DNA of 63,608 bases, the filler included, from Folioceros fuciformis (lineage: Eukaryota), in assembly GCA_049999805.1 (NCBI GenBank). It is 8 parts of 8 records of this genome, joined end to end, with 100 filler letters (N's around TTAATTAATTAA, not from the genome) between each part and the next. Parts side by side here need not be neighbours in the genome. Positions count along the whole stretch, not along the records: positions 47,888 to 56,712 come from JBNGIO010003938.1; 7 more parts are not named here. One strand, given 5' to 3'. The translations under genes were made by a program, and so were the position numbers. Positions 1 to 63,608 of this stretch are shown one piece after another. Numbering within the stretch: position 1 is the first letter of the stretch; the number at the start of each line of letters is the position of its first letter. The notes under the pieces are model-generated. The model ran no database searches. It worked only from the letters and a program-made list of their open reading frames with translations, and was not told the origin of the DNA.

Positions 1-859
1 GCCCGCCCGCGTCCAGGACTTGGCCGCCCCCGGCAGGCTGGCCGCTGGGGTGCCTAGCGGGCTCGAAGGCCCGGGGCAGATGCCCTTGGTGATGTGGCAG
101 CACCCTCCCGGTGCCCCGAACTTCTGGCACCTTGAGCTTCCGGCCCCCTCGCTCTCGGAGCTCCGTGCTCCTGTCAGATGTCCTTTGTCACGGATCTTTG
201 TCTGTGGCACCTGCAGACATGACCATCTTGCTTCACAAATTGAGTTCCACAACCTGGCTCTGATACCACTTGAAGGAACACTCTAGGAGCTACATGGTGA
301 AGGAGAAGAGAGAAGGAGGTAAGGAGGAGAGGAGAAAGAGAGGTCACACTCTCTCAATAGAGTCTCTATACAAGGGAGCTCAAGGGGGTATTTATACCCC
401 CTAGNNNNNNNNNNNNNNNNNNNNNNNNNNNNNNNNNNNNNNNNNNNNNNNNNNNNNNNNNNNNNNNNNNNNNNNNNNNNNNNNNNNNNNNNNNNNNNNN
501 NNNNCATCTGCAGACATGACCATCTCGCTCCACAACTTGAGCTCCACAACCTGGCTCTGATACCACTTGAAGGAACACTCTAGGAGCTACATGGTGAAGG
601 AGAAGAGAGAAGGAGGTAAGGAGGAGAGGAGAAAGAGAGGTCACACTCTCTCAATAGAGTCTCTATACAAGGGAGCTCAAGGGGGTATTTATACCCCCTA
701 GAAGAGCTCCCTAGGAAGCTTCACAAGAAGCGCACAGGAAGCTGCACAAGAAGCTTCTTACAGATTAGCTTAAGCTAATCTAAACTAATGGTAGTTAATT
801 AGACACTAATCTTAGACTAAACATATTAGTCTAAGCACATTGGCTTTAATAACCCTACA
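1..859 (-). mobile_element. 5' end of a Ty1/Copia LTR retrotransposon: 5' LTR (568-859) plus tRNA-Met PBS, with the internal region running off the left edge
   Basis: On the minus strand the LTR starts TGTAGGGTTATT (859), ends ...CCTTCA (568) and is followed by AG TGGTATCAGAGCCAGGTT (PBS). The PBS/LTR junction is repeated on both sides of the N gap (271-403 and 568-703). The same LTR family occurs at 62749-63020 next to Copia RNase H. Confidence 0.85.
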
Positions 860-869
860 CCTTGGAACT

Positions 870-1520
870 CAAGGAATTATGCCTTGTACACTTGTAGGTT
901 GGATTTGCTTGTTGCTTTGCATGAACTTTCTCTTCGTGATCAACCATGATTTGCATCTTCGTCAACTTGCACAACAATTATGAATGATCCAACATCGTTT
1001 GGTATTAGATAAAAAAGTTATGAGCTTGACATTATGAGGTTCAATACCAGGCATTAGATCACATGTGACTATACTCACTCGTTGCATCAGTGTGAAAACC
1101 GTGACGAATTCTTATCTTTATGACCTTAGGCCACCTGAGCAATACGGTGGCATAAAACTCGAATTGGCACTTTCTCTTGATGCTGGCTTTCGCCCTTCTT
1201 GAGCCAGGACCTATCTTTGGCCTCACTGATGGATCCACAAAGCTAGTAAGTTCAGCACACTAACCTCGATGGTCAGTTGGTACATATTGATAATGGTACA
1301 CGACACATTTAAATACTTGTGTGGGCCTTAAAACATTCTTGGGAGCTTCCTTCGAAATCCAATGATACAGCTTGCTAAACTTTGTCAAGAACCTAGCGCT
1401 TTGTGCTTCCTCTTCCACGGAATCCACCACCTGACAAGTTGGAATGTAAGCCCTAAGCACTTGTTCCTGAACTTTCTTCCACCCACATTTATGAGTGCCT
1501 AATGCCCACAACAGGCTTCT
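870..1520 (-). mobile_element. Degenerate MULE/SWIM-type transposase N-terminal fragment
   Basis: Broken minus-strand translation AYIPTCQVVDSVEEE...YHYQYVPTDH...SRRAKASIKRKCQFEFYATVLLRWPKVIKIRIRHGFHT. From memory this resembles the N-terminal zinc-binding region of plant SWIM/MULE-derived proteins. It is truncated by the Copia LTR at 859. Confidence 0.5.
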
Positions 1521-1789
1521 TTGGCAAATGCACCATTTGGTGGCGTCTGCACCACTATGTCTTTGAGCTTCTCATCTGGACATGCAAGCGATACAGTCAT
1601 GGTTTTCAATGTGTCTAGAGCGCGGCAAAAAATCCCGTAGTTGTGAATGCATTCAAGTTCCTTTTAAGCGCACATAATATTCAGCCAAGGGAGATTGAGC
1701 AACTACGGGTAGGGCAGCCAGCATGGGCGGTGAGATAGGGCGGAGAGAAAACTAGGCCGTATGCTTGCCAAGTGTGTCTTCAGTGTGTA

Positions 1790-1940
1790 GGCTGGCCCTG
1801 GTCCGATTTGATGTGTGCAAGAGAGAGAGAGAGAGCTGAAGAGAGAGAGAGAGAGTTGGCTCTGGTTTGATTTGATGTGTGCAAGAGAGAGAGAGCTGGC
1901 CCTGGTCTGATTTGATGTGTGCAAGAGAGAGAGAGCTGCA
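1790..1940. repeat. Compound minisatellite: 3 units of GCTGGCCCTGGTC.GATTTGATGTGTGCAA + (GA)n
   Basis: Tandem units with variable GA tracts, seen directly. Confidence 0.85.
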
Positions 1941-2878
1941 TGGATGGGGCTCAATAGTTGAAGTATGTCATCCTTTGCCATCAATCATTTGTGAAGAATA
2001 GGCAACGACAGTAGTCCATGTATTCATAAACAAATGACCTTACTAAGGTGGTTGGGGTTTTGAGCTCTAATGAGATGGTGTTACTGACTTGATATGTTCA
2101 CGATATTGCTAGGGCAAGTAGAAGTTCAAGACAAAGCACAAAATTTTTGGATTGTGCGAAAAGGAGTAGAGTAGCATTTATGCCTCTTGCTACATGGACT
2201 TGTTCTTTCACAATATTTTTCACTATAGACGCATATGAATCACTTGCCACCAAGGTAATCAAGTGTAAGGGCATCACAATGAAGAGGGACAAGATTAGGA
2301 AGCATTGATGCGATAAGCTAGATGAGAAAGGATAGCAACGAGCATTTTCAGTTTTCAACATTTTGTCATGAGGAGGCCACAAGCTACAAAGAATTTGCAA
2401 GTTATGAGAAAAGAATATTACTTGGAAGTTGTATTATCACATTTGTCAAAAGATTGATCATTATACATGTTTGATGGCCAAAATGTTCCTCATTGGATAT
2501 TATTATGAAGTCTCAAATGTAGTAATATTTTAGTATGCCGTCCTCACCATGCACCCTTATTTGCTTATTTTGTATCACATGGATTATTACATGGACCAAA
2601 ATAAGATGAATAGTATTAAAATTTTCATGTATTGTATTTTCATTATAATTTTCATGTTTCAATTATTGCCCCATTGAGGGCTCGAAAAGGTCTTCGGCTA
2701 GAAATTAGGCTTATTAGAACTGAAAACCGGTTACCTTGGTAAGAACCCACGAGCAACCTTGAGGAGGAATAATATTTCCCCAGACGTGGTTATTCCGCCA
2801 AAACATGACCTTTTCACGAACTCCACGGGCTTTCAACTAAAAATCCTGCTGCAAGTCATATGAAAAGCACTAAAACCA

Positions 2879-6067
<3,189 letters not shown>

Positions 6068-6566
6068 TGGGGACTGAACTATGCAAACCGACTTGTCGAT
6101 GAGCCGATTCACATACGTTCAACATATGCATGGGCACAAGCTATGATTGCACACACAGAGAGCTGTGCTTGCGAATAGAGAGCTGTGCTTGCGAAAAGAG
6201 AGCAGCGCTTGCATAAACGGGAACTTTGCTTTGCACATAAGGGAGCTGTGCGTGCATATACTGTATCAGAGAGCTGTGCTAACGTATATAAGGGGACTGA
6301 GCTTCCAGGTAACGAATCTACCAATGTGATTTGGGTATGTTCACATGCATATATAACAGCTGCTTTCCTAACTCGCATCGGTGTCTCGATCTTCTCGAGA
6401 GTAGGGGCCTGTGGAGAGGAGTGCAGTGGGGCAGCGTCTGACGGGTTTAGGGCTTGGAGGATGCGCGTAAGAAGCTGTCAAGTTCTTCCAGTCGCAGCAA
6501 AGATGACGGAGTTAATGTTTTTCAGTTGACAGCGGGGGGAATCTCACGGAAGCCGCTGCTGCAAAT
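6068..6566. promoter_or_regulatory. Short divergent (bidirectional) promoter region with imperfect AGAGCTGTGC(T)TGC repeats
   Basis: About 500 bp separate the head-to-head start codons. GAGCTGTGC units recur at ~6160-6280. Confidence 0.5.
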
Positions 6567-8151
6567 ATGGGAGCACGCACAGTTTCTTGCAGCTGGCCAT
6601 TCCGTTCTTGTGGACGTTCTGAAATTCTAGCACCACGAAGCAGAGAAATGGGTTGCTGGAGAAGAAAGGATTCGCCCGCATTCTTGTTTCAGCTACCTTC
6701 GAACTCAACCATAGGTGATATGGGCAGATGCAGGAGACACGGCATGATCAAGAGAACGTTTTCCTGGAGAGCAGCAATCGAGTCGGAGACATCATGTCAA
6801 ACAGCATCCGAAAATGAATGGTCTCAGGAGCAAGGAATCGTTGGCATTGATGAAAACACGGCTTTAGAAAATGCTATGGTGAAGGAGAAGACCATGCGCT
6901 TAGTGGAGAGTGCGATGCTTGCGGCAGCGGCTGGACTCGCATATTTCCTGAGTAACCTCCTCAGACTGGAGGTAATCGCGGTCATTGCAGAGGCTGGGTT
7001 CCGTTCCTAGTGGGTGGGTTTTGTTGTTTGCACAGATCAAGATGTTTGTTTGACCTGCAGGCTTATTTCGGATGCTTCTTTCCTCTTCCAGTAGTAATTT
7101 CTTCTATGCGGTGGGGACCAGCAGCGGGCCGAAAAACCATGGTCAGTTTTCTGGCGCTTCATGGCATGGCTGTGTTACGTCTGTCCAGAATTTTGGGGTT
7201 GGGGGGATCCCGTCATGTTGTAACATTGTCTGTTGTTCGCAGGTAGCAACGGCCATGCTCTTGCTAGTGCTGTCGGGACCTCTCAAGACACTTTCCTACC
7301 TGGTGCGGTTGGCTTCCACTTGGGCCGATGTTATCTGATCTGATGTGCAAACTTATTTGTATTTTCTGTGCGTGGTAAGCGCTGAGCGGAGTCTTGTGCG
7401 TTGGTGCAGCTTATGCATGGCTTTGTCGGATTGGCAATGGGGTCCCTTTGGAGGTATGTCTTTGGTGCCATTTGATGACGCTCAGATCCTGTGTACGATC
7501 TTCTGATCATAATCGATGTGTGCATGGGATCGGTACAGTTGGCGGATCAACTGGGGGCTCTCGATTGCTGTCTGCGCTATAGTAACTCTCGTGTTCCCGC
7601 ACCTCTTTTCCCGTCGTTGTCTGTCTTGCACGCTCCCATGCTGATCGTTCAAGTAATACAGGTGCGCAGTATAGGAGCTCTGGGCTTTGTGATGTTATCG
7701 TCCCTCATGCTTAGAGAAAACCTTCTGGTGCTGGTGAGACCTGTGCTTGTTTCCTGCACTCTCCTTGTTGCAACTGTGTGGATCTTCGCACCTTGTATTA
7801 TCAGGAGGTTGTGCTTCTCAACACACTTGGCATATCCGTTTGCAGATAACAGTCAACGCACATGCATCTTTTTCATATATTCTGGCAGCTTTAGGTGTTA
7901 ACATGGTGCCAACAATGCCTATGATTTATGTCGTTTTCGCCTTGTTGGTGAGGACTGCCCGGCATAACCGAAGCCCTTATTGCTCACTCTCTCGTTCCCT
8001 GTCTCTGACAATGTTATATGTTGGTATGCAGCTGTTGTTGAACTGTGGATCATTCGTCTTCCTTCTACATGTGCTGTATGCTATCTTTCTTCGGCGGCTT
8101 GGGATCAAGACCTCTATTTCCTTTCCTGTGTGGATAGAAAGGGCCATATGA
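6567..8151 (+). CDS. DUF2232 family membrane protein (likely plastid, cyanobacterial-type), multi-exon
   Basis: Transit-peptide-like N-terminus, then spliced exons LVESAMLAA...FLSN / YFGCFFPLPVVISSMRWG..AGRKTM / VATAMLLLVLSGP / LMHGFVGLAMGSLW / VRSIGALG / ITVNAHASF / LLLNCG...WIERAI*, with GT-AG introns. Confidence 0.88.
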
Positions 8152-9155
8152 AATCCAGGGAGGAATGATGTCTAGTGATGTGAGTTCACCAGTTTCTCAA
8201 TCGAGGCAACTACGCGTGCTGATCAAAATGAGGTATAACATCCAGCTGTTTTTGGTCATTACCCTCTCTATGAGGAGTCATGCTTGCTGACCACGGCTCT
8301 CCAGATGTTCTGACCAGAAACCTTGCGGATACTCCGCTTAAGGAAATACACGACTTCGTCTTCCGGGAGTTGCTCGAACCTTTCTCAAGATGGCCTTCGC
8401 CGCATCAGTGCACCTACCTGCGATTCCTATCGGTATTGCCCTTGGCTTTGTTTGTAAAGCAATAAGGGCTTCGGTTCTAATTCTGAGTGGTTATCAGATG
8501 GATCTGGTCAGAACTTGAGCCTGGGTAAGTGCCAGCAAAGAAAGCTGGGTCTAGTCAGAAAATATGAAATCTGATCTCTATGCCTGATAGAGATTTGAAT
8601 TCTAGAATCTAACTGCAAAACTTGCAAAATTTAATAAAATTAAAACCACAGACGATCTATCCAGCAAGGCCGCTATGACCGATAGAAACTGGCATCTTCA
8701 GGCTTTCTTGCAATTGATACCAATGGTCCTGTTGTGCACATTAAGACAACTTCCTGACTAGATTCTTCAGTGCGAGGGGCTTTCTTTGTGTTCATCCTAT
8801 GGAAAGGACTTATGATATAGTCTAATGATTTACATGTCAACCCATCAGCGTTCAACTGCAACATATCTTGTAGGGCTACACGATGAACTTTTCTCTTTTT
8901 CTTTTCAGAATACTTTCCTCGGTAGTATGCCATGGCATCTACAGCGCATCTTACACATCACCAGCTTGTCCGCAGCCTATATGGATCTCTTTCGTCTCAC
9001 ATTGTCCCCATTATGGACTGATTGGCATCGCAATTGACTCACACAAACCTTATGTTTAGGGATTGTCTAGATCACACTTATTTTCTTTGTGCATAGTGGT
9101 ACACTTGTTTTTAATTCCTTTGTGCATAGAGAGATCAGGACAGGCTGTGGTCATG

Positions 9156-9492
9156 GTTATGGAATACCGATGCGGACAGGTTATGGAATATCGATGTGGA
9201 CAGGTTATGGAATATCGATGCGGACAGGTTATGGAATATCGATGCGGACAGGTTATGGAATACCGATGCGGACAGGTTATGGAATACCGATGCGGACAGG
9301 TTATGGAATACCGATGTGGACAGGTTATGGAATATCCGATGCGGACAGGTTATGGAATACCGATGTGGACAAGTTATAGAATACCGATGTGGACAAGTTA
9401 TAGAATACCGATGCGGACAAGTTATGGAATACCGATGCAGACAGGTTATGAAACACCGATGCAGACAAGTTATGGAATACCGATGCAGACAG
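9156..9492. repeat. 24-bp minisatellite GGTTATGGAATACCGATGCGGACA, ~14 copies
   Basis: Direct tandem repeats with few substitutions and one 1-bp insertion near 9335. They explain the spurious CGQVMEYR ORFs. Confidence 0.95.
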
Positions 9493-9518
9493 GGACTACA
9501 GACTCATGTTTTCTAGTT

Positions 9519-10295
9519 GGAATACGTATTTTATATGCAAATATTCTGTAACATCTAAGGAATATTCTTCTACTCTACCTCGCCATATCATCCAACCCTA
9601 CCTATACACCGTATAGCAATTTTGTTCTGTACTTCTAACCTCTTTGTGTATGGAAAGGGACACAGCGTTTTTCTTCATTTCGGTTCATAGGGAGTGTCTT
9701 TTATCTTGCGATTAGGTGCGCAGGTGCGCCGCCATTCCCCTCATACAACACAATGGCGAGGCTGTGGGCATAGTTAGCATCGCCCACAGCCTCGGTTTTA
9801 ACACATGTAGCAACGCTAACAGGCTTCACGTTGCCCCCCACACCTCCCGCTGTAGTCTTTGCCAGGGTTCCGTAGTCCCCTTTGAACCGCCGCTGCCTCC
9901 TTCTCCCTTTTTCTAGACCTTGGGTGCCTGCTCCCTTGCTCATTTGGCCTACACCAGGCCCGTGCACCTGCTCCCTTGGCCTGCAGCAAAGTCGCCCACT
10001 CGCTGGCTCCCTACCCCGCACCTCCTAAGCACTCACACCTAGCCACACTACATGCCACCCTAACTAACTAAAAAAAGGAATGATGGACCGGGATGTGAGG
10101 GATAAAACAATGTAGGTGTCTCGATCGGGACACCTACTTTGTGCTCTATGACCAAAGTGAGCACAAACGTTGTGTTCAAATTGTTTGCGCCCTATGACTG
10201 AAGTGGGCGCAAACATTATGTCCAAACTGTCTGCATCATATACCGTCGCCCTAAAATTTATGTGAAAGAACCTCTGTCTATATTGGTATTCCGTA
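9519..10295. mobile_element. Probable non-autonomous repeat element with an internal palindrome; its right part is homologous to 59503-59640
   Basis: Ends GGAATAC...GTATTCC. Near-perfect palindrome GTAGGTGTCTCGATCGGGACACCTAC at 10112-10137. 10112-10295 aligns with 59503-59640. Confidence 0.45.
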
Positions 10296-13155
10296 CATGG
10301 TCATAAGTTTCATGACCATGACAAAATGGTCATGAAACACTCATTTATTTATTTTTAATTTTTGTGTCACATATATATATCTCATGTTCCTGGCTCAAGA
10401 TCACCCTCTATGCTTTGCAGCAATCTTAAGCTCTGGCCACCAGATCAATGTCTATGCCTTGCAGCAATCTCACTCTCTAGGCACAAGAAATGGATATCTA
10501 AGCATAGAAGGTATAAAATCCCTTCTATGCTTAGATATCTCACCCTCTAAGCACAAGACTTATGCCTTGCACCAATTCATGCCATGTAAATGAACTTCCT
10601 TTTGCAAAACCAATGCACAACTGCATTTCGCGAAGGTTGGCGGGATGTTCTGCTGAAAATGGGCGGCGCGGAGGTCCGAAAACCCTAAACTCACACCTAT
10701 AAATTGCTAGTTCTTGTGGCAATGGGGATGGATACTGTGACCTTTTCTGATGGTTGTGGCTTTCTGTCGTCGGAAGGTGTTGCCTTCTATCTGTTGGGAA
10801 CGACGCTATCTGGTGGCGTTGATGTGGCTCCATCGGTGCTCGCGTTAGGGACGCCGATGCTTGAACTGTGCAGGTCTCATCAGCATGGACCCGCATGCTT
10901 GGATTCAACCTTGAATCATGCGGTATTTTCGCTGGTGAAGGTCAGGTTTTGATGGAGTTGGCATTCCGGCAAAGGTTGCCCTTTCCGTCCCGTATTGCCG
11001 ACCATGGACGTTATTGATTGTGCGCAGTGTTTGGGCGAGGTGTTCCACCTCCGAACATCAGGTGTCCATATTCCATTGCTTCAGAGCGCCGCATCGCTGC
11101 GCTTACTCATTGAGAAAGACCTTGCAGCCTACAACCGAAACCGCGGCTGCAAGTTGTGTGACCTCTGCCGCCGCGAGTTTTGTTGCTCTTTCTTCAAATT
11201 TTAGGTCTTGGCACTTGTTTTGACGGGGGTTGGCCTCTTTGGCAGAGGTTCGCCTTCATGCAATGAGGCGGCTGTTCCCATGCCGTAAAGCTCAACATGA
11301 ACGTCACAAAGTAATGATCGCTTGTTGACGGCAGTGTTTAGCTTTCGGGCGAAGCGCTTGCCTTCGAGCGTGAGGAGTGCATATTCCATCTCCCTTGAGA
11401 GCAGCTCTGCTACAGTTACTCGTTGGGACTTACCATGCAGCCCACAGTCCTTGGCGTTTATTTTAAGTTTAGGGTCTAGGGTTTTCACCGTATTATTCGT
11501 GTGCATGCTGCTGACGGTTTTGTATTTGGAACAGGATTCTGTGCTCTCTTTCTGGGATGCACGTTGACAGGGAGAGCCTGCGGGCAAAGGCAGATTCATG
11601 CAATCCAATCGGGTATGTCCATGCCGTGAAACCTGCGGGCACAGGCAGCCTCATGCAATCCAATCTGCATTGCCCATGCAATGAAACCTAGTATGACCGC
11701 CGCACAGGAGCTTGCTTTCGAATGGCAATGCTCGGATCCCGCCGTGTCTGCCCATGGTGAGGACCTTGTTGAATTTGGGGGCTTCCCTCCTCGGCCCACA
11801 GTGTCCCCTGTCGGCAAGATCTTGCCATTGTGGCATTCCTTGTTATCACATTCTTGGTGCTGATCGCCTAGGTCGTGTATCTGGATGTAATTCCTCAAAC
11901 ACGCCCTAAGTAGCGCCTGGTTCACCGCACTGAGGATAACATTTACCTTGAAGTCGGCTACCGACACATCGGTCTCCAAGTCCAGGGAGCGGGCCTACAA
12001 TTTGATCTCTTCCCTTCCATGTTCGATCTGTGCCGTGTGCGCTGTTCCCTCTTGCCTGAGTTGCTGAGCTGTGATGTGCTTGACTGCTGCCACTTGGTGC
12101 AAATATTTTTAGTTTGCCTTTCCCGCTGGGCTTTGATGTGCTTGACTGTTGCCACATGCCACTTTGTGCAAATTTGTCTGTGTTGTTTGCCTCTCCTACT
12201 GGGGCCCTGGACTGTGATGTGGTTGCCGTCGTCGGAATCTACCCCTTTCTCGGCAGGCGCCTTCACCGTCGTCGCTTGATGGGCCCTGCCCCCAATGAGT
12301 GACCTGATGGGGTAGAGGCGGTGAGGCGGCTACTTGTTGCCGTCCAGCTCAGCATGTTGACGGCATTGCTTGGGCCTTCGGGGTTGTGCTTGCTTCCAAG
12401 ACTCCAAGCTCCAGCGCTGCATATTCCATGATGTACGTCTGTCATTGATTCTCGGCAATGTCCATCCAGCCTACATTTGACTTTGCCCTCTTGCCCCGCT
12501 CGAACCGGTGGATTCAGTGTTTACGCATTCAGTAAGAAATTTAATGACGACCCAGAATTGCGGAAGCTCTGGCGTTCTCTTGTAGAAGAGATTCGTACGA
12601 AACTCACTTCTTCTGGTGCAACTGCAATTGTAAGCTAACGATTCCCAGCAATCTGCGCGTGATATTCCGATTGGCACCCGGAAGCTGTGGACATGGGAGT
12701 CTGAGAAAGTAATGTACAAAAATTCAAAAAATAATTCACAGAAGTTTCTGGTCGGTGACGTGGTGTCAGCACGAGCTCTCTGATACTTGTTAGGGTAGGA
12801 AGCCTTCGCCCCAGGATCCCTAGATACGGAAAGGATTCTCCTGCCTCCCCCCTGTAGCACAAGGGTGGCGTCCATGCTTCGCCTTCGCCTTCGCCTGGGC
12901 TACACGCAGGAGGCAAAGAGCTGATGAGAAGCACCTCTGCTTGCCGAGAAAAAGTCAACCGCCTGGAGGAAACTTGTGACACAGTATACCGAGGAGAGGC
13001 CCCAGGGACGAGAAGAGGAGAAGAAAGAAATAAGGGGCTCACACACGTGCGCCCCAGCATAACTTATGGGGATGATCACTGGAGCCTGGAAAGGAGCCCA
13101 GAGCTTCTCCTATCCACCAGGCGCACAAGGTGTGAGCCCCGCCGGACGTGTAACC

Positions 13156-15049
13156 TTAAAGCTGCCACAGCAGTTTTCCCGACGTGGTGGTGAACGTCCT
13201 GCGAACATAGCCCTTGAGGTCAGTGTCACGCCGCTGGCAGAAGCGTTGGTGCCAGTCTTCCGGCATGACGGGCTCCGTGCTCAGGCCCGGAGTCCTGTCC
13301 TGGGACTTAACATTCTCCTTGGAGGTCCAGTCGGTGGTGTAGGTGCCTGCCCTCCTCACGAACTTGAGCTTGAAATCCTCCCACACCTGCAGCAGCAGCA
13401 GCAACAGCATTGGCATTAGCGTCGGTCATGGCCTCGATAAGGCAACTGGATGTGACGCAACATTGCAGCCGGGGATGGCATGCCGTGGCACATACTTGGA
13501 ACTTGTAGTGGTTCACCACCGCGTACTTGCGGCGCACGCTGACCGAGGTGAAGTCCGGCCGGAGCTCGAAATGGTGCAGCAGGTTGAGCAGGCTCACCCC
13601 GAAAGCATCCGCTCTGACCAGAGATTTGTGGCGCTCGGGAGCCACCATCCGGCAATCGTAGCTTACCGTCACCCCATCATTGGGATGGCTCTTGAGCCCT
13701 GATGGCCCGAAATTGTGGCAGTCGAAACGGATCTCCCCGATCGCCCATGGAGCCGCCGATTGGCTGCTGTTAACCGGCACGTACAGGCGCTTTTGCGTCA
13801 GGGTGATGTCCTGGATCAATCTCCTCAAGATGGGCGCCTCTTTCCTGCCCACGTTGACGCACCCTGCACCCTCCTCCGGCTCCTCCTCCTCCTCCTCCTC
13901 CTCTTCTTCCGCATCAAGGTCCTCCACATCTGCTCCTCGATGTCGGTGCTGCTTGGCTGCAGAGCTCTGCTGTTTCAAAGCCCTCTTCTGCACGCCTTTC
14001 CACGCACCGCCATTATTCTGACGACGCAGCAGCAGTGCCTCCACCGGCTTCGCCTGCTTGCTGCGCTTGTTCTTAAGCTGTTTCTTGAACCTACTGTACT
14101 TGCGGGTGGAGGCTCCTGCCTTGGCCGGTTCCGTCGGGATCATGTAGGTGCTGGGGAAGATGTACTCATCCACATCGGTGAAGGCTACCCACTGGCATCC
14201 CTCCTTCCGGGCTGCGACAGCACAGTGCGAGAAGGCAGCCTGCTGCGTCTTGAGCCATGGCCAGGCAAGCATGGTGACCCTGTGAGGGCTCAGCAGCTGG
14301 GAGCCGCACTTTCCCTTTCTGGACAAAGAAGCCACTACCTCTTCCAAGCCGTCATCGCTGTTGTTGTCGTAGACGAAGAAACGCTCCACTCCCAGATGGG
14401 CATGGTACATGACCCACTCCTTGAGAAACTTGGCCTTATTCCACACCATTGTGCAAGCACAAATCCCCTGCTGTTTTACGTGACTGCTACTCTTCCTTCC
14501 CCCAACCTCCTCCTCCTCCACAAAGCTTTCAGTATCCTCCTTGAAGGTCCCTGCAGCAGATGAAGCCCGCTCCATGAAAACCATGTCCTTCGTGAAGTAG
14601 GCTACCGACCGACTAACACCACCCAGCCTTGCCCCGCTCAAGGACACCTTGGCTCCTACCAAGCTCCTCCTGGCCTCCACATCCGGCCACTCGCAATGCA
14701 CAACTTCTTGGGCACCGAGCAGAGCCCGGGTGGACATGAGCTGCTCATCCTCCCCAAGCTTGCCGTCAGCCCCGAGCTCACCCAATCCCATGAACACGCA
14801 CGACAGGTCCTGGACATCGAAGTGCTTATTACTCCCCCGATTCTTGATGTTCTTCACCAGCAGCACCAGGCTCTCCTCCTGCGCCGTCACCTCATACACA
14901 AGAGGCTCCTCCCACGTCGCATTGGCCAAGTGCAGCGGGGCGTAGCTCCCCCGGGTGGCGAACACCTTGAGCTTATCCCCCCCCTGCAGACCCAGAGTGA
15001 CAGTCCCGGGCGCCGTGAGCCTGGACACCTCCACATCCTCGTCCCCATC
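13156..15049 (-). CDS. Glycosyltransferase family 92 protein (At1g27200/RCOM_0530710-like), 5'-truncated by a scaffold linker, one intron (~13387-13497)
   Basis: CACTMVWNKAKFLKEWVMYH..LGVERFFVYDNNSDD, WPWLKTQQAAFSHCA, FTDVDEY (DxD), FGPSG, PERHKS and VVNHYKFQ, then intron GTATGT...CTGCAG, then VWEDFKLKFVRR...DW...DRTPGL...WQL*. Confidence 0.92.
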
Positions 15050-15149
15050 NNNNNNNNNNNNNNNNNNNNNNNNNNNNNNNNNNNNNNNNNNNNTTAATTA
15101 ATTAANNNNNNNNNNNNNNNNNNNNNNNNNNNNNNNNNNNNNNNNNNNN
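15050..15149. other. Artificial scaffold linker 44N-TTAATTAATTAA-44N (others have their 12-mer starting at 19931, 33613, 43976, 47832, 56757 and 60204)
   Basis: Identical 100-bp spacers carrying stop codons in all six frames. Confidence 0.97.
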
Positions 15150-15150
15150 T

Positions 15151-15279
15151 GTGCTTGCTGTGGCGGATTTGGAGAGACGTGATGTCAACCTTGACTTGAT
15201 TAAGGTTGAAGGAAAAGTTGGTGGTAGGCTAGAGGATGCAAAGATTGCCATTCTGACCTGCCCATTCGAACCACCGAAG
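15151..15279 (+). pseudogene. CCT5: Fragment of cytosolic chaperonin CCT5 (TCP-1 epsilon) with an internal deletion
   Basis: Translates as [43 protein letters not shown], which matches CCT5 with the segment between LED and (I)ED missing. Confidence 0.85.
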
Positions 15280-16141
15280 CGTCCCCAATAGAGTTGGGTA
15301 GTTAGGATCAGACATGGTAGAGGGGGTAGTTTAAGCATTTAAAGACACAGTTTAATGCGCTTAAGCGCTGTGGCAGGTGAGAGACCATCGATGGCTGCCT
15401 ACCCGACCAACCATCCAAACCGACAGTAGCCAGGAACTCTATAAGAGTCATAGGGCTCAAGAGATAAAGTGGTCGTTCCCCGTTTTTCACCAAGCCTGAG
15501 CACACTTGTTTGTGTTCCAACGAGTGCGCTCCTGCCGGCTACGTTGTCTGCATGTCTGGTAGCTTTGTGGGGATCGTGACGGCCCAGACACCTGGATGTG
15601 AGGTGCCGTGTTTCGCACGCACACCTGCGGTGTCCGACATGGGTGAGTTTGTCGAGAAGGGCCCGGGTCTTCGACTCAGCGCGAGCTCACTAGAGATCTT
15701 CGCTACCACCGCATCAGTGGTCCTCCTCGTGAACGAAGTCAAGTAACCACTCCCCTGACGAAGGAAGAACGCAGGAGTTGCATAGGTGGGTATGGAGTCG
15801 AGGAGTTGAGGGAGTTGAGTTGAGAAGGGAAGGCTGGGCTGAGAGGATAAGATCGAGGAGAAGAAAAGACGAGAGCAAGAGAGGAAGTAATGGACTGGAC
15901 ACAAGGAACTAACCGGGGAAGAGAGTGAGGAACGTGGGTGTCCTACCGGAGTGAGTCGCCGACAGCAGAGGCGTGGGTGGCAGGCAGGAGGTGTATTCAG
16001 GCTCGCGAGGGTCGTGGTAGAAGAGAGGTACGAGTAGAGTCNNNNNNNNNNNNNNNNNNNNNNNNNNNNNNNNNNNNNNNNNNNNNNNNNNNNNNNNNNN
16101 NNNNNNNNNNNNNNNNNNNNNNNNNNNNNNNNNNNNNNNNN

Positions 16142-19100
16142 GTCCCAGGGTTTTTTCCACCACAACTGTTCACCTAGAATACACTCACAATATCTTGGAG
16201 TCGGGTCAAGATGAGGGTGGTAGGTTTGTGTGGTTGGTGTTGCAAACACCTCAAGGCCCACTCGGCATCTGTAATATTTATGCCCCCAATGCTGCCTCTG
16301 ACAGGAGTAGTCTCTGGTGTAGGCTAGGGGAACAACTGGATGAGCAGATCCCGTGGATGCTGGCTGGGGATTTCAACTTTGTTGAAAAACGGGAAGATAT
16401 CCGAGGGGAGAGCCCAATAGATATTCAGTCGGGGCCCATGTCTTGGCAGGAACTGAGAGACACTATCTTGGTTGTACAGGATCCGTGGCTGGCCCTCCCA
16501 GCGCATCGTCAGCCGCAATCCTTGAAGTTCAGTTGGACTAACCAACAATAACAGAATTTGGGAGCGTGCAGATTGGACAGGTTCTATGTTCCGTCTGGGT
16601 GGTTACCCCTTGTGCAGTCGTACAGTATTCTCGTTGGTATGATCCTATCGAACCATCACCCAATTAGCTTGCACTTGAGGCTTGCTCCTTCCTCAGAGCG
16701 GTAGAGGAGGCATATGCAAAACTTTCGGGTGAACACGTCCTTACTTAAGGAAAAAGGTGTGTTCGAAGAGGTCAAAAACATCTGGCAAGGAATAGAATAG
16801 GGGAAAGAACCTGTTGTGTCCAGATTGATATGTGCTAACAACGTAGCGACTAGGTATTTGAGGAAACGGGGGGTCCAACGGGCGAAGGAACTACGCCAGC
16901 AAGAATGTTTTTGGAGAGAGGAACTAAGCGGGCTACAAAGGAGTTGTGAGGAGCGGGACTTCACAATCGAAGAAGAATCCTGGAAAATAGAGGTGCAATG
17001 CGCTTTGGCCAAATTGGAAGAAGATAGAGCCAAAGGTTGGTTTAAATGAGCAAAGTTTAAGAGGGTGAGGGAAGGGGACGGTCCGTCTAAATTCTTTTTC
17101 GATAAGGTGGCTGCTAAGCGGCACAGGTCGCGCATTCCTGCTCTCCCGGATGCGCAAGGAGTGGTGCAAGAGTCGCTTGAAGGTTTGAAAAAGCTCATCA
17201 CCCTCTTCTTTGTGGGAATTTTTTCCAGCGTTGGGAAGGTGGCAAGGTGGGAGCAGCTCTTGTCATCTTCCTACGGGTCACTCTCGGCTAAAGTGTCTGA
17301 AGTCCAGCGTAGGGCACTAAATAAGCCGATTACTGTAGATGAAGTGCTCCAGGCTCTGAAGGGGATGCCGAGGAATAAATCCCCGGGTCATGACGATATC
17401 CCGCATGAGTTTCTGCTATGGGGGTGGGAGTTTATGGAGCCTTTATTCATGGAGGCGGTGGACATGATCTCGGAGGAAGGTAGCATGGGGAGTTGGTTTA
17501 ACATGGGGGTCATCGCCTTGCTCCCTAAGCAGAACACCAGTCTATCAATCTCAAATTGGTGCCCAATTACATCGCTTACAACTACGTACAAGGTGATAGC
17601 CAAGGTTTTGGCCAGCCTCATCAAGCCTTTTCTGGATGATTGGATTGAGAAAGAGTAGCGAGGGTTCATCCTAAACAGATGCATCTTTGACAACCTTCTA
17701 CTCTTGCGGGAAGCTAAGTATAATACGCAGGTTCAGAAGAAAGCTGTCGTTTTCATTTCCCTGGATTTTTACAAGGCTTATGATTCCATTGAGTGGCACT
17801 TCTTATGGATGTGCTTGCGTAGCTTTGGGTTTGGGAATAACTTCTATAGGTGGATCGCCATTTTGTGTGAAGATGCAGGGGCCAAGGTAGCTGTCAATGG
17901 ATCCTTTATGGAGCGTTTTGGCATTCATCGGTTGGTACGTCAAGGTTGCCCCCTAGCTCCATTCTTATTTATTATTATTACTGACTTCTTCCTCTGAGCA
18001 GTTAAACAAGACTAGGCAGTTTAGGGTATTTGCAACCCAGACAAATCGCAGTTAAGGGTCTCTGCGTTTGCAGATGATGCCCTTCTTTCTTCCTTGGCAG
18101 AGGAGGCCTCTTTGAATGCTCTGCTCCAGCAGGTCAAGGTCTTTGGGGAGTTGTCGGGTTGCAAGGTTAATTGGAGTAAGACTCGCATGATGTGTCTACA
18201 CATGGAAGGGGAGCTACCTCCATGCATTCGGCACATTTGGAGAGTGACGTAGGGGTTCTCTCACAAATATATAGGACTTCCCTTCCATGAGGGAGATGAG
18301 AATAGTGAGATAGATAAGTATGTGTGCCTCAGATTCATTCGCAAAGCAGCGAGCTTGCAGCTGTTAGAGCTTAACCTTGCAGGAAGGCTGGTGGTGATTA
18401 ACCATATCCTAACAGCCTCTCTATGGTATTATTTGTTCTTGCGTGCCCCTTCCAAGACAGAGGTGAAACGATTGCAACAGGTGTTGACTTCATTCCTGTG
18501 GAAACGTGCGGGGGATAGCTCAGCTGGGTGCTCTAAGGTGGCTTGGCAACACATTATTCAGACACGTAGTTTGGGGGGGGGCTTAGGGTGGTTGATCCGG
18601 TTGCCAAGATGAAAGTCTTGCATGCTTAGTGGGTTGTCAGGGCGGCGGATCTTGCCTACTACCCTTGGAAGAGCCTGCTAACACAACATCTGGAGTGCAC
18701 TCAAGCTATCCCTAGAGGAAGGAGGTCTATTGACAACATCCTTGCTAATAAACCACTTCTCGATACGGTAGAGTGCTCCCCACTCTTCAAGTCAATCTGG
18801 AGTAGTTACTTAGAGGTTAAGCGGTGCATTATCCCTAGTAACCCTTTTCACGTTGATGATGTTCTGGGTGTTCCTTTGCAAGGTTTCTCGAGGTTGTGGG
18901 CTCAAGAGTTTAGGGCAAGGGTGTATCGGTCACAAATCTTCGGATTGGCGTGTCAGAAAGGAGTTATCTAGCTTGGTCACTTATGGAACAGATCATAGGC
19001 CCGTTGGAAGGAGGTGGAGGAGGTCAAGGGTGAATTTGGTTTAGTGACTAGACATATTAGGCTCATTTTTTCATGGCTGCAAGAAGGGTTAGAGGATAAG

Positions 19101-19886
19101 GCAACAACCTACCCGGGGCGCCGAGGGGTGGTATGTGTACTCCATGGATAGTAAGGGAGTGGATTGTGAGGAGGATGAATAGAAGGAAGACCTAGAATTG
19201 GATAGGGCTGTTTGGCTTGCAGGTACGGCTGACAAAGAAGAATTGTGGTCATTCAAGGTCTTGTCGCTTGAAGGGCTTTTGGAAGATCAGGGCAGGGATG
19301 ACGGTGATATCCAAAGAGGGGAACTGAGGGCCATCACGGTCCTCTCTAAGTCTGTTCGCGCAGGGTGGTGGTGCACTCAAGTTAAACGTTCTTGTGGGCC
19401 ACAAACTTTGGACAAACTAGTCCTACGATGTTGGTTTCGGCTTGTGGAAAATTGGGATTTGGCCTTAAGACCATATCTCTACAAATGGCCTAGGAGGCTA
19501 GGGTGCAAGGCGGTCATCCTTTGGTCTTTCTTCAACTTCCCAACGGCGGACATCTTCCTCTGGATGGTACGAGTGCAGAAACTCAAGCAACGGCAACCAA
19601 TGGCTCCTGGCTACAGCTATCTGTGCGGCGACAAAGGGAAGTTATCAAGTTGCTTTGGAAGTCAGTAGGAATTCCTCCCAAGGTTAGGACAACGGTCTGG
19701 TGCTTTTTTCAAGCTTGTTTGCCTAATGCGAATCGTTGGGATGGGTTGTTGGCTGCAACATGAGAAGACTTGTGTCGACTGTGCACCTCTGGTGCCCCAA
19801 ACAAAAGCCAGCACATGTTCTTCCACTGCAATTTTGCCCAAGAGATATGGAGTGAGGTGGGCAGTTGGTTGTAAAGGATTCTCCCT
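16142..19886 (+). mobile_element. Degenerate L1-clade LINE ORF2 (APE endonuclease + RT + C-terminal zinc region)
   Basis: NIYAPN, WMLAGDFN, RLDRFYV, SNHHP, KSPGHDD, NWCPITSL, LDFYKAYD, VRQGCPLAP, FADDA and KVAW motifs, with many stops and frameshifts. Confidence 0.93.
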
Positions 19887-19987
19887 NNNNNNNNNNNNNN
19901 NNNNNNNNNNNNNNNNNNNNNNNNNNNNNNTTAATTAATTAANNNNNNNNNNNNNNNNNNNNNNNNNNNNNNNNNNNNNNNNNNNNA

Positions 19988-20981
19988 GCCATGTTCTTAG
20001 GCCAGAGGCACTGTAGAGAGTAGATTGCCAAATCTCACAAAGAATTTGAAGCGAGTTGCAGGAAGCAGGATCATCTCCATTGAACATGCCCGCAGTCCAG
20101 TAAATCCATGGGGTGTGTAAGATGGCCATCTTCAAGATAGGCCACCATTGTGTTGAAAAGCCATGCGGGTTTCACCGCGAGAAGCGCTTCACAACAGGCG
20201 GAAACCTTGCCTAGCTGTGGGCTTGGATAAAGGGCACGAAGTGCAGCAATGGTGTCCTCAATTGCAGAGGCAGCCGGCTCTATGCGCAATGCTCTAGTAG
20301 CCCGAGCATATTCACCATCCCTGCCCAACATGAGACACCGCTTGAGACGCGCTTTAAATGGGTCATGGCACACCTTATCAACCTTAGCTGACTCCAATCG
20401 AGATTTTGTTGCTAGTAAATCCTCCTCTTGAAGAGCTTGCCAATCTCCGGATCGAAAACGGCGAAGTCGAGAGGCCACCTCCCTATGACATGACGGACCA
20501 CCCCTAGAGCGCCGGAGGCACCATCTATGCAGGAAAAGGAACAAAATCCAAGCACCCTCATCCCTCGAGTCCCGAGCAAGGTGATCCAAGGGAATACGAT
20601 AAGCAAGGCAAATATCACCATGTAGGCACCTAGGGAGACGTCGGAAGAGGCGAGGAAATGGAAAACGAGCATGGAAAAGAGCCAACAAGTGATCAGATTA
20701 CCCTTGAAGCCACAACCAAGCCTTCGGGGACGGCCCCAGAGGATCTGTTAGAAGAGGATTAGCACTTGGTTCGGAGGAAGAAGCAAGTCGCACTTGTGCC
20801 ACCAAGTGGTCCTATCGAAGTCCTTATGCTTGTGACCAATATGGCATTTCACCCCCTTGACCCCGGAGCAAAGTTGAGAACACACTGGGCAAGGGGTGTC
20901 CTTGAAAGGTAAAGGCTGGGTGTCACACGCCATGTGATAGAGGCTTGTAGAAAGTCTTGTAAAATGATCAAAACCAGACAA
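19988..20981 (-). mobile_element. 5' part of a CRE-clade (Cnl1/MoTeR-like) non-LTR retrotransposon ORF with an N-terminal C2H2 zinc finger
   Basis: CPVCSQLCSGVKGVKCHIGHKH zinc finger, then AWILFLFLHRWCLRRSRGG...RLRRFRSGDWQAL and GEYARATRAL...TIAALRALYP. From recalled family patterns this is the pre-RT region typical of CRE-like elements. The RT itself is not present. Confidence 0.6.
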
Positions 20982-21045
20982 TTGTAATCCTCATTGTAAC
21001 CCATAACCCTATAATGCCCTCCATAAGCTCCACTCTGAGCCGCTC

Positions 21046-21260
21046 AACCCTAGACCCATTTTGCTCCACAATGATTATAAAACCCTAAACCCACTTTTCT
21101 CCATCGTATCACTAAACCCTAAACCTGTTCAGCTTTGCCATGTCACTAAACCCTAAACGTATTTTTGCTCCATAATGCTGATAAAAACCCTAATCCATTT
21201 TTCTCCACCATATCACTACACCCTAAACCCACTCCACTCTGCCATGTGCCTAAACCCTAA
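21046..21260. repeat. Higher-order repeat of ~34-bp units, each starting with a telomere-like AACCCTAA(A), organised ABC-ABC
   Basis: Seven (A/C)ACCCTA(A/G) cores spaced ~34 bp apart. Units 1/4, 2/5 and 3/6 are pairwise most similar. Confidence 0.8.
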
Positions 21261-21953
21261 GTCAAGTACTGATCCAAGTATAACCGCTTGAATTAATTCT
21301 TTTGGACAAATGGATGGTGTTGCCAGCTCAGCACTTCACAACACAAACTCCATCACTTCCCAGCCAACAAGGACTTGAGTAGTTTCTCAGGCTCATTTTT
21401 TTTCCTCTAGAATTCCAATTGTACCCACCAAGATATCTCCATGCTCCCATAGCCTTTTGCTCTTGGTGTAATCTCCATACTTTTGGTCTTTGCATTAATC
21501 AACTATTTATGATAACCGGCTCTTGGATATTCTCCAGCAAGTGCTAGAGCACATGGGTGCACGAGAGTAGGGTTTAGGGTTCACACTTCAGTTCTTGACG
21601 CCGGCATTACAGGTTAGAATTGAATGCACTGTTGAAAGAAGTGTGAGGATTCCAGTGTTCCTAAAGTCCGACGGCGTGGTCGATGAGGTCGGTTCATGCA
21701 TAGGCTTATTGCCACCCTCTCAGATCCCCGGAGTATGCTACTCTAAGGAAATCACAAGCGTTGCACGGAATACTGTCTCCACGGCGGGCAGGGAAGGATG
21801 CTCAACTCACAAATAATATTCCGCGTTCTGCACGAATTGTGCGATGTACACAACATGGACATGCCATGAAAACTACAACTACATCTGTCCCTCACGTTTC
21901 AAATAGAACAACATTGTTCAAGGACGCCAGCTTTAGAATGTTCCTACTCGCTA

Positions 21954-23204
21954 TTAGTGGCCGGAAGGTTCGGCAGCGTGGGCCTCCAACATTCCGCCAC
22001 GAATCTGCTCCGCAATATCGCGCACGGAACCTGGTCCATGAGGGATGAAAACGGTTGTGTTCTTGGACGAAGCTCCCACATCCTTCATGGTGTCGAAGTA
22101 CTGGGTCAACAAAACCATATCGAGCACATCTTTCGTTGACGTCCCCGGCACGTTGCTGGAGAAGCCCAAAACGCTCTCCCTCAGACCCTCCACAATAGCC
22201 TGCCTCTGCCTGGCTACACCAACTCCAGAAAGATACTTGGATTCGGCTTCTGCTTCTGCTCTCTTCACCAGAAGAATCTTCTCAGCTTCAGCCTTCTCCA
22301 TAGCTGCGACCCTCATTCTGGAAGCTGCACACGGGGAGGGGGGAGGCAAGATGTTAGTGAGAATAATTCTCGCTTGGCCGAGAAAGAAGACTGGCAGGCA
22401 GGAAGAGAAGGCCACAGTACCTGCGTTGATGTCATTCATGGCTTTCTTCACGGTCTCATCCGGTTCCACGTCAACAATGAGAGTCTGAACGATTTGATAC
22501 CCGTAGGTTGTCATAGCCTGAAAACGAGAAATTATGAGTTCTAGGCCGGACTGCGCACATGACAACATATAACTATAGCTGTTGGAAACGTCCAAAGTTG
22601 GCACTCACCTTCTCCAACTCGTCGTCGACTGCTTTGGCAATTTCATTTTTCTGCTCGAAGACCTTATCCAAGTCCATTCTGGGCACGAAGGCTCTCACGA
22701 CTGTACAAACATGATAACGTCAGAAGATCGGGGAAAGAATATACATGCGTGCGGGGAGAGAAGCAAAACTCGCTACGTAATCTCACCATCAAAAACGTAG
22801 GACTGGATTTGCTTTCTTGGGTTTGAAAGCTTGTAGAAAGCCTCCTCTGCATGGTCCAGGATCGCTTTGTACTGCACCGATGCCACGACTGTGACAAACA
22901 CGTTGTCCTGCACAGTATTATTCACCCCGTGATGAAACCTACAGCTTCTTCAGCATCAACTCCGGATCCGGGTCCAGATCCTGTTCAGCACTCAAAACAA
23001 ATCATGAGCACAGACCTTGGTCTTAGTCTCGCAGCGCACATCCAATTGCTGCACTCTGAGCGAAAGTATGCCGGCTATACGGTTGCCAAAAAGCCAATTC
23101 ACACAGTGGCATCCAGGTTGTACGATTTGGTCAAATTTTCCCCAGGTTTCCTTGATGGCAATGGTGGATTGCCCCACCTGCACACAGCAGAGTAGGTTGC
23201 CCAT
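21954..23204 (-). CDS. HIR: Hypersensitive-induced reaction (HIR) protein, SPFH/band-7 family, multi-exon
   Basis: [13 protein letters not shown] (myristoylation/palmitoylation-type start), [12 protein letters not shown] / [13 protein letters not shown] / YVFD / VVRAFVP / [20 protein letters not shown] / [10 protein letters not shown]...[18 protein letters not shown]...TQYFDTMK...FIPHGPG, stop at 21954. Confidence 0.95.
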
Positions 23205-25591
23205 GGATTCCAAGCTCTGATCACCTACAACACCGTGTACACAGACATCAGCGTGCAATCCACCCGTTGCACAGCCAACACTGTCTAAATTTCACTGATA
23301 TGTACCACAATCTCACAAGACGGTGGAGATGCAGCCGATTACACCGAGGTGTGAACGGTCCAAGTCAGTCAGCCAGCTGTACTAGTTGGACACTCCTTAT
23401 GAACTACGGCTCGTCCTGATGCCGTTTTATAAGCCTCCCTCCTTGTGGGTTGCCCAAAGGGAGCAGTATCCGTTGAAGGAAGGTGCCACTCTGCCCATGA
23501 AGAGTCTGACTTCCGTCGCCCCACACACCTTAGCAGGTTTCGCATACGAGCTTCTAAGACTGGTAAGTGAAGACACAAGAACAAGAATTCTCGTTAAGTC
23601 TATTAAGGACTTAACAATTAGCACTTCAACGATCTAGCTACATACAGTATTTACTTGCACACCAAGACATCCTTCCCTTTCTGGGTACCATCTAAGTACA
23701 TACCGATCCGAGATTAGACTAATCTTCTGAAGAAATGGATGGTCGGACAAGCTCAGCACAAAAGGAGGGTCACAAACTCTGTATGGCCAGGAACTAGCTT
23801 ACTCACAGCAGCTTTTCAGGTCAACTTTTTGGCTCTGGAATTCTTGAGTCCAGGTACACAATCAAGATACATATGTATCTTCTGTGCAGAAGCCCCACAT
23901 AAATCCTCTTGCGTAACCTCGGTATTCTCGATCTTTCCATTGCCCTACGTACATGTATATACTTGTGATAAAAAGCAGCTCTTGAATATGCTGGAGCGAC
24001 TGCTAGAGCAAATTTGCCGTGAACTTGGGTAGGAGAGGGTAAGCACGCTGAGCAGAGCACTTGAGGAGCAAGCCCTCTGCATTCTGCAGGCCTTGTTGTA
24101 CCAGGGAGGCCCCGCCGGCTTTGTCCTGCAGCCTCCAATCCATTATCAACCTGTTTGGAAGTGCGAAAAGGTTCGGCTTTGTTGGACGCATGCAACAGCT
24201 CTGGCCGGCCAGCAAGTGGAGGGAGCCTTGGAAGACGGGCCCGCTCTTCGCACCCCGATGTCCTTTCTATTGTGACACACATGTCCTGCGTACATTGTGT
24301 ACATATGCATGTGTCTATCTATGTGCATATGGTGCCGGAGGGACGAGACGATGAGTGCTCGAGTGATCAATGATCTCAACTTGACGCTAGGGTTTGCCGT
24401 CACGACCGGAGGGGAAGGTGACAAAGCCCGGGAGGCCGGAACAGAAGCTTGTCGCTCCTGAGCCAAAAGGAGATGGGGAAAGCACAGTCGGCTAACACAG
24501 TGCAGAGCTAGAGTGGTGGGCAGGGCTGGGCCAGCCCTGCAGCAGCTAACTGCGTGCTGCGTGCCTGCGTGCTTCGTGCAACCCTCTTTCTTTCGCCATG
24601 TTGAGCGGGGAGGGGGGAGGCCCATCCAGCGGGCCCCCATTTTGGGACATTCATGGGAGGTCGCCAGCGGTGTTGCCACTTCTGTACCAGCATTTATTTA
24701 GACGCGGCTGCGTGGCCGGGACCCGCGGACCACATTTACGTCCTCGTCCTCGTGATGCCGTTTGGTACGACCAGCAGCTCCATCAGGCCTGCGCCTTGGA
24801 GCTCCTGCTTTTTACCTTCCTACGACCTTGCATCGTGGGTAGGCATCACCCTTTTTCTTATAGCCCAGCTCAACCTCTGACACTGATTTCCATCCAGTCC
24901 GCACCTGTCACCTCTGAGTCCGTCCAAATGTGCCTTGACATAACTTGAGCCTCCTTTGGTGCTTTCAGAAGTACAATACTGTACATTGTAGGTGTTTATG
25001 TACATCATTTGGATGTGCATGTATTTATTAGAACCTTCATTGGCCCTGGATTCGGAGAGACTGACACCGAACAGAAGAACGTTTGCAGTGGGATATCTCT
25101 CAGTGGGACTGGCGCTGCTGGCGGCAATGAAGGAGTGACGGACACGGAGATATGCACAGTACAGTACGAAGGCGGGTCACTGGGCTTCATTTTACTTGTA
25201 CATAGGCACACGAACTGTTCAAAATAGCCTGAGCTGATTTGCATACCTCTAAGGCGTTTGGGGTGGACTGGTGGACAGGGCATGAGTGCATCTTACGCTA
25301 CACGTACCTAGTCGTGTCCTGATGATACATATAATGGATGTCTGTGGGAAGGGGGAAAAATGACGCAGCAGGGGGGTTACTAGCACTGCTGCAGCACAAA
25401 CATCATTCCACGCGAACAGGTTTGGGATAAAGCATACAGACCCATGAGCTGAGCAACTTGGGCAAGTGGAACGGAAGCACAAAGGATAGCGAGACAGTCA
25501 AAATCTGGTTCACACCCGTGGCGAGCCCGCTTGCGAACGACCCACCTTCCGTCAGCTGCCTCAGTCTAGGCTAGGCTAGGCTAGGGCTAGG

Positions 25592-26920
25592 CTAGGCTAT
25601 GTGAACCCCATTCTCCCTGCCTTTGATGGTATCCCTGAAAAAGATGATGGCATCCCCGGGTGATGGCGACCTTTTCTTCAAGGACTCTGGGGGAGATGAG
25701 CACCTTTTCTTCATACCCTCCGTTGATGACTCGAAGGACACGGGTTTGGGAAAGTCCCTGGCGGACATCTCTACTACCAGTTCCAGTCCTTCGACGAGAT
25801 CACTCATTTTGGGCCTTGCCTTGGGATTCTTTATCAAGCACTGTGAAGCAAGAGAGGCCAGCTTGAGAGCTCCTCTCATGGAGAAGTTGCCCTCTAACCT
25901 GGGGTCCATGATCTGGAAGAACCTCTTGTTGTCCGCCATGTACGGCTTGATCCACTCTATCAGTCGTTGCTCCGGCTTGGGCCTGTTCTTGTCCATAGCT
26001 CTCCTTCCTGTCAACATTTCCAGTAGCACGACGCCGAAGCTCCACACATCACTCTTGGAGGTGAGGTGTCCAGTCTGGATGTACTCGGGGGCTGCATACC
26101 CTATGGTCCCCACTACCGTAGTGGTGACATGACTGTCACCCAGAAGAGGACCTTGTCTAGCGAGCCCGAAGTCGGAGAGCTTGGGATTGAAGTCGTTGTC
26201 CAGCAGCACGTTGGAGGCCTTGAAGTCCCGAAATATGATCTGAACATCCAGCTCCTCGTGCAAGTAGGCCAGCCCCCGGGCAGCTCCTAGCGCGATCTTG
26301 ACTCTCGTGTTCCACGACAGGGGAGTGGTATACCTGCGGAAAAGGTGGTCCTCCAAGCTCTTGTTGGGCACGAACTCGTAGACGAGCAATCTCTGCATCC
26401 CTCTGTCGTCATCCTCTGCACAGTAGCCCACTAACTTCACTAAGTGTGCATGCTCAACCAGGCCCAGCACATTGACCTCCGCCAGCCACTCCTTGTGGCC
26501 CTGGAGTCCCTTCCTGTTGAGTTGCTTGACCGCCACCTCCATCTTGTCCTCGTCATCGTACCTGTTGAGCTTAATTGAGCCCTTGTACACCCGGCCGAAC
26601 CCGCCCTCTCCTAACAAATTGCCCTTGAAGAAGTCGGAGGTGGCAGTCCTGAGCTCCGAGAAGGTGAAGGATCTGAGATCATCCGCCTTCTCGGACAAGA
26701 TGGAGGGTTGGCGCGGCTCCCGTAACTCGATACTAGGCTCGGAGTGGCTGGAGCGGTGGTAGAAGCTGAAGCCCGACTTGAAGGACTTGACGCTGGAGAC
26801 ATCGGTAGTGGAACCCGTACTGAAGGAAGCACCCAAGGAAGAGGAAGTCTTGCTCCTGGAATGCCCCGCTGCGGATTTCTGACTCCTGTCCGGCGACTGT
26901 GTGAAGAGGAAACACCGCAT
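25592..26920 (-). CDS. Receptor-like cytoplasmic kinase VII, PCRK/PBL19-type, intronless
   Basis: One ORF containing GEGGFG, VAVKQL, VGYCAEDDDRGMQRLLVYE (the subgroup VII-4 insertion), IIFRDFKASN, KLSDFGLAR, GYAAPEY and KSDVWSFG. Probable start MRCFLF at 26920; an upstream in-frame ATG lies at 27034. Confidence 0.93.
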   Translation of the reverse strand: MRCFLFTQSPDRSQKSAAGHSRSKTSSSLGASFSTGSTTDVSSVKSFKSGFSFYHRSSHSEPSIELREPRQPSILSEKADDLRSFTFSELRTATSDFFKGNLLGEGGFGRVYKGSIKLNRYDDEDKMEVAVKQLNRKGLQGHKEWLAEVNVLGLVEHAHLVKLVGYCAEDDDRGMQRLLVYEFVPNKSLEDHLFRRYTTPLSWNTRVKIALGAARGLAYLHEELDVQIIFRDFKASNVLLDNDFNPKLSDFGLARQGPLLGDSHVTTTVVGTIGYAAPEYIQTGHLTSKSDVWSFGVVLLEMLTGRRAMDKNRPKPEQRLIEWIKPYMADNKRFFQIMDPRLEGNFSMRGALKLASLASQCLIKNPKARPKMSDLVEGLELVVEMSARDFPKPVSFESSTEGMKKRCSSPPESLKKRSPSPGDAIIFFRDTIKGRENGVHIA

Positions 26921-27904
26921 CGTGGTGAGCCACCGCCGGCACTTCCTGGTGGTAGTCAGCCGCACCTTCTCCCCCAAGCAGGTTGCAGTCTCCACAAACT
27001 CCACGAATTTCCGGCGCGCCTTGCTATCACTCATCCGCCCCCGCTTGGTGTTCCAGCCGCCGGCTGAGGCAGAAGCGGACGCGATCTACGTCTGTGGCAT
27101 GGAAGCCGGTGACACCGAAGCAGAAGCAGCAGTGGCGAACGGTGAGTCCGTCGTGGCACGCGGCAGTCGAGCGCACATTTCGGCATCCAAATCTCACGCT
27201 CCCTGCTTCCGTGCCCTCAGATTCTTCCTTCTCAAGCTGGACACGGACACCTCCCCCGCCAACGCTGCCGCGGACTTCCTACGAAACCGCAACCGCAAAA
27301 GCCACCGCCTGGTGCAAGACAAGCTCATCCCGGTGTCTCACGGAAAGCGTCACCACCCCACCCCACCCCACCCCACCACTAGNNNNNNNNNNNNNNNNNN
27401 NNNNNNNNNNNNNNNNNNNNNNNNNNNNNNNNNNNNNNNNNNNNNNNNNNNNNNNNNNNNNNNNNNNNNNNNNNNNNNNNNNCCACTAGTCTCACCACGA
27501 TACTCTCCGCCGCGGCAGCGGCAAAGCCGAGATTCCACCACCGCCCACCAGAGCGCCCAAGCTGAGCTCCCTGAACATCGGACGAGACACTGGCTGCCAC
27601 AAAGCTACACTGTCCCCAGCCCTGTCCCTGCAGTAATTGGAGCAGGCCGGCACCCGCTCGCGCACTCTGCCTCAGCAGGCAGCGGGCAGCAGGCAGCAGG
27701 CCAGGCCTGCTCAGATGCGGCGGCACAGGCACAATTGTGTGAAGATCCGTAGGCCGGCGGGGCGGCGAGATGCCGTGCTCCGAGGCGGCTGCGGAAACAG
27801 AAGAAGCAGCGGCCGGTGCAGAGGCCTGCCGTGCCCTCGGTCTCTCAGAGGCCAGGAGCGGTAGAGCCGCAGACAGGGCGGGGACAGGGACAAGGGACAA
27901 GAAG

Positions 27905-27990
27905 CGGGCTCGGGTTCGGGCTCGGGTTCGGGATCAGGGTCCGGTTCGGGATCGGGATCGGGCTCGGGCTCGGGCTCGGGCTCGGATTGG
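27905..27990. repeat. (CTCGGG/ATCGGG)n hexamer microsatellite; related SSRs (GTCTC)n at 28260-28310, (GACCC)n at 29150-29197 and (CTAGG)n at 25566-25597
   Basis: Seen directly in the regions flanking the kinase gene. Confidence 0.9.
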
Positions 27991-30386
27991 GGAGCCCCCG
28001 AACACTGGCAGGCAGGCAGGCGGGAGGGAACGAAGAACAAGGCAGAAAGAGAAAGAGAGCCCTCACTTATCTATCACAAACGAAAGCCATCAAAAACAAA
28101 AACCAGTTTCAGTCTTGTGCACGGCACGCCGACTGCTCTTTGCTGCTGGGAGTCCCGTCCCGTCTCCAGTGTCTGCGTGCACAGCACAGGCTGTACAGGG
28201 TCCAGCACTCCAGGCGGAGCGCAGCTGTGTCCAGACAGGTCCTAGAGACCGGACGAATTCTCGTCTCTTCTCGTCTCGTCTGGTCTCGTCCCGTCTCATC
28301 TGGTCTCCTCTCCTCTCATCTCATCACGTCACGTCACAATCCTAGAAGCGCGAGCCCACCCCTGTACGCCCTAGCCCTAGGTGATCTACTTAGACGATAG
28401 CGCTGCCGTGGCGAAGTGTGGCAGGACCTCGGTGGAGCCTGCCAGGCTATGGCGCTGCTGCACGAGAGCCGGCGGTTCCTCTGCTCTGCTCTGCCGGTTT
28501 CGCCGCCGAAGATTCCGTCCCCCTGAGCCGGGATAGGTAAAGCCAGTTACGCCACTCGGCAGCAACCCGTTGTTCAGTGTCCAGTGTCCAGTGTCCGTGC
28601 CGTTGCCAGAGTAATAATCGAAAAGTAGAAACGAAAAAGGCAAAGCGGGAATGAAGCCCAGCGAACCGTAATATCCAACACTCTCTCTTTCCCTTTCTCT
28701 CTTACATCACCTCGGTTTCCCAAATTCCCAGCGCATTCGCCAGCCCCGCGCACCGGGCCAGACCGGCCTGGCTCGGATCGGCTCGGCTCGGCTTGGACCT
28801 TGCCTTTGCTTTGGTGTGAAATGAACGCAAAGGAAGAATGAAATAAAAGAGGCGAGTAAAGCAAGTGTGCTTTGTTCTTAGGCAACGCATCCAATTAGGC
28901 TTGCCCTAGAGTCAAGCCCGTGGGTGCACAGTAGTCTTCCGGACGACGTCAAAGAACGCGGTTTCCGCAATACACGCCACCGTACAGCCCATACGACGAC
29001 GACGCAGTCAAGAGCACGCGTTACCCCAGAGGCTACATACCACGGCAGGGCCGTTAACTTGGTTCCCCATCCACTGGAACTGGAACTTGAAACTGAAACA
29101 GAAACAGAAACTGGACTGCTGCGGCCCGGGTACGGCCCGAGACCCAGCCCGACCCGACCCGACCCGACCCGACCCGACCCGACCCGACCCGACCCGACCT
29201 CATCCTGCCCAGGCCTCATTCCCCAGGCCCAAGTCCTCAGCCCTACGCCATCGCCAGCGCCTTCCCAGCATCATCATTCCTCGCAGCAGCATTTATGCTA
29301 GCTAGCTCTGTAATGCCGGCAGGCCTGCTGCGTGGCTGGATTTCTTCCCGCTTCTGCACCTCCCAGTGTGAAACGTCCCGCGCCTCCATCCCAGCTGGGG
29401 CCAGCGCTGGCTGGCCCTTGATTCGTGCAATACTCAAGGCCAAGCCAGGCTCGATCTGCTTTTACCTGCCAAGACATCCATTCCTCCACCTACTCCCGCC
29501 TCCACCCAGATCCCCACAATCCCAACAAAGCGCTCTGTCGCGTCCATTAACATGCCCCGCTCATTCCACCAACTTCACATCATTTGTTATCCAGCTCTAT
29601 CTGCACCTTCCCCCCCTCTTTGAATCTTTCTCTTTACTCGGCTCTCAATGCTGCTGCTGCTCGTTTCGTCATCATGTAGCACTAACAAACCTTTTGCGCG
29701 ATTCACTTCTTTGCTAAACAGATTCCTAATCCCAGCTTAGATTCTGAAGAAAGCAAATCAAGCCAATTGGAAGGCAGCCCACGGAGTCCACACGGCAACA
29801 TGTGTTCCCTCCAACATGTGTTCCACTTGCAAGGATCCCTTCCACTTGCCAGGATCCCTATCCCTGGCTCACTTTAGGCGTGGGTGTGGGCTTCGACCTT
29901 TTCCGAGCCTACCCATCTTTTGAATACGTGAGCGTCATGTCATCTGCACCAAGATATTCCAGCTTCAGTTTACATATATTTTTTGTTTGTTTGTCTGTTT
30001 GTTTATGTCTTAAATGCATGAAGCATTTCCCCTGGTCTTCCCGTAACAACCTCTGTTGGGTAACAAAAATCGAACAGCACATCAAACTGCTTTGGATTTT
30101 GGTCAAATCCTCCCGACGTCATGTGTGCACCTACCTACCTACACAATACCTACCTACTCAGAGATGAAATCGCAGTGTAGAGGGCGTGCAGACGCGTCTG
30201 AATTTGGTCCAGCTACTTCCGGCTGCGCGACAACGCTTGCGCCGGAACGCGTCAGTTGTTTACTTCTGTTGTTTGGGTGACAAGTGGAACGATGACATCC
30301 AACCACGGCCCAAGCCGTGCGTGTGTCTTGTATGCTACCAAGCAGCGCTGGGATCGGGTCACGTCGACGAATCGAGCACGGCGGCT

Positions 30387-30770
30387 ATGGCGGACGCAGG
30401 AGCTCTGGGTTCGGGGGCGCGGCTGGCAGGAAACGGGTGCGGTGCGATTGCAACGAGCCGGTGCCGGGGGCATCGAGCTTGCGTGCGCCGGCGGGTGTGC
30501 GTGCAGGCGTCGCTGCTGCAGCAGGTGGCAGAGGCGAGTGTCTCCTTTGAGCCGCAAGCGTCGTGGCAGATTTACGCGGGGGCTGCGGCCGGGGTGGCAC
30601 CCTTCGTCATTGCGGGAGTGGAGTTCGGCAAGCGAATCGCGCAGCAGAGGCGGTGCCAGGTGTGCGGGGGATCGGGGCTGGTGAAGCGTAAGGATTACTA
30701 CTTCCGGTGTAATGGATGCGGAGGATTCCTCCCTTGGCAGTCCTGGAGTCGTTTCTTCTCGGGCCGTTGA
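30387..30770 (+). CDS. Small plastid membrane protein with a C-terminal CxxCxGxG...CxxCGG zinc ribbon (DnaJ-like zinc finger), intronless
   Basis: Transit-peptide-like N-terminus, hydrophobic segment WQIYAGAAAGVAPFVIAGVEF, then KRIAQQRRCQVCGGSGLV...FRCNGCGGFLPWQSWSRFF, a conserved green-plant family motif. Confidence 0.85.
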   Translation: MADAGALGSGARLAGNGCGAIATSRCRGHRACVRRRVCVQASLLQQVAEASVSFEPQASWQIYAGAAAGVAPFVIAGVEFGKRIAQQRRCQVCGGSGLVKRKDYYFRCNGCGGFLPWQSWSRFFSGR

Positions 30771-30879
30771 GCAGACTGGTTTCAGCACTGGAGGAGGTTC
30801 ACCGGTCTGTGAGCTACGAGCTCATCGGTCTGTGTTCTCTGATCTGGATTTGAAGATGTTTCACCTTTAACTGCACGGG

Positions 30880-32050
30880 TGGCCACGCTTGCGCTTGCCT
30901 GTGGCACGCAGGCAAACGTTTCAGAGTTGGAATACGGCCGTGCGTCCTTCTTGCCCCATACCTGTTCTGGAGATGTCCTGCTGTCGTGCCGTGGTCCGCG
31001 TGACCACATCTTTGCGAAAACAGAAGGCCATCGAACACAATCTCAACGTCTTCCAAGTTGTCACCCTTTCCAAACATGTTCGCTGACCGAGCTGTTGGAT
31101 ACAAACGCGTCACCTTGATCTCCGATCCTTACTTACATGAGCACGGGGGTCCTTTCCCTTCGCCAAACCCCAAGTGCGCACACTTGAGCGCTCCTGTGGT
31201 AGGGACACAGATGACACTGGAATCAGGTACAGCTGTGCCTTCTTCGTGAATAGCAGCATACAGCCCAAGGGATTTCTGGCCCATACCCTGCGCTGCATAT
31301 CCTGCTATCATGACAGTCCATGTCATCCAAGTCCGTCAAACACACCTTGGCCGGCCTCTCCAGGCTCCTACACCTGTTACACATGTCCACCATTTGCAAG
31401 CAGCTGGAAACGAAAATATGTATCAGGCTCAATGCCGCTGGCCCGAACATCAGCATGCACCTGGTGCCAAATCTTCAAGAGTGATCCCCTCAGCTTGCAC
31501 AACCCCGAAGGAATGCCACAAGAACATGCCCAACTTACTTCACACCGACGCATCTCATGGTACTGCTCTACGGCCACCTTGACTCATCCCCACTTAACAT
31601 GCGTAGAGATGATAGCAGACCAGGAGAAGTCATGCGGCTTGGAAACCGATTCAAACACGTCCATCGCGTCTTGCAACCTGCAATGGAAGGCATACAGTCG
31701 CAGAACCAGGTTGCCCAGTACCGAGTCCCACGGCTACCCCTTTCTCATCCCCAAGACATGGACGCGGCTACCCAGAACAACATCCTATATCGCTTAATAT
31801 TCCTTCAACACCGTGTGTTTTATAAACAGTGACAAAGAACCACAGCTTCCCTCTGTGCACAAGCACTTCCAAAGCCTCCACAGCCTCATTGAGTCGGCCC
31901 TCATGTCACAGCTTGCCCCCTGCTGTTGGAGTCACGATCCTGTCGTCATAGCTTGCCTGCCATCCCGCAGAAGTCTGGGGTCTCAAACTTCCCCCACATA
32001 AACCCTCTTGGCGACTACCCTCGCTGGAAGCATCCTCGCCAGCCAGACAT
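30880..32050 (-). pseudogene. Degenerate PLS-class PPR gene
   Basis: Broken PPR motifs: QVHADVRASGIEPDTY, MVDMCNRCRSLE, MTWTVMIAGYAAQGMGQKSL...PDSS and ANMFGKGDNLEDVEIVFDGL, with many frameshifts. Confidence 0.8.
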
Positions 32051-32279
32051 GTCCCTTCACCTGCCTCTTGTCTTGCCGAGATGCTGCACGGCCCCCTGGG
32101 TTGTGCGCCCATGCTCGCTTCTGTGACGTCAATGTAGCACTCCGTAGATCTCATGCCGACGAACCCAACAGCCATGGGTAGAAGGAATGCGCATTGAGCT
32201 GAAGGCCAGAAGGCTATCTCGTGCGGCATTTGCTAACGTCAGAAGCCTACATGGAACTAGCATACTCATGTGGCTTTCA

Positions 32280-33498
32280 CATCCTAGAAGACAAGCTTCC
32301 TCTTCACTGCGCAGTGCACTTTAATGAGCTGCATCGGAAACCTAGAATAGAAATACCGGACAGTTTTTAGCCTAAACCCAGTGAAGTTACACCATGTTGT
32401 TGCCATGGTATTGCATCGACTTGTTGCCATGGTGTTGCATCAACTTGCTAGAGGATTGCCACCACATATTGTTGCATATATGTATGGAGTTGGGTCATCC
32501 ATTGTGGTTTAGTACACTTTGTTGGTTACTGCAATTTTAAGCAATCCTAACAAGTAGTTCTCAAGATTTATTTCTTGCCCCTCTACGACTCAGCAACGGA
32601 ATATATTTGCAAAGTTTTTGGTTCTTACAGGATTACCAAATATGGTTGGAGCAATAGATGGATCTCACATAAAGATGGCTAGACAACTAGATACACAAGT
32701 CAACCCAGTGGCCTTATTGGTGTCGTCATGACATTTGGCTAGACAACTAGATACACAAGTCAACCTTGTGGCCTTATTTGGTGTCGTCATGACATTTGAC
32801 TAGACAACTAGATACACAAGTCAACCCAGTGGCTAGACAACTAGATACACAAGTCAACCCAGTGGCCTTATTGGTGTCGTCATGACATTACTTCGTTGTT
32901 TTGCAAGGAATATGTGATTCTGACCAATTATTATTCCTTGATGTTTCTTGTACTCATCCAGGTGGTGTCCATGATGCTACAATTTTACGAGAAAGTAGTG
33001 TATGGCAGAAAATGACACAGGGACAAATATTGACATCACCTTCCATAGAAATTTGTGGAACTACAATTATGTCATTTATTGTGGGTGATTCTGCATACCC
33101 TTTGATGCCTTTTCTTTTGAAAGCTTTTCATGTAGTAGGAAATGATAGAGAAAGGCTATGTTTAATAAGAGCATGCGGCGTGGGCGGGTGAAGATAGAAA
33201 ATGCTTTTGCACTCTTGAAAAATAGGAGGCGCATATTAAAAACCTGAATGTAAGGCTGAAATATGCCTCTCAAGTTGTAATTGCTTGTTGTGTGTTATAT
33301 AATTATTGTATCATGACTGGCGAGGCACATCCCCGAGATGTCGATGCGGACCCATATCCTTTATATGATGGCCAGGAAATAAATATGTGGGAGGATATGT
33401 CATATAGACATTTATATAATGAAGCGAAAAAGAGAAGACAAGCTTTGTTCGATACTTGGAGAATTTCTACACAAGGTCCCTTAGTAGCTGAAACATAG
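32280..33498 (+). mobile_element. PIF/Harbinger transposase pseudogene (DDE_Tnp_4) with an internal ~60-bp tandem amplification (32676-32889)
   Basis: GLPNMVGAIDGSHI, LQGICDSD...FLDVSCTHPGGVHDATILRES, IVGDSAYPL and RVKIENAFALLK motifs. Confidence 0.9.
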
Positions 33499-33668
33499 AG
33501 TATGGAATGGTGGAAAGTGTCAAAAGAGAAAACATTAAACGTGAAGATGTCATTCACCTTCAGTGAATNNNNNNNNNNNNNNNNNNNNNNNNNNNNNNNN
33601 NNNNNNNNNNNNTTAATTAATTAANNNNNNNNNNNNNNNNNNNNNNNNNNNNNNNNNNNNNNNNNNNN

Positions 33669-34145
33669 GGGGGAAAAGGGATGGGGGCGGCTGCAACCCC
33701 TGCCTCTAGCTCTAGCTAGGGCATGGCCTCCACAGCCGTTCATGCCAGCCAAGCAATCAGCCAGCCTATCGTCAGACCCTGACCCCTGACACTGACACAC
33801 CCAGATACCCCTTCCTATGTTCAAATCATTATTATATTATTTTATTATTATTTAATCATTTACTAATTATATATCTTTAATTAATATTAAACTAATCACC
33901 CAACCCTATGGCCTGGTACCGAACCTAAACCTTCCCAGCTCTGGGACCAAACCTATACCCACTCTTATAACCAAACCAACTATTTCCTGGTCAATTAACC
34001 TAATTAACACACAGAAAAATAGGAAAAATGACCAGAAAATCAAGGAAAATTAGGGAAAATAAGTTGAAAAAGAAAACCAAACCATACCACTATTAACCCT
34101 TTTTCAACCAAAACAAACTACTACCCCAAACTTTGGAGGTTCACA
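33669..34145. mobile_element. LTR-like repeat end (…CTTTGGAGGTTCACA); the same ~90 bp occurs at 56813-56906
   Basis: Near-identical sequence near the start of two scaffolds. The homology stops sharply at CA and the flanks differ. Confidence 0.7.
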
Positions 34146-34659
34146 CGGGTGCCACCTCTGGAGTTGCTGGATCGACGCCTGGCTCTCATACACAGCCCAT
34201 TTTTGGCTAGATAGCATTTGGCTCTTTCCTATCACAAGGAAACCCAACAACATCAACATCAGGATGGAACCTAGCAGGCAATTTTCCTAATTTTGCACCT
34301 AGACCTTTCTCAACAGGGTCAGCAGGAGGCACAAGATCAAATCCTGCCTCGACCAGGGTTGCAACAGGCATAACTGTAGTACAGGCGTTAGGTCCTTCAT
34401 CTTATTCCGGATTTCTTGCCGCACGCTATTATAACCCACTGCCAAGCTACAGAGTTGGACTTGGGAATCCACTACCTACCACAGGAGCTGGAATCACCAA
34501 CCCACTGCTGGCACTTGGAGCCGGGTATGGTAATCCCGTAAGCGGTTATGGAACCGGACTTGGACAAGGACCTCCACAACCACAAATGCCCGGTCCGGGT
34601 ACCGCGCTCACACATCCTGCACAGGCACTGCCAATAGCTTATAGCCTTCTTACACAATT

Positions 34660-37600
34660 GAGTTCAAGGAGCGAGATAGGTTTAAGGGGAATAAATATCC
34701 CGACTGGAGTGTTCGCATGGGTGCTGCACTAGATGTACAGCATGTGTGGGGTGTTGTTAGTGGACAGATCCGGCCACCTGCAGCTACTGCTCCACAAATT
34801 GATCAGGAGAGATGGGAGAATGCCAACAACGTAGCCCGAGCCCTCATCATTAGTGGGCTTGATGAAGTGTTAGTGCCAGATGTAGCTTTCCTTACCAAGA
34901 CCGAGGACATCTGGACACAACTTGCACAAACATACGATGTGAAGAATGTACTCACCCTATGTGTTGTCAGAAGTGAGCTGTTTACTCTTCGCATGTGTGA
35001 TGGTGACAAAGTTACTACTTTTGTTGGAAAATTCAGGCAACTTAGAGCTACTTTGATTTCACTTGGTTTTCCCATGCCTGAGCTTGATGCTGTAGTACAG
35101 CTTTTGACTAGCCTTCCCAATAGCTACCAATCTTTTGTCACTAGCTATGGTACCACACTTTGTGATGTTGGTAGAGCTGCAGCAGCAGGTCAACCAGTGA
35201 TGATTAGCTTTGCGGATGTAGTTGGAGCTCTCTTTCAAGAAGAGTGGTCTTGCAACCCATCGCACTTTAATTCTAGCAGGACCAAAACTGACAAGGTTTT
35301 CTCCACATCCAAGTTCCACCCACAAGGCCATAGCAAGCAATTTTCTGCAACTGGCCCTTCTAAGGATTCCAAGTCAGGACAGGTCAAGAGGACAGGTGCC
35401 TGCAATTGGTGCAGTTGTCTTGGTCATTGGGAACGAGAATGTAGAAAGAAAAAGTCTCGAGAACCTAGGAAAGCCGAGAAGACTCCTCAGGCTTATTTAG
35501 TCTCCAAGCCTTCTAAGGCCAGCACATCTGGCAAGCCTCCCGTTGTTATGATAGTTTGTCTTTCCACTGCTTCCAGGGTAGATGATGCCTGGTACTTGGA
35601 TTCCGGAGCAACGACACACATCTGTCACAACAGGACTTTGATGAGCAATTTTGTCTCACTGCACACTGTTGAACGGGTACTTTTGGGAGATGAGCTTACA
35701 AGAACATGACTCAAGATTCTTGGACGCGGCTCGTGCTATTTTCAGTCATCTAATGGAGAGCTTCTTTGACTTGACAACGTCCTCTATGTGCCTGATATGG
35801 CCAAGCATCTTCTGTCAGTAAGCCAGCTTATGCAGCTTAAACGCTTTCAGTTAACTTTTACTTCTAACGGCTGCATGCTCACTACATCTGGTCCTTCACC
35901 TTCCCTGGTTGCTATGTGCTTGCTAGAGCATGATTTATATCAGCTAGATATGTTCCGTGTACCTGTTAAGAGTGCTCGTGTGGCTGAGAGGTCTTAGACA
36001 GCTTTAGCTCAATTGTGGCATGCCCGTTTGGGCCATGCTAACAAGGATAAACTCATAAAAATATCCAACTTAGAATGTTATAGAGAACCACTACCTAAGT
36101 GCTTTAAGAAACTTCCCACATGTGAAGCCAAGTAGAAAGAACTCCCATTTCCAACCACTGTAGCTACACGGACTGCATCAGTCCTAGACCTAGTTCATGT
36201 AGATATCTTTGGGAAAATACATGTTCCTTCTTTAGGTGGTTCTCTTTATTACCTCACCATTACTGATGATTTTAGCCGCTACTCTTGGACCTTTCCCATG
36301 AAAAAGAAGTCGGACACATTTGTCTATTTTCAAGAATGGCTTACCATGGTTCAGAGATAGATTGGCTGCTCTCTTAGATGCTTGAGGTCGAACAATGGTA
36401 CGGAGTTTGTGAATGGCCCTTTTGATGAGTACTTATCTGGACAAGGGATCATTCGGCAACTGAGCATTCCATACACTTAGCAACAAACGGTGTTGCTGAG
36501 CACTGAAACCAAACTTTGCTCAACATCACTCGGAGTATGCTAGCTTGGTTTGGCTTGAGCAAGGCGTATTGGGCAGAGGCAGTTGTGACTACCACCTACA
36601 TACTCAACAGGTTGCTTACCACAGCTGTTCCTGACTGTACACCTTTCGAAAGGATCTGGAAATGCAAGCCCAGCTTGCGCCATCTCCGTGTGTTTGGATC
36701 CCCTGCATATGCTTATATTCATGAGGAACAGAGGAAGAAGATGGAAGATCGAGCTCGACCCCTTATTTTTGTTGGATATGGTGAGGAGACGAAGGCCTAC
36801 AAGTTATATGACCCCTCCACTAGATCCTCAGTCTTTGCTTGGAGCGTCACTTCCAAGGAGCTCACTCAACCAGCTACGCCATCTTCTCTTGCTTTTGCCC
36901 CTGCTCCTCACTTCGATGATGCGGATTTTGATGCCCCTCCCACAAAGTATCCTCAATATGCTGCTTATGAACCACCACCTCACCCTTGTTTTGATCAATA
37001 GGCAGCTAGCAGTTCAGGGGGTGGAATTCCCGCTTATGTGCAGGTTCCGCAGGCTCCCCTTGCATCACCGACACAGGTTCCTGTGCAAGCACTTGCACCA
37101 CTGACTCCTGCACCCACAGCCACAGTTAGTGCTGACCCTGTTTTGGAATTTCCCGAGTAGCAAGATGCAAAACTTGAGCAGGATGACGAACCAAAATTTG
37201 ACACACAACATGTGGACATCCATCCAAATGTTCCTGACCAGCTAGAAGATGAACCTGAGCTGGCAGCCCTCCTAGAACTTGAGATACCACCAGCTGAGGA
37301 GACACTTCATGAACCTGCAGTTGAGGAACGGAGGTATCCTACAAGGTCTCGTCCTGCATGAGACAACTGGAATACAAGACCATATGAACCAGAGGATTTT
37401 CGTCTTCCTCGAATCTGCAAGGCTATGTGAAGCCCTCTCTACAAGCATTGCTCATCCAGCAGAACCTCGCACATACAGAGAAGCTATCATCGGTCTAGAT
37501 AAGGCTCATTGGATTCCATCCATTCAGGATGAGTACAACTCACTAATAAAGAATGAAACAAGGGAGCTTTGCCCTCTACCTACTGGAAGGAGAACCGTAA

Positions 37601-39829
37601 GCTGCAAGTGGGTTTTCAAACACAAACTCAACACCAAAGGTGAAACAACACGCTATAAATCACGACTTGTTGCTTGTGGATTTTCTCAAGTAGCAGGTGT
37701 TGATTTTAACGGAACCTTTAGCCTAGTTGTGAAGACTTAATCTATTCGGATGATATTAGCCTTGGCTGTAGCTAGGGATTGGGATCTGGAACAAATGGAT
37801 GGATCCACAGCTTTCCTCTATGGTGATTTGGATATTTATATGGATTAGCCTGAGGGCTTTGTGGATCCTGAACACCCAGATTGGGTATGTAAGCTTAAGA
37901 AGAACTTGTACGTGCTCAAACAGAGTGNNNNNNNNNNNNNNNNNNNNNNNNNNNNNNNNNNNNNNNNNNNNNNNNNNNNNNNNNNNNNNNNNNNNNNNNN
38001 NNNNNNNNNNNNNNNNNNNNNNNNNNNGAAGAATGAAACATGGGAGCTTTGCCCCCTACCTGCTAGAAGGAGAATGGTAAGTTGCAAGTGGGTTTTCAAA
38101 CACAAACTCAACGCCAAAGGTGAAATAGCACGTTATAAATCACGACTTATGCTCGTGGATTTTCTCAATTAGCAGGTGTTGATTTTAACGAAACTTTTAG
38201 CCCGATTGTGAAGACTCAATCTATCCGGATGCTGTTAGCCTTAGCTGCAGCCAGGGATTGGGATCTGGAACAAATGGATGTCTCCACAACTTTCCTCTAT
38301 GGTGATTTGGAGGAAGATATTTATATGGATTAGCTCGAGGGCTTCGTGGATCCTGAGCACCCAAATTGGGTATGTAAGCTTAAGAAGGCCTTATATGGGC
38401 TCAAACAGAGTGCCCGTGAGTGGTATAAATGCATAGACAAGTATCTTTGCTCTATAGGTTTCCTGCAAAACCCAGCAAATTCTAATGTATGTCTACACCA
38501 AGATTGGTTACCTAGTTGTTTTAGCTCTTTATGTAGATGATGCCATCTTGGCGTCAAATAATTGAGGGCTATTAGATTGGGCTAAGGGCATGCTTCATAA
38601 ACAGTATGATCTGAAAGATATTGGCCCTCTCACTTTTGTTTTAGGCGTATAGCTTCTTAGGGACAAGGAAACACGTACTTTGATTCTTCATCAAACCAAG
38701 TACATCGAAGAGACACTTTGGCGTTTTAATCTTCAGGATGCTAAGCCAGTTAGTACTCCTGGATGTGTTGGTGTTAAGCTTTCTACTCTTCAGTGTCCTC
38801 AGGATGATGATGATCGAGAAGCCATGAGCCAGATTCCTTATCAGCATGTTGCGGGCTGCCTCAACAATATCAGCTGCTGGACACAACCTGACATCCAGCA
38901 TTCCGTGAGTGCAGTTTCACAATATCTGGAGAATCTTGGCCAAGGACACTGGATGGCCGTTAAACATATTTTAAGGTATCTGAAAGGGACTTCTACTTTT
39001 GGACTCTGCTTCAAGATGACGACCTCACCTTGAAGGGGTATGTTGATGCGGACTGGGCGACTGACCGAGATCAATGTAAGAGCATCTCTGCATACTGCTT
39101 CCTCCTATCTGGTACAGCTGTTAATTGGAGTTCGAAGAAGCACACATCCATTGCTCTCTCATCTACCGAGGCCGAATATAAGGCTCTTACGGATTCAGTC
39201 AAGGAGGCCGAATGGGAGCGGACTTTCCTTGTTGGTTTGAATTTTCCACAGGCTATCCCTACAACCATCTTCTGTGACAACATGTCAACTATAGCTTTGG
39301 TAGGGAATCCTCGATATCACGCGCACACCAAACACATAGAAGTTCACCATCATTTTGTTCGACATGCTGTGGAGCACAAGGTCATCAAGATCGAGTATAT
39401 ATCAACAAAGTTGAACACCGCTAATGTGCTTACACTTATCGACAAGCAAGCATGTCTTCCACATGGAGGCATTGGGTCTAGTAGAGTATTCTTCCTACTT
39501 GCCTTGAGTTGCAGGTGGAGGCGCTAGGTGCTGGACGGATGAAGCTTACTGCAAACATAATCGTCCAACACTCAGCTCGTTTTCTACTTTGGCCATCTTC
39601 GTTTTTGTCTACGTCCTTAGTGTAACCAGCGTCGTGGTTAAGGGGGTGTGTCAAACCATAGTTAATTATAGTAACCACGGTCACTGGGTTACCTAGACTA
39701 GGGTTAGATATATTATGAAGGGTTACATAGTTAACACGTAGGGTTTAGTATTTAAGACCAACTCTTTGTAATCATTGTTATCTCATTCATTATTCAAGTT
39801 TGTTGTTCTCTCTAAACAATATTATCACC
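34660..39829 (+). mobile_element. Degenerate Ty1/Copia element: gag (CCHC), protease, integrase, RT, RNase H, PPT and 3' LTR (from 39649)
   Basis: [74 protein letters not shown] and KHIEVHHHF motifs. PPT TTAAGGGGGTG then TGTCAAACC. An RT segment is duplicated across the gap at 37928-38027. Confidence 0.93.
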
Positions 39830-41250
39830 CGTAGCACAGGTGGAGCAAACAGATCACAAGGTACCCACACACTCACCAAAACCCCGTTATACAGCTTAAC
39901 AGAATGAGATACCATAGCGCACAATCAGTAATGAATAGAGATAAGACTTACTTACTTTAGTCCAGCATTAGTGATGACTTATTAGTTAGTGGATAGAATT
40001 AATGAATAGCAAATAGACAAACGGGAGGACGGGCCAAGAACCGAATGGACGGGAGCCCGCTAGTCCGGGTGCTGGGAGGATCTTGGCCTGTACCTACCTA
40101 CCTAGGCCGTAGGTAGTTGTACTGGACATAAACACAAAATAGGCTATTTAGGAGTCTCGCAATAGGTCCGATTTCTCCCGAAGACGAAGGAAAACGGGGT
40201 TGCTACATTTGGTATCAGAGCCAAGCATGCCCAACAACGCCCAGCCCGCATTAGAAGGACCTGTGGAGAGTAGGCCAGGATGAGTGAGTATGTCTCCCCT
40301 TGGCAAGTGTAGAATCTCATCATCAGCTACAGTGAAGAAGAATCACAAGGGGGTATCGCGTATCGGCTATGTAGGCGAGGCAAGTCTTCGACCTCCTCTT
40401 CGCGCCGTGGCTTCTTTCAAGGACCACCTCAAGTCAGCGCCGCACACCACTGGGAGACGGACCACCAAATTCAGGATCAGCGTGGCACGGGCCAAGTTCG
40501 TTTCTCCACCAACGGAGGTGAGGCCAGGCTCCTTGATGATCGAGGTGGGCTTGCTACCCGAGATTCGGAGGTCAAGTACCAAACCAATCCAACTCCCCAA
40601 TGCTGAGGTAGACCACAGAAGGGAGCTGTCGCCTTAGCTGTGTAGGTAGGAACCCGAGATCGGTTGACATAGCTTGCACAAACCACACGGGAGGATCAGC
40701 CGCTAAAGGCGACACAAGAGGCGTCCCAACGCCACAACAATTCCGCAAATCACTAGGAGGAGAGAACGTAGAGTATGGATGCGACTTGCAAGGGAGTCGT
40801 GGAATCGCTTGCCAGCGCACGGACAGCAGGTGCGTACAGTGGAGGCCTTGCTCAGCCGGGTGGAGTCGCATTGGGAGGATGGACAACAACGCTTAGAGTG
40901 CCAAATGACTGGTCTCTTGTAGGTGCTAGGACAAATGGGCCTGGCGCACGCCAAGGTGCCGACGTCAGCGGGACAAGAAATGCTGCTCCCACCCCCTGCG
41001 ACATATCCACCAACCCGACTGGAACTGCCCCCATGGGAGGACGCTATACCTGCGCGGATACAAGCCGAGGGACAGGTCAGGAAAGACAAAACAGCCTCGG
41101 TGGGACACACAGCGGCACACAACGAGGAAGAAGACGAGGCACTACGAAGGATGGTCGTGGAGCTTCTACCTGGTGAGTGTGAAAACAAGGATACAGGGAT
41201 ACCCAAGTGATAACACCAACAACTCTTGGGATACAAACACGCCAGGCGCT
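39830..41250 (+). mobile_element. Gypsy-type 5' LTR (39830-40207) with tRNA-Met PBS and a non-coding or decayed internal region, abutting the Copia 3' LTR
   Basis: Terminal inverted ends (C)GTAGCA...TGCTACA followed by TT TGGTATCAGAGC at 40210. Confidence 0.7.
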
Positions 41251-42969
41251 CTTCGTCACTACAAAGTAATTGAAGGCATGAAACCGGAAGCACCAAGTCG
41301 ACATGGTCATGTCTTTGTATGCATCATGCTAAGCGTGCTAAGCGCAATGTCACACCACTCCTCACTATGGCGTGTTTACTATCCACAAGCTCTAATAACA
41401 GAGTGCCTGGCCGTAATGCATATCATCACTGTAATCTCATTGCAACGTAATCTATCCTGTATACATCTATTGTGCTACCTTGCGAGTTACTGGACAACAC
41501 CCTTCTACCTGAGAATGCGTATAAGTATAGTAATATTTTCTATTATTAATAAAGAGATGGAAAATCCAATCTATTCCAAAGATTGGAGGAACAACCCGAG
41601 CAGGGAGGGCCAAAGGCCAAAAGGGGTATTGGCCCCATAAACCCCGTATCAAGTTACATTGCTTGTGTGCTTGTGTTTTGAGAGGACAACATAGTAGTGT
41701 GCAATGAAAGTACGCTTCGTAGTGCACAGTGAGGATTGATCTGCAAGTGGCGGTCGCTCCATTGTAAGAAAATGAACCTATGCAACTCCATTATATACCG
41801 CTGTGGATTGTTGTTGAGGATTATGATGCAAGCTCACAAGTGTATCGAGGGTGTGTTACTTGTTTCACAGCAATCTCCCTAAATGGTTGGTGCAAAAAAG
41901 TGTAAGGAAGTTGTAAGTGGCAAGCTGCACTATCGTTAACAATTGCTGCTTGCATATTCAAGTTCGAGGACATGAGCAACAGGTTTCACAGCCGGAAGGG
42001 ATTTTATGAGGTTGACTCATAAGGAGTTTAGTATGAAGTGAAAGAAGAAGCCTCAAATTTGCTTAAAAGGCTACAAGGAAGGCATTTCTTTACCCTCTCC
42101 ATTAAGAGAGCCACTACTCGCCACCCTACAAGCGTTATTATTTTACAAACAAATGTAGTGTATATGTAGGACTTGTTTCCAACCATTTCTGATCTAGGGA
42201 GCACACTAGTTAGATCACACCTAGGAAAGCCAGGCTGTGCTAATAGCCCAAGAACACCAAGCACTAAAGTTGTGTCATTAGGTGACCTGGACACGATCAT
42301 ACCCACATCTTCTCATGCAAAAGTGAATTTACAACTAGCAAAAAAGCATTTAACAAGTTGTGCGCCTAACGATCGTATTCCGTCAAATCGGGCTCCGGGT
42401 GATTTTTTCCGTTATTTTTGTGGCGCATATCCATGATTTATGCTATTTGGTGTGGAAGACCCCCAAATATACTGAACAATGGTCACGACGAACTTCGTAT
42501 TCATCATGTTTACTTAGAAACTACGCGAAATTGCGGGTTGCCAGCAGTAAAATTCCTTGATACTATCTAGTTCCACGGTTGGTCTGACACTACCGACTGC
42601 ATCTAGACGAGACGATAATTTCCAAAATTGTAATTAGTAGAAATTGGAAAATGTTAAGGGTTTTTCAATATCGACCATTTATGCATACCTGCGCTGATAT
42701 GCCGGCGCACTCCTTCAGGAAGTGCGCTGAGTAGCTGGTGAACACCCAGATCGGGTCTGGGGAAAGTGCAACACAACCATTCAAAATGGTTCGCCGATAG
42801 GCCGAGTGCGCCGCTCTATATGCGCACCCCCACAAGGGTACTTATGAATAGCCAACCACAGCTCTTTGCAAACAGTGTTCATATATATGAAGTGTGGTAT
42901 ACATGAAAGTACTGAACCAGTATAGTCTAAGTTTCTGCAAGTTGGTCGTCGATTTCATCTGGACGATTT

Positions 42970-43931
42970 TCCTAATCCCGCTTAACCACATACAAGTTCT
43001 TTCTAATAAGATTTTGAGTGCGAGCGTGCAGCTGTTTTTGACGAGTCAACTCAAATCCATACGCTAAAATAAAAGTGTTCGCGATAGATATTGTGTCAAT
43101 ATGCTTCCGAAGTCTTCTGCTTGGCCACCGCTTACGTGATACTCTGAGTGTCATTTACCTTCTGTGTGTCCAACACTTTGGCGATCCAAAAAGGCTTGTT
43201 GTCTTCGTCTGTCTCGCATGGGACAACAATCATGTGCCCTGCTTCTATCTCTTATACATCTCCACTGAAGCTGTCAACATCGTTGCGAACGTGTGCGTCT
43301 CTTCTATACGGACCCATATACATATCTCTTCTAGGAACTTCTCGTATCTGTGGGTTTTCCAAAACCACAGCATCTAGCACGAGTAACGATGTATTCAACA
43401 ACTTTGCCTCATCGCGATTATACCATCGCCATGGCCACAAAAGGTCTTGCTCCACACCCGAATTTATTATTTGAACGATGGCCTCTTGCTCTGCCCAAAA
43501 TGAATCCCACCAGATGTCCTCGCCCACACCTAAGTGCTGTCGTAATTTGCACTCCAATCTTGATCAAATCTGCGACAGATTATATTCTGGCACATTGTCA
43601 GTAATAGTCTTCTGTTTCCTATCCTCACTTGCAGATGCATCAGTGGAGCGGCTTTCATAACCCCATCCGGAACTGCTTTGAGAAATTCTATACCGTCATC
43701 AGGCGACCGGTATTGATTGGTGGAATATTGTTTCCCTCTCATAACTGTAACAGATCCATGATCTCCACGGCTCTCTTGCATGATCTTGAACTAGTGTTGA
43801 AAAGATATATTGTGCAGCTAATGAACCGCTGCAACACTGTGATATCCTGCTTTCCCATATGGTATAGGCCACACAAACTTTCATAAGTCCGGCACCTCTT
43901 TCACCTCATGAACGTCTGGCATGGGGGTATA
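42970..43931 (-). mobile_element. Decayed transposase-like ORF C-terminus (family uncertain)
   Basis: Broken translation PDVHEVKEVPDL...YRSPDDGIEFLKAVPDG...GHMIVVPCETDEDNKPFWIAKV looks protein-like and transposon-like. The family cannot be verified here. Confidence 0.35.
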
Positions 43932-44031
43932 NNNNNNNNNNNNNNNNNNNNNNNNNNNNNNNNNNNNNNNNNNNNTTAATTAATTAANNNNNNNNNNNNN
44001 NNNNNNNNNNNNNNNNNNNNNNNNNNNNNNN

Positions 44032-44734
44032 AGCGTGTTGCTGGCTGTACAGTGTTTGGTAGGATCGCGGGCAGCGTGTTGCCGGTTGTATAGTATCTAG
44101 TAGGATCACAAGGCGTAATGACCAGGGTGAAGGGGCTTGCCCCTAGCTCTTGATTGTAAAGGATGTGTCTTTCTCTCGACTTGTGTACTCTTCTTCCCTG
44201 TTTGGACAAGTGCTATAGGCCGGCCATGTTTCATGGCGTCCGGTAAGGTTGTGGGGAGGAGATATCTGAGAGGGGAGTGTGTTTCCTTCTTTCTTTTCTT
44301 TGGGGTTAGTCTAGTGACTCTTGCCGAGTAGGAGGAGTCAGTAGGGAAGCGTAGAAGGTAGTGGTGTCGTTGCTAGTTGCTGGTTGCTGGTTGTTGCTGG
44401 TGCTGGAGTGAGTGAGTGATTGAAGTGAAGTGAGGGAAGTCGCAGATTTGAGAAGTTAGGGTCATTGTAGTGACTAGAGTGAGTTTGTGGGCACCGAGAG
44501 AGGTGCAACTGACTGCTGGATAGCGAGGATTGTCCCACGCCTGATCGAAGATGGAGGGGAGCCCTCGAATCTATCATCGAGTCGATTGAGTCCGACCCTT
44601 CATCCAAAGCAGCTAAGAACCTTATCACTCCACAATGGGAACGAAACCCAATGTCTCAACGACAGTGGGTTAAGTGTGGCCACTAAAGGTTGAACCCGTT
44701 GGCGAACAGTGCCCGGGGTTTTGCCACCACAACA
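44032..44734 (-). mobile_element. LTR (starting TGTTGTGGTGGCAAAACCCC), inverted relative to a second copy at 47622-47787
   Basis: 44570-44734 is the reverse complement of 47622-47787, with substitutions. Confidence 0.8.
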
Positions 44735-47440
44735 GGCCGGGTAGAAATAGGATCAGCATCATCATCCGTCTCCAGTGCTGCGTTTTGTCCTTATTCAAGA
44801 ACAGGAGGATGTTGTTCATGCAAGGCTGGCAGATTTGGATCTTCAAGCACAGGTATGGTTTCAGGGTCAACTACACCTGCCTCATTAGTATCTGCAAAAT
44901 CAAAATCTGCTATGTCTTCCCCACCTGCAGGAACAATGTCCTCAGGTCGAACATGTTGAGTTCCATGATTAGTTTGGTCAAAATAGGAATCAACAAAGCC
45001 TGTGGAGTCTTCATCATTGTTGAGAATAGGATCCTTACTAGACTCCAAGGATGCCCAAGTGCGACTTTCATCAAAGGTAACACTTTGGGCATAGACAATC
45101 TTGTTCTTACGGACATCATAAAGCTTATAGGCTTTGATTCCTTCTATGTAACCTAACATGAGAAGCTTTTTAGCCTTATCTAACAACTTTTTCCTCTTCT
45201 CCTTAGTATGAAGGCATAAGCCACACAACCAAAAGTTTGCAAGTGTTGATCTAATGGTTTGGGACCCGTGAAGGCCTCTTAGGGGGTTTTACCTACAACA
45301 GAAGTTGTGGGTAACCTATTTCTAAGGTATGTTGAAGTCATAATGGCTTCTGCCCAATCTGACAAGGGAAGCTGAGCAGAATGTAGCAGCGAAGATGTCA
45401 TTTCCTACAAAGGTAGGTTTAGTCGCTTACCAACTCCATTCTATTGAGGGGTATAGACAACTGTTAGTTGTCGACCAATGCCTTCAACCANNNNNNNNNN
45501 TCTGTTGAGGGGTATAGACAACTGTTAGTTGTCGACCAATGCCTTCAGCCACACAGAAAGCCTGAAATTCATTGGAGGTAAACTCTCCCCCATTATATGA
45601 TCTCACAGTTTTTAGTTGCTTTCCAATCCACCTTTTAGCATACTTTAGATAATCTCTGAAATGTCTAAAGCACTCACTTTTCTGTTTCAGAATGTAGGTA
45701 GTGACAAACCTGGTTTTGTCACCTGTAAAAGTAAGGAAATATCTCCCACCTCCTATGGATTCCTATGAGAGTGGGCCACACAAATATGTGTGCACAAGTT
45801 CTAAAACCTATGAAGCCCTGTGTGGTGCTTTATTCTTAAAAGCAGCTTGATGTCTCTTAGAAAGAACACAGGACTCGCAAAGTGGGAGTGGAGCCAACGT
45901 TCCAATTGGTCCATCTTGATAAAGGTCACTAACAGCTAACCTCTGTAGTTTTGCTGTGTGAGGGTGACCTAGTCTTGCATGCCATAACTTAGACTTGTCT
46001 ATTTGTTGTGTAGGTACAGTGGTGACATCTCGAGCGAAGTGAGAGGTTGGAGCACCACTACTTGTATGAAGACGAAAAAAATCATGATTTTTAGAACCAT
46101 AGGCAAGTATTTTTCTATGGTCAAATGCATCCAGCAGTTGACACTCAGTTCTCGTAAATAGCATATGACAGTTATTGTCAGCATTCATCTTTCTGACTGA
46201 AATTAGATTTCTAGTCATGTCTGGCACATAGTAAACGTCATGCAGTGTTAGTACTGCACCGGACAGAACTAATAAGTCTATTGTGCCACGGCCAGGGGAC
46301 ACTAAGGATCTGTCATCTCCCAGGTAAACGTATTGATCCTTAACTGACTAATATGTTTGAAAAGATCCTTTGTCAAAGAAAATGTGTGCTGTAGCACCTG
46401 TATCTAAGTACCAGTCTACAGCTTGGCTTACCTTCAATTTTGTTGACAAGCAAGCAGGATGCAAGTATGAACTTGCAAAGACTCTCGTACCTACAATGAG
46501 GGCAGAGGGGGTAGGTTGTTTCTTCACAACCACGTGAGTCCCAGCAACTGATGAACCTCCTTGCGAGGAACACTAGATTGCTTCTTTCTACACTCACGTT
46601 CCCAATGACCAGGTAACTTGCACCAGTTACAAGTTCCTATTCTTTTGGGTTTTCTTTGGTTGGCTCCTTGTTCTTATGAGCCACCACCTCTAGATGACCT
46701 ACCTCCACCTGTATTGTAGGGTTTTCCTCCCCCACGACCCCTATTGGATGTGTAGAGGGCTTGCTGTTTTCCAGAACATTTACTGGAACTCCTTGTTGCT
46801 TCTTCTTGGAGCAATGCTCCCACTAACTCTGCAAAGGTGGTTTCAGGAAGTGTAACATTTGCTGCCTTTGCCAGTTTTGAGGTTTGAAGATATGAAGCAT
46901 TAAAAGATGTCACAAAATGTGACCCTGATTTTGGGAGAGATAGTAAGAAGTATAAGGTTAGCATATCTTCTTTGACATTCTCATTTGAGTCACTCTCTAG
47001 TTTAGAGATAAGTGTCCTGAAATGACCAAGGTGCTTCTCTACTAATTCTCCATCTTTCATCTTGCAATCCTGTAAATTACGCAAGGCTTTCAACTGACTC
47101 GTTGTGTTGCTGCCTGAATACAGGTCCTGAAGTCGTGTCCAGATTTCTGCTGAGGTTTTATTTCCAGATGTCTGCCTCAGCATATCTGAGGTTAAACCAC
47201 TCCGGACGAGGAACATGGCAGCTTCATCTTTAGCCACCCATTCGTCCTTTTTAATCGTTTCAGCGGTGGTAGGTGTGGTGGTAGTAGTTGGGAAGTCTTC
47301 ATCACCAACAGCTATCTTCCAAAGCTTTTTATTTTGTAAAGCTCCACGCATTCTGATTACCCATATATCGTAATCATACTCACCAAATATGTCCTTTTCC
47401 CTAAACCCTTCCCCACCATAGCTAGATGAGGGATCAGCCA
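44735..47440 (-). mobile_element. Degenerate Ty1/Copia gag-protease-integrase
   Basis: Gag ORF 46674-47440, CNWCKLPGHWEREC, WYLDTGATAH, LWHARLGHP, RSYNGGEF and MLGYIEGIKAYKLYD. Its zinc knuckle is closely related to that of the 34.7-kb Copia. Confidence 0.92.
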
Positions 47441-48299
47441 TTTTTCCTCTTTGGTATTCTAGGTTAGCTACTCCCAAAACACTAACATACTAACAATGAC
47501 TGACCTTTATGGGTTTGTTTATCTAGACCTTAGGCACGTGTATCTTCAGCAACAGAGTCAAAGAATGTTAGCAACAAGGTTAGACAAACTGTCTACAGGT
47601 ATGTTTACTAACCCATGGTGCTGTTGTGGTGGCAAAACCCCGGGCACTGTTTGCCAATGGGTTCAACCTTTAGCAGCCACACTTATCCCATTATCGTTGA
47701 GACATTGGGTTTCCTTCCTATGAAAGAGCGATGGGGTTCCTAGCTGCTATGGATGGAGGGTCGGACTCAATCGACTCGATGACAGATNNNNNNNNNNNNN
47801 NNNNNNNNNNNNNNNNNNNNNNNNNNNNNNNTTAATTAATTAANNNNNNNNNNNNNNNNNNNNNNNNNNNNNNNNNNNNNNNNNNNNCGATATAAGTTAT
47901 GTTAATAATTATGTAAATTATAATTATGTAATAAATAGGTCATATTAATATTTATACAAATAATAATTAGTTAAGAATTGAGTCATGTTAATGATTATGA
48001 AAATAATAATTAGTTAAGAATTGTGTCATGTTAATGATTATGAAAATAATAATTAATTAATAATTGAGTCATAGCTACTTGAAGGGAAACAAATCTTACA
48101 ACTACACCACTCGTGCTAAAATGTGCAGCTAGTAGGATTGCATTGAAAAGTGGTTCTACACTATGGAGTCATCAACATTCAAAGTTAAGGCATAGCAATA
48201 GTCGTAGGTGAGGAGACAAGATGGTCATAGATTGGAGCAGGCCCAAACTTGCATCATAATGGTAAGGTTGTTGGCGATCAAGATTGAAAATACTTAAGG

Positions 48300-48552
48300 A
48301 AATAGTTATTCCCTTTTGGTGCACATGTACTATTTATGTGCAAAAAGAACAGAGGACTTAGATTGTGTCTAGATTATAGAGCTTTGAACCGTATCATGAT
48401 CAATAATGCATATCTTTTGCCAAGAATGGATGACATGTTTGACAGGTTGAAGGGTGCCAAGTATTTCACCAAGCTGGACCTGATGGTAGAGGACTATCAG
48501 ATCAAGATTGCTGAAGGGCATGAGTACAAAACAACATGTAGAACAAGATACA
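48300..48552 (+). mobile_element. Ty3/Gypsy RT N-terminal fragment
   Basis: PFGAHVLF..KK.RGLRLCLDYRALN...YLLPRMDDMFDRLKGAKYFTKLDL...YQIKI...KTTCRTRY. Confidence 0.9.
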
Positions 48553-48729
48553 TAAAAAGGGGACCTAGCCAAGGGCTAAGTACAGTGTAGTGGAGTTGAG
48601 TTCAATATTTGGATGGTATGCAGTACTCATGCATAGCTGCACATTCAAACTCCTCATTAAGTGTTGCTAGAACTGTCCTGTGAATCTTAGATTTCTATTG
48701 TAATACTTGTACACATACTTTTTGAACAA

Positions 48730-50200
48730 GTATACATACCTCAAAAGCGTCACTCCCTTCTTGGTGGGGATGAAGTGTGCTTGCCTGGTGAATTTATCAA
48801 CCACTATCATGATAGCTGTAAATCCATTATTGGGAGGCAAGGGCATGATGAAGTCTATAGAAATGCTTTTTCATGGCCCCTTTTGGGATAGGTAGGGGTT
48901 GTAACAAACCTATCGGTCTAGACTGCTCAACCTTATCCTGCTGACAAACAACACATGCCTTGACATAATCCAATGTATCTTCATACATTCCTTGCCAATA
49001 AATAGCTTCCTCAACTTTTCATAAGTTGAATCACCTCCACGGTGACCAGCACTTGGCACATCATGACACTTAGAAAGCAATTTCTTGTTCAAGCCTACAA
49101 AGTTAGGGATCATAACTCTCTTCTGTTTGAATATCAATAGTCTATCTCGGAGTTTGAACATGCTTCCTTTCTCTGCCACCCTATTCGTCCAGTCCTACAC
49201 TTCAGGATCTTGCAGATAAGCTTCTTTAATCTCTTTGTGACCATCCTAAGGTTCAATCACAATTGTCATTGCCTTCACTTCTTGACTCTACTTGCAACTC
49301 AGCGCATCTGCAACCTTATTCTCTTTTCTAGGTTTATATCTAAGAGTCGCATCATACACAATTAGAAAATCTTGCTATCTAGCTTGTCCCGCATTCAAGT
49401 TCAATTAGTTTGAGAAGTATGTTGTTCTAATATTATTAGTATACATCACAAAAGACCTACTCAAGAGATAGTGCCTCCAAGCCTTTTAGACAGTGAATGA
49501 TAGCAATCATCTCCTTCTCATACGTGGGATACTTCCTCTTATAAGGATGCAACTTCCTTGACTCAAAAGCTAACGTCTTTTGGTCTTGCATCAAAACTCC
49601 ACCTATAGCCACATCTGAGGCATCACAATACACTTCCACATCTCTCTTGGGGTCATACATTCCCAACATCGAAGTAGTACTTAACTTCTTCTTCACGTAT
49701 TCAAAGGTTGCCTAACACTCAACATCCCATCTCCAAGCTTTTGCTATCTTCAAGAGGTCAATTANNNNNNNNNNNNNNNNNNNNNNNNNNNNNNNNNNNN
49801 NNNNNNNNNNNNNNNNNNNNNNNNNNNNNNNNNNNNNNNNNNNNNNNNNNNNNNNNNNNNNNNNTCTTAGCAAATATATGTACAAACCTCATGTACACAG
49901 AAGCCAAACCCATAAAGCTTTGCACCTCATGAATGTTTCGATGGGGCTGTTAATCTTTGAATGACCTTAACTTTATCAGGATCCATTCTAATGCCCTTGG
50001 CAGAGATAATGAAACTTAAGAATGGACTCTCTATCTTGACAAAATCACACTTCTTGATTGCCAAGAACAAAGAATTCTCTCTTAGTCTTTATAACACTTT
50101 CCTCAAGTGTTCCACATGCTCCTCCAAGATATGACTATAGATCAAAATGTAATCGAGATAGATTAGAACACACTTATCCACCAGATCTATGAATATAGTG
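48730..50200 (-). mobile_element. Ty3/Gypsy RT C-terminus, RNase H and integrase fragments
   Basis: KCVLIYLDYILIYS, VYCDASDVAIGGVLMQ...AFESRKL...YPTYEKE, NKVADALS, CHDVPSAGHRGG and ISIDFIMPLP motifs. Confidence 0.9.
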
Positions 50201-50569
50201 GAGGAGGAAATAACAAAGCTATGTGGTAGTGAATAATAACTTAAAACTTAAATAAATAGTTGTTAAGTTAGTGACTAGAGCTTATGTATAAAAAGGGACC
50301 AAGCCAAGGCCTAAGGATTCCACAGTTGAGTGGAGTTGAGTATCTCCACAAAGCGTTGAGAACAATGGGTGCTTGGGCTGCACCTTGAGAGCATGTGTTG
50401 CTTGGGCCGTAAGTACATAAGAGATATACTGTGAAGAGCTTCCATAGGAGGTCAAGAGAAAGGGAGAACTAAACTCCTAGCTTAAACAAATATGGGAGTT
50501 CTCTCTAACCCTCCAACTTTGTATGTTCTTGTGGTTCTGAAATAAAGAGCGGCAGCTCTTAAAGAAGAG

Positions 50570-50725
50570 GGCGGGCATGTTCACCATACTGGACAAAGGC
50601 ATCAACTTGGTGTCCTTATTCCACGAGTTGTGTATGAAGCTGCTTTCCCTTCTCCAATCCCTGGGAGCCCATGCTTGCACATCCCTAGAGGAGGCAGATA
50701 AATATCACAGAATCAGGGACAAGGG
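50570..50725 (-). pseudogene. PPR gene fragment
   Basis: LVPDSVIFICLL*GCASMGSQGLEKGKQLHTQLVE*GHQVDAFV is a typical plant PLS-PPR segment with stops. Confidence 0.7.
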
Positions 50726-52403
50726 CTGCGACAGTTCTTCGAATCAGGCAGATGCGCACCCTTTCCACTGCATTACTTGGGTGGCACTGGCAAGATTGCC
50801 AGGCTTGAAATGCACCTGTCGAATTTCCGTCACCGGGCCGCGGGGACAAAATCTGGTCTGCATCACTGCTTCGCACAATTAGCCCCATCCTACTAGTCCC
50901 TTCTACTGTAGTTCTGGCATTAAAATTCCAGTCGCGAGGACTTGCATGCACCATGATCGATCCGACGCTCTTCCAGCAGTGGGCCAAGGTCGATCAAAAA
51001 TAAGTTCCTGACGGTCGGAACTCTTGAAGAGCTCACCCTAACTTCATTAGGCGTGACCTCCATGAGCATCACTCGTATGTGTTTCTGTTAAGCAATTGAC
51101 GATGAAGGCACGTGGTGGCCTCAGCCACTAGTGACAAGGTACAGGAAGATCCCACCCGTAGCGACTTCCCGCACTCCGCCGCGGAACCTCTCCCCTCGAT
51201 TGCCGACAGGCAGAGCTCTGAAGATTGGGCACATCCTGAATGGGCTCAGTAAAGAAGCCTTTCGGAAGGGCAACGAAATGAACGTTCAAATCTTGGAAGA
51301 CGACAAGAGGCAGATTCGGTTCTTCGGAACAGCCGGGTTTGCAAACAAATGTGATCGACTTGTACATGCTTGCTCGCTATGCACCGTTTAGTCAGACATA
51401 TGCGTGTGTATGTCTTCAAATGGGTTAAATATTGGTCACCAGTGTATTGGTCAGCAAATCGATGCTGGCATGCAACAAAACAAATTCTGTCGAGTCCATA
51501 ATGTTACATGTGGCAGCCTTGGAACTGCGTATGCTACCGTTGTGAGCCGCTTCAGGAAACCCGACAACAAGGACTGCAACCGTTGACGATGCCCAAGGTT
51601 TGAGAGGACATGTGTTCGTGGTGACTGCCCCTAGCTTTTCACATAAATGGCATACGCTGGAGACATGGACGGAATGAAACACAACAGCAACAGGCCACAA
51701 CATGTCTCTGCACAACCATGTCGATAGCATCCAAAACATGGACAACCTACAGCACAGGAGCAACCACCTATCTACCACTGCGCCCTGTCTCCACCAGTTC
51801 CTACGCCAACTCATCCAGTTGCCCCTTCCAAGGGGTCCACAGTTGCTGCAAGGGTTCGCACGGTCTCTTCACAGCATCCGCTTGTCTGATGCACCACAGC
51901 CACAATGAGCGACCGTCCAGTGACCTACCGCTCGCTTCTGTCTGGTGTTACTGTTACATGAAGGCTTCTGAGGAGCTCCAGATGCGATTTGATCGTGGGA
52001 CATCTTGTTCCAGCTTTCGCTGCTCGGAAACTGAAATATCCATCCTAAAGATGAAAACGAAAGACGTGAAAATCACAAGACCGCAACTGTGTGTTTGCCT
52101 CTTCAAACCTAGAGCTGGAGCTGTGTACGAAACCGCAGTGCAACACGTTCTTCCCTCCCTACCGATAGCATCCATGAGCCATCATCTGCTCATGGACATC
52201 AGGACGTTGTGAGAGGTCTCTCTTGCCTAACAGGAATTAATGCGTAGAAAGGGAGAAGTGAGAAAACGCTCTCAGAAGCAGTTTCATACAGTCACCGACA
52301 AACAATCAGGATGTAGCTGAAGACGATACCTGACATTTGCTTCAAGGCATTACAGGACCCAGCTGGCCACACGCTAGCCAGGCATATGGAGAGCAAGGAA
52401 TGA

Positions 52404-53016
52404 TCAAGACCACTGATGCTTTTTCTCGGTTGTGGTGAGGACCTGGGAATCTTGGAATCTTTCCTACAATCCTTGTACGGTTATTTGCGAAACCTCCATG
52501 CCCCTGAGCTTGCGAATCACGCTTGTTAGAATGTTCATCACGCTTCTCAGAGAGTGCTTAATGATGGCTTCCATGAAAGCCATGATAAAGTTTGTGCCTT
52601 CCTTGACGTCTCCAAAAGATTTACCTCCAGGACTCGTGGAGAAACCACGAGAACGTCGCTCAAAGAATGAAGGAGTCGAATCCTCGTGCTGGCACCTGGC
52701 TTTCCTCAACACCAGACCCGTTAGCTTTGCTCCCAGTGGCAGGGTTGGCGGCGCCTAACCCTGCTTTTCTATCCTTTTGACAAGACTGCCAGTGCCTCGA
52801 CAGGCATTTATGACAAGCACCTAGTGCAGATCGCACCTAGTGCCAAGCACCTGCCGTGTTTGCCAAATACCTGCATTCTGCGATGGGCTTCACATATCAT
52901 CTTCAACATCAAGCTTCTCGGCCTTGTCTGCTTCACCTAAGCAAACATACTGTCTACCATCTTCTTCAGTTCGACCATGGGCATTGACACACAACACAGA
53001 GCAATGGTTGTCTTCC
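52404..53016 (-). pseudogene. Partial, diverged second copy of a caspase (C14A) p20/p10 domain
   Basis: EDNHCSVLCVNAHGRTEEDG (His-Gly at 52974-52979), ECRYLAN, VLVINACRGTG (52794-52808), FSTSPGGKSFGDVKEGTNFIMAF, ILTSVIRKL and RFQDSQVLTTTEKKHQWS*. Frameshifts and stops are present. Confidence 0.8.
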
Positions 53017-53037
53017 AGGGCTTAGGGAATGGAATGG

Positions 53038-53840
53038 TTAAGACCAGCATAGCTTTTTACTAAGTGTGCTGACGAACTGGGGACATTGAAATCTCTTCTC
53101 CCATCCTTCTTGAGTTTGTTGCCATCTCTTCATGCGCTGGACCTTGCCATGCACTCTTGTTAGAATACTCACCACATCTTCTGTTTGAGACTGATCAATG
53201 ATGGCGATTATGAAAGCCATGATGAAGTTTGGGCCTTTCTTGACATCTCTCAAAGATTCATCTCCAGGACTGGTGGAGTAAATGGTGAGAAAGTCGCTCG
53301 CATAATACAGGGGTCGAATTCTCTTGCTGGGACCCTGGCTTTCCTCAATGTCTGAGCCCATGGCTTTGCTGCTAGTGGCAAGGTTGGCGGTGCCTGAACC
53401 CTGCGCTTTCACGCTTTTGGCAAGATTGCCAGTGCCTCGACAATCATTTATGACAACCACCTTAGGCTTGTTAGCCAAATTCCCTCATTCAGCGATGCGC
53501 TTCAAAATAAATTATTCAACATAAAGCTTCTCCGCCTGGTCTGCTTCACCTAAGCGAACATACTCTCTACCATCTTCTTCAGTCCACCATGGCATTAACG
53601 CAAAACAGAAAGCAATCGTCCTTTTCGAAGTCAGGATGCCGGACAACGTGCTCCAACGTTGATTTCGCTTCCTTAAGATCGTCCACCACACAGGCTATCT
53701 CAAACTTCAAGGGCACACCACGGAGTAGAACGTCAAGTCGCCTCTGTCTAGCTGTCCTCCATCTGTCTTTTTCCATACTAACTATCGTTGCAAGACCTCG
53801 TCGGTAACCTGCTTTGACCCTTTCGCTTCGATATGACGGC
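53038..53840 (-). pseudogene. Animal-type caspase domain (peptidase C14A, p20 + linker + p10), frameshifted
   Basis: SYRSERVKAGYRRGLATIVS...LKFEI...DDL...DFEKDDCFLFCVNA[H]G, then E*GNLANKPKVVVINDCRG (Cys codon 53440-53442), then ASDFLTIYSTSPGDESLRDVKKGPNFI...ILTRVHGKV...QCPQFVSTLSKKLCWS*. Confidence 0.88.
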
Positions 53841-53849
53841 TCCTTCCCT

Positions 53850-54690
53850 GACTTCAGTAGAGGCGGTCCCTGTGACTGACTTTGGATACGATGGTTCCTT
53901 CCCTGAGGTTCTCCACGCACTCAGTCCTGATGATCCCTTCTACTAGTTCAACTCCCTCCAGGACTACCTTCAGCAGAAGCACAAAATGCTCTCAGTTCCG
54001 CAACAAAACTCTGCTGGAGAAATTCGATCGTTTCGTCTTTGCTCTTGAGTGACCTCATCAAAATGTCAACACGATCACCAATGTCCCCGGTCTCCTCCCC
54101 AGTATCCCCAGTGCTCTCCAAACATACGTCCATAACATAGTAGTTAAATTTGATCAAGTTGCGTGCAATGCTATACTGATGACACTGCATACCCTAGAGT
54201 CCATTAAACAAGATCTGTCGTAACTTGACCTGCAATGCACAACCATTGGCCATGTCATGAAAGCCAAAGAGAGCATATATCACTGGCGAAATGTCACAGA
54301 CCTCACAAGGTAACGTATTTGGAATCTTGGAAAGAAGCCTGGACGACAAACGTCTTCGTTTATCTCGGCATAGTAGCCACCTCTCTAAGTAGTTGTACTT
54401 GTGCCCTGTACCACCCTTCCAGTCTCTCGGCATTGTAGCCGCCTCCCTAAGTACGTGTACTTGCGCACTGTACCACCCTTCCAGACCAACTGTCGTTTCC
54501 CTTGAAGATCTTTACCTTCTGTGTCATCCAAGGTGAAGGGAACGAAGAATCCAGGGCTAGGGTTCGCATCATCTTCATAGCACAAGTTTAGTCTCTTCAT
54601 CAATAATAATACGAGATCTTCACCACGAGTCTCGTCCGCTTCCGTACCTTTGAGGATCTGATGACCTGGTCCAAGGTTGCATTGAGGAGA
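53850..54690 (-). pseudogene. TORNADO1-like Roco protein COR C-terminal region with one intron (~54231-54317), contiguous with the caspase domain
   Basis: EDLVLLLMKRLNLCYED...FVPFTLDD...YLGRRLQC...PGFFPRFQ|VKLRQ...RVDILMRS.KS.DET...FCASAEGSPG/VELVEGIIRTECVENL, matching recalled TRN1 motifs (LCYEKD, GRHL.C, GFFPRLQV, IDVLA.S, E.IIRP.CV..L). Confidence 0.8.
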
Positions 54691-56906
54691 TTTTGAGGCA
54701 AAATTTTTCTAAGCTGCTGCTTCCACCTTTCCTTCCCTCCCCCACTTGTCACCTGAGGACAGAACATGACTGTTGCTACACTGCACCTTGTAGGAGAGAT
54801 GCTTTCCTTCACATGGAAGGTGGGTCTGTGGACCGTAGGATCCCACCACCTGCGCTCTGCTCTGCTCAGCTCAGCTGGGCTCCCAGCCCATTCATCGTCA
54901 TCCGTTCCTTTAGACCTTTTTCCTCTGAATGAGAGTGCCCGTCTGGGTTACTTCAAATCCCACATTATACGTACCTCGGAAATATACATCATGCCTGCCA
55001 AAGGGAGAAAAGTCAGATTGCGTATTCGAATGAGAAACAGTCTGTATGTCGTTTCGTTCTGAATTGTGCGTGCATCAAAAGGTCTGCCTCCCGTTGTACT
55101 TAGGTTGGCTCAGCTATCGTAAAAATAAAGGCGAGCACGCTGAAGGATGCAGAGGGCGATTCGTCGGCAGAGCGCAGGGAAGGAGTACACAAACTAACGT
55201 CCACTACCCATACAAACTATGCAATTCTCTCATTCACACAAGCTATGCAATTATCCTGTTCAATGTGTGCCAAACAAGGAGCAAACAAGGAGAGAAGAAA
55301 CAGTCTCATCCTCCGCATTGTCGGAAGACAAACCTTCAATTAGTGGACCCCGTCCGTCGAATACTCCAGGTAGAAAGGGTCCAGTTCTGAATAAGCTCTC
55401 GGGTTCCTGTTTGGAACGCTGGACATGGTAGGGCGTGGAGGTGCATAGAGGAAATTCCTTCTGCACCTCCTCATTTCAGCAAGATGCCATCAGCATTGCC
55501 CCGCTCATGAACTCATGTTAGCCGTCAGTGGAGGGGTCAGATATCCGATTGGAGCGGTGGCAATGCAAGACTGGCCAGGACGAATGGGCCGTTCTGATGG
55601 AAGGCTGGCATCCATGTTCCACATCCCCGCCCTACAAGAGCTCGAGTCACAACACGACACAGCACTGTGCCTTTGGCCCGGTACATCAGTCAGAACGAAA
55701 GACAAGTTGGCTTGCTGACTGGCCAAGTTGTCTCACTTCTGCAACCAGCCATCAGGGATGAGAATCTGCATTTGTGGGGCAACGCCTTACACACAAGCCG
55801 AAACGAGTCGCACAGCCCGGCTAATGAAACCTCTGCCCACCAACACCGAGATACGCCCCGTTCACAATTCCCCTCGACATCCTGAAGGATCCCGGGAAGA
55901 ACAACTTACTTGAAATCAACCTGTGCATTAGGCAACTGGAGATTCATCAACGATAATTTACTTGAAATCTGCTGTTTTGGAGTTCCTGCCAATTCCCACG
56001 GTAACTGCACAAACGGAAACAGAGCTCAGCACACCGCAAACCAGGTCGGTCTGCTATTTCTTGAACCTGCACCGACAGAGAGATGTCAGGTATGACACTC
56101 CGAGCAGCTCCCAGTACGATGCAAGACCGTACTGTATACCACTGGTGGTCGGTCGGTCTGGAACTTGTCCGGCCCACACGTTTCCTGCGGGATCGAGATC
56201 GGGACACGAATACTAAATACAGTACATGTGTGTCGGTCAGTGTTCAGTAAGAGAACCCGGGCTTTATTGAAAGGAAGAGAGAGGAGCACGTGGTCCAAAC
56301 CAGGATAAACCACGGCGACAGCACCGAACCCAAAACGTGCTACCACTGGAATCACTGTGACACGAAGGCACAAGCTCCCGACGCCAGTTCAGAGAGGGAC
56401 ATCCTATCCCAGCTTTTGCCTGGTCGGGAAGGGAAGATATGAAGCATACATCCTCACGCTGGTGTACAAAACAATGTAAACACCAGAAGACGCCAAACTT
56501 GGACCTGCTTCTTGAAGCCAACATCTCCCAGCTGTGTACGAACACAGCACCATCTTCCCTCCCTATACATGGCCTCCACGACTCATCATCTGGTCATCCA
56601 CACCAGGACACTGTGAGAGGGCTTTATTGCCAAACAGGCAGAGAACGGGAGGAGACGTGACAAGGTCGGATCAGAAGCAGTTCGACACACCAACAAACAG
56701 GCAGTACAGTATNNNNNNNNNNNNNNNNNNNNNNNNNNNNNNNNNNNNNNNNNNNNTTAATTAATTAANNNNNNNNNNNNNNNNNNNNNNNNNNNNNNNN
56801 NNNNNNNNNNNNAGGAAAAATAAGTTGAAAAAGAAAACCAAACCATACCACTATTAACCCTTTTTCAACCAAAACAAACTACTACCCCAAACTTTGGAGG
56901 TTCACA

Positions 56907-57790
56907 ATTATGAGCCTTATGAACCCTTCAAGGTCGCTGCTCTGGGGGCCGTGGTGTGTGTCGACAGTGGCAGCACAGCTGTACCCACCCAACTGGCTGA
57001 GGACATTTGGGAGGATCCTTACACACTGCAGGATTTGCAAACAGGACTGCTGGATGCGACGTTGCCACCAACCACAGCTGAACAGGTCAAGCATCGTGTT
57101 GCCACATATTACTGGCGGGATGGTTATGTTATTAGGAAGCTGGCACATGGAGTTGAACGCTTGGTGTTGCCACCAGCTGATAGAGCTGCACTAATTAGTA
57201 AGGTGCACAATGATATGGGTCATTTTGGTGTCAAACGCACTTACAACATAGCCTGCTAGCCCCTCATTTTTATTGGCATGGGATGCATGGTCAAGTGCGT
57301 GACTGGGTTGCCTACTGCGAGCCATGCGACAGGGTGAAGACTTCCTTCACCATCTGGCACCCGGAGCTACATCCTTTGCCTATCATGGGCCTCTTTTTCA
57401 GATGGTCATGTGACCTGATTGGGGAGTTACCACGCACTGCACGTGGGAATGTGTACGTGCTTGTCATGATGGAGCATTTCTCCAAGTGGGTGGAGGCTAT
57501 CGCGCTGCCTAACAAGACGTCTAGGAGCACCTCTCAAGCATTCTTGTAGAATGTACTCAGCCGTTTCGGCAACTGTGCAGAATGTTTAACTTACCAGGGG
57601 TCAGAGTTCAGGGGTGAATTCCAAGATCTATTGGACGCAGCGTTGATAGATCATCGCAGGACAAGCAGAGACCATCCCCACACTGATGGTCTTGCAGAGC
57701 GAATGGTCTAGACACTCAAGAAGGGCTTGAGGAAGCTCTGTCTACAAATGCCTAAGACCGAGTGGGATCTCGCCTTGCCTTTTCCCAGTG
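56907..57790 (+). mobile_element. Ty3/Gypsy integrase fragment
   Basis: VHNDMGHFGVKRT...CEPCDR (HHCC), RWSCDLIGELP, EHFSKWVEA, QGSEF and DGLAERMV motifs. Confidence 0.9.
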
Positions 57791-59754
57791 CTCATCACCT
57801 TGCGTGATGCTAACCTTCTTACCACTTTCTTTGGTATGTGCTGTGTTATTCAGCTGATGCTCCTGGCTGGAGGTTGCCACACTTATCACCAGCTTGACCG
57901 TCTACTATGTGCCTCGCACGACAGTATTGTGGTCTTCGGGGATGACCAGGTTCTTGTCGCTGTGCATCGCGTGCCTGGTAGCACTTGGAATCAATGATCC
58001 TCCCGATTCAATGTTTTTCCAGCAAGCCACGTGAGAGTGAAAATGGCAACTAGTAGTCCCTCCATTTCCACTGCTTGACAAGGTTAAACATATCTCTGCA
58101 TATGCTAAGATCGAGAAACCTAATCATGTAGCAAGAGTTGTATAAAAGTTGTGCGAAGGCGGATACTGCATCTTGGTAGTTGTCGTCCAGGCTTGAGCAT
58201 TTGCCGCCTCCCCAGAATCGGGCATGGTAATGAACTGGAATGTTTTGAAATGATGGCTCTCCTCTTGAGTTGTCGTCGACACCTGCCCTAGTATGTAGTA
58301 TGTGGGGAACTGCTGAAGATTCTTGCAGGGTTTATCAAAGTTTGGCCTCTAAAAAGTGTAGTACCTTGCAGTAGGGTAGGTAGATGCACACTCAAATTGT
58401 GAGAAAAGATGCTCGTTGGTGAGGAGTGAAGGAGGATTGACAAAGAATGCCCTCAATGGACGAAAGAAACAACATGACCTCAACCTGGCTGACCAATCAC
58501 TTTTGCTGGTTTCTTGAACACTTGTGCAAAACAATTCTCTCGGAGAGCAGTGATATCGCATCTACACACCATGCTGCATTCGTTCTGTGGCTCCAACCTT
58601 GTACCACAGTTCAACCATTCAAAGATGAAGTTGGCTGCAACCTCTCCCTCCTCTTGATCCACCCAACCACATTCTCAGAATTTCTAACATTATGCCATGT
58701 GCAAAGAGTATGTATGTTCCGACCTACTACCTTGGGTACTTAAAACCTTCTGATCTGGTCTTTTACGGAGACGTTATGTAGGGGTTTAGGGTTTTGAGTT
58801 GGATAAGTTCACCCTTCTCGGAATCTCCTCGATATCTAATCCATTGACCTCTTCATAGAGAAACCTTTCATTAGCGACTAGGCACCACTGAAATTCTGAA
58901 TCCACTACTAAGTTCCACAAGTGTGAAAATCGGTGCGAGTTTGTATTTTCGTGGATGTTGTAGGGATAGCATATGCAATACCGATAGGGACAATGGCTGG
59001 GCACACATGTTTTTTTTTCCAAATACATACTTCATACACGAATATACCTCAAAATCTAGTATAGGTGCCCGTATTGTACATAGCTATGTCACGGGGCCCA
59101 CCTCAGTATGGTATACCACATTATTTTTTCCTCTACGCATCAAGGTTGTGGACCGATGGGGACACAGAAAGTTTTTCTAGGTTTCATGCACGGTTTTCTA
59201 GGTTTCATGCACGACATCGAAATGTTTTTAAGTACGCGTTTTACATAGGACAAAACCACTGCCATCCTTGTATCGCCAAGGGTTTAGGGTTGGTCACGGC
59301 ACATCACATCAAAGGGTGATCAGTTAACATCAGAACATCAAGAAGGAAGGAAGGAGGAGGAGGAGGACCCCTGCACGCGTGACGAGCTTGCTAGCCTTTC
59401 GCCTCCTTCCCTCCAGCCTGCCTGAAGGGTTTGAAAGGTGGCATGAAATGGGCTTTAGGGAGACGGATCCGAACGTGTGAAGGAGAAAATATTATCACAA
59501 TCTAGGTGTCTCGATTGGGACACCTACATGGTGCCTTATGACCGAAGGGGGCATATGTATTACGTCCAAAAGTTTGGATTGTATACCGCTGCACAAAACT
59601 TTGTGTGAAAGCCAACGTGACTATATTGGTATTCCATAATGGCAACCATCCTCACCACGTCTAGGGAACTCTTCACGATGCAGATCGCAAACTATGGCTA
59701 GAGAGCAAGAAGAAAAGATCGAAAGTTCATCGAAACAGTTTTCATTAAGAAACT

Positions 59755-59990
59755 AAAAGTACCAGCTTCTCAAATAGCTAAAGTAACGAAANNNNNNNNN
59801 NNNNNNNNNNNNNNNNNNNNNNNNNNNNNNNNNNNNNNNNNNNNNNNNNNNNNNNNNNNNNNNNNNNNNNNNNNNNNNNNNNNNNNNNNNNAAAAGTACC
59901 AGCTTCTCAAATAGCTAAAGTAACGAAAAGTACCAGCTTCTCAAATAGCTAAAGTAACTAAAAGTACCAGCTTCTCAAATAGCTAAAGTA
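59755..59990. repeat. 34-bp tandem repeat AAAAGTACCAGCTTCTCAAATAGCTAAAGTAAC(G/T) spanning a gap
   Basis: At least four copies flank the N gap; the array is probably collapsed. Confidence 0.9.
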
Positions 59991-61519
59991 CGGTAACCGT
60001 TCTAACCACAAATGCTAACTACTATAACTGTTTTAATAATTTGGATTGAAATAAAATTACTTTACTATAACTTCCAACAAGCTCTCCCTCCTCCTAATCC
60101 ACCCAACCACGTTCTCGGAATTTCTAACACTATGCCATGCTCAAAGAGTATGTATGTTCNNNNNNNNNNNNNNNNNNNNNNNNNNNNNNNNNNNNNNNNN
60201 NNNTTAATTAATTAANNNNNNNNNNNNNNNNNNNNNNNNNNNNNNNNNNNNNNNNNNNNCATGTTACAATGGTCTCAGGTGTATGACGCGCACTTGGACG
60301 TGCCAGGCTTCATGGTGGGTGGATACTTGTGCATGCCACAAAAGCCTATAGGTTTGGTATCCTTGAAACCCACAGTTTGAAATTAATCAGACACAGGCAT
60401 AAAACATGGTTTTCGAGAACAAAGAGTATGAATGAACATTCGGAATCATGTATGGACGGAAATCTAATACATTCGTGTCCCGTCACAGTATTCATGGTGT
60501 GATTGCATCATGAGGAGTGCGCATTGTCCTCCTTTTACCACCTACAATAACCCATGAAAACCAAGTACAATGGCAAGAATGGCCATTTACCGTTTGGATT
60601 TAGAGCAAAACCCCATTTTTGTGGACACACTCGAACTATTTCAGATGACGTTCATTTAGTTTCTCTCCATGAGTGGCCCTCCACAAGAAATGGAGGAACC
60701 CATTGCTAAAGTAGCATGTGCGTTGATAGTTGACAAGGCCAAGAATTATTTTCGTAAACAACTTTCACTTAAGGCCCTTGATTTGGTCTATCCTCTAGCC
60801 ATTCTTGGTTTTTGACTACAATCCTCCTGTCAACATGTCTATGGCCCCATCAGGTAGCTAGTGAAGGGGTCGTTGACCTTCAACCATGTGTGGTCTTGTC
60901 NNNNNNNNNNNNNNNNNNNNNNNNNNNNNNNNNNNNNNNNNNNNNNNNNNNNNNNNNNNNNNNNNNNNNNNNNNNNNNNNNNNNNNNNNNNNNNNNNNNN
61001 TTGTCCACCAAGCTAATTCCATCACTCTTCGTCTATGACCTTCTGTAAACGTGCCAAATGTTGCAAACAATCCAACAACGAGGGTTAAGTGCTTGTGTTG
61101 TGGTCCTTCAGAGCTATCAATTCCTTGTCTATCTTTTGAACATTCATGTAACACTCCTCGACCAGGCTCTTATGTGAGAAAGCCCAATGTCTTCCATTGA
61201 CTCATTAGAGCTATATGTTTTCTTCTCTTGCCCAAGATTAGAACTCAAATAAATCACGTGAGCACAATTGGTTGCTTAAACAAGTGAAAGTCAAAATAGG
61301 AATAGTTGCATGTGGAACGGAAAAGTTTGGTAATCGGTTTAGGAAAGTTTCACTTGGTTTCTTTTTGCTTAGAACAGTTCGAAGGGAGGCATGTGGAAGG
61401 TAGGTTTCTGGGCAAGCGCCCACGATAGGCAGTGAGCGGTTGGTGAAGGTTTTTATGGATTTTTTTAGTTCTATTCTGGTAGGTTAGGTGTGTGGTAATA
61501 GGACTAAGTAGTATCGGGT

Positions 61520-61930
61520 CAAGATAAGAAGATACCTATGTAGGGAAGATACCTACGTAGTAGGATGTCTAGCTACATACGTAGAGAGACTACCTACATG
61601 GGGTAGATGCCTAGTAGGGAGGGTACCTACTTAGGTATGTCTACTTATAGCATTTAGCCGAAGATACCTACGTACGTAGGGAAGGTACTTATATGGTAGA
61701 CACCCACCTACAAAAGGAATTGGTAGGGAGCCTACCTACAGTAATGGGGTAGGCAGCCTATCTACAAGAATGGGTGGGAATGGTAGGGAACCTACCTATA
61801 AGTGAGGGGGTAGGGAACCTACCTACGAGGGGAGCATTAGAGAGCCAACCTATGAAGGGGACATTCTCACCCTACGTAGGGAAGGAGCCTCAAGTTGAAG
61901 AAAGTGGATCCCTTCCCTACTGAACCTATG
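61520..61930. repeat. Low-complexity (T)ACCTAC/GTAGG-rich subterminal repeat region
   Basis: Many ACCTAC and GTAGG(G) motifs occur in both orientations upstream of the ParB-like ORF. Confidence 0.6.
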
Positions 61931-62089
61931 CCACCCTGCCTTCACCAAAGCCTTCTGGTTTATCAATTTCCGAGTCGAAGGTGAAGGGGGAGGGCTCTAG
62001 CTAGCGCCCGCAGGAGTGGAGCGGCAAAGCTGCTTGGGCCAATAGGGACACATGAATGGGAGAGGGTAGCCTCCCAACCTGGAAGAGCA

Positions 62090-62748
62090 ATGAACAGTGG
62101 TGGAAGCCCTGATGAGGAACCACGGGGCTTAGAAGATTGTGGGAGAAAGCAAAAAGGAAAGAAAGTGGCTATAGATGCAGGTGGTAGCCAGTCAGCAAGC
62201 TTCACTCAGTCATCCGGCCAAAAAAGAAAGAGGAGCAGGGCCACTGAGGTTGGCAGTGGAGGATTAACTCATACATCCACTGTGCATGTGGCAATTGATG
62301 AGAAGCAGTTGGAAGAGGTTGTTGCTAGGGATGAAGTCCCATTAACAAAGATTGAGGAAGCCGCATACTCCAAGAAGGTAGTGAAGGAGACTGTTCTAGT
62401 GAAACTTGAGAACCTTTGGCGAGCATCATTCTTGACACCAGATGTGTAGATCCGGAAAGTAGATGAAATGTGAACTCACTACTTGGCAAGGGTTTTTTCG
62501 AAGGGGAGGATCGAGAAGGGGATCCTCCCGCTACTGTGCATAATAGACCCGAAGGAGTGCTCAGACATGGTGGAGATGGATTGGGACAAGTTCAGAGCAA
62601 AGAAGTACATGATGGGAGTATTGGATGGGAACCATACATATGCCGCGATGAAGCATCTTGTTGATATGTCACATAGTAAGCAACGCTTTCAATACGTTGA
62701 AGCACATATGTATTGTGGCTTAACATTACAGGAGATAGGGGTTCTGGC
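62090..62748 (+). pseudogene. ParB/Sulfiredoxin-like domain ORF (probably transposon-borne), disrupted and interrupted by a Copia LTR
   Basis: NLS-like N-terminus (QKRKRSR), then *IRKVDE..VNSL...YMMGVLDGNHTYAAMKHL...VEAHMYCGLTLQEIGVLA. DGNH fits the ParB-N [D/G]GxH[R/T] motif. Confidence 0.55.
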
Positions 62749-63608
62749 TCAAAGATCGCTAGAGGAGCCACATGGTGAAGGAGGAGAGGAAAAAGAGAGG
62801 TCTCACACTCTCACAATGTCTCTATTGCAAGGGAGCTCAAGGGGGTATTTATACCCTTTAGAAGAGCTCCCAAGGAAGCTTCACAGGAAGCGCACAGAAA
62901 GTTGCACAAGAAGCTTCTTACATATTAGCTTAAGCTAATCTAAACAAATAATACTTAACTATACACTAATCTTAGACTAAACACATTAGTCTAAGCACAT
63001 TGGTCTTTAATAACCCTACAACCTCCCACTTAAAGGCCAATTTACCTTCATAGGAGAGTGGTCTACCTCATGCCCATGAGTGTCCAAGCTTGTGTAAATT
63101 GCTCCGAAAAGAGCCCCTTGGTAAGAATATCTGCAGGGTTTTGACTGGTGTGAACTTTGACAAGCTGTACCCTCTTGTCTTCCAACACCTCTCGAATGAA
63201 GTGATACTTCACTTCCACATGTTTGGTATTCGCATGAAACACGGGATTCTTTGCTAATTGGATAGCACTCTAGCTATCACAATGCAACACTCGCAGCTCA
63301 ACCTTGATCCCCAAATCTCCCACTAAATGAGCAAGCCACATGACTTCCTTACAAGCCTCAGTCGTTGAAACATACTCGGCCTCTATGGTAGATAGCGTTA
63401 TGCACGATTGCAAATGAGATCGCCATGAGACTAGCCCTCCAGTGCACATGAAGACATAACTTGATGTGGACCTCCTTTTGTCCATATCCCCTGCATAATC
63501 AGCATCTGTATATCCCACAACTGATGCATCTTCACTACCAAAAGATATGCACAAAGCTTTTGTACCATTTAAGTACCTCATAACTCCTTTCATTGCCTCC
63601 CAATGCTT
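62749..63608 (-). mobile_element. 3' end of a Ty1/Copia element: RNase H, PPT and 3' LTR (62749-63020)
   Basis: GYTDADYAGDMDKRRSTS, STIEAEY, HCDS, KHVEVKYHFIR and NPADILTK motifs. PPT AAGTGGGAGGT then TGTAGGGTTATT. Same LTR family as 568-859. Confidence 0.93.

Follow-up and report, generated by a model that had tools for sequence, protein, structure and literature searches.

A complete caspase-type domain (p20, linker and p10), interrupted by two in-frame stops and several frameshifts, is encoded on the minus strand at 53038-53851 of the window, the 63.6-kb stretch of DNA analysed here. It is probably a decayed, non-functional copy of an intron-less caspase-type gene, accompanied by a partial tandem duplicate and belonging to a multi-copy family that forms a distinct clade and is most likely that of a land plant. 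The window consists of separate scaffolds that have been artificially concatenated, a point absent from the original prediction of an animal-type caspase domain in a land-plant genome. Artificial linkers (44 N, TTAATTAATTAA and another 44 N) at 47788-47887 and 56713-56812 bound the 8.8-kb caspase scaffold, on which the following features were located.

47888-56712, no strand: caspase-bearing scaffold, linker-bounded, holding the gene, copy 2, R1 and R2, and the gypsy fragments.
48306-49949, no strand: Ty3/gypsy pol fragments (open reading frames with Pfam RT_RNaseH_2, E 3.8e-23, Integrase_H2C2 and RVT_1).
51942-52234, minus strand: direct repeat R2, downstream of copy 2 and 4.4 kb from R1.
52407-53018, minus strand: copy 2, a partial head-to-tail duplicate of copy 1 (tblastn, DNA alignment).
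53038-53484, minus strand: 148-aa open frame and stop, with LANKPKVVVINDCRG, the linker and a p10 with SDFLTIYSTSPGDESLRD and QCPQFVSTLSKKLCWS (Pfam and PDB matches).
53485-53583, minus strand: remaining p20 (TEEDGREYVRLGEADQAEKLYVE, stop, FILKRIAE, stop) in frame -3, including TEEDGREYV; TAA at 53512-53514 and TGA at 53485-53487.
53584-53591, minus strand: catalytic His-Gly site, wrecked by two 1-bp deletions; copy 2 reads gcc cat ggt.
53591-53851, minus strand: caspase p20 part in frame -2, reading GYRRGLATIVSMEK ... LKFEIACVVDDLK ... DCFLFCVNA (tblastn with P0010, P0011 and P0074).
53914-54133, minus strand: N-terminal domain of no known family, with a possible start Met at 54133-54131 and a frameshift near 53955 (tblastn).
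56346-56638, minus strand: direct repeat R1, upstream of the gene, with similarity extending toward the scaffold end at 56712.

Translation of frames -2 and -3 and of the 148-aa frame recovered all of the predicted caspase blocks of copy 1 on the minus strand, each in its predicted place. The p20 part contains RGLATIVSMEK, an R-x-GGQLDRG block with the first S1 arginine, LKFEIACVVDDLK and DCFLFCVNA. Two compensating frameshifts, at ~53762 and ~53740, interrupt this part; the proposal that together they restore the R-x-G-G-x-x-D-R block is confirmed by the relatives and by other genomic copies, which carry an extra base behind 53740. In the 148-aa frame (53484-53041), the catalytic Cys codon lies at 53442-53440 within LANKPKVVVINDCRG, and copy 1 reads INDCRG at this motif. 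A low-complexity linker (~53433-53305) precedes the p10, where SLRD provides the second S1 arginine; its retention had been predicted and extends across the family. The pocket arginine motifs of copy 1 accordingly read DR.GGQLD (frameshifted) and ESLRD. A Pfam profile search, proposed along with the original prediction, matched the 148-aa frame to Peptidase_C14 (PF00656; E 2e-15, 57.5 bits, cut-off 21.4). Its best PDB matches were caspase-7 and caspase-3 chains (E down to 2.4e-8), its p10 aligning with that of caspase-7, and effector caspases made up all 60 matches listed of the 136 matched. Copy 1 was also translated straight through, with an X placed at every break. This read-through scored 135.5 bits against a caspase-domain HMM of 248 positions, derived from 27 other proteins, and spanned positions 2-245 of it, while 200 shuffles of the same read-through reached a maximum of 1.4 bits. 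With two stops and at least five frameshifts, copy 1 is a pseudogene, which had been one of the two readings first offered for it.

Copy 2 begins just ahead of CVNAHG and shares 74% DNA identity with copy 1 over 620 bp (40% over 140 aa by tblastn). As had been claimed, it is real and its His-Gly is intact: CVNAHG and INACRG are both kept, though it has stops and frameshifts of its own, and a Gly stands in place of the second S1 Arg. The dN/dS between the two copies is 1.08 (170 codons).

Upstream of copy 1 lies the N-terminal domain, which the original prediction did not mention. This domain is common to the related proteins P0011 and P0074. By tblastn, residues 6-52 of P0074 correspond to 54097-53957 and residues 51-65 to 53958-53914 in another frame (joint E 4e-7); at 53952, other genomic copies have 4 bases fewer than the window. 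The ~90 residues that follow the N-terminal domain in P0011 and P0074 are absent from the copy 1 locus. Searches with the N-terminal domain returned no Pfam family and no Atlas match. The AF2 model of P0011 has low confidence over most of residues 1-184, with a helix-strand-strand-helix arrangement in the low-confidence part.

Relatives are few. A search of 1.84 billion protein representatives returned just 62 proteins at E<=1e-3, the best of them 32-35% identical. Among 15 billion predicted proteins, none was found to exceed 40% identity, so no intact paralogue of the source organism is on record. The 148-aa frame matched nothing in word-indexed protein searches, whether at near or at longer lengths, and pattern and tblastn searches of IMG/VR and of JGI metagenomes found no relatives. 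Because the copies encountered are decayed and lie in repeats, protein databases do not show the family, which calls for caution among annotators.

The clade includes P0006, a hornwort transcript, as well as P0010, P0011 and P0074, which come from public contigs and are intact or near-intact proteins, although P0074 is missing the catalytic Cys. P0006 was assembled with Trinity and may itself derive from contamination. Clade members are mutually 33-40% identical and share the motifs RGxAxIxSME, R-x-G-G-x-x-D-R, (V/I)NAHG.T.EDG, KPKV..(V/I)NACRG and QCP..VSTL.K.L.W; no intron interrupts the caspase domain of the gene. Six rows formed one clade in a quick tree of 57 rows (98 SH-aLRT), and the same six did so in a careful tree of 55 rows (96 bootstrap, not fully settled, and 86 SH-aLRT). 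P0012 was a weak sister to this clade (78/81) on a weak backbone. Both were outgroup-free trees of caspase-like rows, so a position of the clade inside animal caspases cannot be read apart from one beside them. Organism names were attached to 13 of the 30 clusters looked up: 12 were animals, all outside the clade, and one was a hornwort, inside it. Copy 1 is a decayed member of a distinct caspase-like clade whose sole named member is from a hornwort transcriptome.

Contigs of three runs (X1, X2 and X3, from two studies that share an organism label and lie eight years apart) were aligned to 49865-56712 at >=85% identity, giving 678, 654 and 298 contigs, respectively. Those of X1 were distributed as 77, 162, 277 and 162 contigs in the identity classes of 99% and above, 95-99%, 90-95% and below 90%. 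Up to 10-12 distinct contigs covered one position, and the flanks were repeated along with the gene over the entire 6.8 kb examined. These contigs show the entire stretch to be a repeat with many diverged copies. Contigs of X3, the older and independent run, were identical to the window at 51851-52124 and 52692-52943; X1 and X2 are possibly the source data of the assembled record. No contig aligned from run X5, of another organism in the same study as one of these runs, an absence that may be false. Three X3 contigs, and those of no other run, join 52185 to 52330, and the ends read CT..AC on the plus strand, or GT..AG in the direction of the gene; with a short side of 27 bases this joint is too weak for a claim of splicing or expression, and that X3 is RNA is a guess.

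The multiple copies could have arisen because the caspase gene is cargo or part of a mobile element, having moved horizontally into the plant lineage from an animal, an unknown eukaryote or a virus. We consider this possible, if doubtful, and it would refine the best explanation without excluding it. Such a history would fit the repetition of the flanks over the full 6.8 kb, the lack of introns in the caspase domain, the ~400-bp direct repeats that bracket the gene 4.4 kb apart, the gypsy pol fragments on the same scaffold, and the low identity within the clade, as is seen in fast-evolving or conflict-related genes. Yet R1 and R2 are only 67.5% identical over 305 bp (alignable over ~400 bp), far under the 85-99% between copies, and R1 runs into the scaffold end; the regions downstream of each show no further mutual similarity. 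No inverted repeat of >=25 bp was found, none of the 10 ORFs scanned in the flanks (49950-52400 and 54200-56712) passed for a Pfam family, and no transposase, reverse transcriptase or other element protein is in frame with or adjoins the gene. The gypsy fragments, which comprise an RT connector, RNase H and integrase on the minus strand and an RT fragment on the plus strand, are separate and truncated, though the minus-strand frame runs on through the 100-N gap at 49765-49864. As for a donor, IMG/VR held no relatives, viral C14 proteins in BFVD are merely 8-15% identical, and the outgroup-free tree names none.

The preferred reading, a decayed member of a plant multi-copy family, also assigns the scaffold to the plant. 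The original prediction took the land-plant genome as given; this part stands as likely but unproven, since the caspase scaffold is physically unconnected to plant genes. The window's plant genes sit on other scaffolds and are joined to the caspase scaffold only through N/TTAATTAATTAA linkers. These other scaffolds of the same record include one with a PBL-type plant kinase at 25592-27085 (PBL2 match, E 1.6e-107), and copia elements also occur on them; within the window, no DNA repeat common to the caspase scaffold and the plant-gene scaffolds was found at E<=1e-5. Bryophyte samples often hold micro-animals, the named relatives outside the clade are animals in all 12 cases, and the sole plant-labelled relative is a de novo transcript, so that the 8.8-kb scaffold might have entered the record as an unplaced scaffold from a plant-associated or co-sequenced animal, protist or fungus. 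We regard such contamination as unlikely. The best animal relative among the 1.84 billion representatives is just 32-35% identical, and the family has its own N-terminal domain, its own motifs and a separate clade with a hornwort member. Its diverged repeats, at 10-12 contigs per site at most, recur in two studies under one label, with exact matches in the older independent run X3. The gene is also intron-less, decayed and near gypsy fragments, and the GC content (0.46) and CpG o/e (0.59) of the caspase segment lie inside the range of the other seven segments.

A still less probable alternative, and a very unlikely one in our estimation, is that the locus is truly intact and that its stops and frameshifts are assembly errors. 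In its favour, 22 N runs in 63.6 kb show that the record is in fragments, and most or all contigs of X1-X3 are open where the two stops and four of the frameshifts lie. All aligned contigs have C for A at 53514, giving GAA (Glu) instead of TAA, and most have G for T at 53485, giving TGC (the conserved Cys before KPK) instead of TGA; other copies also have a base inserted behind 53590, which restores CAT (His), and behind 53584. These sense codons and open frames show that less decayed paralogues exist. The aligned contigs are, however, mostly paralogues, with just 77 of 678 in X1 at least 99% alike. At 53584, moreover, insertion-free depth was 59.9 of 155.5 in X2 and 235.3 of 561.1 in X3, so the state of the window is present in reads. 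Missing from copy 1, too, are ~90 residues of its N-terminal region; a truncated duplicate follows it, and the dN/dS between the copies is about 1.

The original assignment to caspases (C14A-like) and not to metacaspases was borne out by the NAHG and N[A/D]CRG motifs and by the closest sequences and folds, which are animal caspases. In the AF2 model of P0011 (450 aa), pLDDT is 80-98 over most of the caspase domain (185-430) and low in the linker. Foldseek placed caspase-7 and caspase-3 at the top (TM 0.8), and VIA-align gave Z 27-28 with caspase-3, -8 and -9 at 25-29% identity, followed by MALT1 (22.6), AtMC4 (19.5, 14% identity), AtMC9 (18.7), GSU0716 (18.5) and Yca1 (15.9). Against PDB sequences, caspases-3, -6, -7 and -8 accounted for all 60 matches listed for P0011 (179 matched; best E 1.3e-15). 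Across 27 aligned sequences, R203 of P0011 is invariant and H260, C306 and R360 are nearly so (>=90%). P0011 thus keeps the His, the Cys and both S1 arginines, which align with Arg residues of caspase-3. In caspase-1 numbering, we take the S1 pocket to consist of Arg179 (R-x-G-x-x-x-D), Arg341 (S-x-R) and Gln283 before the Cys; the Gln position is Asn in each clade member that has the motif. The S1 pocket of caspases is described as basic in PMC5756287. Going by these residues (two Arg, and Asn for Gln), intact members would be Cys-His proteases with a basic S1 pocket that probably cut after Asp, the specificity suggested in the original prediction.

A homodimer model of P0011 scored 0.68, against 0.02 for the best of three controls. 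Its interface is residues 413-423, the last strand, where 417 pairs with 417; the runs share at least 46% of contacts, with partner pLDDT of at least 71. Of 30 proteins known from structures as one-chain pairs, 21 attained the score mark, as did 0 of 23 known as single chains; among eukaryotes 17 of 29 attained it, but just one of the seven that had no older solved relative. The pass may stem from prior exposure to solved caspase dimers, and the model accordingly shows likeness to caspase dimers, not binding.

The family resembles animal effector caspases (caspase-3/-7; MEROPS C14A) in its p20-linker-p10 order, His-Gly and xACRG motifs, R-x-G-x-x-x-D and S-x-R pocket arginines, KPK ahead of the active-site strand, Q-x-P-x-x-S-x-L-x-K-x-L-x-[FW] C-terminal strand and predicted last-strand dimer, and these are its best matches in sequence (E 1e-15) and fold (Z 27-28, TM 0.8). 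Unlike them, it is only 24-29% identical, has the pocket Asn instead of Gln, carries a ~170-aa prodomain without CARD, DED or Pfam match, and comes apparently from a plant, where the gene is intron-less, multi-copy and, in the window, decayed. It shares with initiator caspases (caspase-8/-9, Dronc, CED-3) a long N-terminal region before the catalytic domain and the fold (Z 22.7-28), but this region has no detectable homologue and, in a low-confidence model, is not an all-helical death fold. At 16% identity, paracaspase MALT1 has a caspase-like fold (Z 22.6) and, according to PMC5756287, is activated via dimerisation; the same paper states that paracaspases cleave after Arg and have no homologous p10, whereas a caspase p10 is clearly present in the family here. 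Among viruses, C14 proteins such as the Spodoptera frugiperda ascovirus executioner caspase and giant-virus 'caspase domain' proteins have the caspase fold while being encoded outside animal genomes, and are a conceivable transfer vehicle. An origin in giant viruses or ascoviruses was rejected, with only 8-15% identity in BFVD and a best Foldseek E of 7e-11 against 2e-19 for animal caspases. A bacterial or defence type was likewise rejected, as neither the caspase nor the N-terminal domain matched a PADLOC or NCBIfam family at E<=0.1. P0010 gave two weak sub-cut-off NCBIfam rows, both for unrelated families.

Metacaspases are marked by SGHG and D[A/S]CHSG motifs. Plant metacaspases (AtMC4, AtMC9; C14B) share the clan-CD caspase/haemoglobinase fold and the His-Cys dyad with the family and are the C14 representatives to be expected in a plant; PMC5756287 describes metacaspases as calcium-dependent and non-dimerising, with an acidic pocket and cleavage after Arg/Lys. 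We dismiss as extremely improbable the alternative that the locus encodes a divergent metacaspase of plants, or some different C14 or clan-CD protease merely resembling caspases: one Pfam model spans all C14 and land plants do hold metacaspases (PMC5756287), but the family has NAHG and NACRG, both basic pocket residues, and the C-terminal caspase strand with its dimer model, is 25-29% identical to caspases at Z 27-28 as against 14% at Z 18.7-19.5 for Arabidopsis metacaspases, and matches no bacterial-type NCBIfam or PADLOC family at E<=0.1.

The intact gene would encode ~430-450 aa, with an N-terminal domain of unknown fold followed by a C-terminal caspase-type (C14A-like) protease domain. Intact members may be active as dimers through the last beta-strand, like animal caspases, and may be processed in the Asp-containing linker, and the N-terminal domain could serve as a regulatory or recruitment prodomain.

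Caspases are regarded as animal-only, with metacaspases in plants instead, in PMC5756287, 10.1101/2023.04.28.538660 and PMC12521494. In the openly searchable literature, we came across no caspase-type gene described from a hornwort, another bryophyte or any other land plant, and no plant transposable element described with a caspase domain. As angiosperms yielded no relative, the family alone would not explain the caspase-like activities of flowering plants. If a plant lineage does have a genomic, multi-copy family of caspase type, the animal-only view would be contradicted. Such a family would be a concrete candidate for the horizontal acquisition of a cell-death protease by plants, or for an origin of caspases before animals, and would supply an enzyme whose Asp specificity is directly assayable. 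We tentatively suggest, as a conjecture more likely wrong than right, that a land-plant lineage including at least the source organism and a hornwort has true caspases of its own, directed at Asp, activated by dimerisation and equipped with a novel prodomain, and that some of the copies are intact and expressed. They would derive either from an animal-like donor with amplification by a mobile element or from a pre-animal relic. If true, they would be an overlooked class of plant cell-death or immune proteases.

On the minus strand, translation from 53851 to 53038 recovers a whole caspase catalytic domain, encoded across three alternating frames (copy 1).

Features of copy 1
53851 side, minus strand: beginning of p20, RGLATIVSMEK followed by a frameshifted R-x-GGQLDRG block, LKFEIACVVDDLK and DCFLFCVNA
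53584-53591, minus strand: His-Gly site, disrupted by small deletions
Minus strand: remainder of p20, TEEDGREYVRLGEADQAEKLYVE-stop-FILKRIAE-stop
53484-53041, minus strand: 148-aa open frame with LANKPKVVVINDCRG, a low-complexity linker, SDFLTIYSTSPGDESLRD and QCPQFVSTLSKKLCWS

By itself, the 148-aa frame matches Pfam Peptidase_C14 (E 2e-15), the profile against which the original prediction had proposed a check. Its PDB matches are caspase-7/-3 chains (E 2.4e-8), effector caspases being 60 of the 60 chains among those listed, of 136 matched. The read-through of copy 1, with X at each break, was scored against a 248-position HMM made from 27 other proteins. It reached 135.5 bits and covered HMM positions 2-245, against at most 1.4 bits in 200 shuffled read-through controls, so that the caspase-domain observation is real and well outside what chance would give. 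Together with the translations, these matches bear out the prediction of caspase blocks at this place on the minus strand, and frame-by-frame reading shows two in-frame stops and several frameshifts, which make copy 1 a pseudogene. The caspase domain is without intron, the window DNA being colinear with intact proteins.

Copy 1 is followed head-to-tail by a partial duplicate (copy 2, 53018-52407, minus strand) with 74% DNA identity over 620 bp. Copy 2 begins just ahead of an unbroken CVNAHG, as had been predicted for its His-Gly site, keeps INACRG, and has stops and shifts of its own. Between the copies dN/dS is 1.08 (170 codons) and differences by codon position are 48/33/35, which indicates neutral drift of both since the duplication. 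Judging by sequence similarity, the gene extends beyond the predicted domain into an upstream N-terminal region. In two clade-mate proteins, P0011 (450 aa) and P0074 (427 aa, retrieved in a search with P0011), about 170 residues precede the caspase domain; the window holds only the beginning of this region.

54133-53914: beginning of the N-terminal region, similar to P0074, with a frameshift inside

P0074 residues 6-52 correspond to 54097-53957 and, in a different frame, residues 51-65 to 53958-53914 (combined E 4e-7), and about 90 residues from the middle of the region are missing from the window copy. The N-terminal region had no match in Pfam, PADLOC, NCBIfam or Atlas clusters, and AF2 confidence over it is low. 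Directly upstream of the gene lies a 62-bp tandem repeat (54363-54484, 2 units, 88% matches). At this place other copies in the genome are about 79-80 bp shorter, so its unit number differs between copies.

Sampled words of 52300-54300 were present at 36-45% in three public sequencing runs (X1, X2 and X3) from two studies (2025 and 2017) under one organism label. Run contigs aligned to 49865-56712 at ≥85% identity numbered 678, 654 and 298. Those of X1 fell into identity classes of 99+, 95-99, 90-95 and <90% as 77, 162, 277 and 162, with up to 10-12 distinct contigs per position. Going by contig number and identity spread, that organism carries the entire stretch, flanks as well as gene, as a repeat in many diverged copies. 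Some contigs of the earlier, independent run match this locus exactly (51851-52124 and 52692-52943). Some contigs of X3, which we guess to be RNA, skip 144 bp (52186-52329, minus strand) that begin with GT and end with AG on the gene strand; no such skip occurs in X1 or X2. The skipped piece lies beyond copy 2 and may be an intron, but the anchors are short.

The locus is probably a dead copy, with a truncated duplicate, of a caspase-type protease gene with a novel prodomain, belonging to a repeat family most likely of the plant's own genome. Origin by a mobile element or horizontal transfer is possible but doubtful: it would account for the copy number and the missing introns, but the hallmark termini and enzymes of a mobile element were not found, and for a transfer the viral relatives are remote. 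Direct repeats of about 400 bp, 4.4 kb apart and with 67.5% identity, flank the gene on both sides.

It is improbable that the scaffold bearing the gene is non-plant DNA. The other seven segments span ranges that include its GC (0.46) and CpG o/e (0.59), a likeness that gives weak support. The plant genes of the window sit on scaffolds other than this one, and no DNA repeats common to it and the other scaffolds were found at E≤1e-5.

Other features of the window
15050-15149, 19887-19986, 33569-33668, 43932-44031, 47788-47887, 56713-56812, 60160-60259: seven linkers of 100 bases, each 44 N + TTAATTAATTAA + 44 N
47888-56712: caspase scaffold, with truncated Ty3/gypsy pol fragments aboard
25592-27085, minus strand: PBL-type receptor-like cytoplasmic kinase (PBL/RLCK-VII), complete kinase in a single 497-aa open frame
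34211-39527, plus strand: Ty1/copia-type element with gag
44791-47489, minus strand: Ty1/copia-type element with gag, on a separate scaffold

The linker core TTAATTAATTAA is a six-frame stop, and plain N gaps also occur in the window. The seven linkers make the window a string of at least eight separate scaffolds, and since the joints are artificial, gene neighbourhood across them is meaningless. The best solved relatives of the kinase are PBL2 (E 1.6e-107), RIPK and BIK1. Flowering-plant PBL genes have several introns, whereas the kinase domain here has none, so that it may be a retrocopy or reflect an intron-poor lineage. The copia elements match Retrotran_gag_2 (E 1.9e-24 and 9.4e-27, respectively) and by eye carry apparent integrase and RT/RNase H frames. 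An apparent LINE-type endonuclease and reverse transcriptase, also by eye, occupy 16021-17658 (plus strand) with a 100-N gap inside. At 9060-9551 (plus strand), 24-bp tandem repeats translate as (VMEYRCGQ)n and grade into related units, and the caspase scaffold opens with a 43-bp AT-rich tandem repeat (47895-48072, 4.1 units).

Checked on the plus strand, other copies differ exactly at the window's lesions, which implies that these are private to this copy or to few copies. At 53485 they have T>G (TGA to TGC, a Cys conserved before KPK) and at 53514 A>C (TAA to GAA). Extra bases behind 53590 and 53584 bring back CAT-GGT (His-Gly) and put the sequence back in frame, and four bases are absent at 53952, the site of the N-terminal frameshift. 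Behind 53740 an extra base corrects the frame, so that the sequence reads DRGRL like P0011, in keeping with one of the two small deletions predicted in the R-x-G block. Going by these contig sequences, less decayed paralogues exist. Assembly error as the source of the stops and frameshifts is very unlikely, because at 53584 the insertion is missing in part of the X2 and X3 depth and the window's own state is thus also present in reads.

P0011 covers the entire Pfam PF00656 profile (E 8e-34), and its PDB sequence matches are caspases-3/-8/-7/-6 (best 1.3e-15), caspases being 60 of the 60 among matches listed, of 179. In its AF2 model, pLDDT is 80-98 through most of the caspase domain, with only the linker low, and caspase-7/-3 rank top in Foldseek (TM about 0.8). 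An all-against-representatives structural search gave the following matches.

Structural matches of the P0011 model (Z, identity)
Caspase-3/-8/-9: Z 27-28, 25-29%
Insect and nematode caspases, caspase-4: Z 22.7-25, 19-24%
MALT1: Z 22.6, 16%
Arabidopsis metacaspase 4 (AtMC4): Z 19.5, 14%
Arabidopsis metacaspase 9 (AtMC9): Z 18.7, 14%
Yeast Yca1: Z 15.9, 20%

Our criteria come from the review PMC5756287, in which caspases have a basic pocket, cleave after Asp and dimerise via p10, whereas metacaspases, with an acidic pocket, are calcium-dependent, non-dimerising and cleave after Arg/Lys. In an alignment of 27 sequences, the S1-pocket arginine (R203 in P0011) never varies, and conservation is at least 90% for the catalytic residues (His and Cys) and for R360, the other pocket arginine, which is the p10 arginine predicted to be kept. 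Throughout the clade, Asn takes the place of the pocket Gln. Metacaspase identity is hardly credible given these basic-pocket arginines, the PDB matches and the lower Z and identity of AtMC4 and AtMC9, and a C14A-like type, as predicted, is supported.

Modelled as a homodimer, residues 185-430 of P0011 scored 0.68 (best of 3 controls, 0.02), with contact agreement of at least 46%, partner pLDDT of at least 71 and a symmetric predicted interface formed by the last strand (413-423). Among proteins solved as one-chain pairs, 21 of 30 attained the score mark; among those solved as single chains, none of 23 did. On eukaryotes 17 of 29 attained it, but only 1 of the 7 for which no older solved relative exists. 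As caspase dimers are already solved, the model is a likeness and not proof. In P0074 the N-terminal domain is present, as are His-Gly and both pocket arginines, and ISGHG stands where other clade members read NACRG; its loss of the catalytic Cys suggests a pseudo-protease paralogue.

When 1.84 billion representatives were searched exhaustively with HMMER, only 62 proteins reached E≤1e-3 (best 32-35% identity), and no fully open copy of this organism's repeat family was found in the protein collections searched. Organism labels were available for 13 of 30 clusters examined: 12 animals (molluscs, echinoderms, insects, a mite) and 1 hornwort. The sole plant-labelled clade member, P0006, comes from the hornwort Nothoceros aenigmaticus, as a Trinity transcript in EukProt. 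The window's idiosyncratic motifs are common to P0006, P0010, P0011 and P0074. Tree rows were domains covering at least 200 HMM positions, the whole of P0006 and both window copies with X-masking. Excluded were five cluster members that were nearly identical, and proteins with partial domains only. Six clade rows grouped at SH-aLRT 98 in a quick tree (57 rows), and at bootstrap 96 (not fully settled) and SH-aLRT 86 in a careful tree (55 rows) that also dropped the long-branch rows P0057_d2 and P0052_d1. The backbone is weak and neither tree has an outgroup, hence they give no placement inside or beside animal caspases.

No published report of a caspase-type family like this was found in the literature searched, and abstracts describe caspases as restricted to animals (PMC5756287; 10.1101/2023.04.28.538660; PMC12521494). 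As read from sequence, the new elements are the prodomain and the clade of a caspase-type domain, together with its unexpected, probably plant, host.

Follow-up and report, generated by a model that had tools for sequence, protein, structure and literature searches.

A decayed, multi-copy join of a TORNADO1-like COR fragment to a caspase-like domain in Folioceros fuciformis

Pack-MULE or Helitron-type capture has given rise in plants to transposon-captured or segmentally amplified chimeric gene fragments. To our knowledge, land plants have no caspases proper and use metacaspases and other proteases instead. This lack of caspases proper is echoed in the abstract of PMC2064784, and passages of PMC11378527 credit plants with only one or two Roco genes, the function of which is unclear. 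In animals, Rocos are tied to death-fold adaptors, as in DAPK1, where Roc-COR is accompanied by a death domain, and in Trichoplax, where Roc-COR occurs with CARD or TIR (passages and a figure legend of PMC4104024; abstract of PMC4917528); COR-B is described as the Roco dimerisation module in passages of PMC4104024. Prokaryotic conflict systems, according to passages of PMC7159879 (Kaur et al. 2020), combine an AP-GTPase (Roc) with COR, and related systems have caspase-like effectors. Neither a COR-caspase or Roco-caspase fusion nor a caspase domain in bryophytes was found in the full-text literature searched, which consisted mostly of journals outside subscription.

The DNA analysed here (the window) is a stretch of 63,608 nucleotides, filler included, from F. 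fuciformis, in which a caspase had been predicted to be fused to the COR module of a TORNADO1-like Roco protein. The analysis revealed that the locus is a decayed COR–caspase pseudogene copy and that the join is real and recurrent in the genome; a working in-frame COR–caspase fusion is, from the sequence, a candidate only. What surprises most at the locus is the occurrence of a C14A-type caspase domain in a land plant. On the minus strand, the COR part (54663-53905) is followed about 100 nt downstream by the caspase (Table 1). All of the motifs quoted in the original prediction were found by direct reading of the minus strand at the places given for them, with MKRLNLCYE and YLGRRLQC inside an ORF at 54385-54708, PGFFPRFQ ending at 54316, VKL starting at 54229, and FCAS...VELVEGIIRTECVENL ending at 53905. 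The window copy is heavily damaged: besides several frameshifts and in-frame stops it has three local tandem duplications, its splice donor is displaced and its catalytic His is gone. Frame changes were read directly at ~54640, 54400, the intron, 53955, the junction, 53740 and 53590-53584, and stops at 54387-54385, ~54196, 53856-53854, 53514-53512 and 53487-53485, the last two being in frame in the C-terminal part of caspase copy 1. The second caspase copy, the 62-nt COR duplication, many further frameshifts and stops, and the multi-copy state were absent from the original prediction. It was also noticed that the scaffold is a small unplaced piece with an artificial linker at its border, and that it ends at 56712. 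An Rfam scan of the whole window gave 0 matches. Contigs were taken from three public sequencing runs (X1, X2 and X3) of two studies, which carry the same organism label as the window and of which X1 is only guessed to be RNA; a further run, X8, gave no contig that aligned. Contig depths were left unused as a measure of copy number or expression.

Table 1. Features of the COR–caspase locus and its flanks, in minus-strand order
Feature	Position	Strand	Basis and remarks
Direct repeat R, upstream flank of the 4.4-kb unit	56346..56638	.	blastn and repeat finding; 67.5% identical to 51942-52234
Upstream stretch, no recognisable coding content, also multi-copy	54709..56345	.	Pfam on 10 ORFs, tblastn, Rfam, contigs
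TORNADO1-like exon, COR-A end and COR-B start, to PGFFPRFQ	54310..54663	-	phmmer, tblastn; mainly frame 1, one in-frame TAG
62-nt tandem duplication	54354..54477	-	Repeat finding and blastn; two units, 82-88% alike
Intron, 72 nt, GT..AG on minus strand	54230..54301	-	Skipped in one X1 contig; sequence reading
COR-B exon	53957..54235	-	tblastn; frame 0, one in-frame TAG
Last COR-B segment (VELVEGIIRTECVENL)	53905..53958	-	tblastn, 65-67% identity over 17-18 residues; frame 1
Junction/linker, 101 nt	53804..53904	-	Frames read; COR frame 1 has TGA at 53856-53854
Caspase copy 1, N-terminal p20-like	53579..53803	-	Motifs only; frame 0; catalytic His lost via single-base deletions
Caspase copy 1, post-His through catalytic Cys (INDCRG) to C-terminus	53038..53578	-	Pfam, PDB; frame 1
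Caspase 3' part, partial tandem duplicate (copy 2)	52397..53008	-	blastn, Pfam, motifs; frame 2, 3 in-frame stops
Direct repeat R, downstream partner	51942..52234	.	blastn

The COR similarity is not due to chance: when 54283-54708 was compared by phmmer with 1.84 billion representative proteins, 11 matches were obtained at E<=1e-3 (best 1.5e-9). Of 10 of these scanned with Pfam, 9 carried COR-A or COR-B and 6 carried Roc, and COR-A was present in the eleventh, P0013, too; the match to P0012, a MucBP/LRR surface protein, is probably spurious. When Roco relatives were aligned to the window with tblastn, exactly three pieces were obtained (54663-54310, 54235-53957 and 53958-53905), with summed E values of 1e-17 to 1e-27. 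The first exon was matched by residues 864-969 of P0014 and by P0003, P0005, P0006, P0007, P0008, P0009, P0010, P0011 and P0013, and the second by residues 118-204 of P0009 (46% identity) as well as by P0007, P0011, P0014 and P0029, the matching region of the relatives being Pfam COR-B. Only residues 864-1065 of P0014 (1439 aa) matched the window, its LRR, Roc and post-COR C-terminal domain being unmatched at E<=1. COR-A is represented only by ~45 residues at its C-terminal end, which COR-B follows; together they make up the last ~200 residues of a TORNADO1-like plant Roco gene. Because the window pieces themselves matched no Pfam model, even at E<=10 and with read-throughs included, the COR assignment is transitive, through the relatives. 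The ESM Atlas gave no usable match to the COR-B ORF and the PDB nothing relevant to the COR piece, and a word-based protein search with the COR-A piece had no match, which is weak evidence since that search needs shared 5-mers. As originally predicted, the COR part is TORNADO1-like, and it is plant-derived; its relatives are LRR-Roc-COR proteins, those named being from the liverworts Riccia and Calypogeia and the hornwort Nothoceros.

Within the COR part, three frames, two TAG stops and the 62-nt tandem duplication, which breaks the frame, leave no uninterrupted ORF. In other copies the region of this duplication (54345-54424) was swapped for 20 letters, the joint 54344 to 54425 being found in one contig each of X1, X2 and X3. 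A 4-nt insertion at 53952-53955 shifts the last COR-B segment relative to the preceding piece, and these 4 nt were missing from one contig of X1, two of X2 and one of X3. The acceptor of the predicted intron lies exactly at the position claimed, as one X1 contig (record 5) skips 54227-54298, which with the cut moved by +3 ends CT..AC on the plus strand, corresponding to 54230-54301 with GT..AG on the minus strand; the skip was absent from X2 and X3. Comparison of P0003 with P0014 placed an intron at the same codon. The conserved exon ends after PGFFPRFQ, but the donor in the window is displaced by 14 nt in the downstream direction, so that splicing would be out of frame in this copy. Retention of the native TORNADO1 intron argues for a genomic fusion, not a retrocopy. 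From the single GT..AG-spliced X1 contig, a near-identical copy may be transcribed and processed.

Caspases are recognised by a catalytic Cys in a Q-A-C-x-G-like pentapeptide and a His in an S-H-G-like motif. The ORF at 53038-53484 matched Pfam Peptidase_C14 with an E value of 2e-15 (profile positions 114-232 of 233), and the PDB search gave 108 distinct sequences at E<=0.01, the best 60 of which were all caspase-7, caspase-3 or ancestral effector caspase, with human caspase-7/-3 as the best solved-structure match (E 2.4e-8). The nearest ESM Atlas clusters were caspase-8-like and 'Caspase domain' (score 0.95). Judged by the best 60 of the 108 PDB matches and the Atlas clusters, the domain is nearer to caspases than to meta- or paracaspases, and the Pfam and PDB matches confirm the proposed caspase-like protease for the part between the catalytic Cys and the C-terminus. 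Profile positions 1-113 were undetected in any frame piece, and the N-terminal p20 half (53803-53579), which drew neither a Pfam match nor, at E<=10, any caspase from the PDB, was recognisable by motifs only. The pentapeptide reads NDCRG in copy 1, aligned to QACRG of caspase-7, and NACRG in copy 2; the His site of copy 1 is frameshifted and reads VNAMVD, and copy 2 keeps VNAHG and INACRG. The p10 Arg, in S-L-R here, aligned to the S-W-R Arg of caspase-7; protease activity with Asp specificity is predicted at most, this Arg being its one indication. Copy 2 was 74% identical in DNA to 53031-53619 (blastn) and matched Peptidase_C14 with an E value of 3.5e-4; over 163 codon pairs, dN/dS between the two copies was ~0.74, which is near neutral. 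A PDB search with copy 2 read through gave nothing relevant, and a word-based protein search with the caspase C-terminal ORF had no match (again weak evidence, shared 5-mers being needed). Metagenome contigs, prokaryote genomes and viral contigs, queried with the caspase ORF or an alignment of the two caspase copies, yielded pattern matches, none confirmed by tblastn.

On the 4.4 kb of the unit, 194 contig pieces of X1, 376 of X2 and 383 of X3 were aligned; by identity, those of X2 comprised 61 at >=99%, 122 at 95-99% and 193 at 90-95%, and one alternative letter at 54318 was common to up to 17 distinct X2 contigs. Lesions of the window copy were absent from several other copies, which have +C at 53740, +G at 53590, by which the His codon is brought back, +T at 53584, and A>C at 53514, by which GAA replaces TAA and the stop is gone. 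Two insertions seen in other copies, +TC (53761) and +C (53740), give the caspase frame an R-x-G-x-x-x-D spacing, as in animal caspases. The absence of at least five frame-breaking lesions from other copies implies that the founder encoded open COR-B and caspase frames. The two R repeats are direct, 293 nt long and 4404 nt apart; no transposon ends, inverted termini, hairpin or target-site duplication were found around the unit in the window, and the flanks are retrotransposon debris, in which RT and RNase H occupy 48.3-49.7 kb and an integrase lies at 57.2 kb. An animal-like caspase in a window made by artificial concatenation of small scaffolds might suggest an assembly chimera, or contamination from an animal living on the plant. 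We give this explanation hardly any credence: N is absent between 49865 and 56712, an independent DNA contig (X2 record 8) bridges the junction, 39-47% of the words of the stretch were present in three runs from two studies with the same organism label, and the attached COR has its nearest relatives among liverwort and hornwort proteins.

The last COR-homologous codon (53905) and the first caspase-like strand (53803) are 101 nt apart on the same strand. As originally claimed, they are in separate frames (COR frame 1, caspase frame 0). A 25-nt stretch of the COR end (53906-53882) recurs within the junction, 55 nt downstream, at 53851-53827 (21 of 25 positions identical; the score of 30 exceeds the highest, 22, reached in 500 shuffles), and this points to a DNA-level rearrangement there. 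Across 53741-53938, record 8 of X2 departs from the window by 18 substitutions and one 2-nt insertion, at 53761; with a DNA contig of another copy spanning the junction, the join is more than an accident of one locus. COR and caspase were out of frame in both copies seen across the junction, the window and this sole bridging contig, which leaves the proposed in-frame fusion unsupported. An intact fusion homologue was likewise not encountered, Pfam having detected Peptidase_C14 in 0 of the 12 Roco relatives scanned. A word-based protein search with the junction peptide, read through with X, gave no match; shared 5-mers were needed and the evidence is weak. Five candidate GT..AG introns of 44-68 nt across the junction, which would put the caspase in frame and four of which were stop-free, were attributed to chance, their signals being weak and unsupported by reads. 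Loose contig ends at 53904 and 54608 were rejected as breakpoints, the loose letters reading as diverged homologous sequence, not foreign DNA.

It is also very unlikely, in our opinion, that the two parts are unrelated leftovers, namely a truncated TORNADO1-like pseudogene fragment beside an independent caspase-like gene or pseudogene with its own exons, spliced around COR. The open stretch of caspase frame 0 starts at 53920, 39 codons ahead of the domain, contigs per position are unequal (9-17 at COR, 2-7 at the caspase), and one X1 contig joins 54694 to 53920, omitting the whole COR part, all of which would fit such an arrangement. However, this 773-nt skip has non-canonical ends (TC..TT, plus strand) and 5 filler letters and resembles a deletion derivative, not an intron; frame 0 contains no ATG before the first caspase strand, and Pfam returned nothing meaningful for the 10 upstream ORFs, in which neither a caspase-type prodomain nor a further exon could be discerned.

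The remainder of a Roco was sought in the same window. The Roc parts of 10 plus 4 relatives had no tblastn match to it at E<=1, a motif scan found no P-loop, DxxG or other Roc motif, and the N-terminal RI-type LRRs and the TORNADO1 C-terminal domain had no tblastn match anywhere in it. Pfam, tblastn and motif scans bore out the original observation that neither Roc nor LRR is recognisable in 54.7-56.7 kb, and with both absent from the window the suggested link to a GTPase switch finds no support there. The absence of Roc holds within the window; as the scaffold ends at 56712, exons farther upstream may lie beyond. The 5' limit of COR homology near 54705 was common to other copies (X3 record 19, 54563-54752).

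On balance, we lean slightly towards a lineage-specific chimeric unit that was joined at the DNA level, multiplied as a repeat and has since been in decay, the locus being a dead copy truncated at its 5' end. A C14A-type (animal-type) caspase domain stands in place of the TORNADO1 C-terminal domain. A DNA-level rearrangement would have joined COR and caspase, an origin suggested by the genomic, intron-bearing COR fragment and by the 25-nt COR-end duplication in the junction. The unit would then have been amplified as a segmental or transposon-like repeat, with ~2 kb of non-coding flank, and would have undergone neutral decay, so that the window locus presumably makes no protein and senses nothing. 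Against this dead chimeric unit, both breakpoints lie at domain borders, COR-B being complete and the caspase starting from its first strand, and the parts are on the same strand and only 101 nt apart; random breakage rarely falls at such borders, which fit a selected fusion or exon shuffling. The lesions missing from other copies, the spliced X1 contig and the failure to find transposon ends or a target-site duplication also speak against it. The junction was seen in only one other copy, and GT..AG intervals of 47-68 nt that could bring the frames together do exist, if with weak signals.

Alternatively, the window may hold a pseudogenised member of a real gene family, encoding functional (LRR-Roc-)COR-caspase proteins in which COR dimerisation, controlled by GTP or a ligand, activates the caspase by induced proximity, with the upstream exons lost or beyond the scaffold end at 56.7 kb. 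Such a relic is a serious alternative, though in our judgement the less likely one. In its favour are 1) the join at domain boundaries, on one strand and over 101 nt, and its presence in another copy, 2) the other copies, which restore the frames and the catalytic His codon and remove one stop, 3) the retained catalytic Cys, His (copy 2) and p10 Arg, and 4) the native TORNADO1 intron together with the possibly spliced transcript contig in X1. Opposed to it are the out-of-frame state in 2 of 2 copies across the junction, the absence of Roc and LRR from the window, the shared 5' COR limit near 54705, the lack of Peptidase_C14 in the 12 Roco relatives, the three word-based protein searches without match (that with the junction peptide among them), and the fact that non-coding flanks were amplified along with the unit, as was a partial, decayed duplicate of the caspase. 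Should there be, or have been, an intact version, its likeliest mechanism would be that COR-B holds two caspase domains together and thereby permits proximity activation; the mechanism of sensing and dimerisation in the original prediction is pure inference. That the plant carries an expanded and expressed TORNADO1-derived Roco-caspase family, with a C14A-type caspase wired to a GTPase-switch COR and the window as a dead member, seems to us improbable; were it true, a land-plant cell-death or immune executor would be built like the animal initiator-caspase platform.

In this one plant genome, a caspase whose nearest solved relatives are human caspase-7/-3 is physically attached to part of a TORNADO1-like COR, and the arrangement is present many times. 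Such copies, even if all are pseudogenes, raise the questions of whether a C14A-like domain reached the bryophyte lineage by ancient retention or transfer, and of whether a Roco-caspase protein ever functioned in plants. An intact member, if one exists, would add to plant cell death an effector architecture that is new; if there is none, the locus would be instructive as an example of gene fragments that formed a chimera and multiplied in the manner of a repeat.

Among known systems, the TORNADO1-type plant Rocos (P0014; P0029 of Calypogeia fissa; P0007 of Riccia sorocarpa) share with the window the COR-A end and all of COR-B, at 30-49% identity, and an intron at the same codon, after PGFFPRFQ. 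Unlike them, the window lacks LRR, Roc and the first three-quarters of COR-A, its frame is broken, and the caspase domain stands in the place of their ~370-residue C-terminal domain. Prokaryotic conflict systems share the logic of an NTPase switch and a COR dimeriser with an effector repertoire that includes caspase-like peptidases, but they are bacterial, not plant, and a direct COR-caspase fusion does not appear in the passages of PMC7159879 concerned. In DAPK1 and the Trichoplax Rocos, a Roco module is coupled to cell-death machinery, as it would be in the fusion reading of the window; those proteins recruit caspases via adaptor domains, whereas the window, at the level of genes alone, joins the protease domain itself to COR. 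Animal effector caspases (caspase-3/-7, MEROPS C14A) are the closest solved-structure matches, and the C-terminal end of the window's domain aligned to the end of caspase-7. In contrast to these, the pentapeptide Gln is replaced by Asn, a COR fragment and no death-fold prodomain precedes the protease, the surrounding genome is plant-like, the His is lost in copy 1, and the N-terminal p20 half is statistically unrecognisable. Compared with transposon-captured gene fragments, the window has no terminal repeats, hairpin or target-site duplication and only the direct 67.5% flanking repeats; what it has in common with them is the presence of two unrelated fragments on one strand, multi-copy, possibly transcribed and decaying, in TE debris.

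The motifs by which the original prediction recognised a COR C-terminus were all found in place on the minus strand by three-frame translation and ORF listing, and every feature of the COR-caspase locus lies on that strand. Searching 1.84 billion representative proteins by phmmer with the 54283-54708 translation, in which X stood for one TAG, gave 11 matches at E<=1e-3, the best having an E-value of 1.5e-9 and 49% identity over about 70 residues. Ten of the 11 were analysed with Pfam: 9 carried COR-A or COR-B, 6 had a Roc domain and 2 had RI-type LRRs. The eleventh (P0013) contained COR-A; the COR, Roc and LRR scores of the relatives were mostly under the curated cut-offs, with E-values of 1e-5 to 1e-9. 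The one of the ten with neither COR domain, P0012, is by Pfam a MucBP/LRR surface protein whose match is probably spurious. Named cluster members belong to Riccia sorocarpa and Calypogeia fissa, both liverworts, and to Nothoceros aenigmaticus, a hornwort. Two relatives are full-length LRR-Roc-COR proteins of TORNADO1 type: P0014, with 1439 aa, and P0029, with 1321 aa. The TORNADO1-like assignment was thus borne out by bryophyte LRR-Roc-COR proteins. The three COR pieces detected by tblastn (see table) correspond to P0014 residues 864-1065, while the relatives' LRR, Roc, early COR-A and post-COR domain had no tblastn match anywhere in the whole window, so that the predicted (LRR-ROC-) half of the gene was not found there. 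Judged by sequence, the COR identification is correct but transitive, because it is the relatives that carry COR, and for the pieces themselves Pfam gave nothing up to E<=10.

The protease had been called caspase-like, and this was upheld. The ORF at 53038-53484 matched Peptidase_C14 in Pfam (E 2e-15, profile positions 114-232 of 233) and 108 distinct PDB sequences at E<=0.01 (best E 2.4e-8); each of the best 60 of the 108 was caspase-7, caspase-3 or a reconstructed effector caspase. In the PDB alignment, NDCRG lay over QACRG and the Arg of S-L-R over that of S-W-R, and the chain ends coincided; in the ESM Atlas the ORF was nearest to caspase clusters (score 0.95). Upstream of the Cys this copy is split over two frames, and its N-terminal half searched alone gave nothing significant in Pfam or PDB. 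A partial second copy keeps VNAHG and NACRG and has three in-frame stops; dN/dS between the copies was about 0.74 (163 codon pairs), and their divergence is nearly neutral.

Features of the window (X1, X2 and X3, three public sequencing runs with the same organism label; numbers after them, contigs with the other-copy state)
Feature	Position	Strand	Remarks
COR pieces matched by relatives	54663-54310; 54235-53957; 53958-53905	minus	tblastn; only matches in whole window
Frame change, COR part	near 54640	minus	
62-nt tandem duplication, COR part	54354-54477	minus	repeat search and blastn
20-letter replacement, other copies	54345-54424		1 contig each in X1, X2, X3
Two TAG stops	within COR part	minus	
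4-nt insertion, COR part	53952-55	minus	absent in other copies: X1 1, X2 2, X3 1
Caspase copy 1, frame 0 piece	53803-53582	minus	first-strand-like stretch and degenerate His motif
Caspase copy 1, frame 1 piece upstream of Cys	53580-53515	minus	follows frame 0 piece
Single-base loss, caspase copy 1	53740	minus	+C in other copies: X1 1, X2 2, X3 1
Single-base loss, caspase copy 1	53590	minus	+G in other copies, His codon restored: X1 1, X2 3, X3 2
Single-base loss, caspase copy 1	53584	minus	+T in other copies: X1 2, X2 4, X3 3
Stop, caspase copy 1	53514-12	minus	other copies A -> C at 53514, TAA -> GAA: X1 2, X2 2, X3 7
Stop, caspase copy 1	53487-85	minus	
Partial second caspase copy	52397-53008	minus	74% DNA identity to 53031-53619 (blastn)
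Direct repeats, 293 nt	51942-52234; 56346-56638		67.5% alike, 4404 nt apart, bracket COR-caspase unit (blastn)
RT and RNase H fragments, gypsy-type	48306-49711		
Integrase, gypsy-type	57214-57549		
Copia-type retrotransposon bodies	34211-39527; 44791-47489	plus; minus	gag, Pfam E 1e-24 and 1e-26
Linkers	15050-15149; 19887-19986; 33569-33668; 43932-44031; 47788-47887; 56713-56812; 60160-60259		stops in all six frames

At the junction, the last BLAST-aligned COR-B residue ends at 53905, about 12 further codons still resemble the relatives by eye, and the first caspase-like strand begins at 53803. COR runs in frame 1 to a stop at 53856-53854, and frame 0, that of the caspase, opens at 53920; the two parts are on one strand and in different frames as described, and the proposed in-frame fusion is not seen in either of the copies crossing the junction. 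Between the parts, as originally noted, neither a start codon nor a transposon end nor a convincing intron was seen. Five GT..AG intervals of 44-68 nt would put the caspase in frame, four without an in-frame stop; their signals were weak and unsupported by any contig, and they were rejected as junction introns. The end of COR includes a 25-nt stretch, 53906-53882, of which a second copy lies at 53851-53827; 21/25 letters are identical (score 30 versus a maximum of 22 in 500 shuffles), indicating that the junction underwent a local duplication.

Within the COR part, the GT at the exon end after PGFFPRFQ is gone in the window copy. In one X1 contig a GT 14 nt further on was used and 54230-54301 skipped (GT..AG, minus strand), a displacement that puts the following exon out of frame. 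The same intron position is implied for the canonical gene, since the relative P0003 enters an intron right after PGFFPRFQ and its cluster mate P0014 continues with COR-B; the COR fragment is therefore of genomic origin and no retrocopy. X1 is RNA only by guess and no run is on record as RNA; transcription and splicing are hinted at only by the skipping contig, which occurs in X1 and in no other run. A different X1 contig lacks the whole COR part (53921-54693): 5 filler letters link 54694 to 53920, and the ends are non-canonical. This contig represents either a derivative with a deletion or a switch made in assembly.

The three runs contained 39-47% of the stretch's words. Alignment of their contigs to the 4.4-kb unit at at least 90% identity gave 194 (X1), 376 (X2) and 383 (X3) pieces covering all 30 bins, the non-coding-looking 54.7-56.7 kb included; in X2, 61 were at >=99%, 122 at 95-99% and 193 at 90-95% identity. 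So many diverged pieces indicate that the COR-caspase stretch is a multi-copy family. At 54318, in the COR region, as many as 17 distinct X2 contigs have the same alternative letter. Plants have one or two Roco genes according to the accessible text of PMC11378527, and in this organism TORNADO1-like sequence seems to have undergone a strong expansion. The 20-letter replacement lacks the duplication and in the COR frame gives T-F-L, as before PGFFPR in the relatives. Since other copies are free of several of this copy's lesions, the family founder had open COR-B and caspase frames. A 200-nt X2 contig (record 8) bridges the junction (53741-53938); it differs from the window by 18 substitutions and one insertion, of 2 nt at 53761, and its COR (frame 1) and caspase (frame 0) are mismatched as in the window. 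With this insertion and the C at 53740 combined, the caspase stays in frame 0 upstream and acquires the R-x-G-x-x-x-D spacing of animal caspases.

The physical join is real, ancestral to several copies and placed at domain borders, points in favour of the original prediction, with the locus as a relic of a once-functional Roco-caspase family. Against such a relic stand the absence of Roc and LRR from the window, a 5' limit of homology common to the copies, the frame mismatch in 2/2 junction-crossing copies, the duplication scar, and the non-coding flanks and decayed partial caspase duplicate amplified along with the unit. In addition, none of the 12 Roco relatives scanned with Pfam carried a caspase. 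We therefore rank first, and moderately favour, a DNA-level COR-caspase chimera amplified as a repeat; the relic ranks second and is rather unlikely. That the two parts are independent neighbours ranks third and is improbable, and an artefactual join, ranked last, is very improbable. [quoted passage not shown]

Seven linkers of 44 N + TTAATTAATTAA + 44 N connect small unplaced scaffolds into the artificial chain that makes up the window, so genes of different segments are not true neighbours. Remains of gypsy-type RT and RNase H lie on the COR-caspase scaffold (47888-56712) as well, and the 293-nt direct repeats may be what is left of a tandem array or may mark where a repeat unit ends. Two observations indicate a plant origin of the locus: its COR part has bryophyte affinity, and independent runs contain the join. 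It was also noticed that other segments carry plant genes, none a true neighbour of the locus. These include an intronless 497-codon ORF (25592-27085, minus), in which Pfam recognised a protein kinase domain at E 1e-46 and which by eye is like plant receptor-like cytoplasmic kinases, and a GT92-like ORF (13307-15049). An ORF at 9060-9551 (plus) consists of about 8 tandem units coding for the octapeptide VMEYRCGQ; a degenerate repeat related to them comes next.

In the part of the literature covered by full-text search, neither a COR-caspase architecture nor a bryophyte caspase domain was found described. The accessible text of a 2014 review (PMC4104024) places plant Roco genes in flowering plants only, a statement that is outdated given the liverwort and hornwort proteins; P0007, P0009, P0011 and P0029 are TORNADO1-like LRR-Roc-COR proteins of liverworts and one hornwort. 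The relative P0005, which terminates at the same intron site after ...GFFPRLQV, falls into a cluster (90% identity) whose 115 members are TORNADO1-like and derive from metagenome contigs of JGI/IMG; some are labelled 'GTPase SAR1 family protein'. The metagenomes may thus conceal a further expanded family of plant Roco proteins. The locus shares its COR part with TORNADO1-type proteins, which have no caspase, and its protease part with animal effector caspases, which have neither a plant host nor a COR neighbour. In DAPK1 and the Trichoplax Roc-COR-CARD/TIR proteins, as described in the accessible text of PMC4104024, Roco is coupled to death-fold adaptors and not to the protease itself. Bacterial conflict systems combine an AP-GTPase with COR, and related systems use caspase-like effectors; a direct COR-caspase fusion is not described in the accessible text of PMC7159879.
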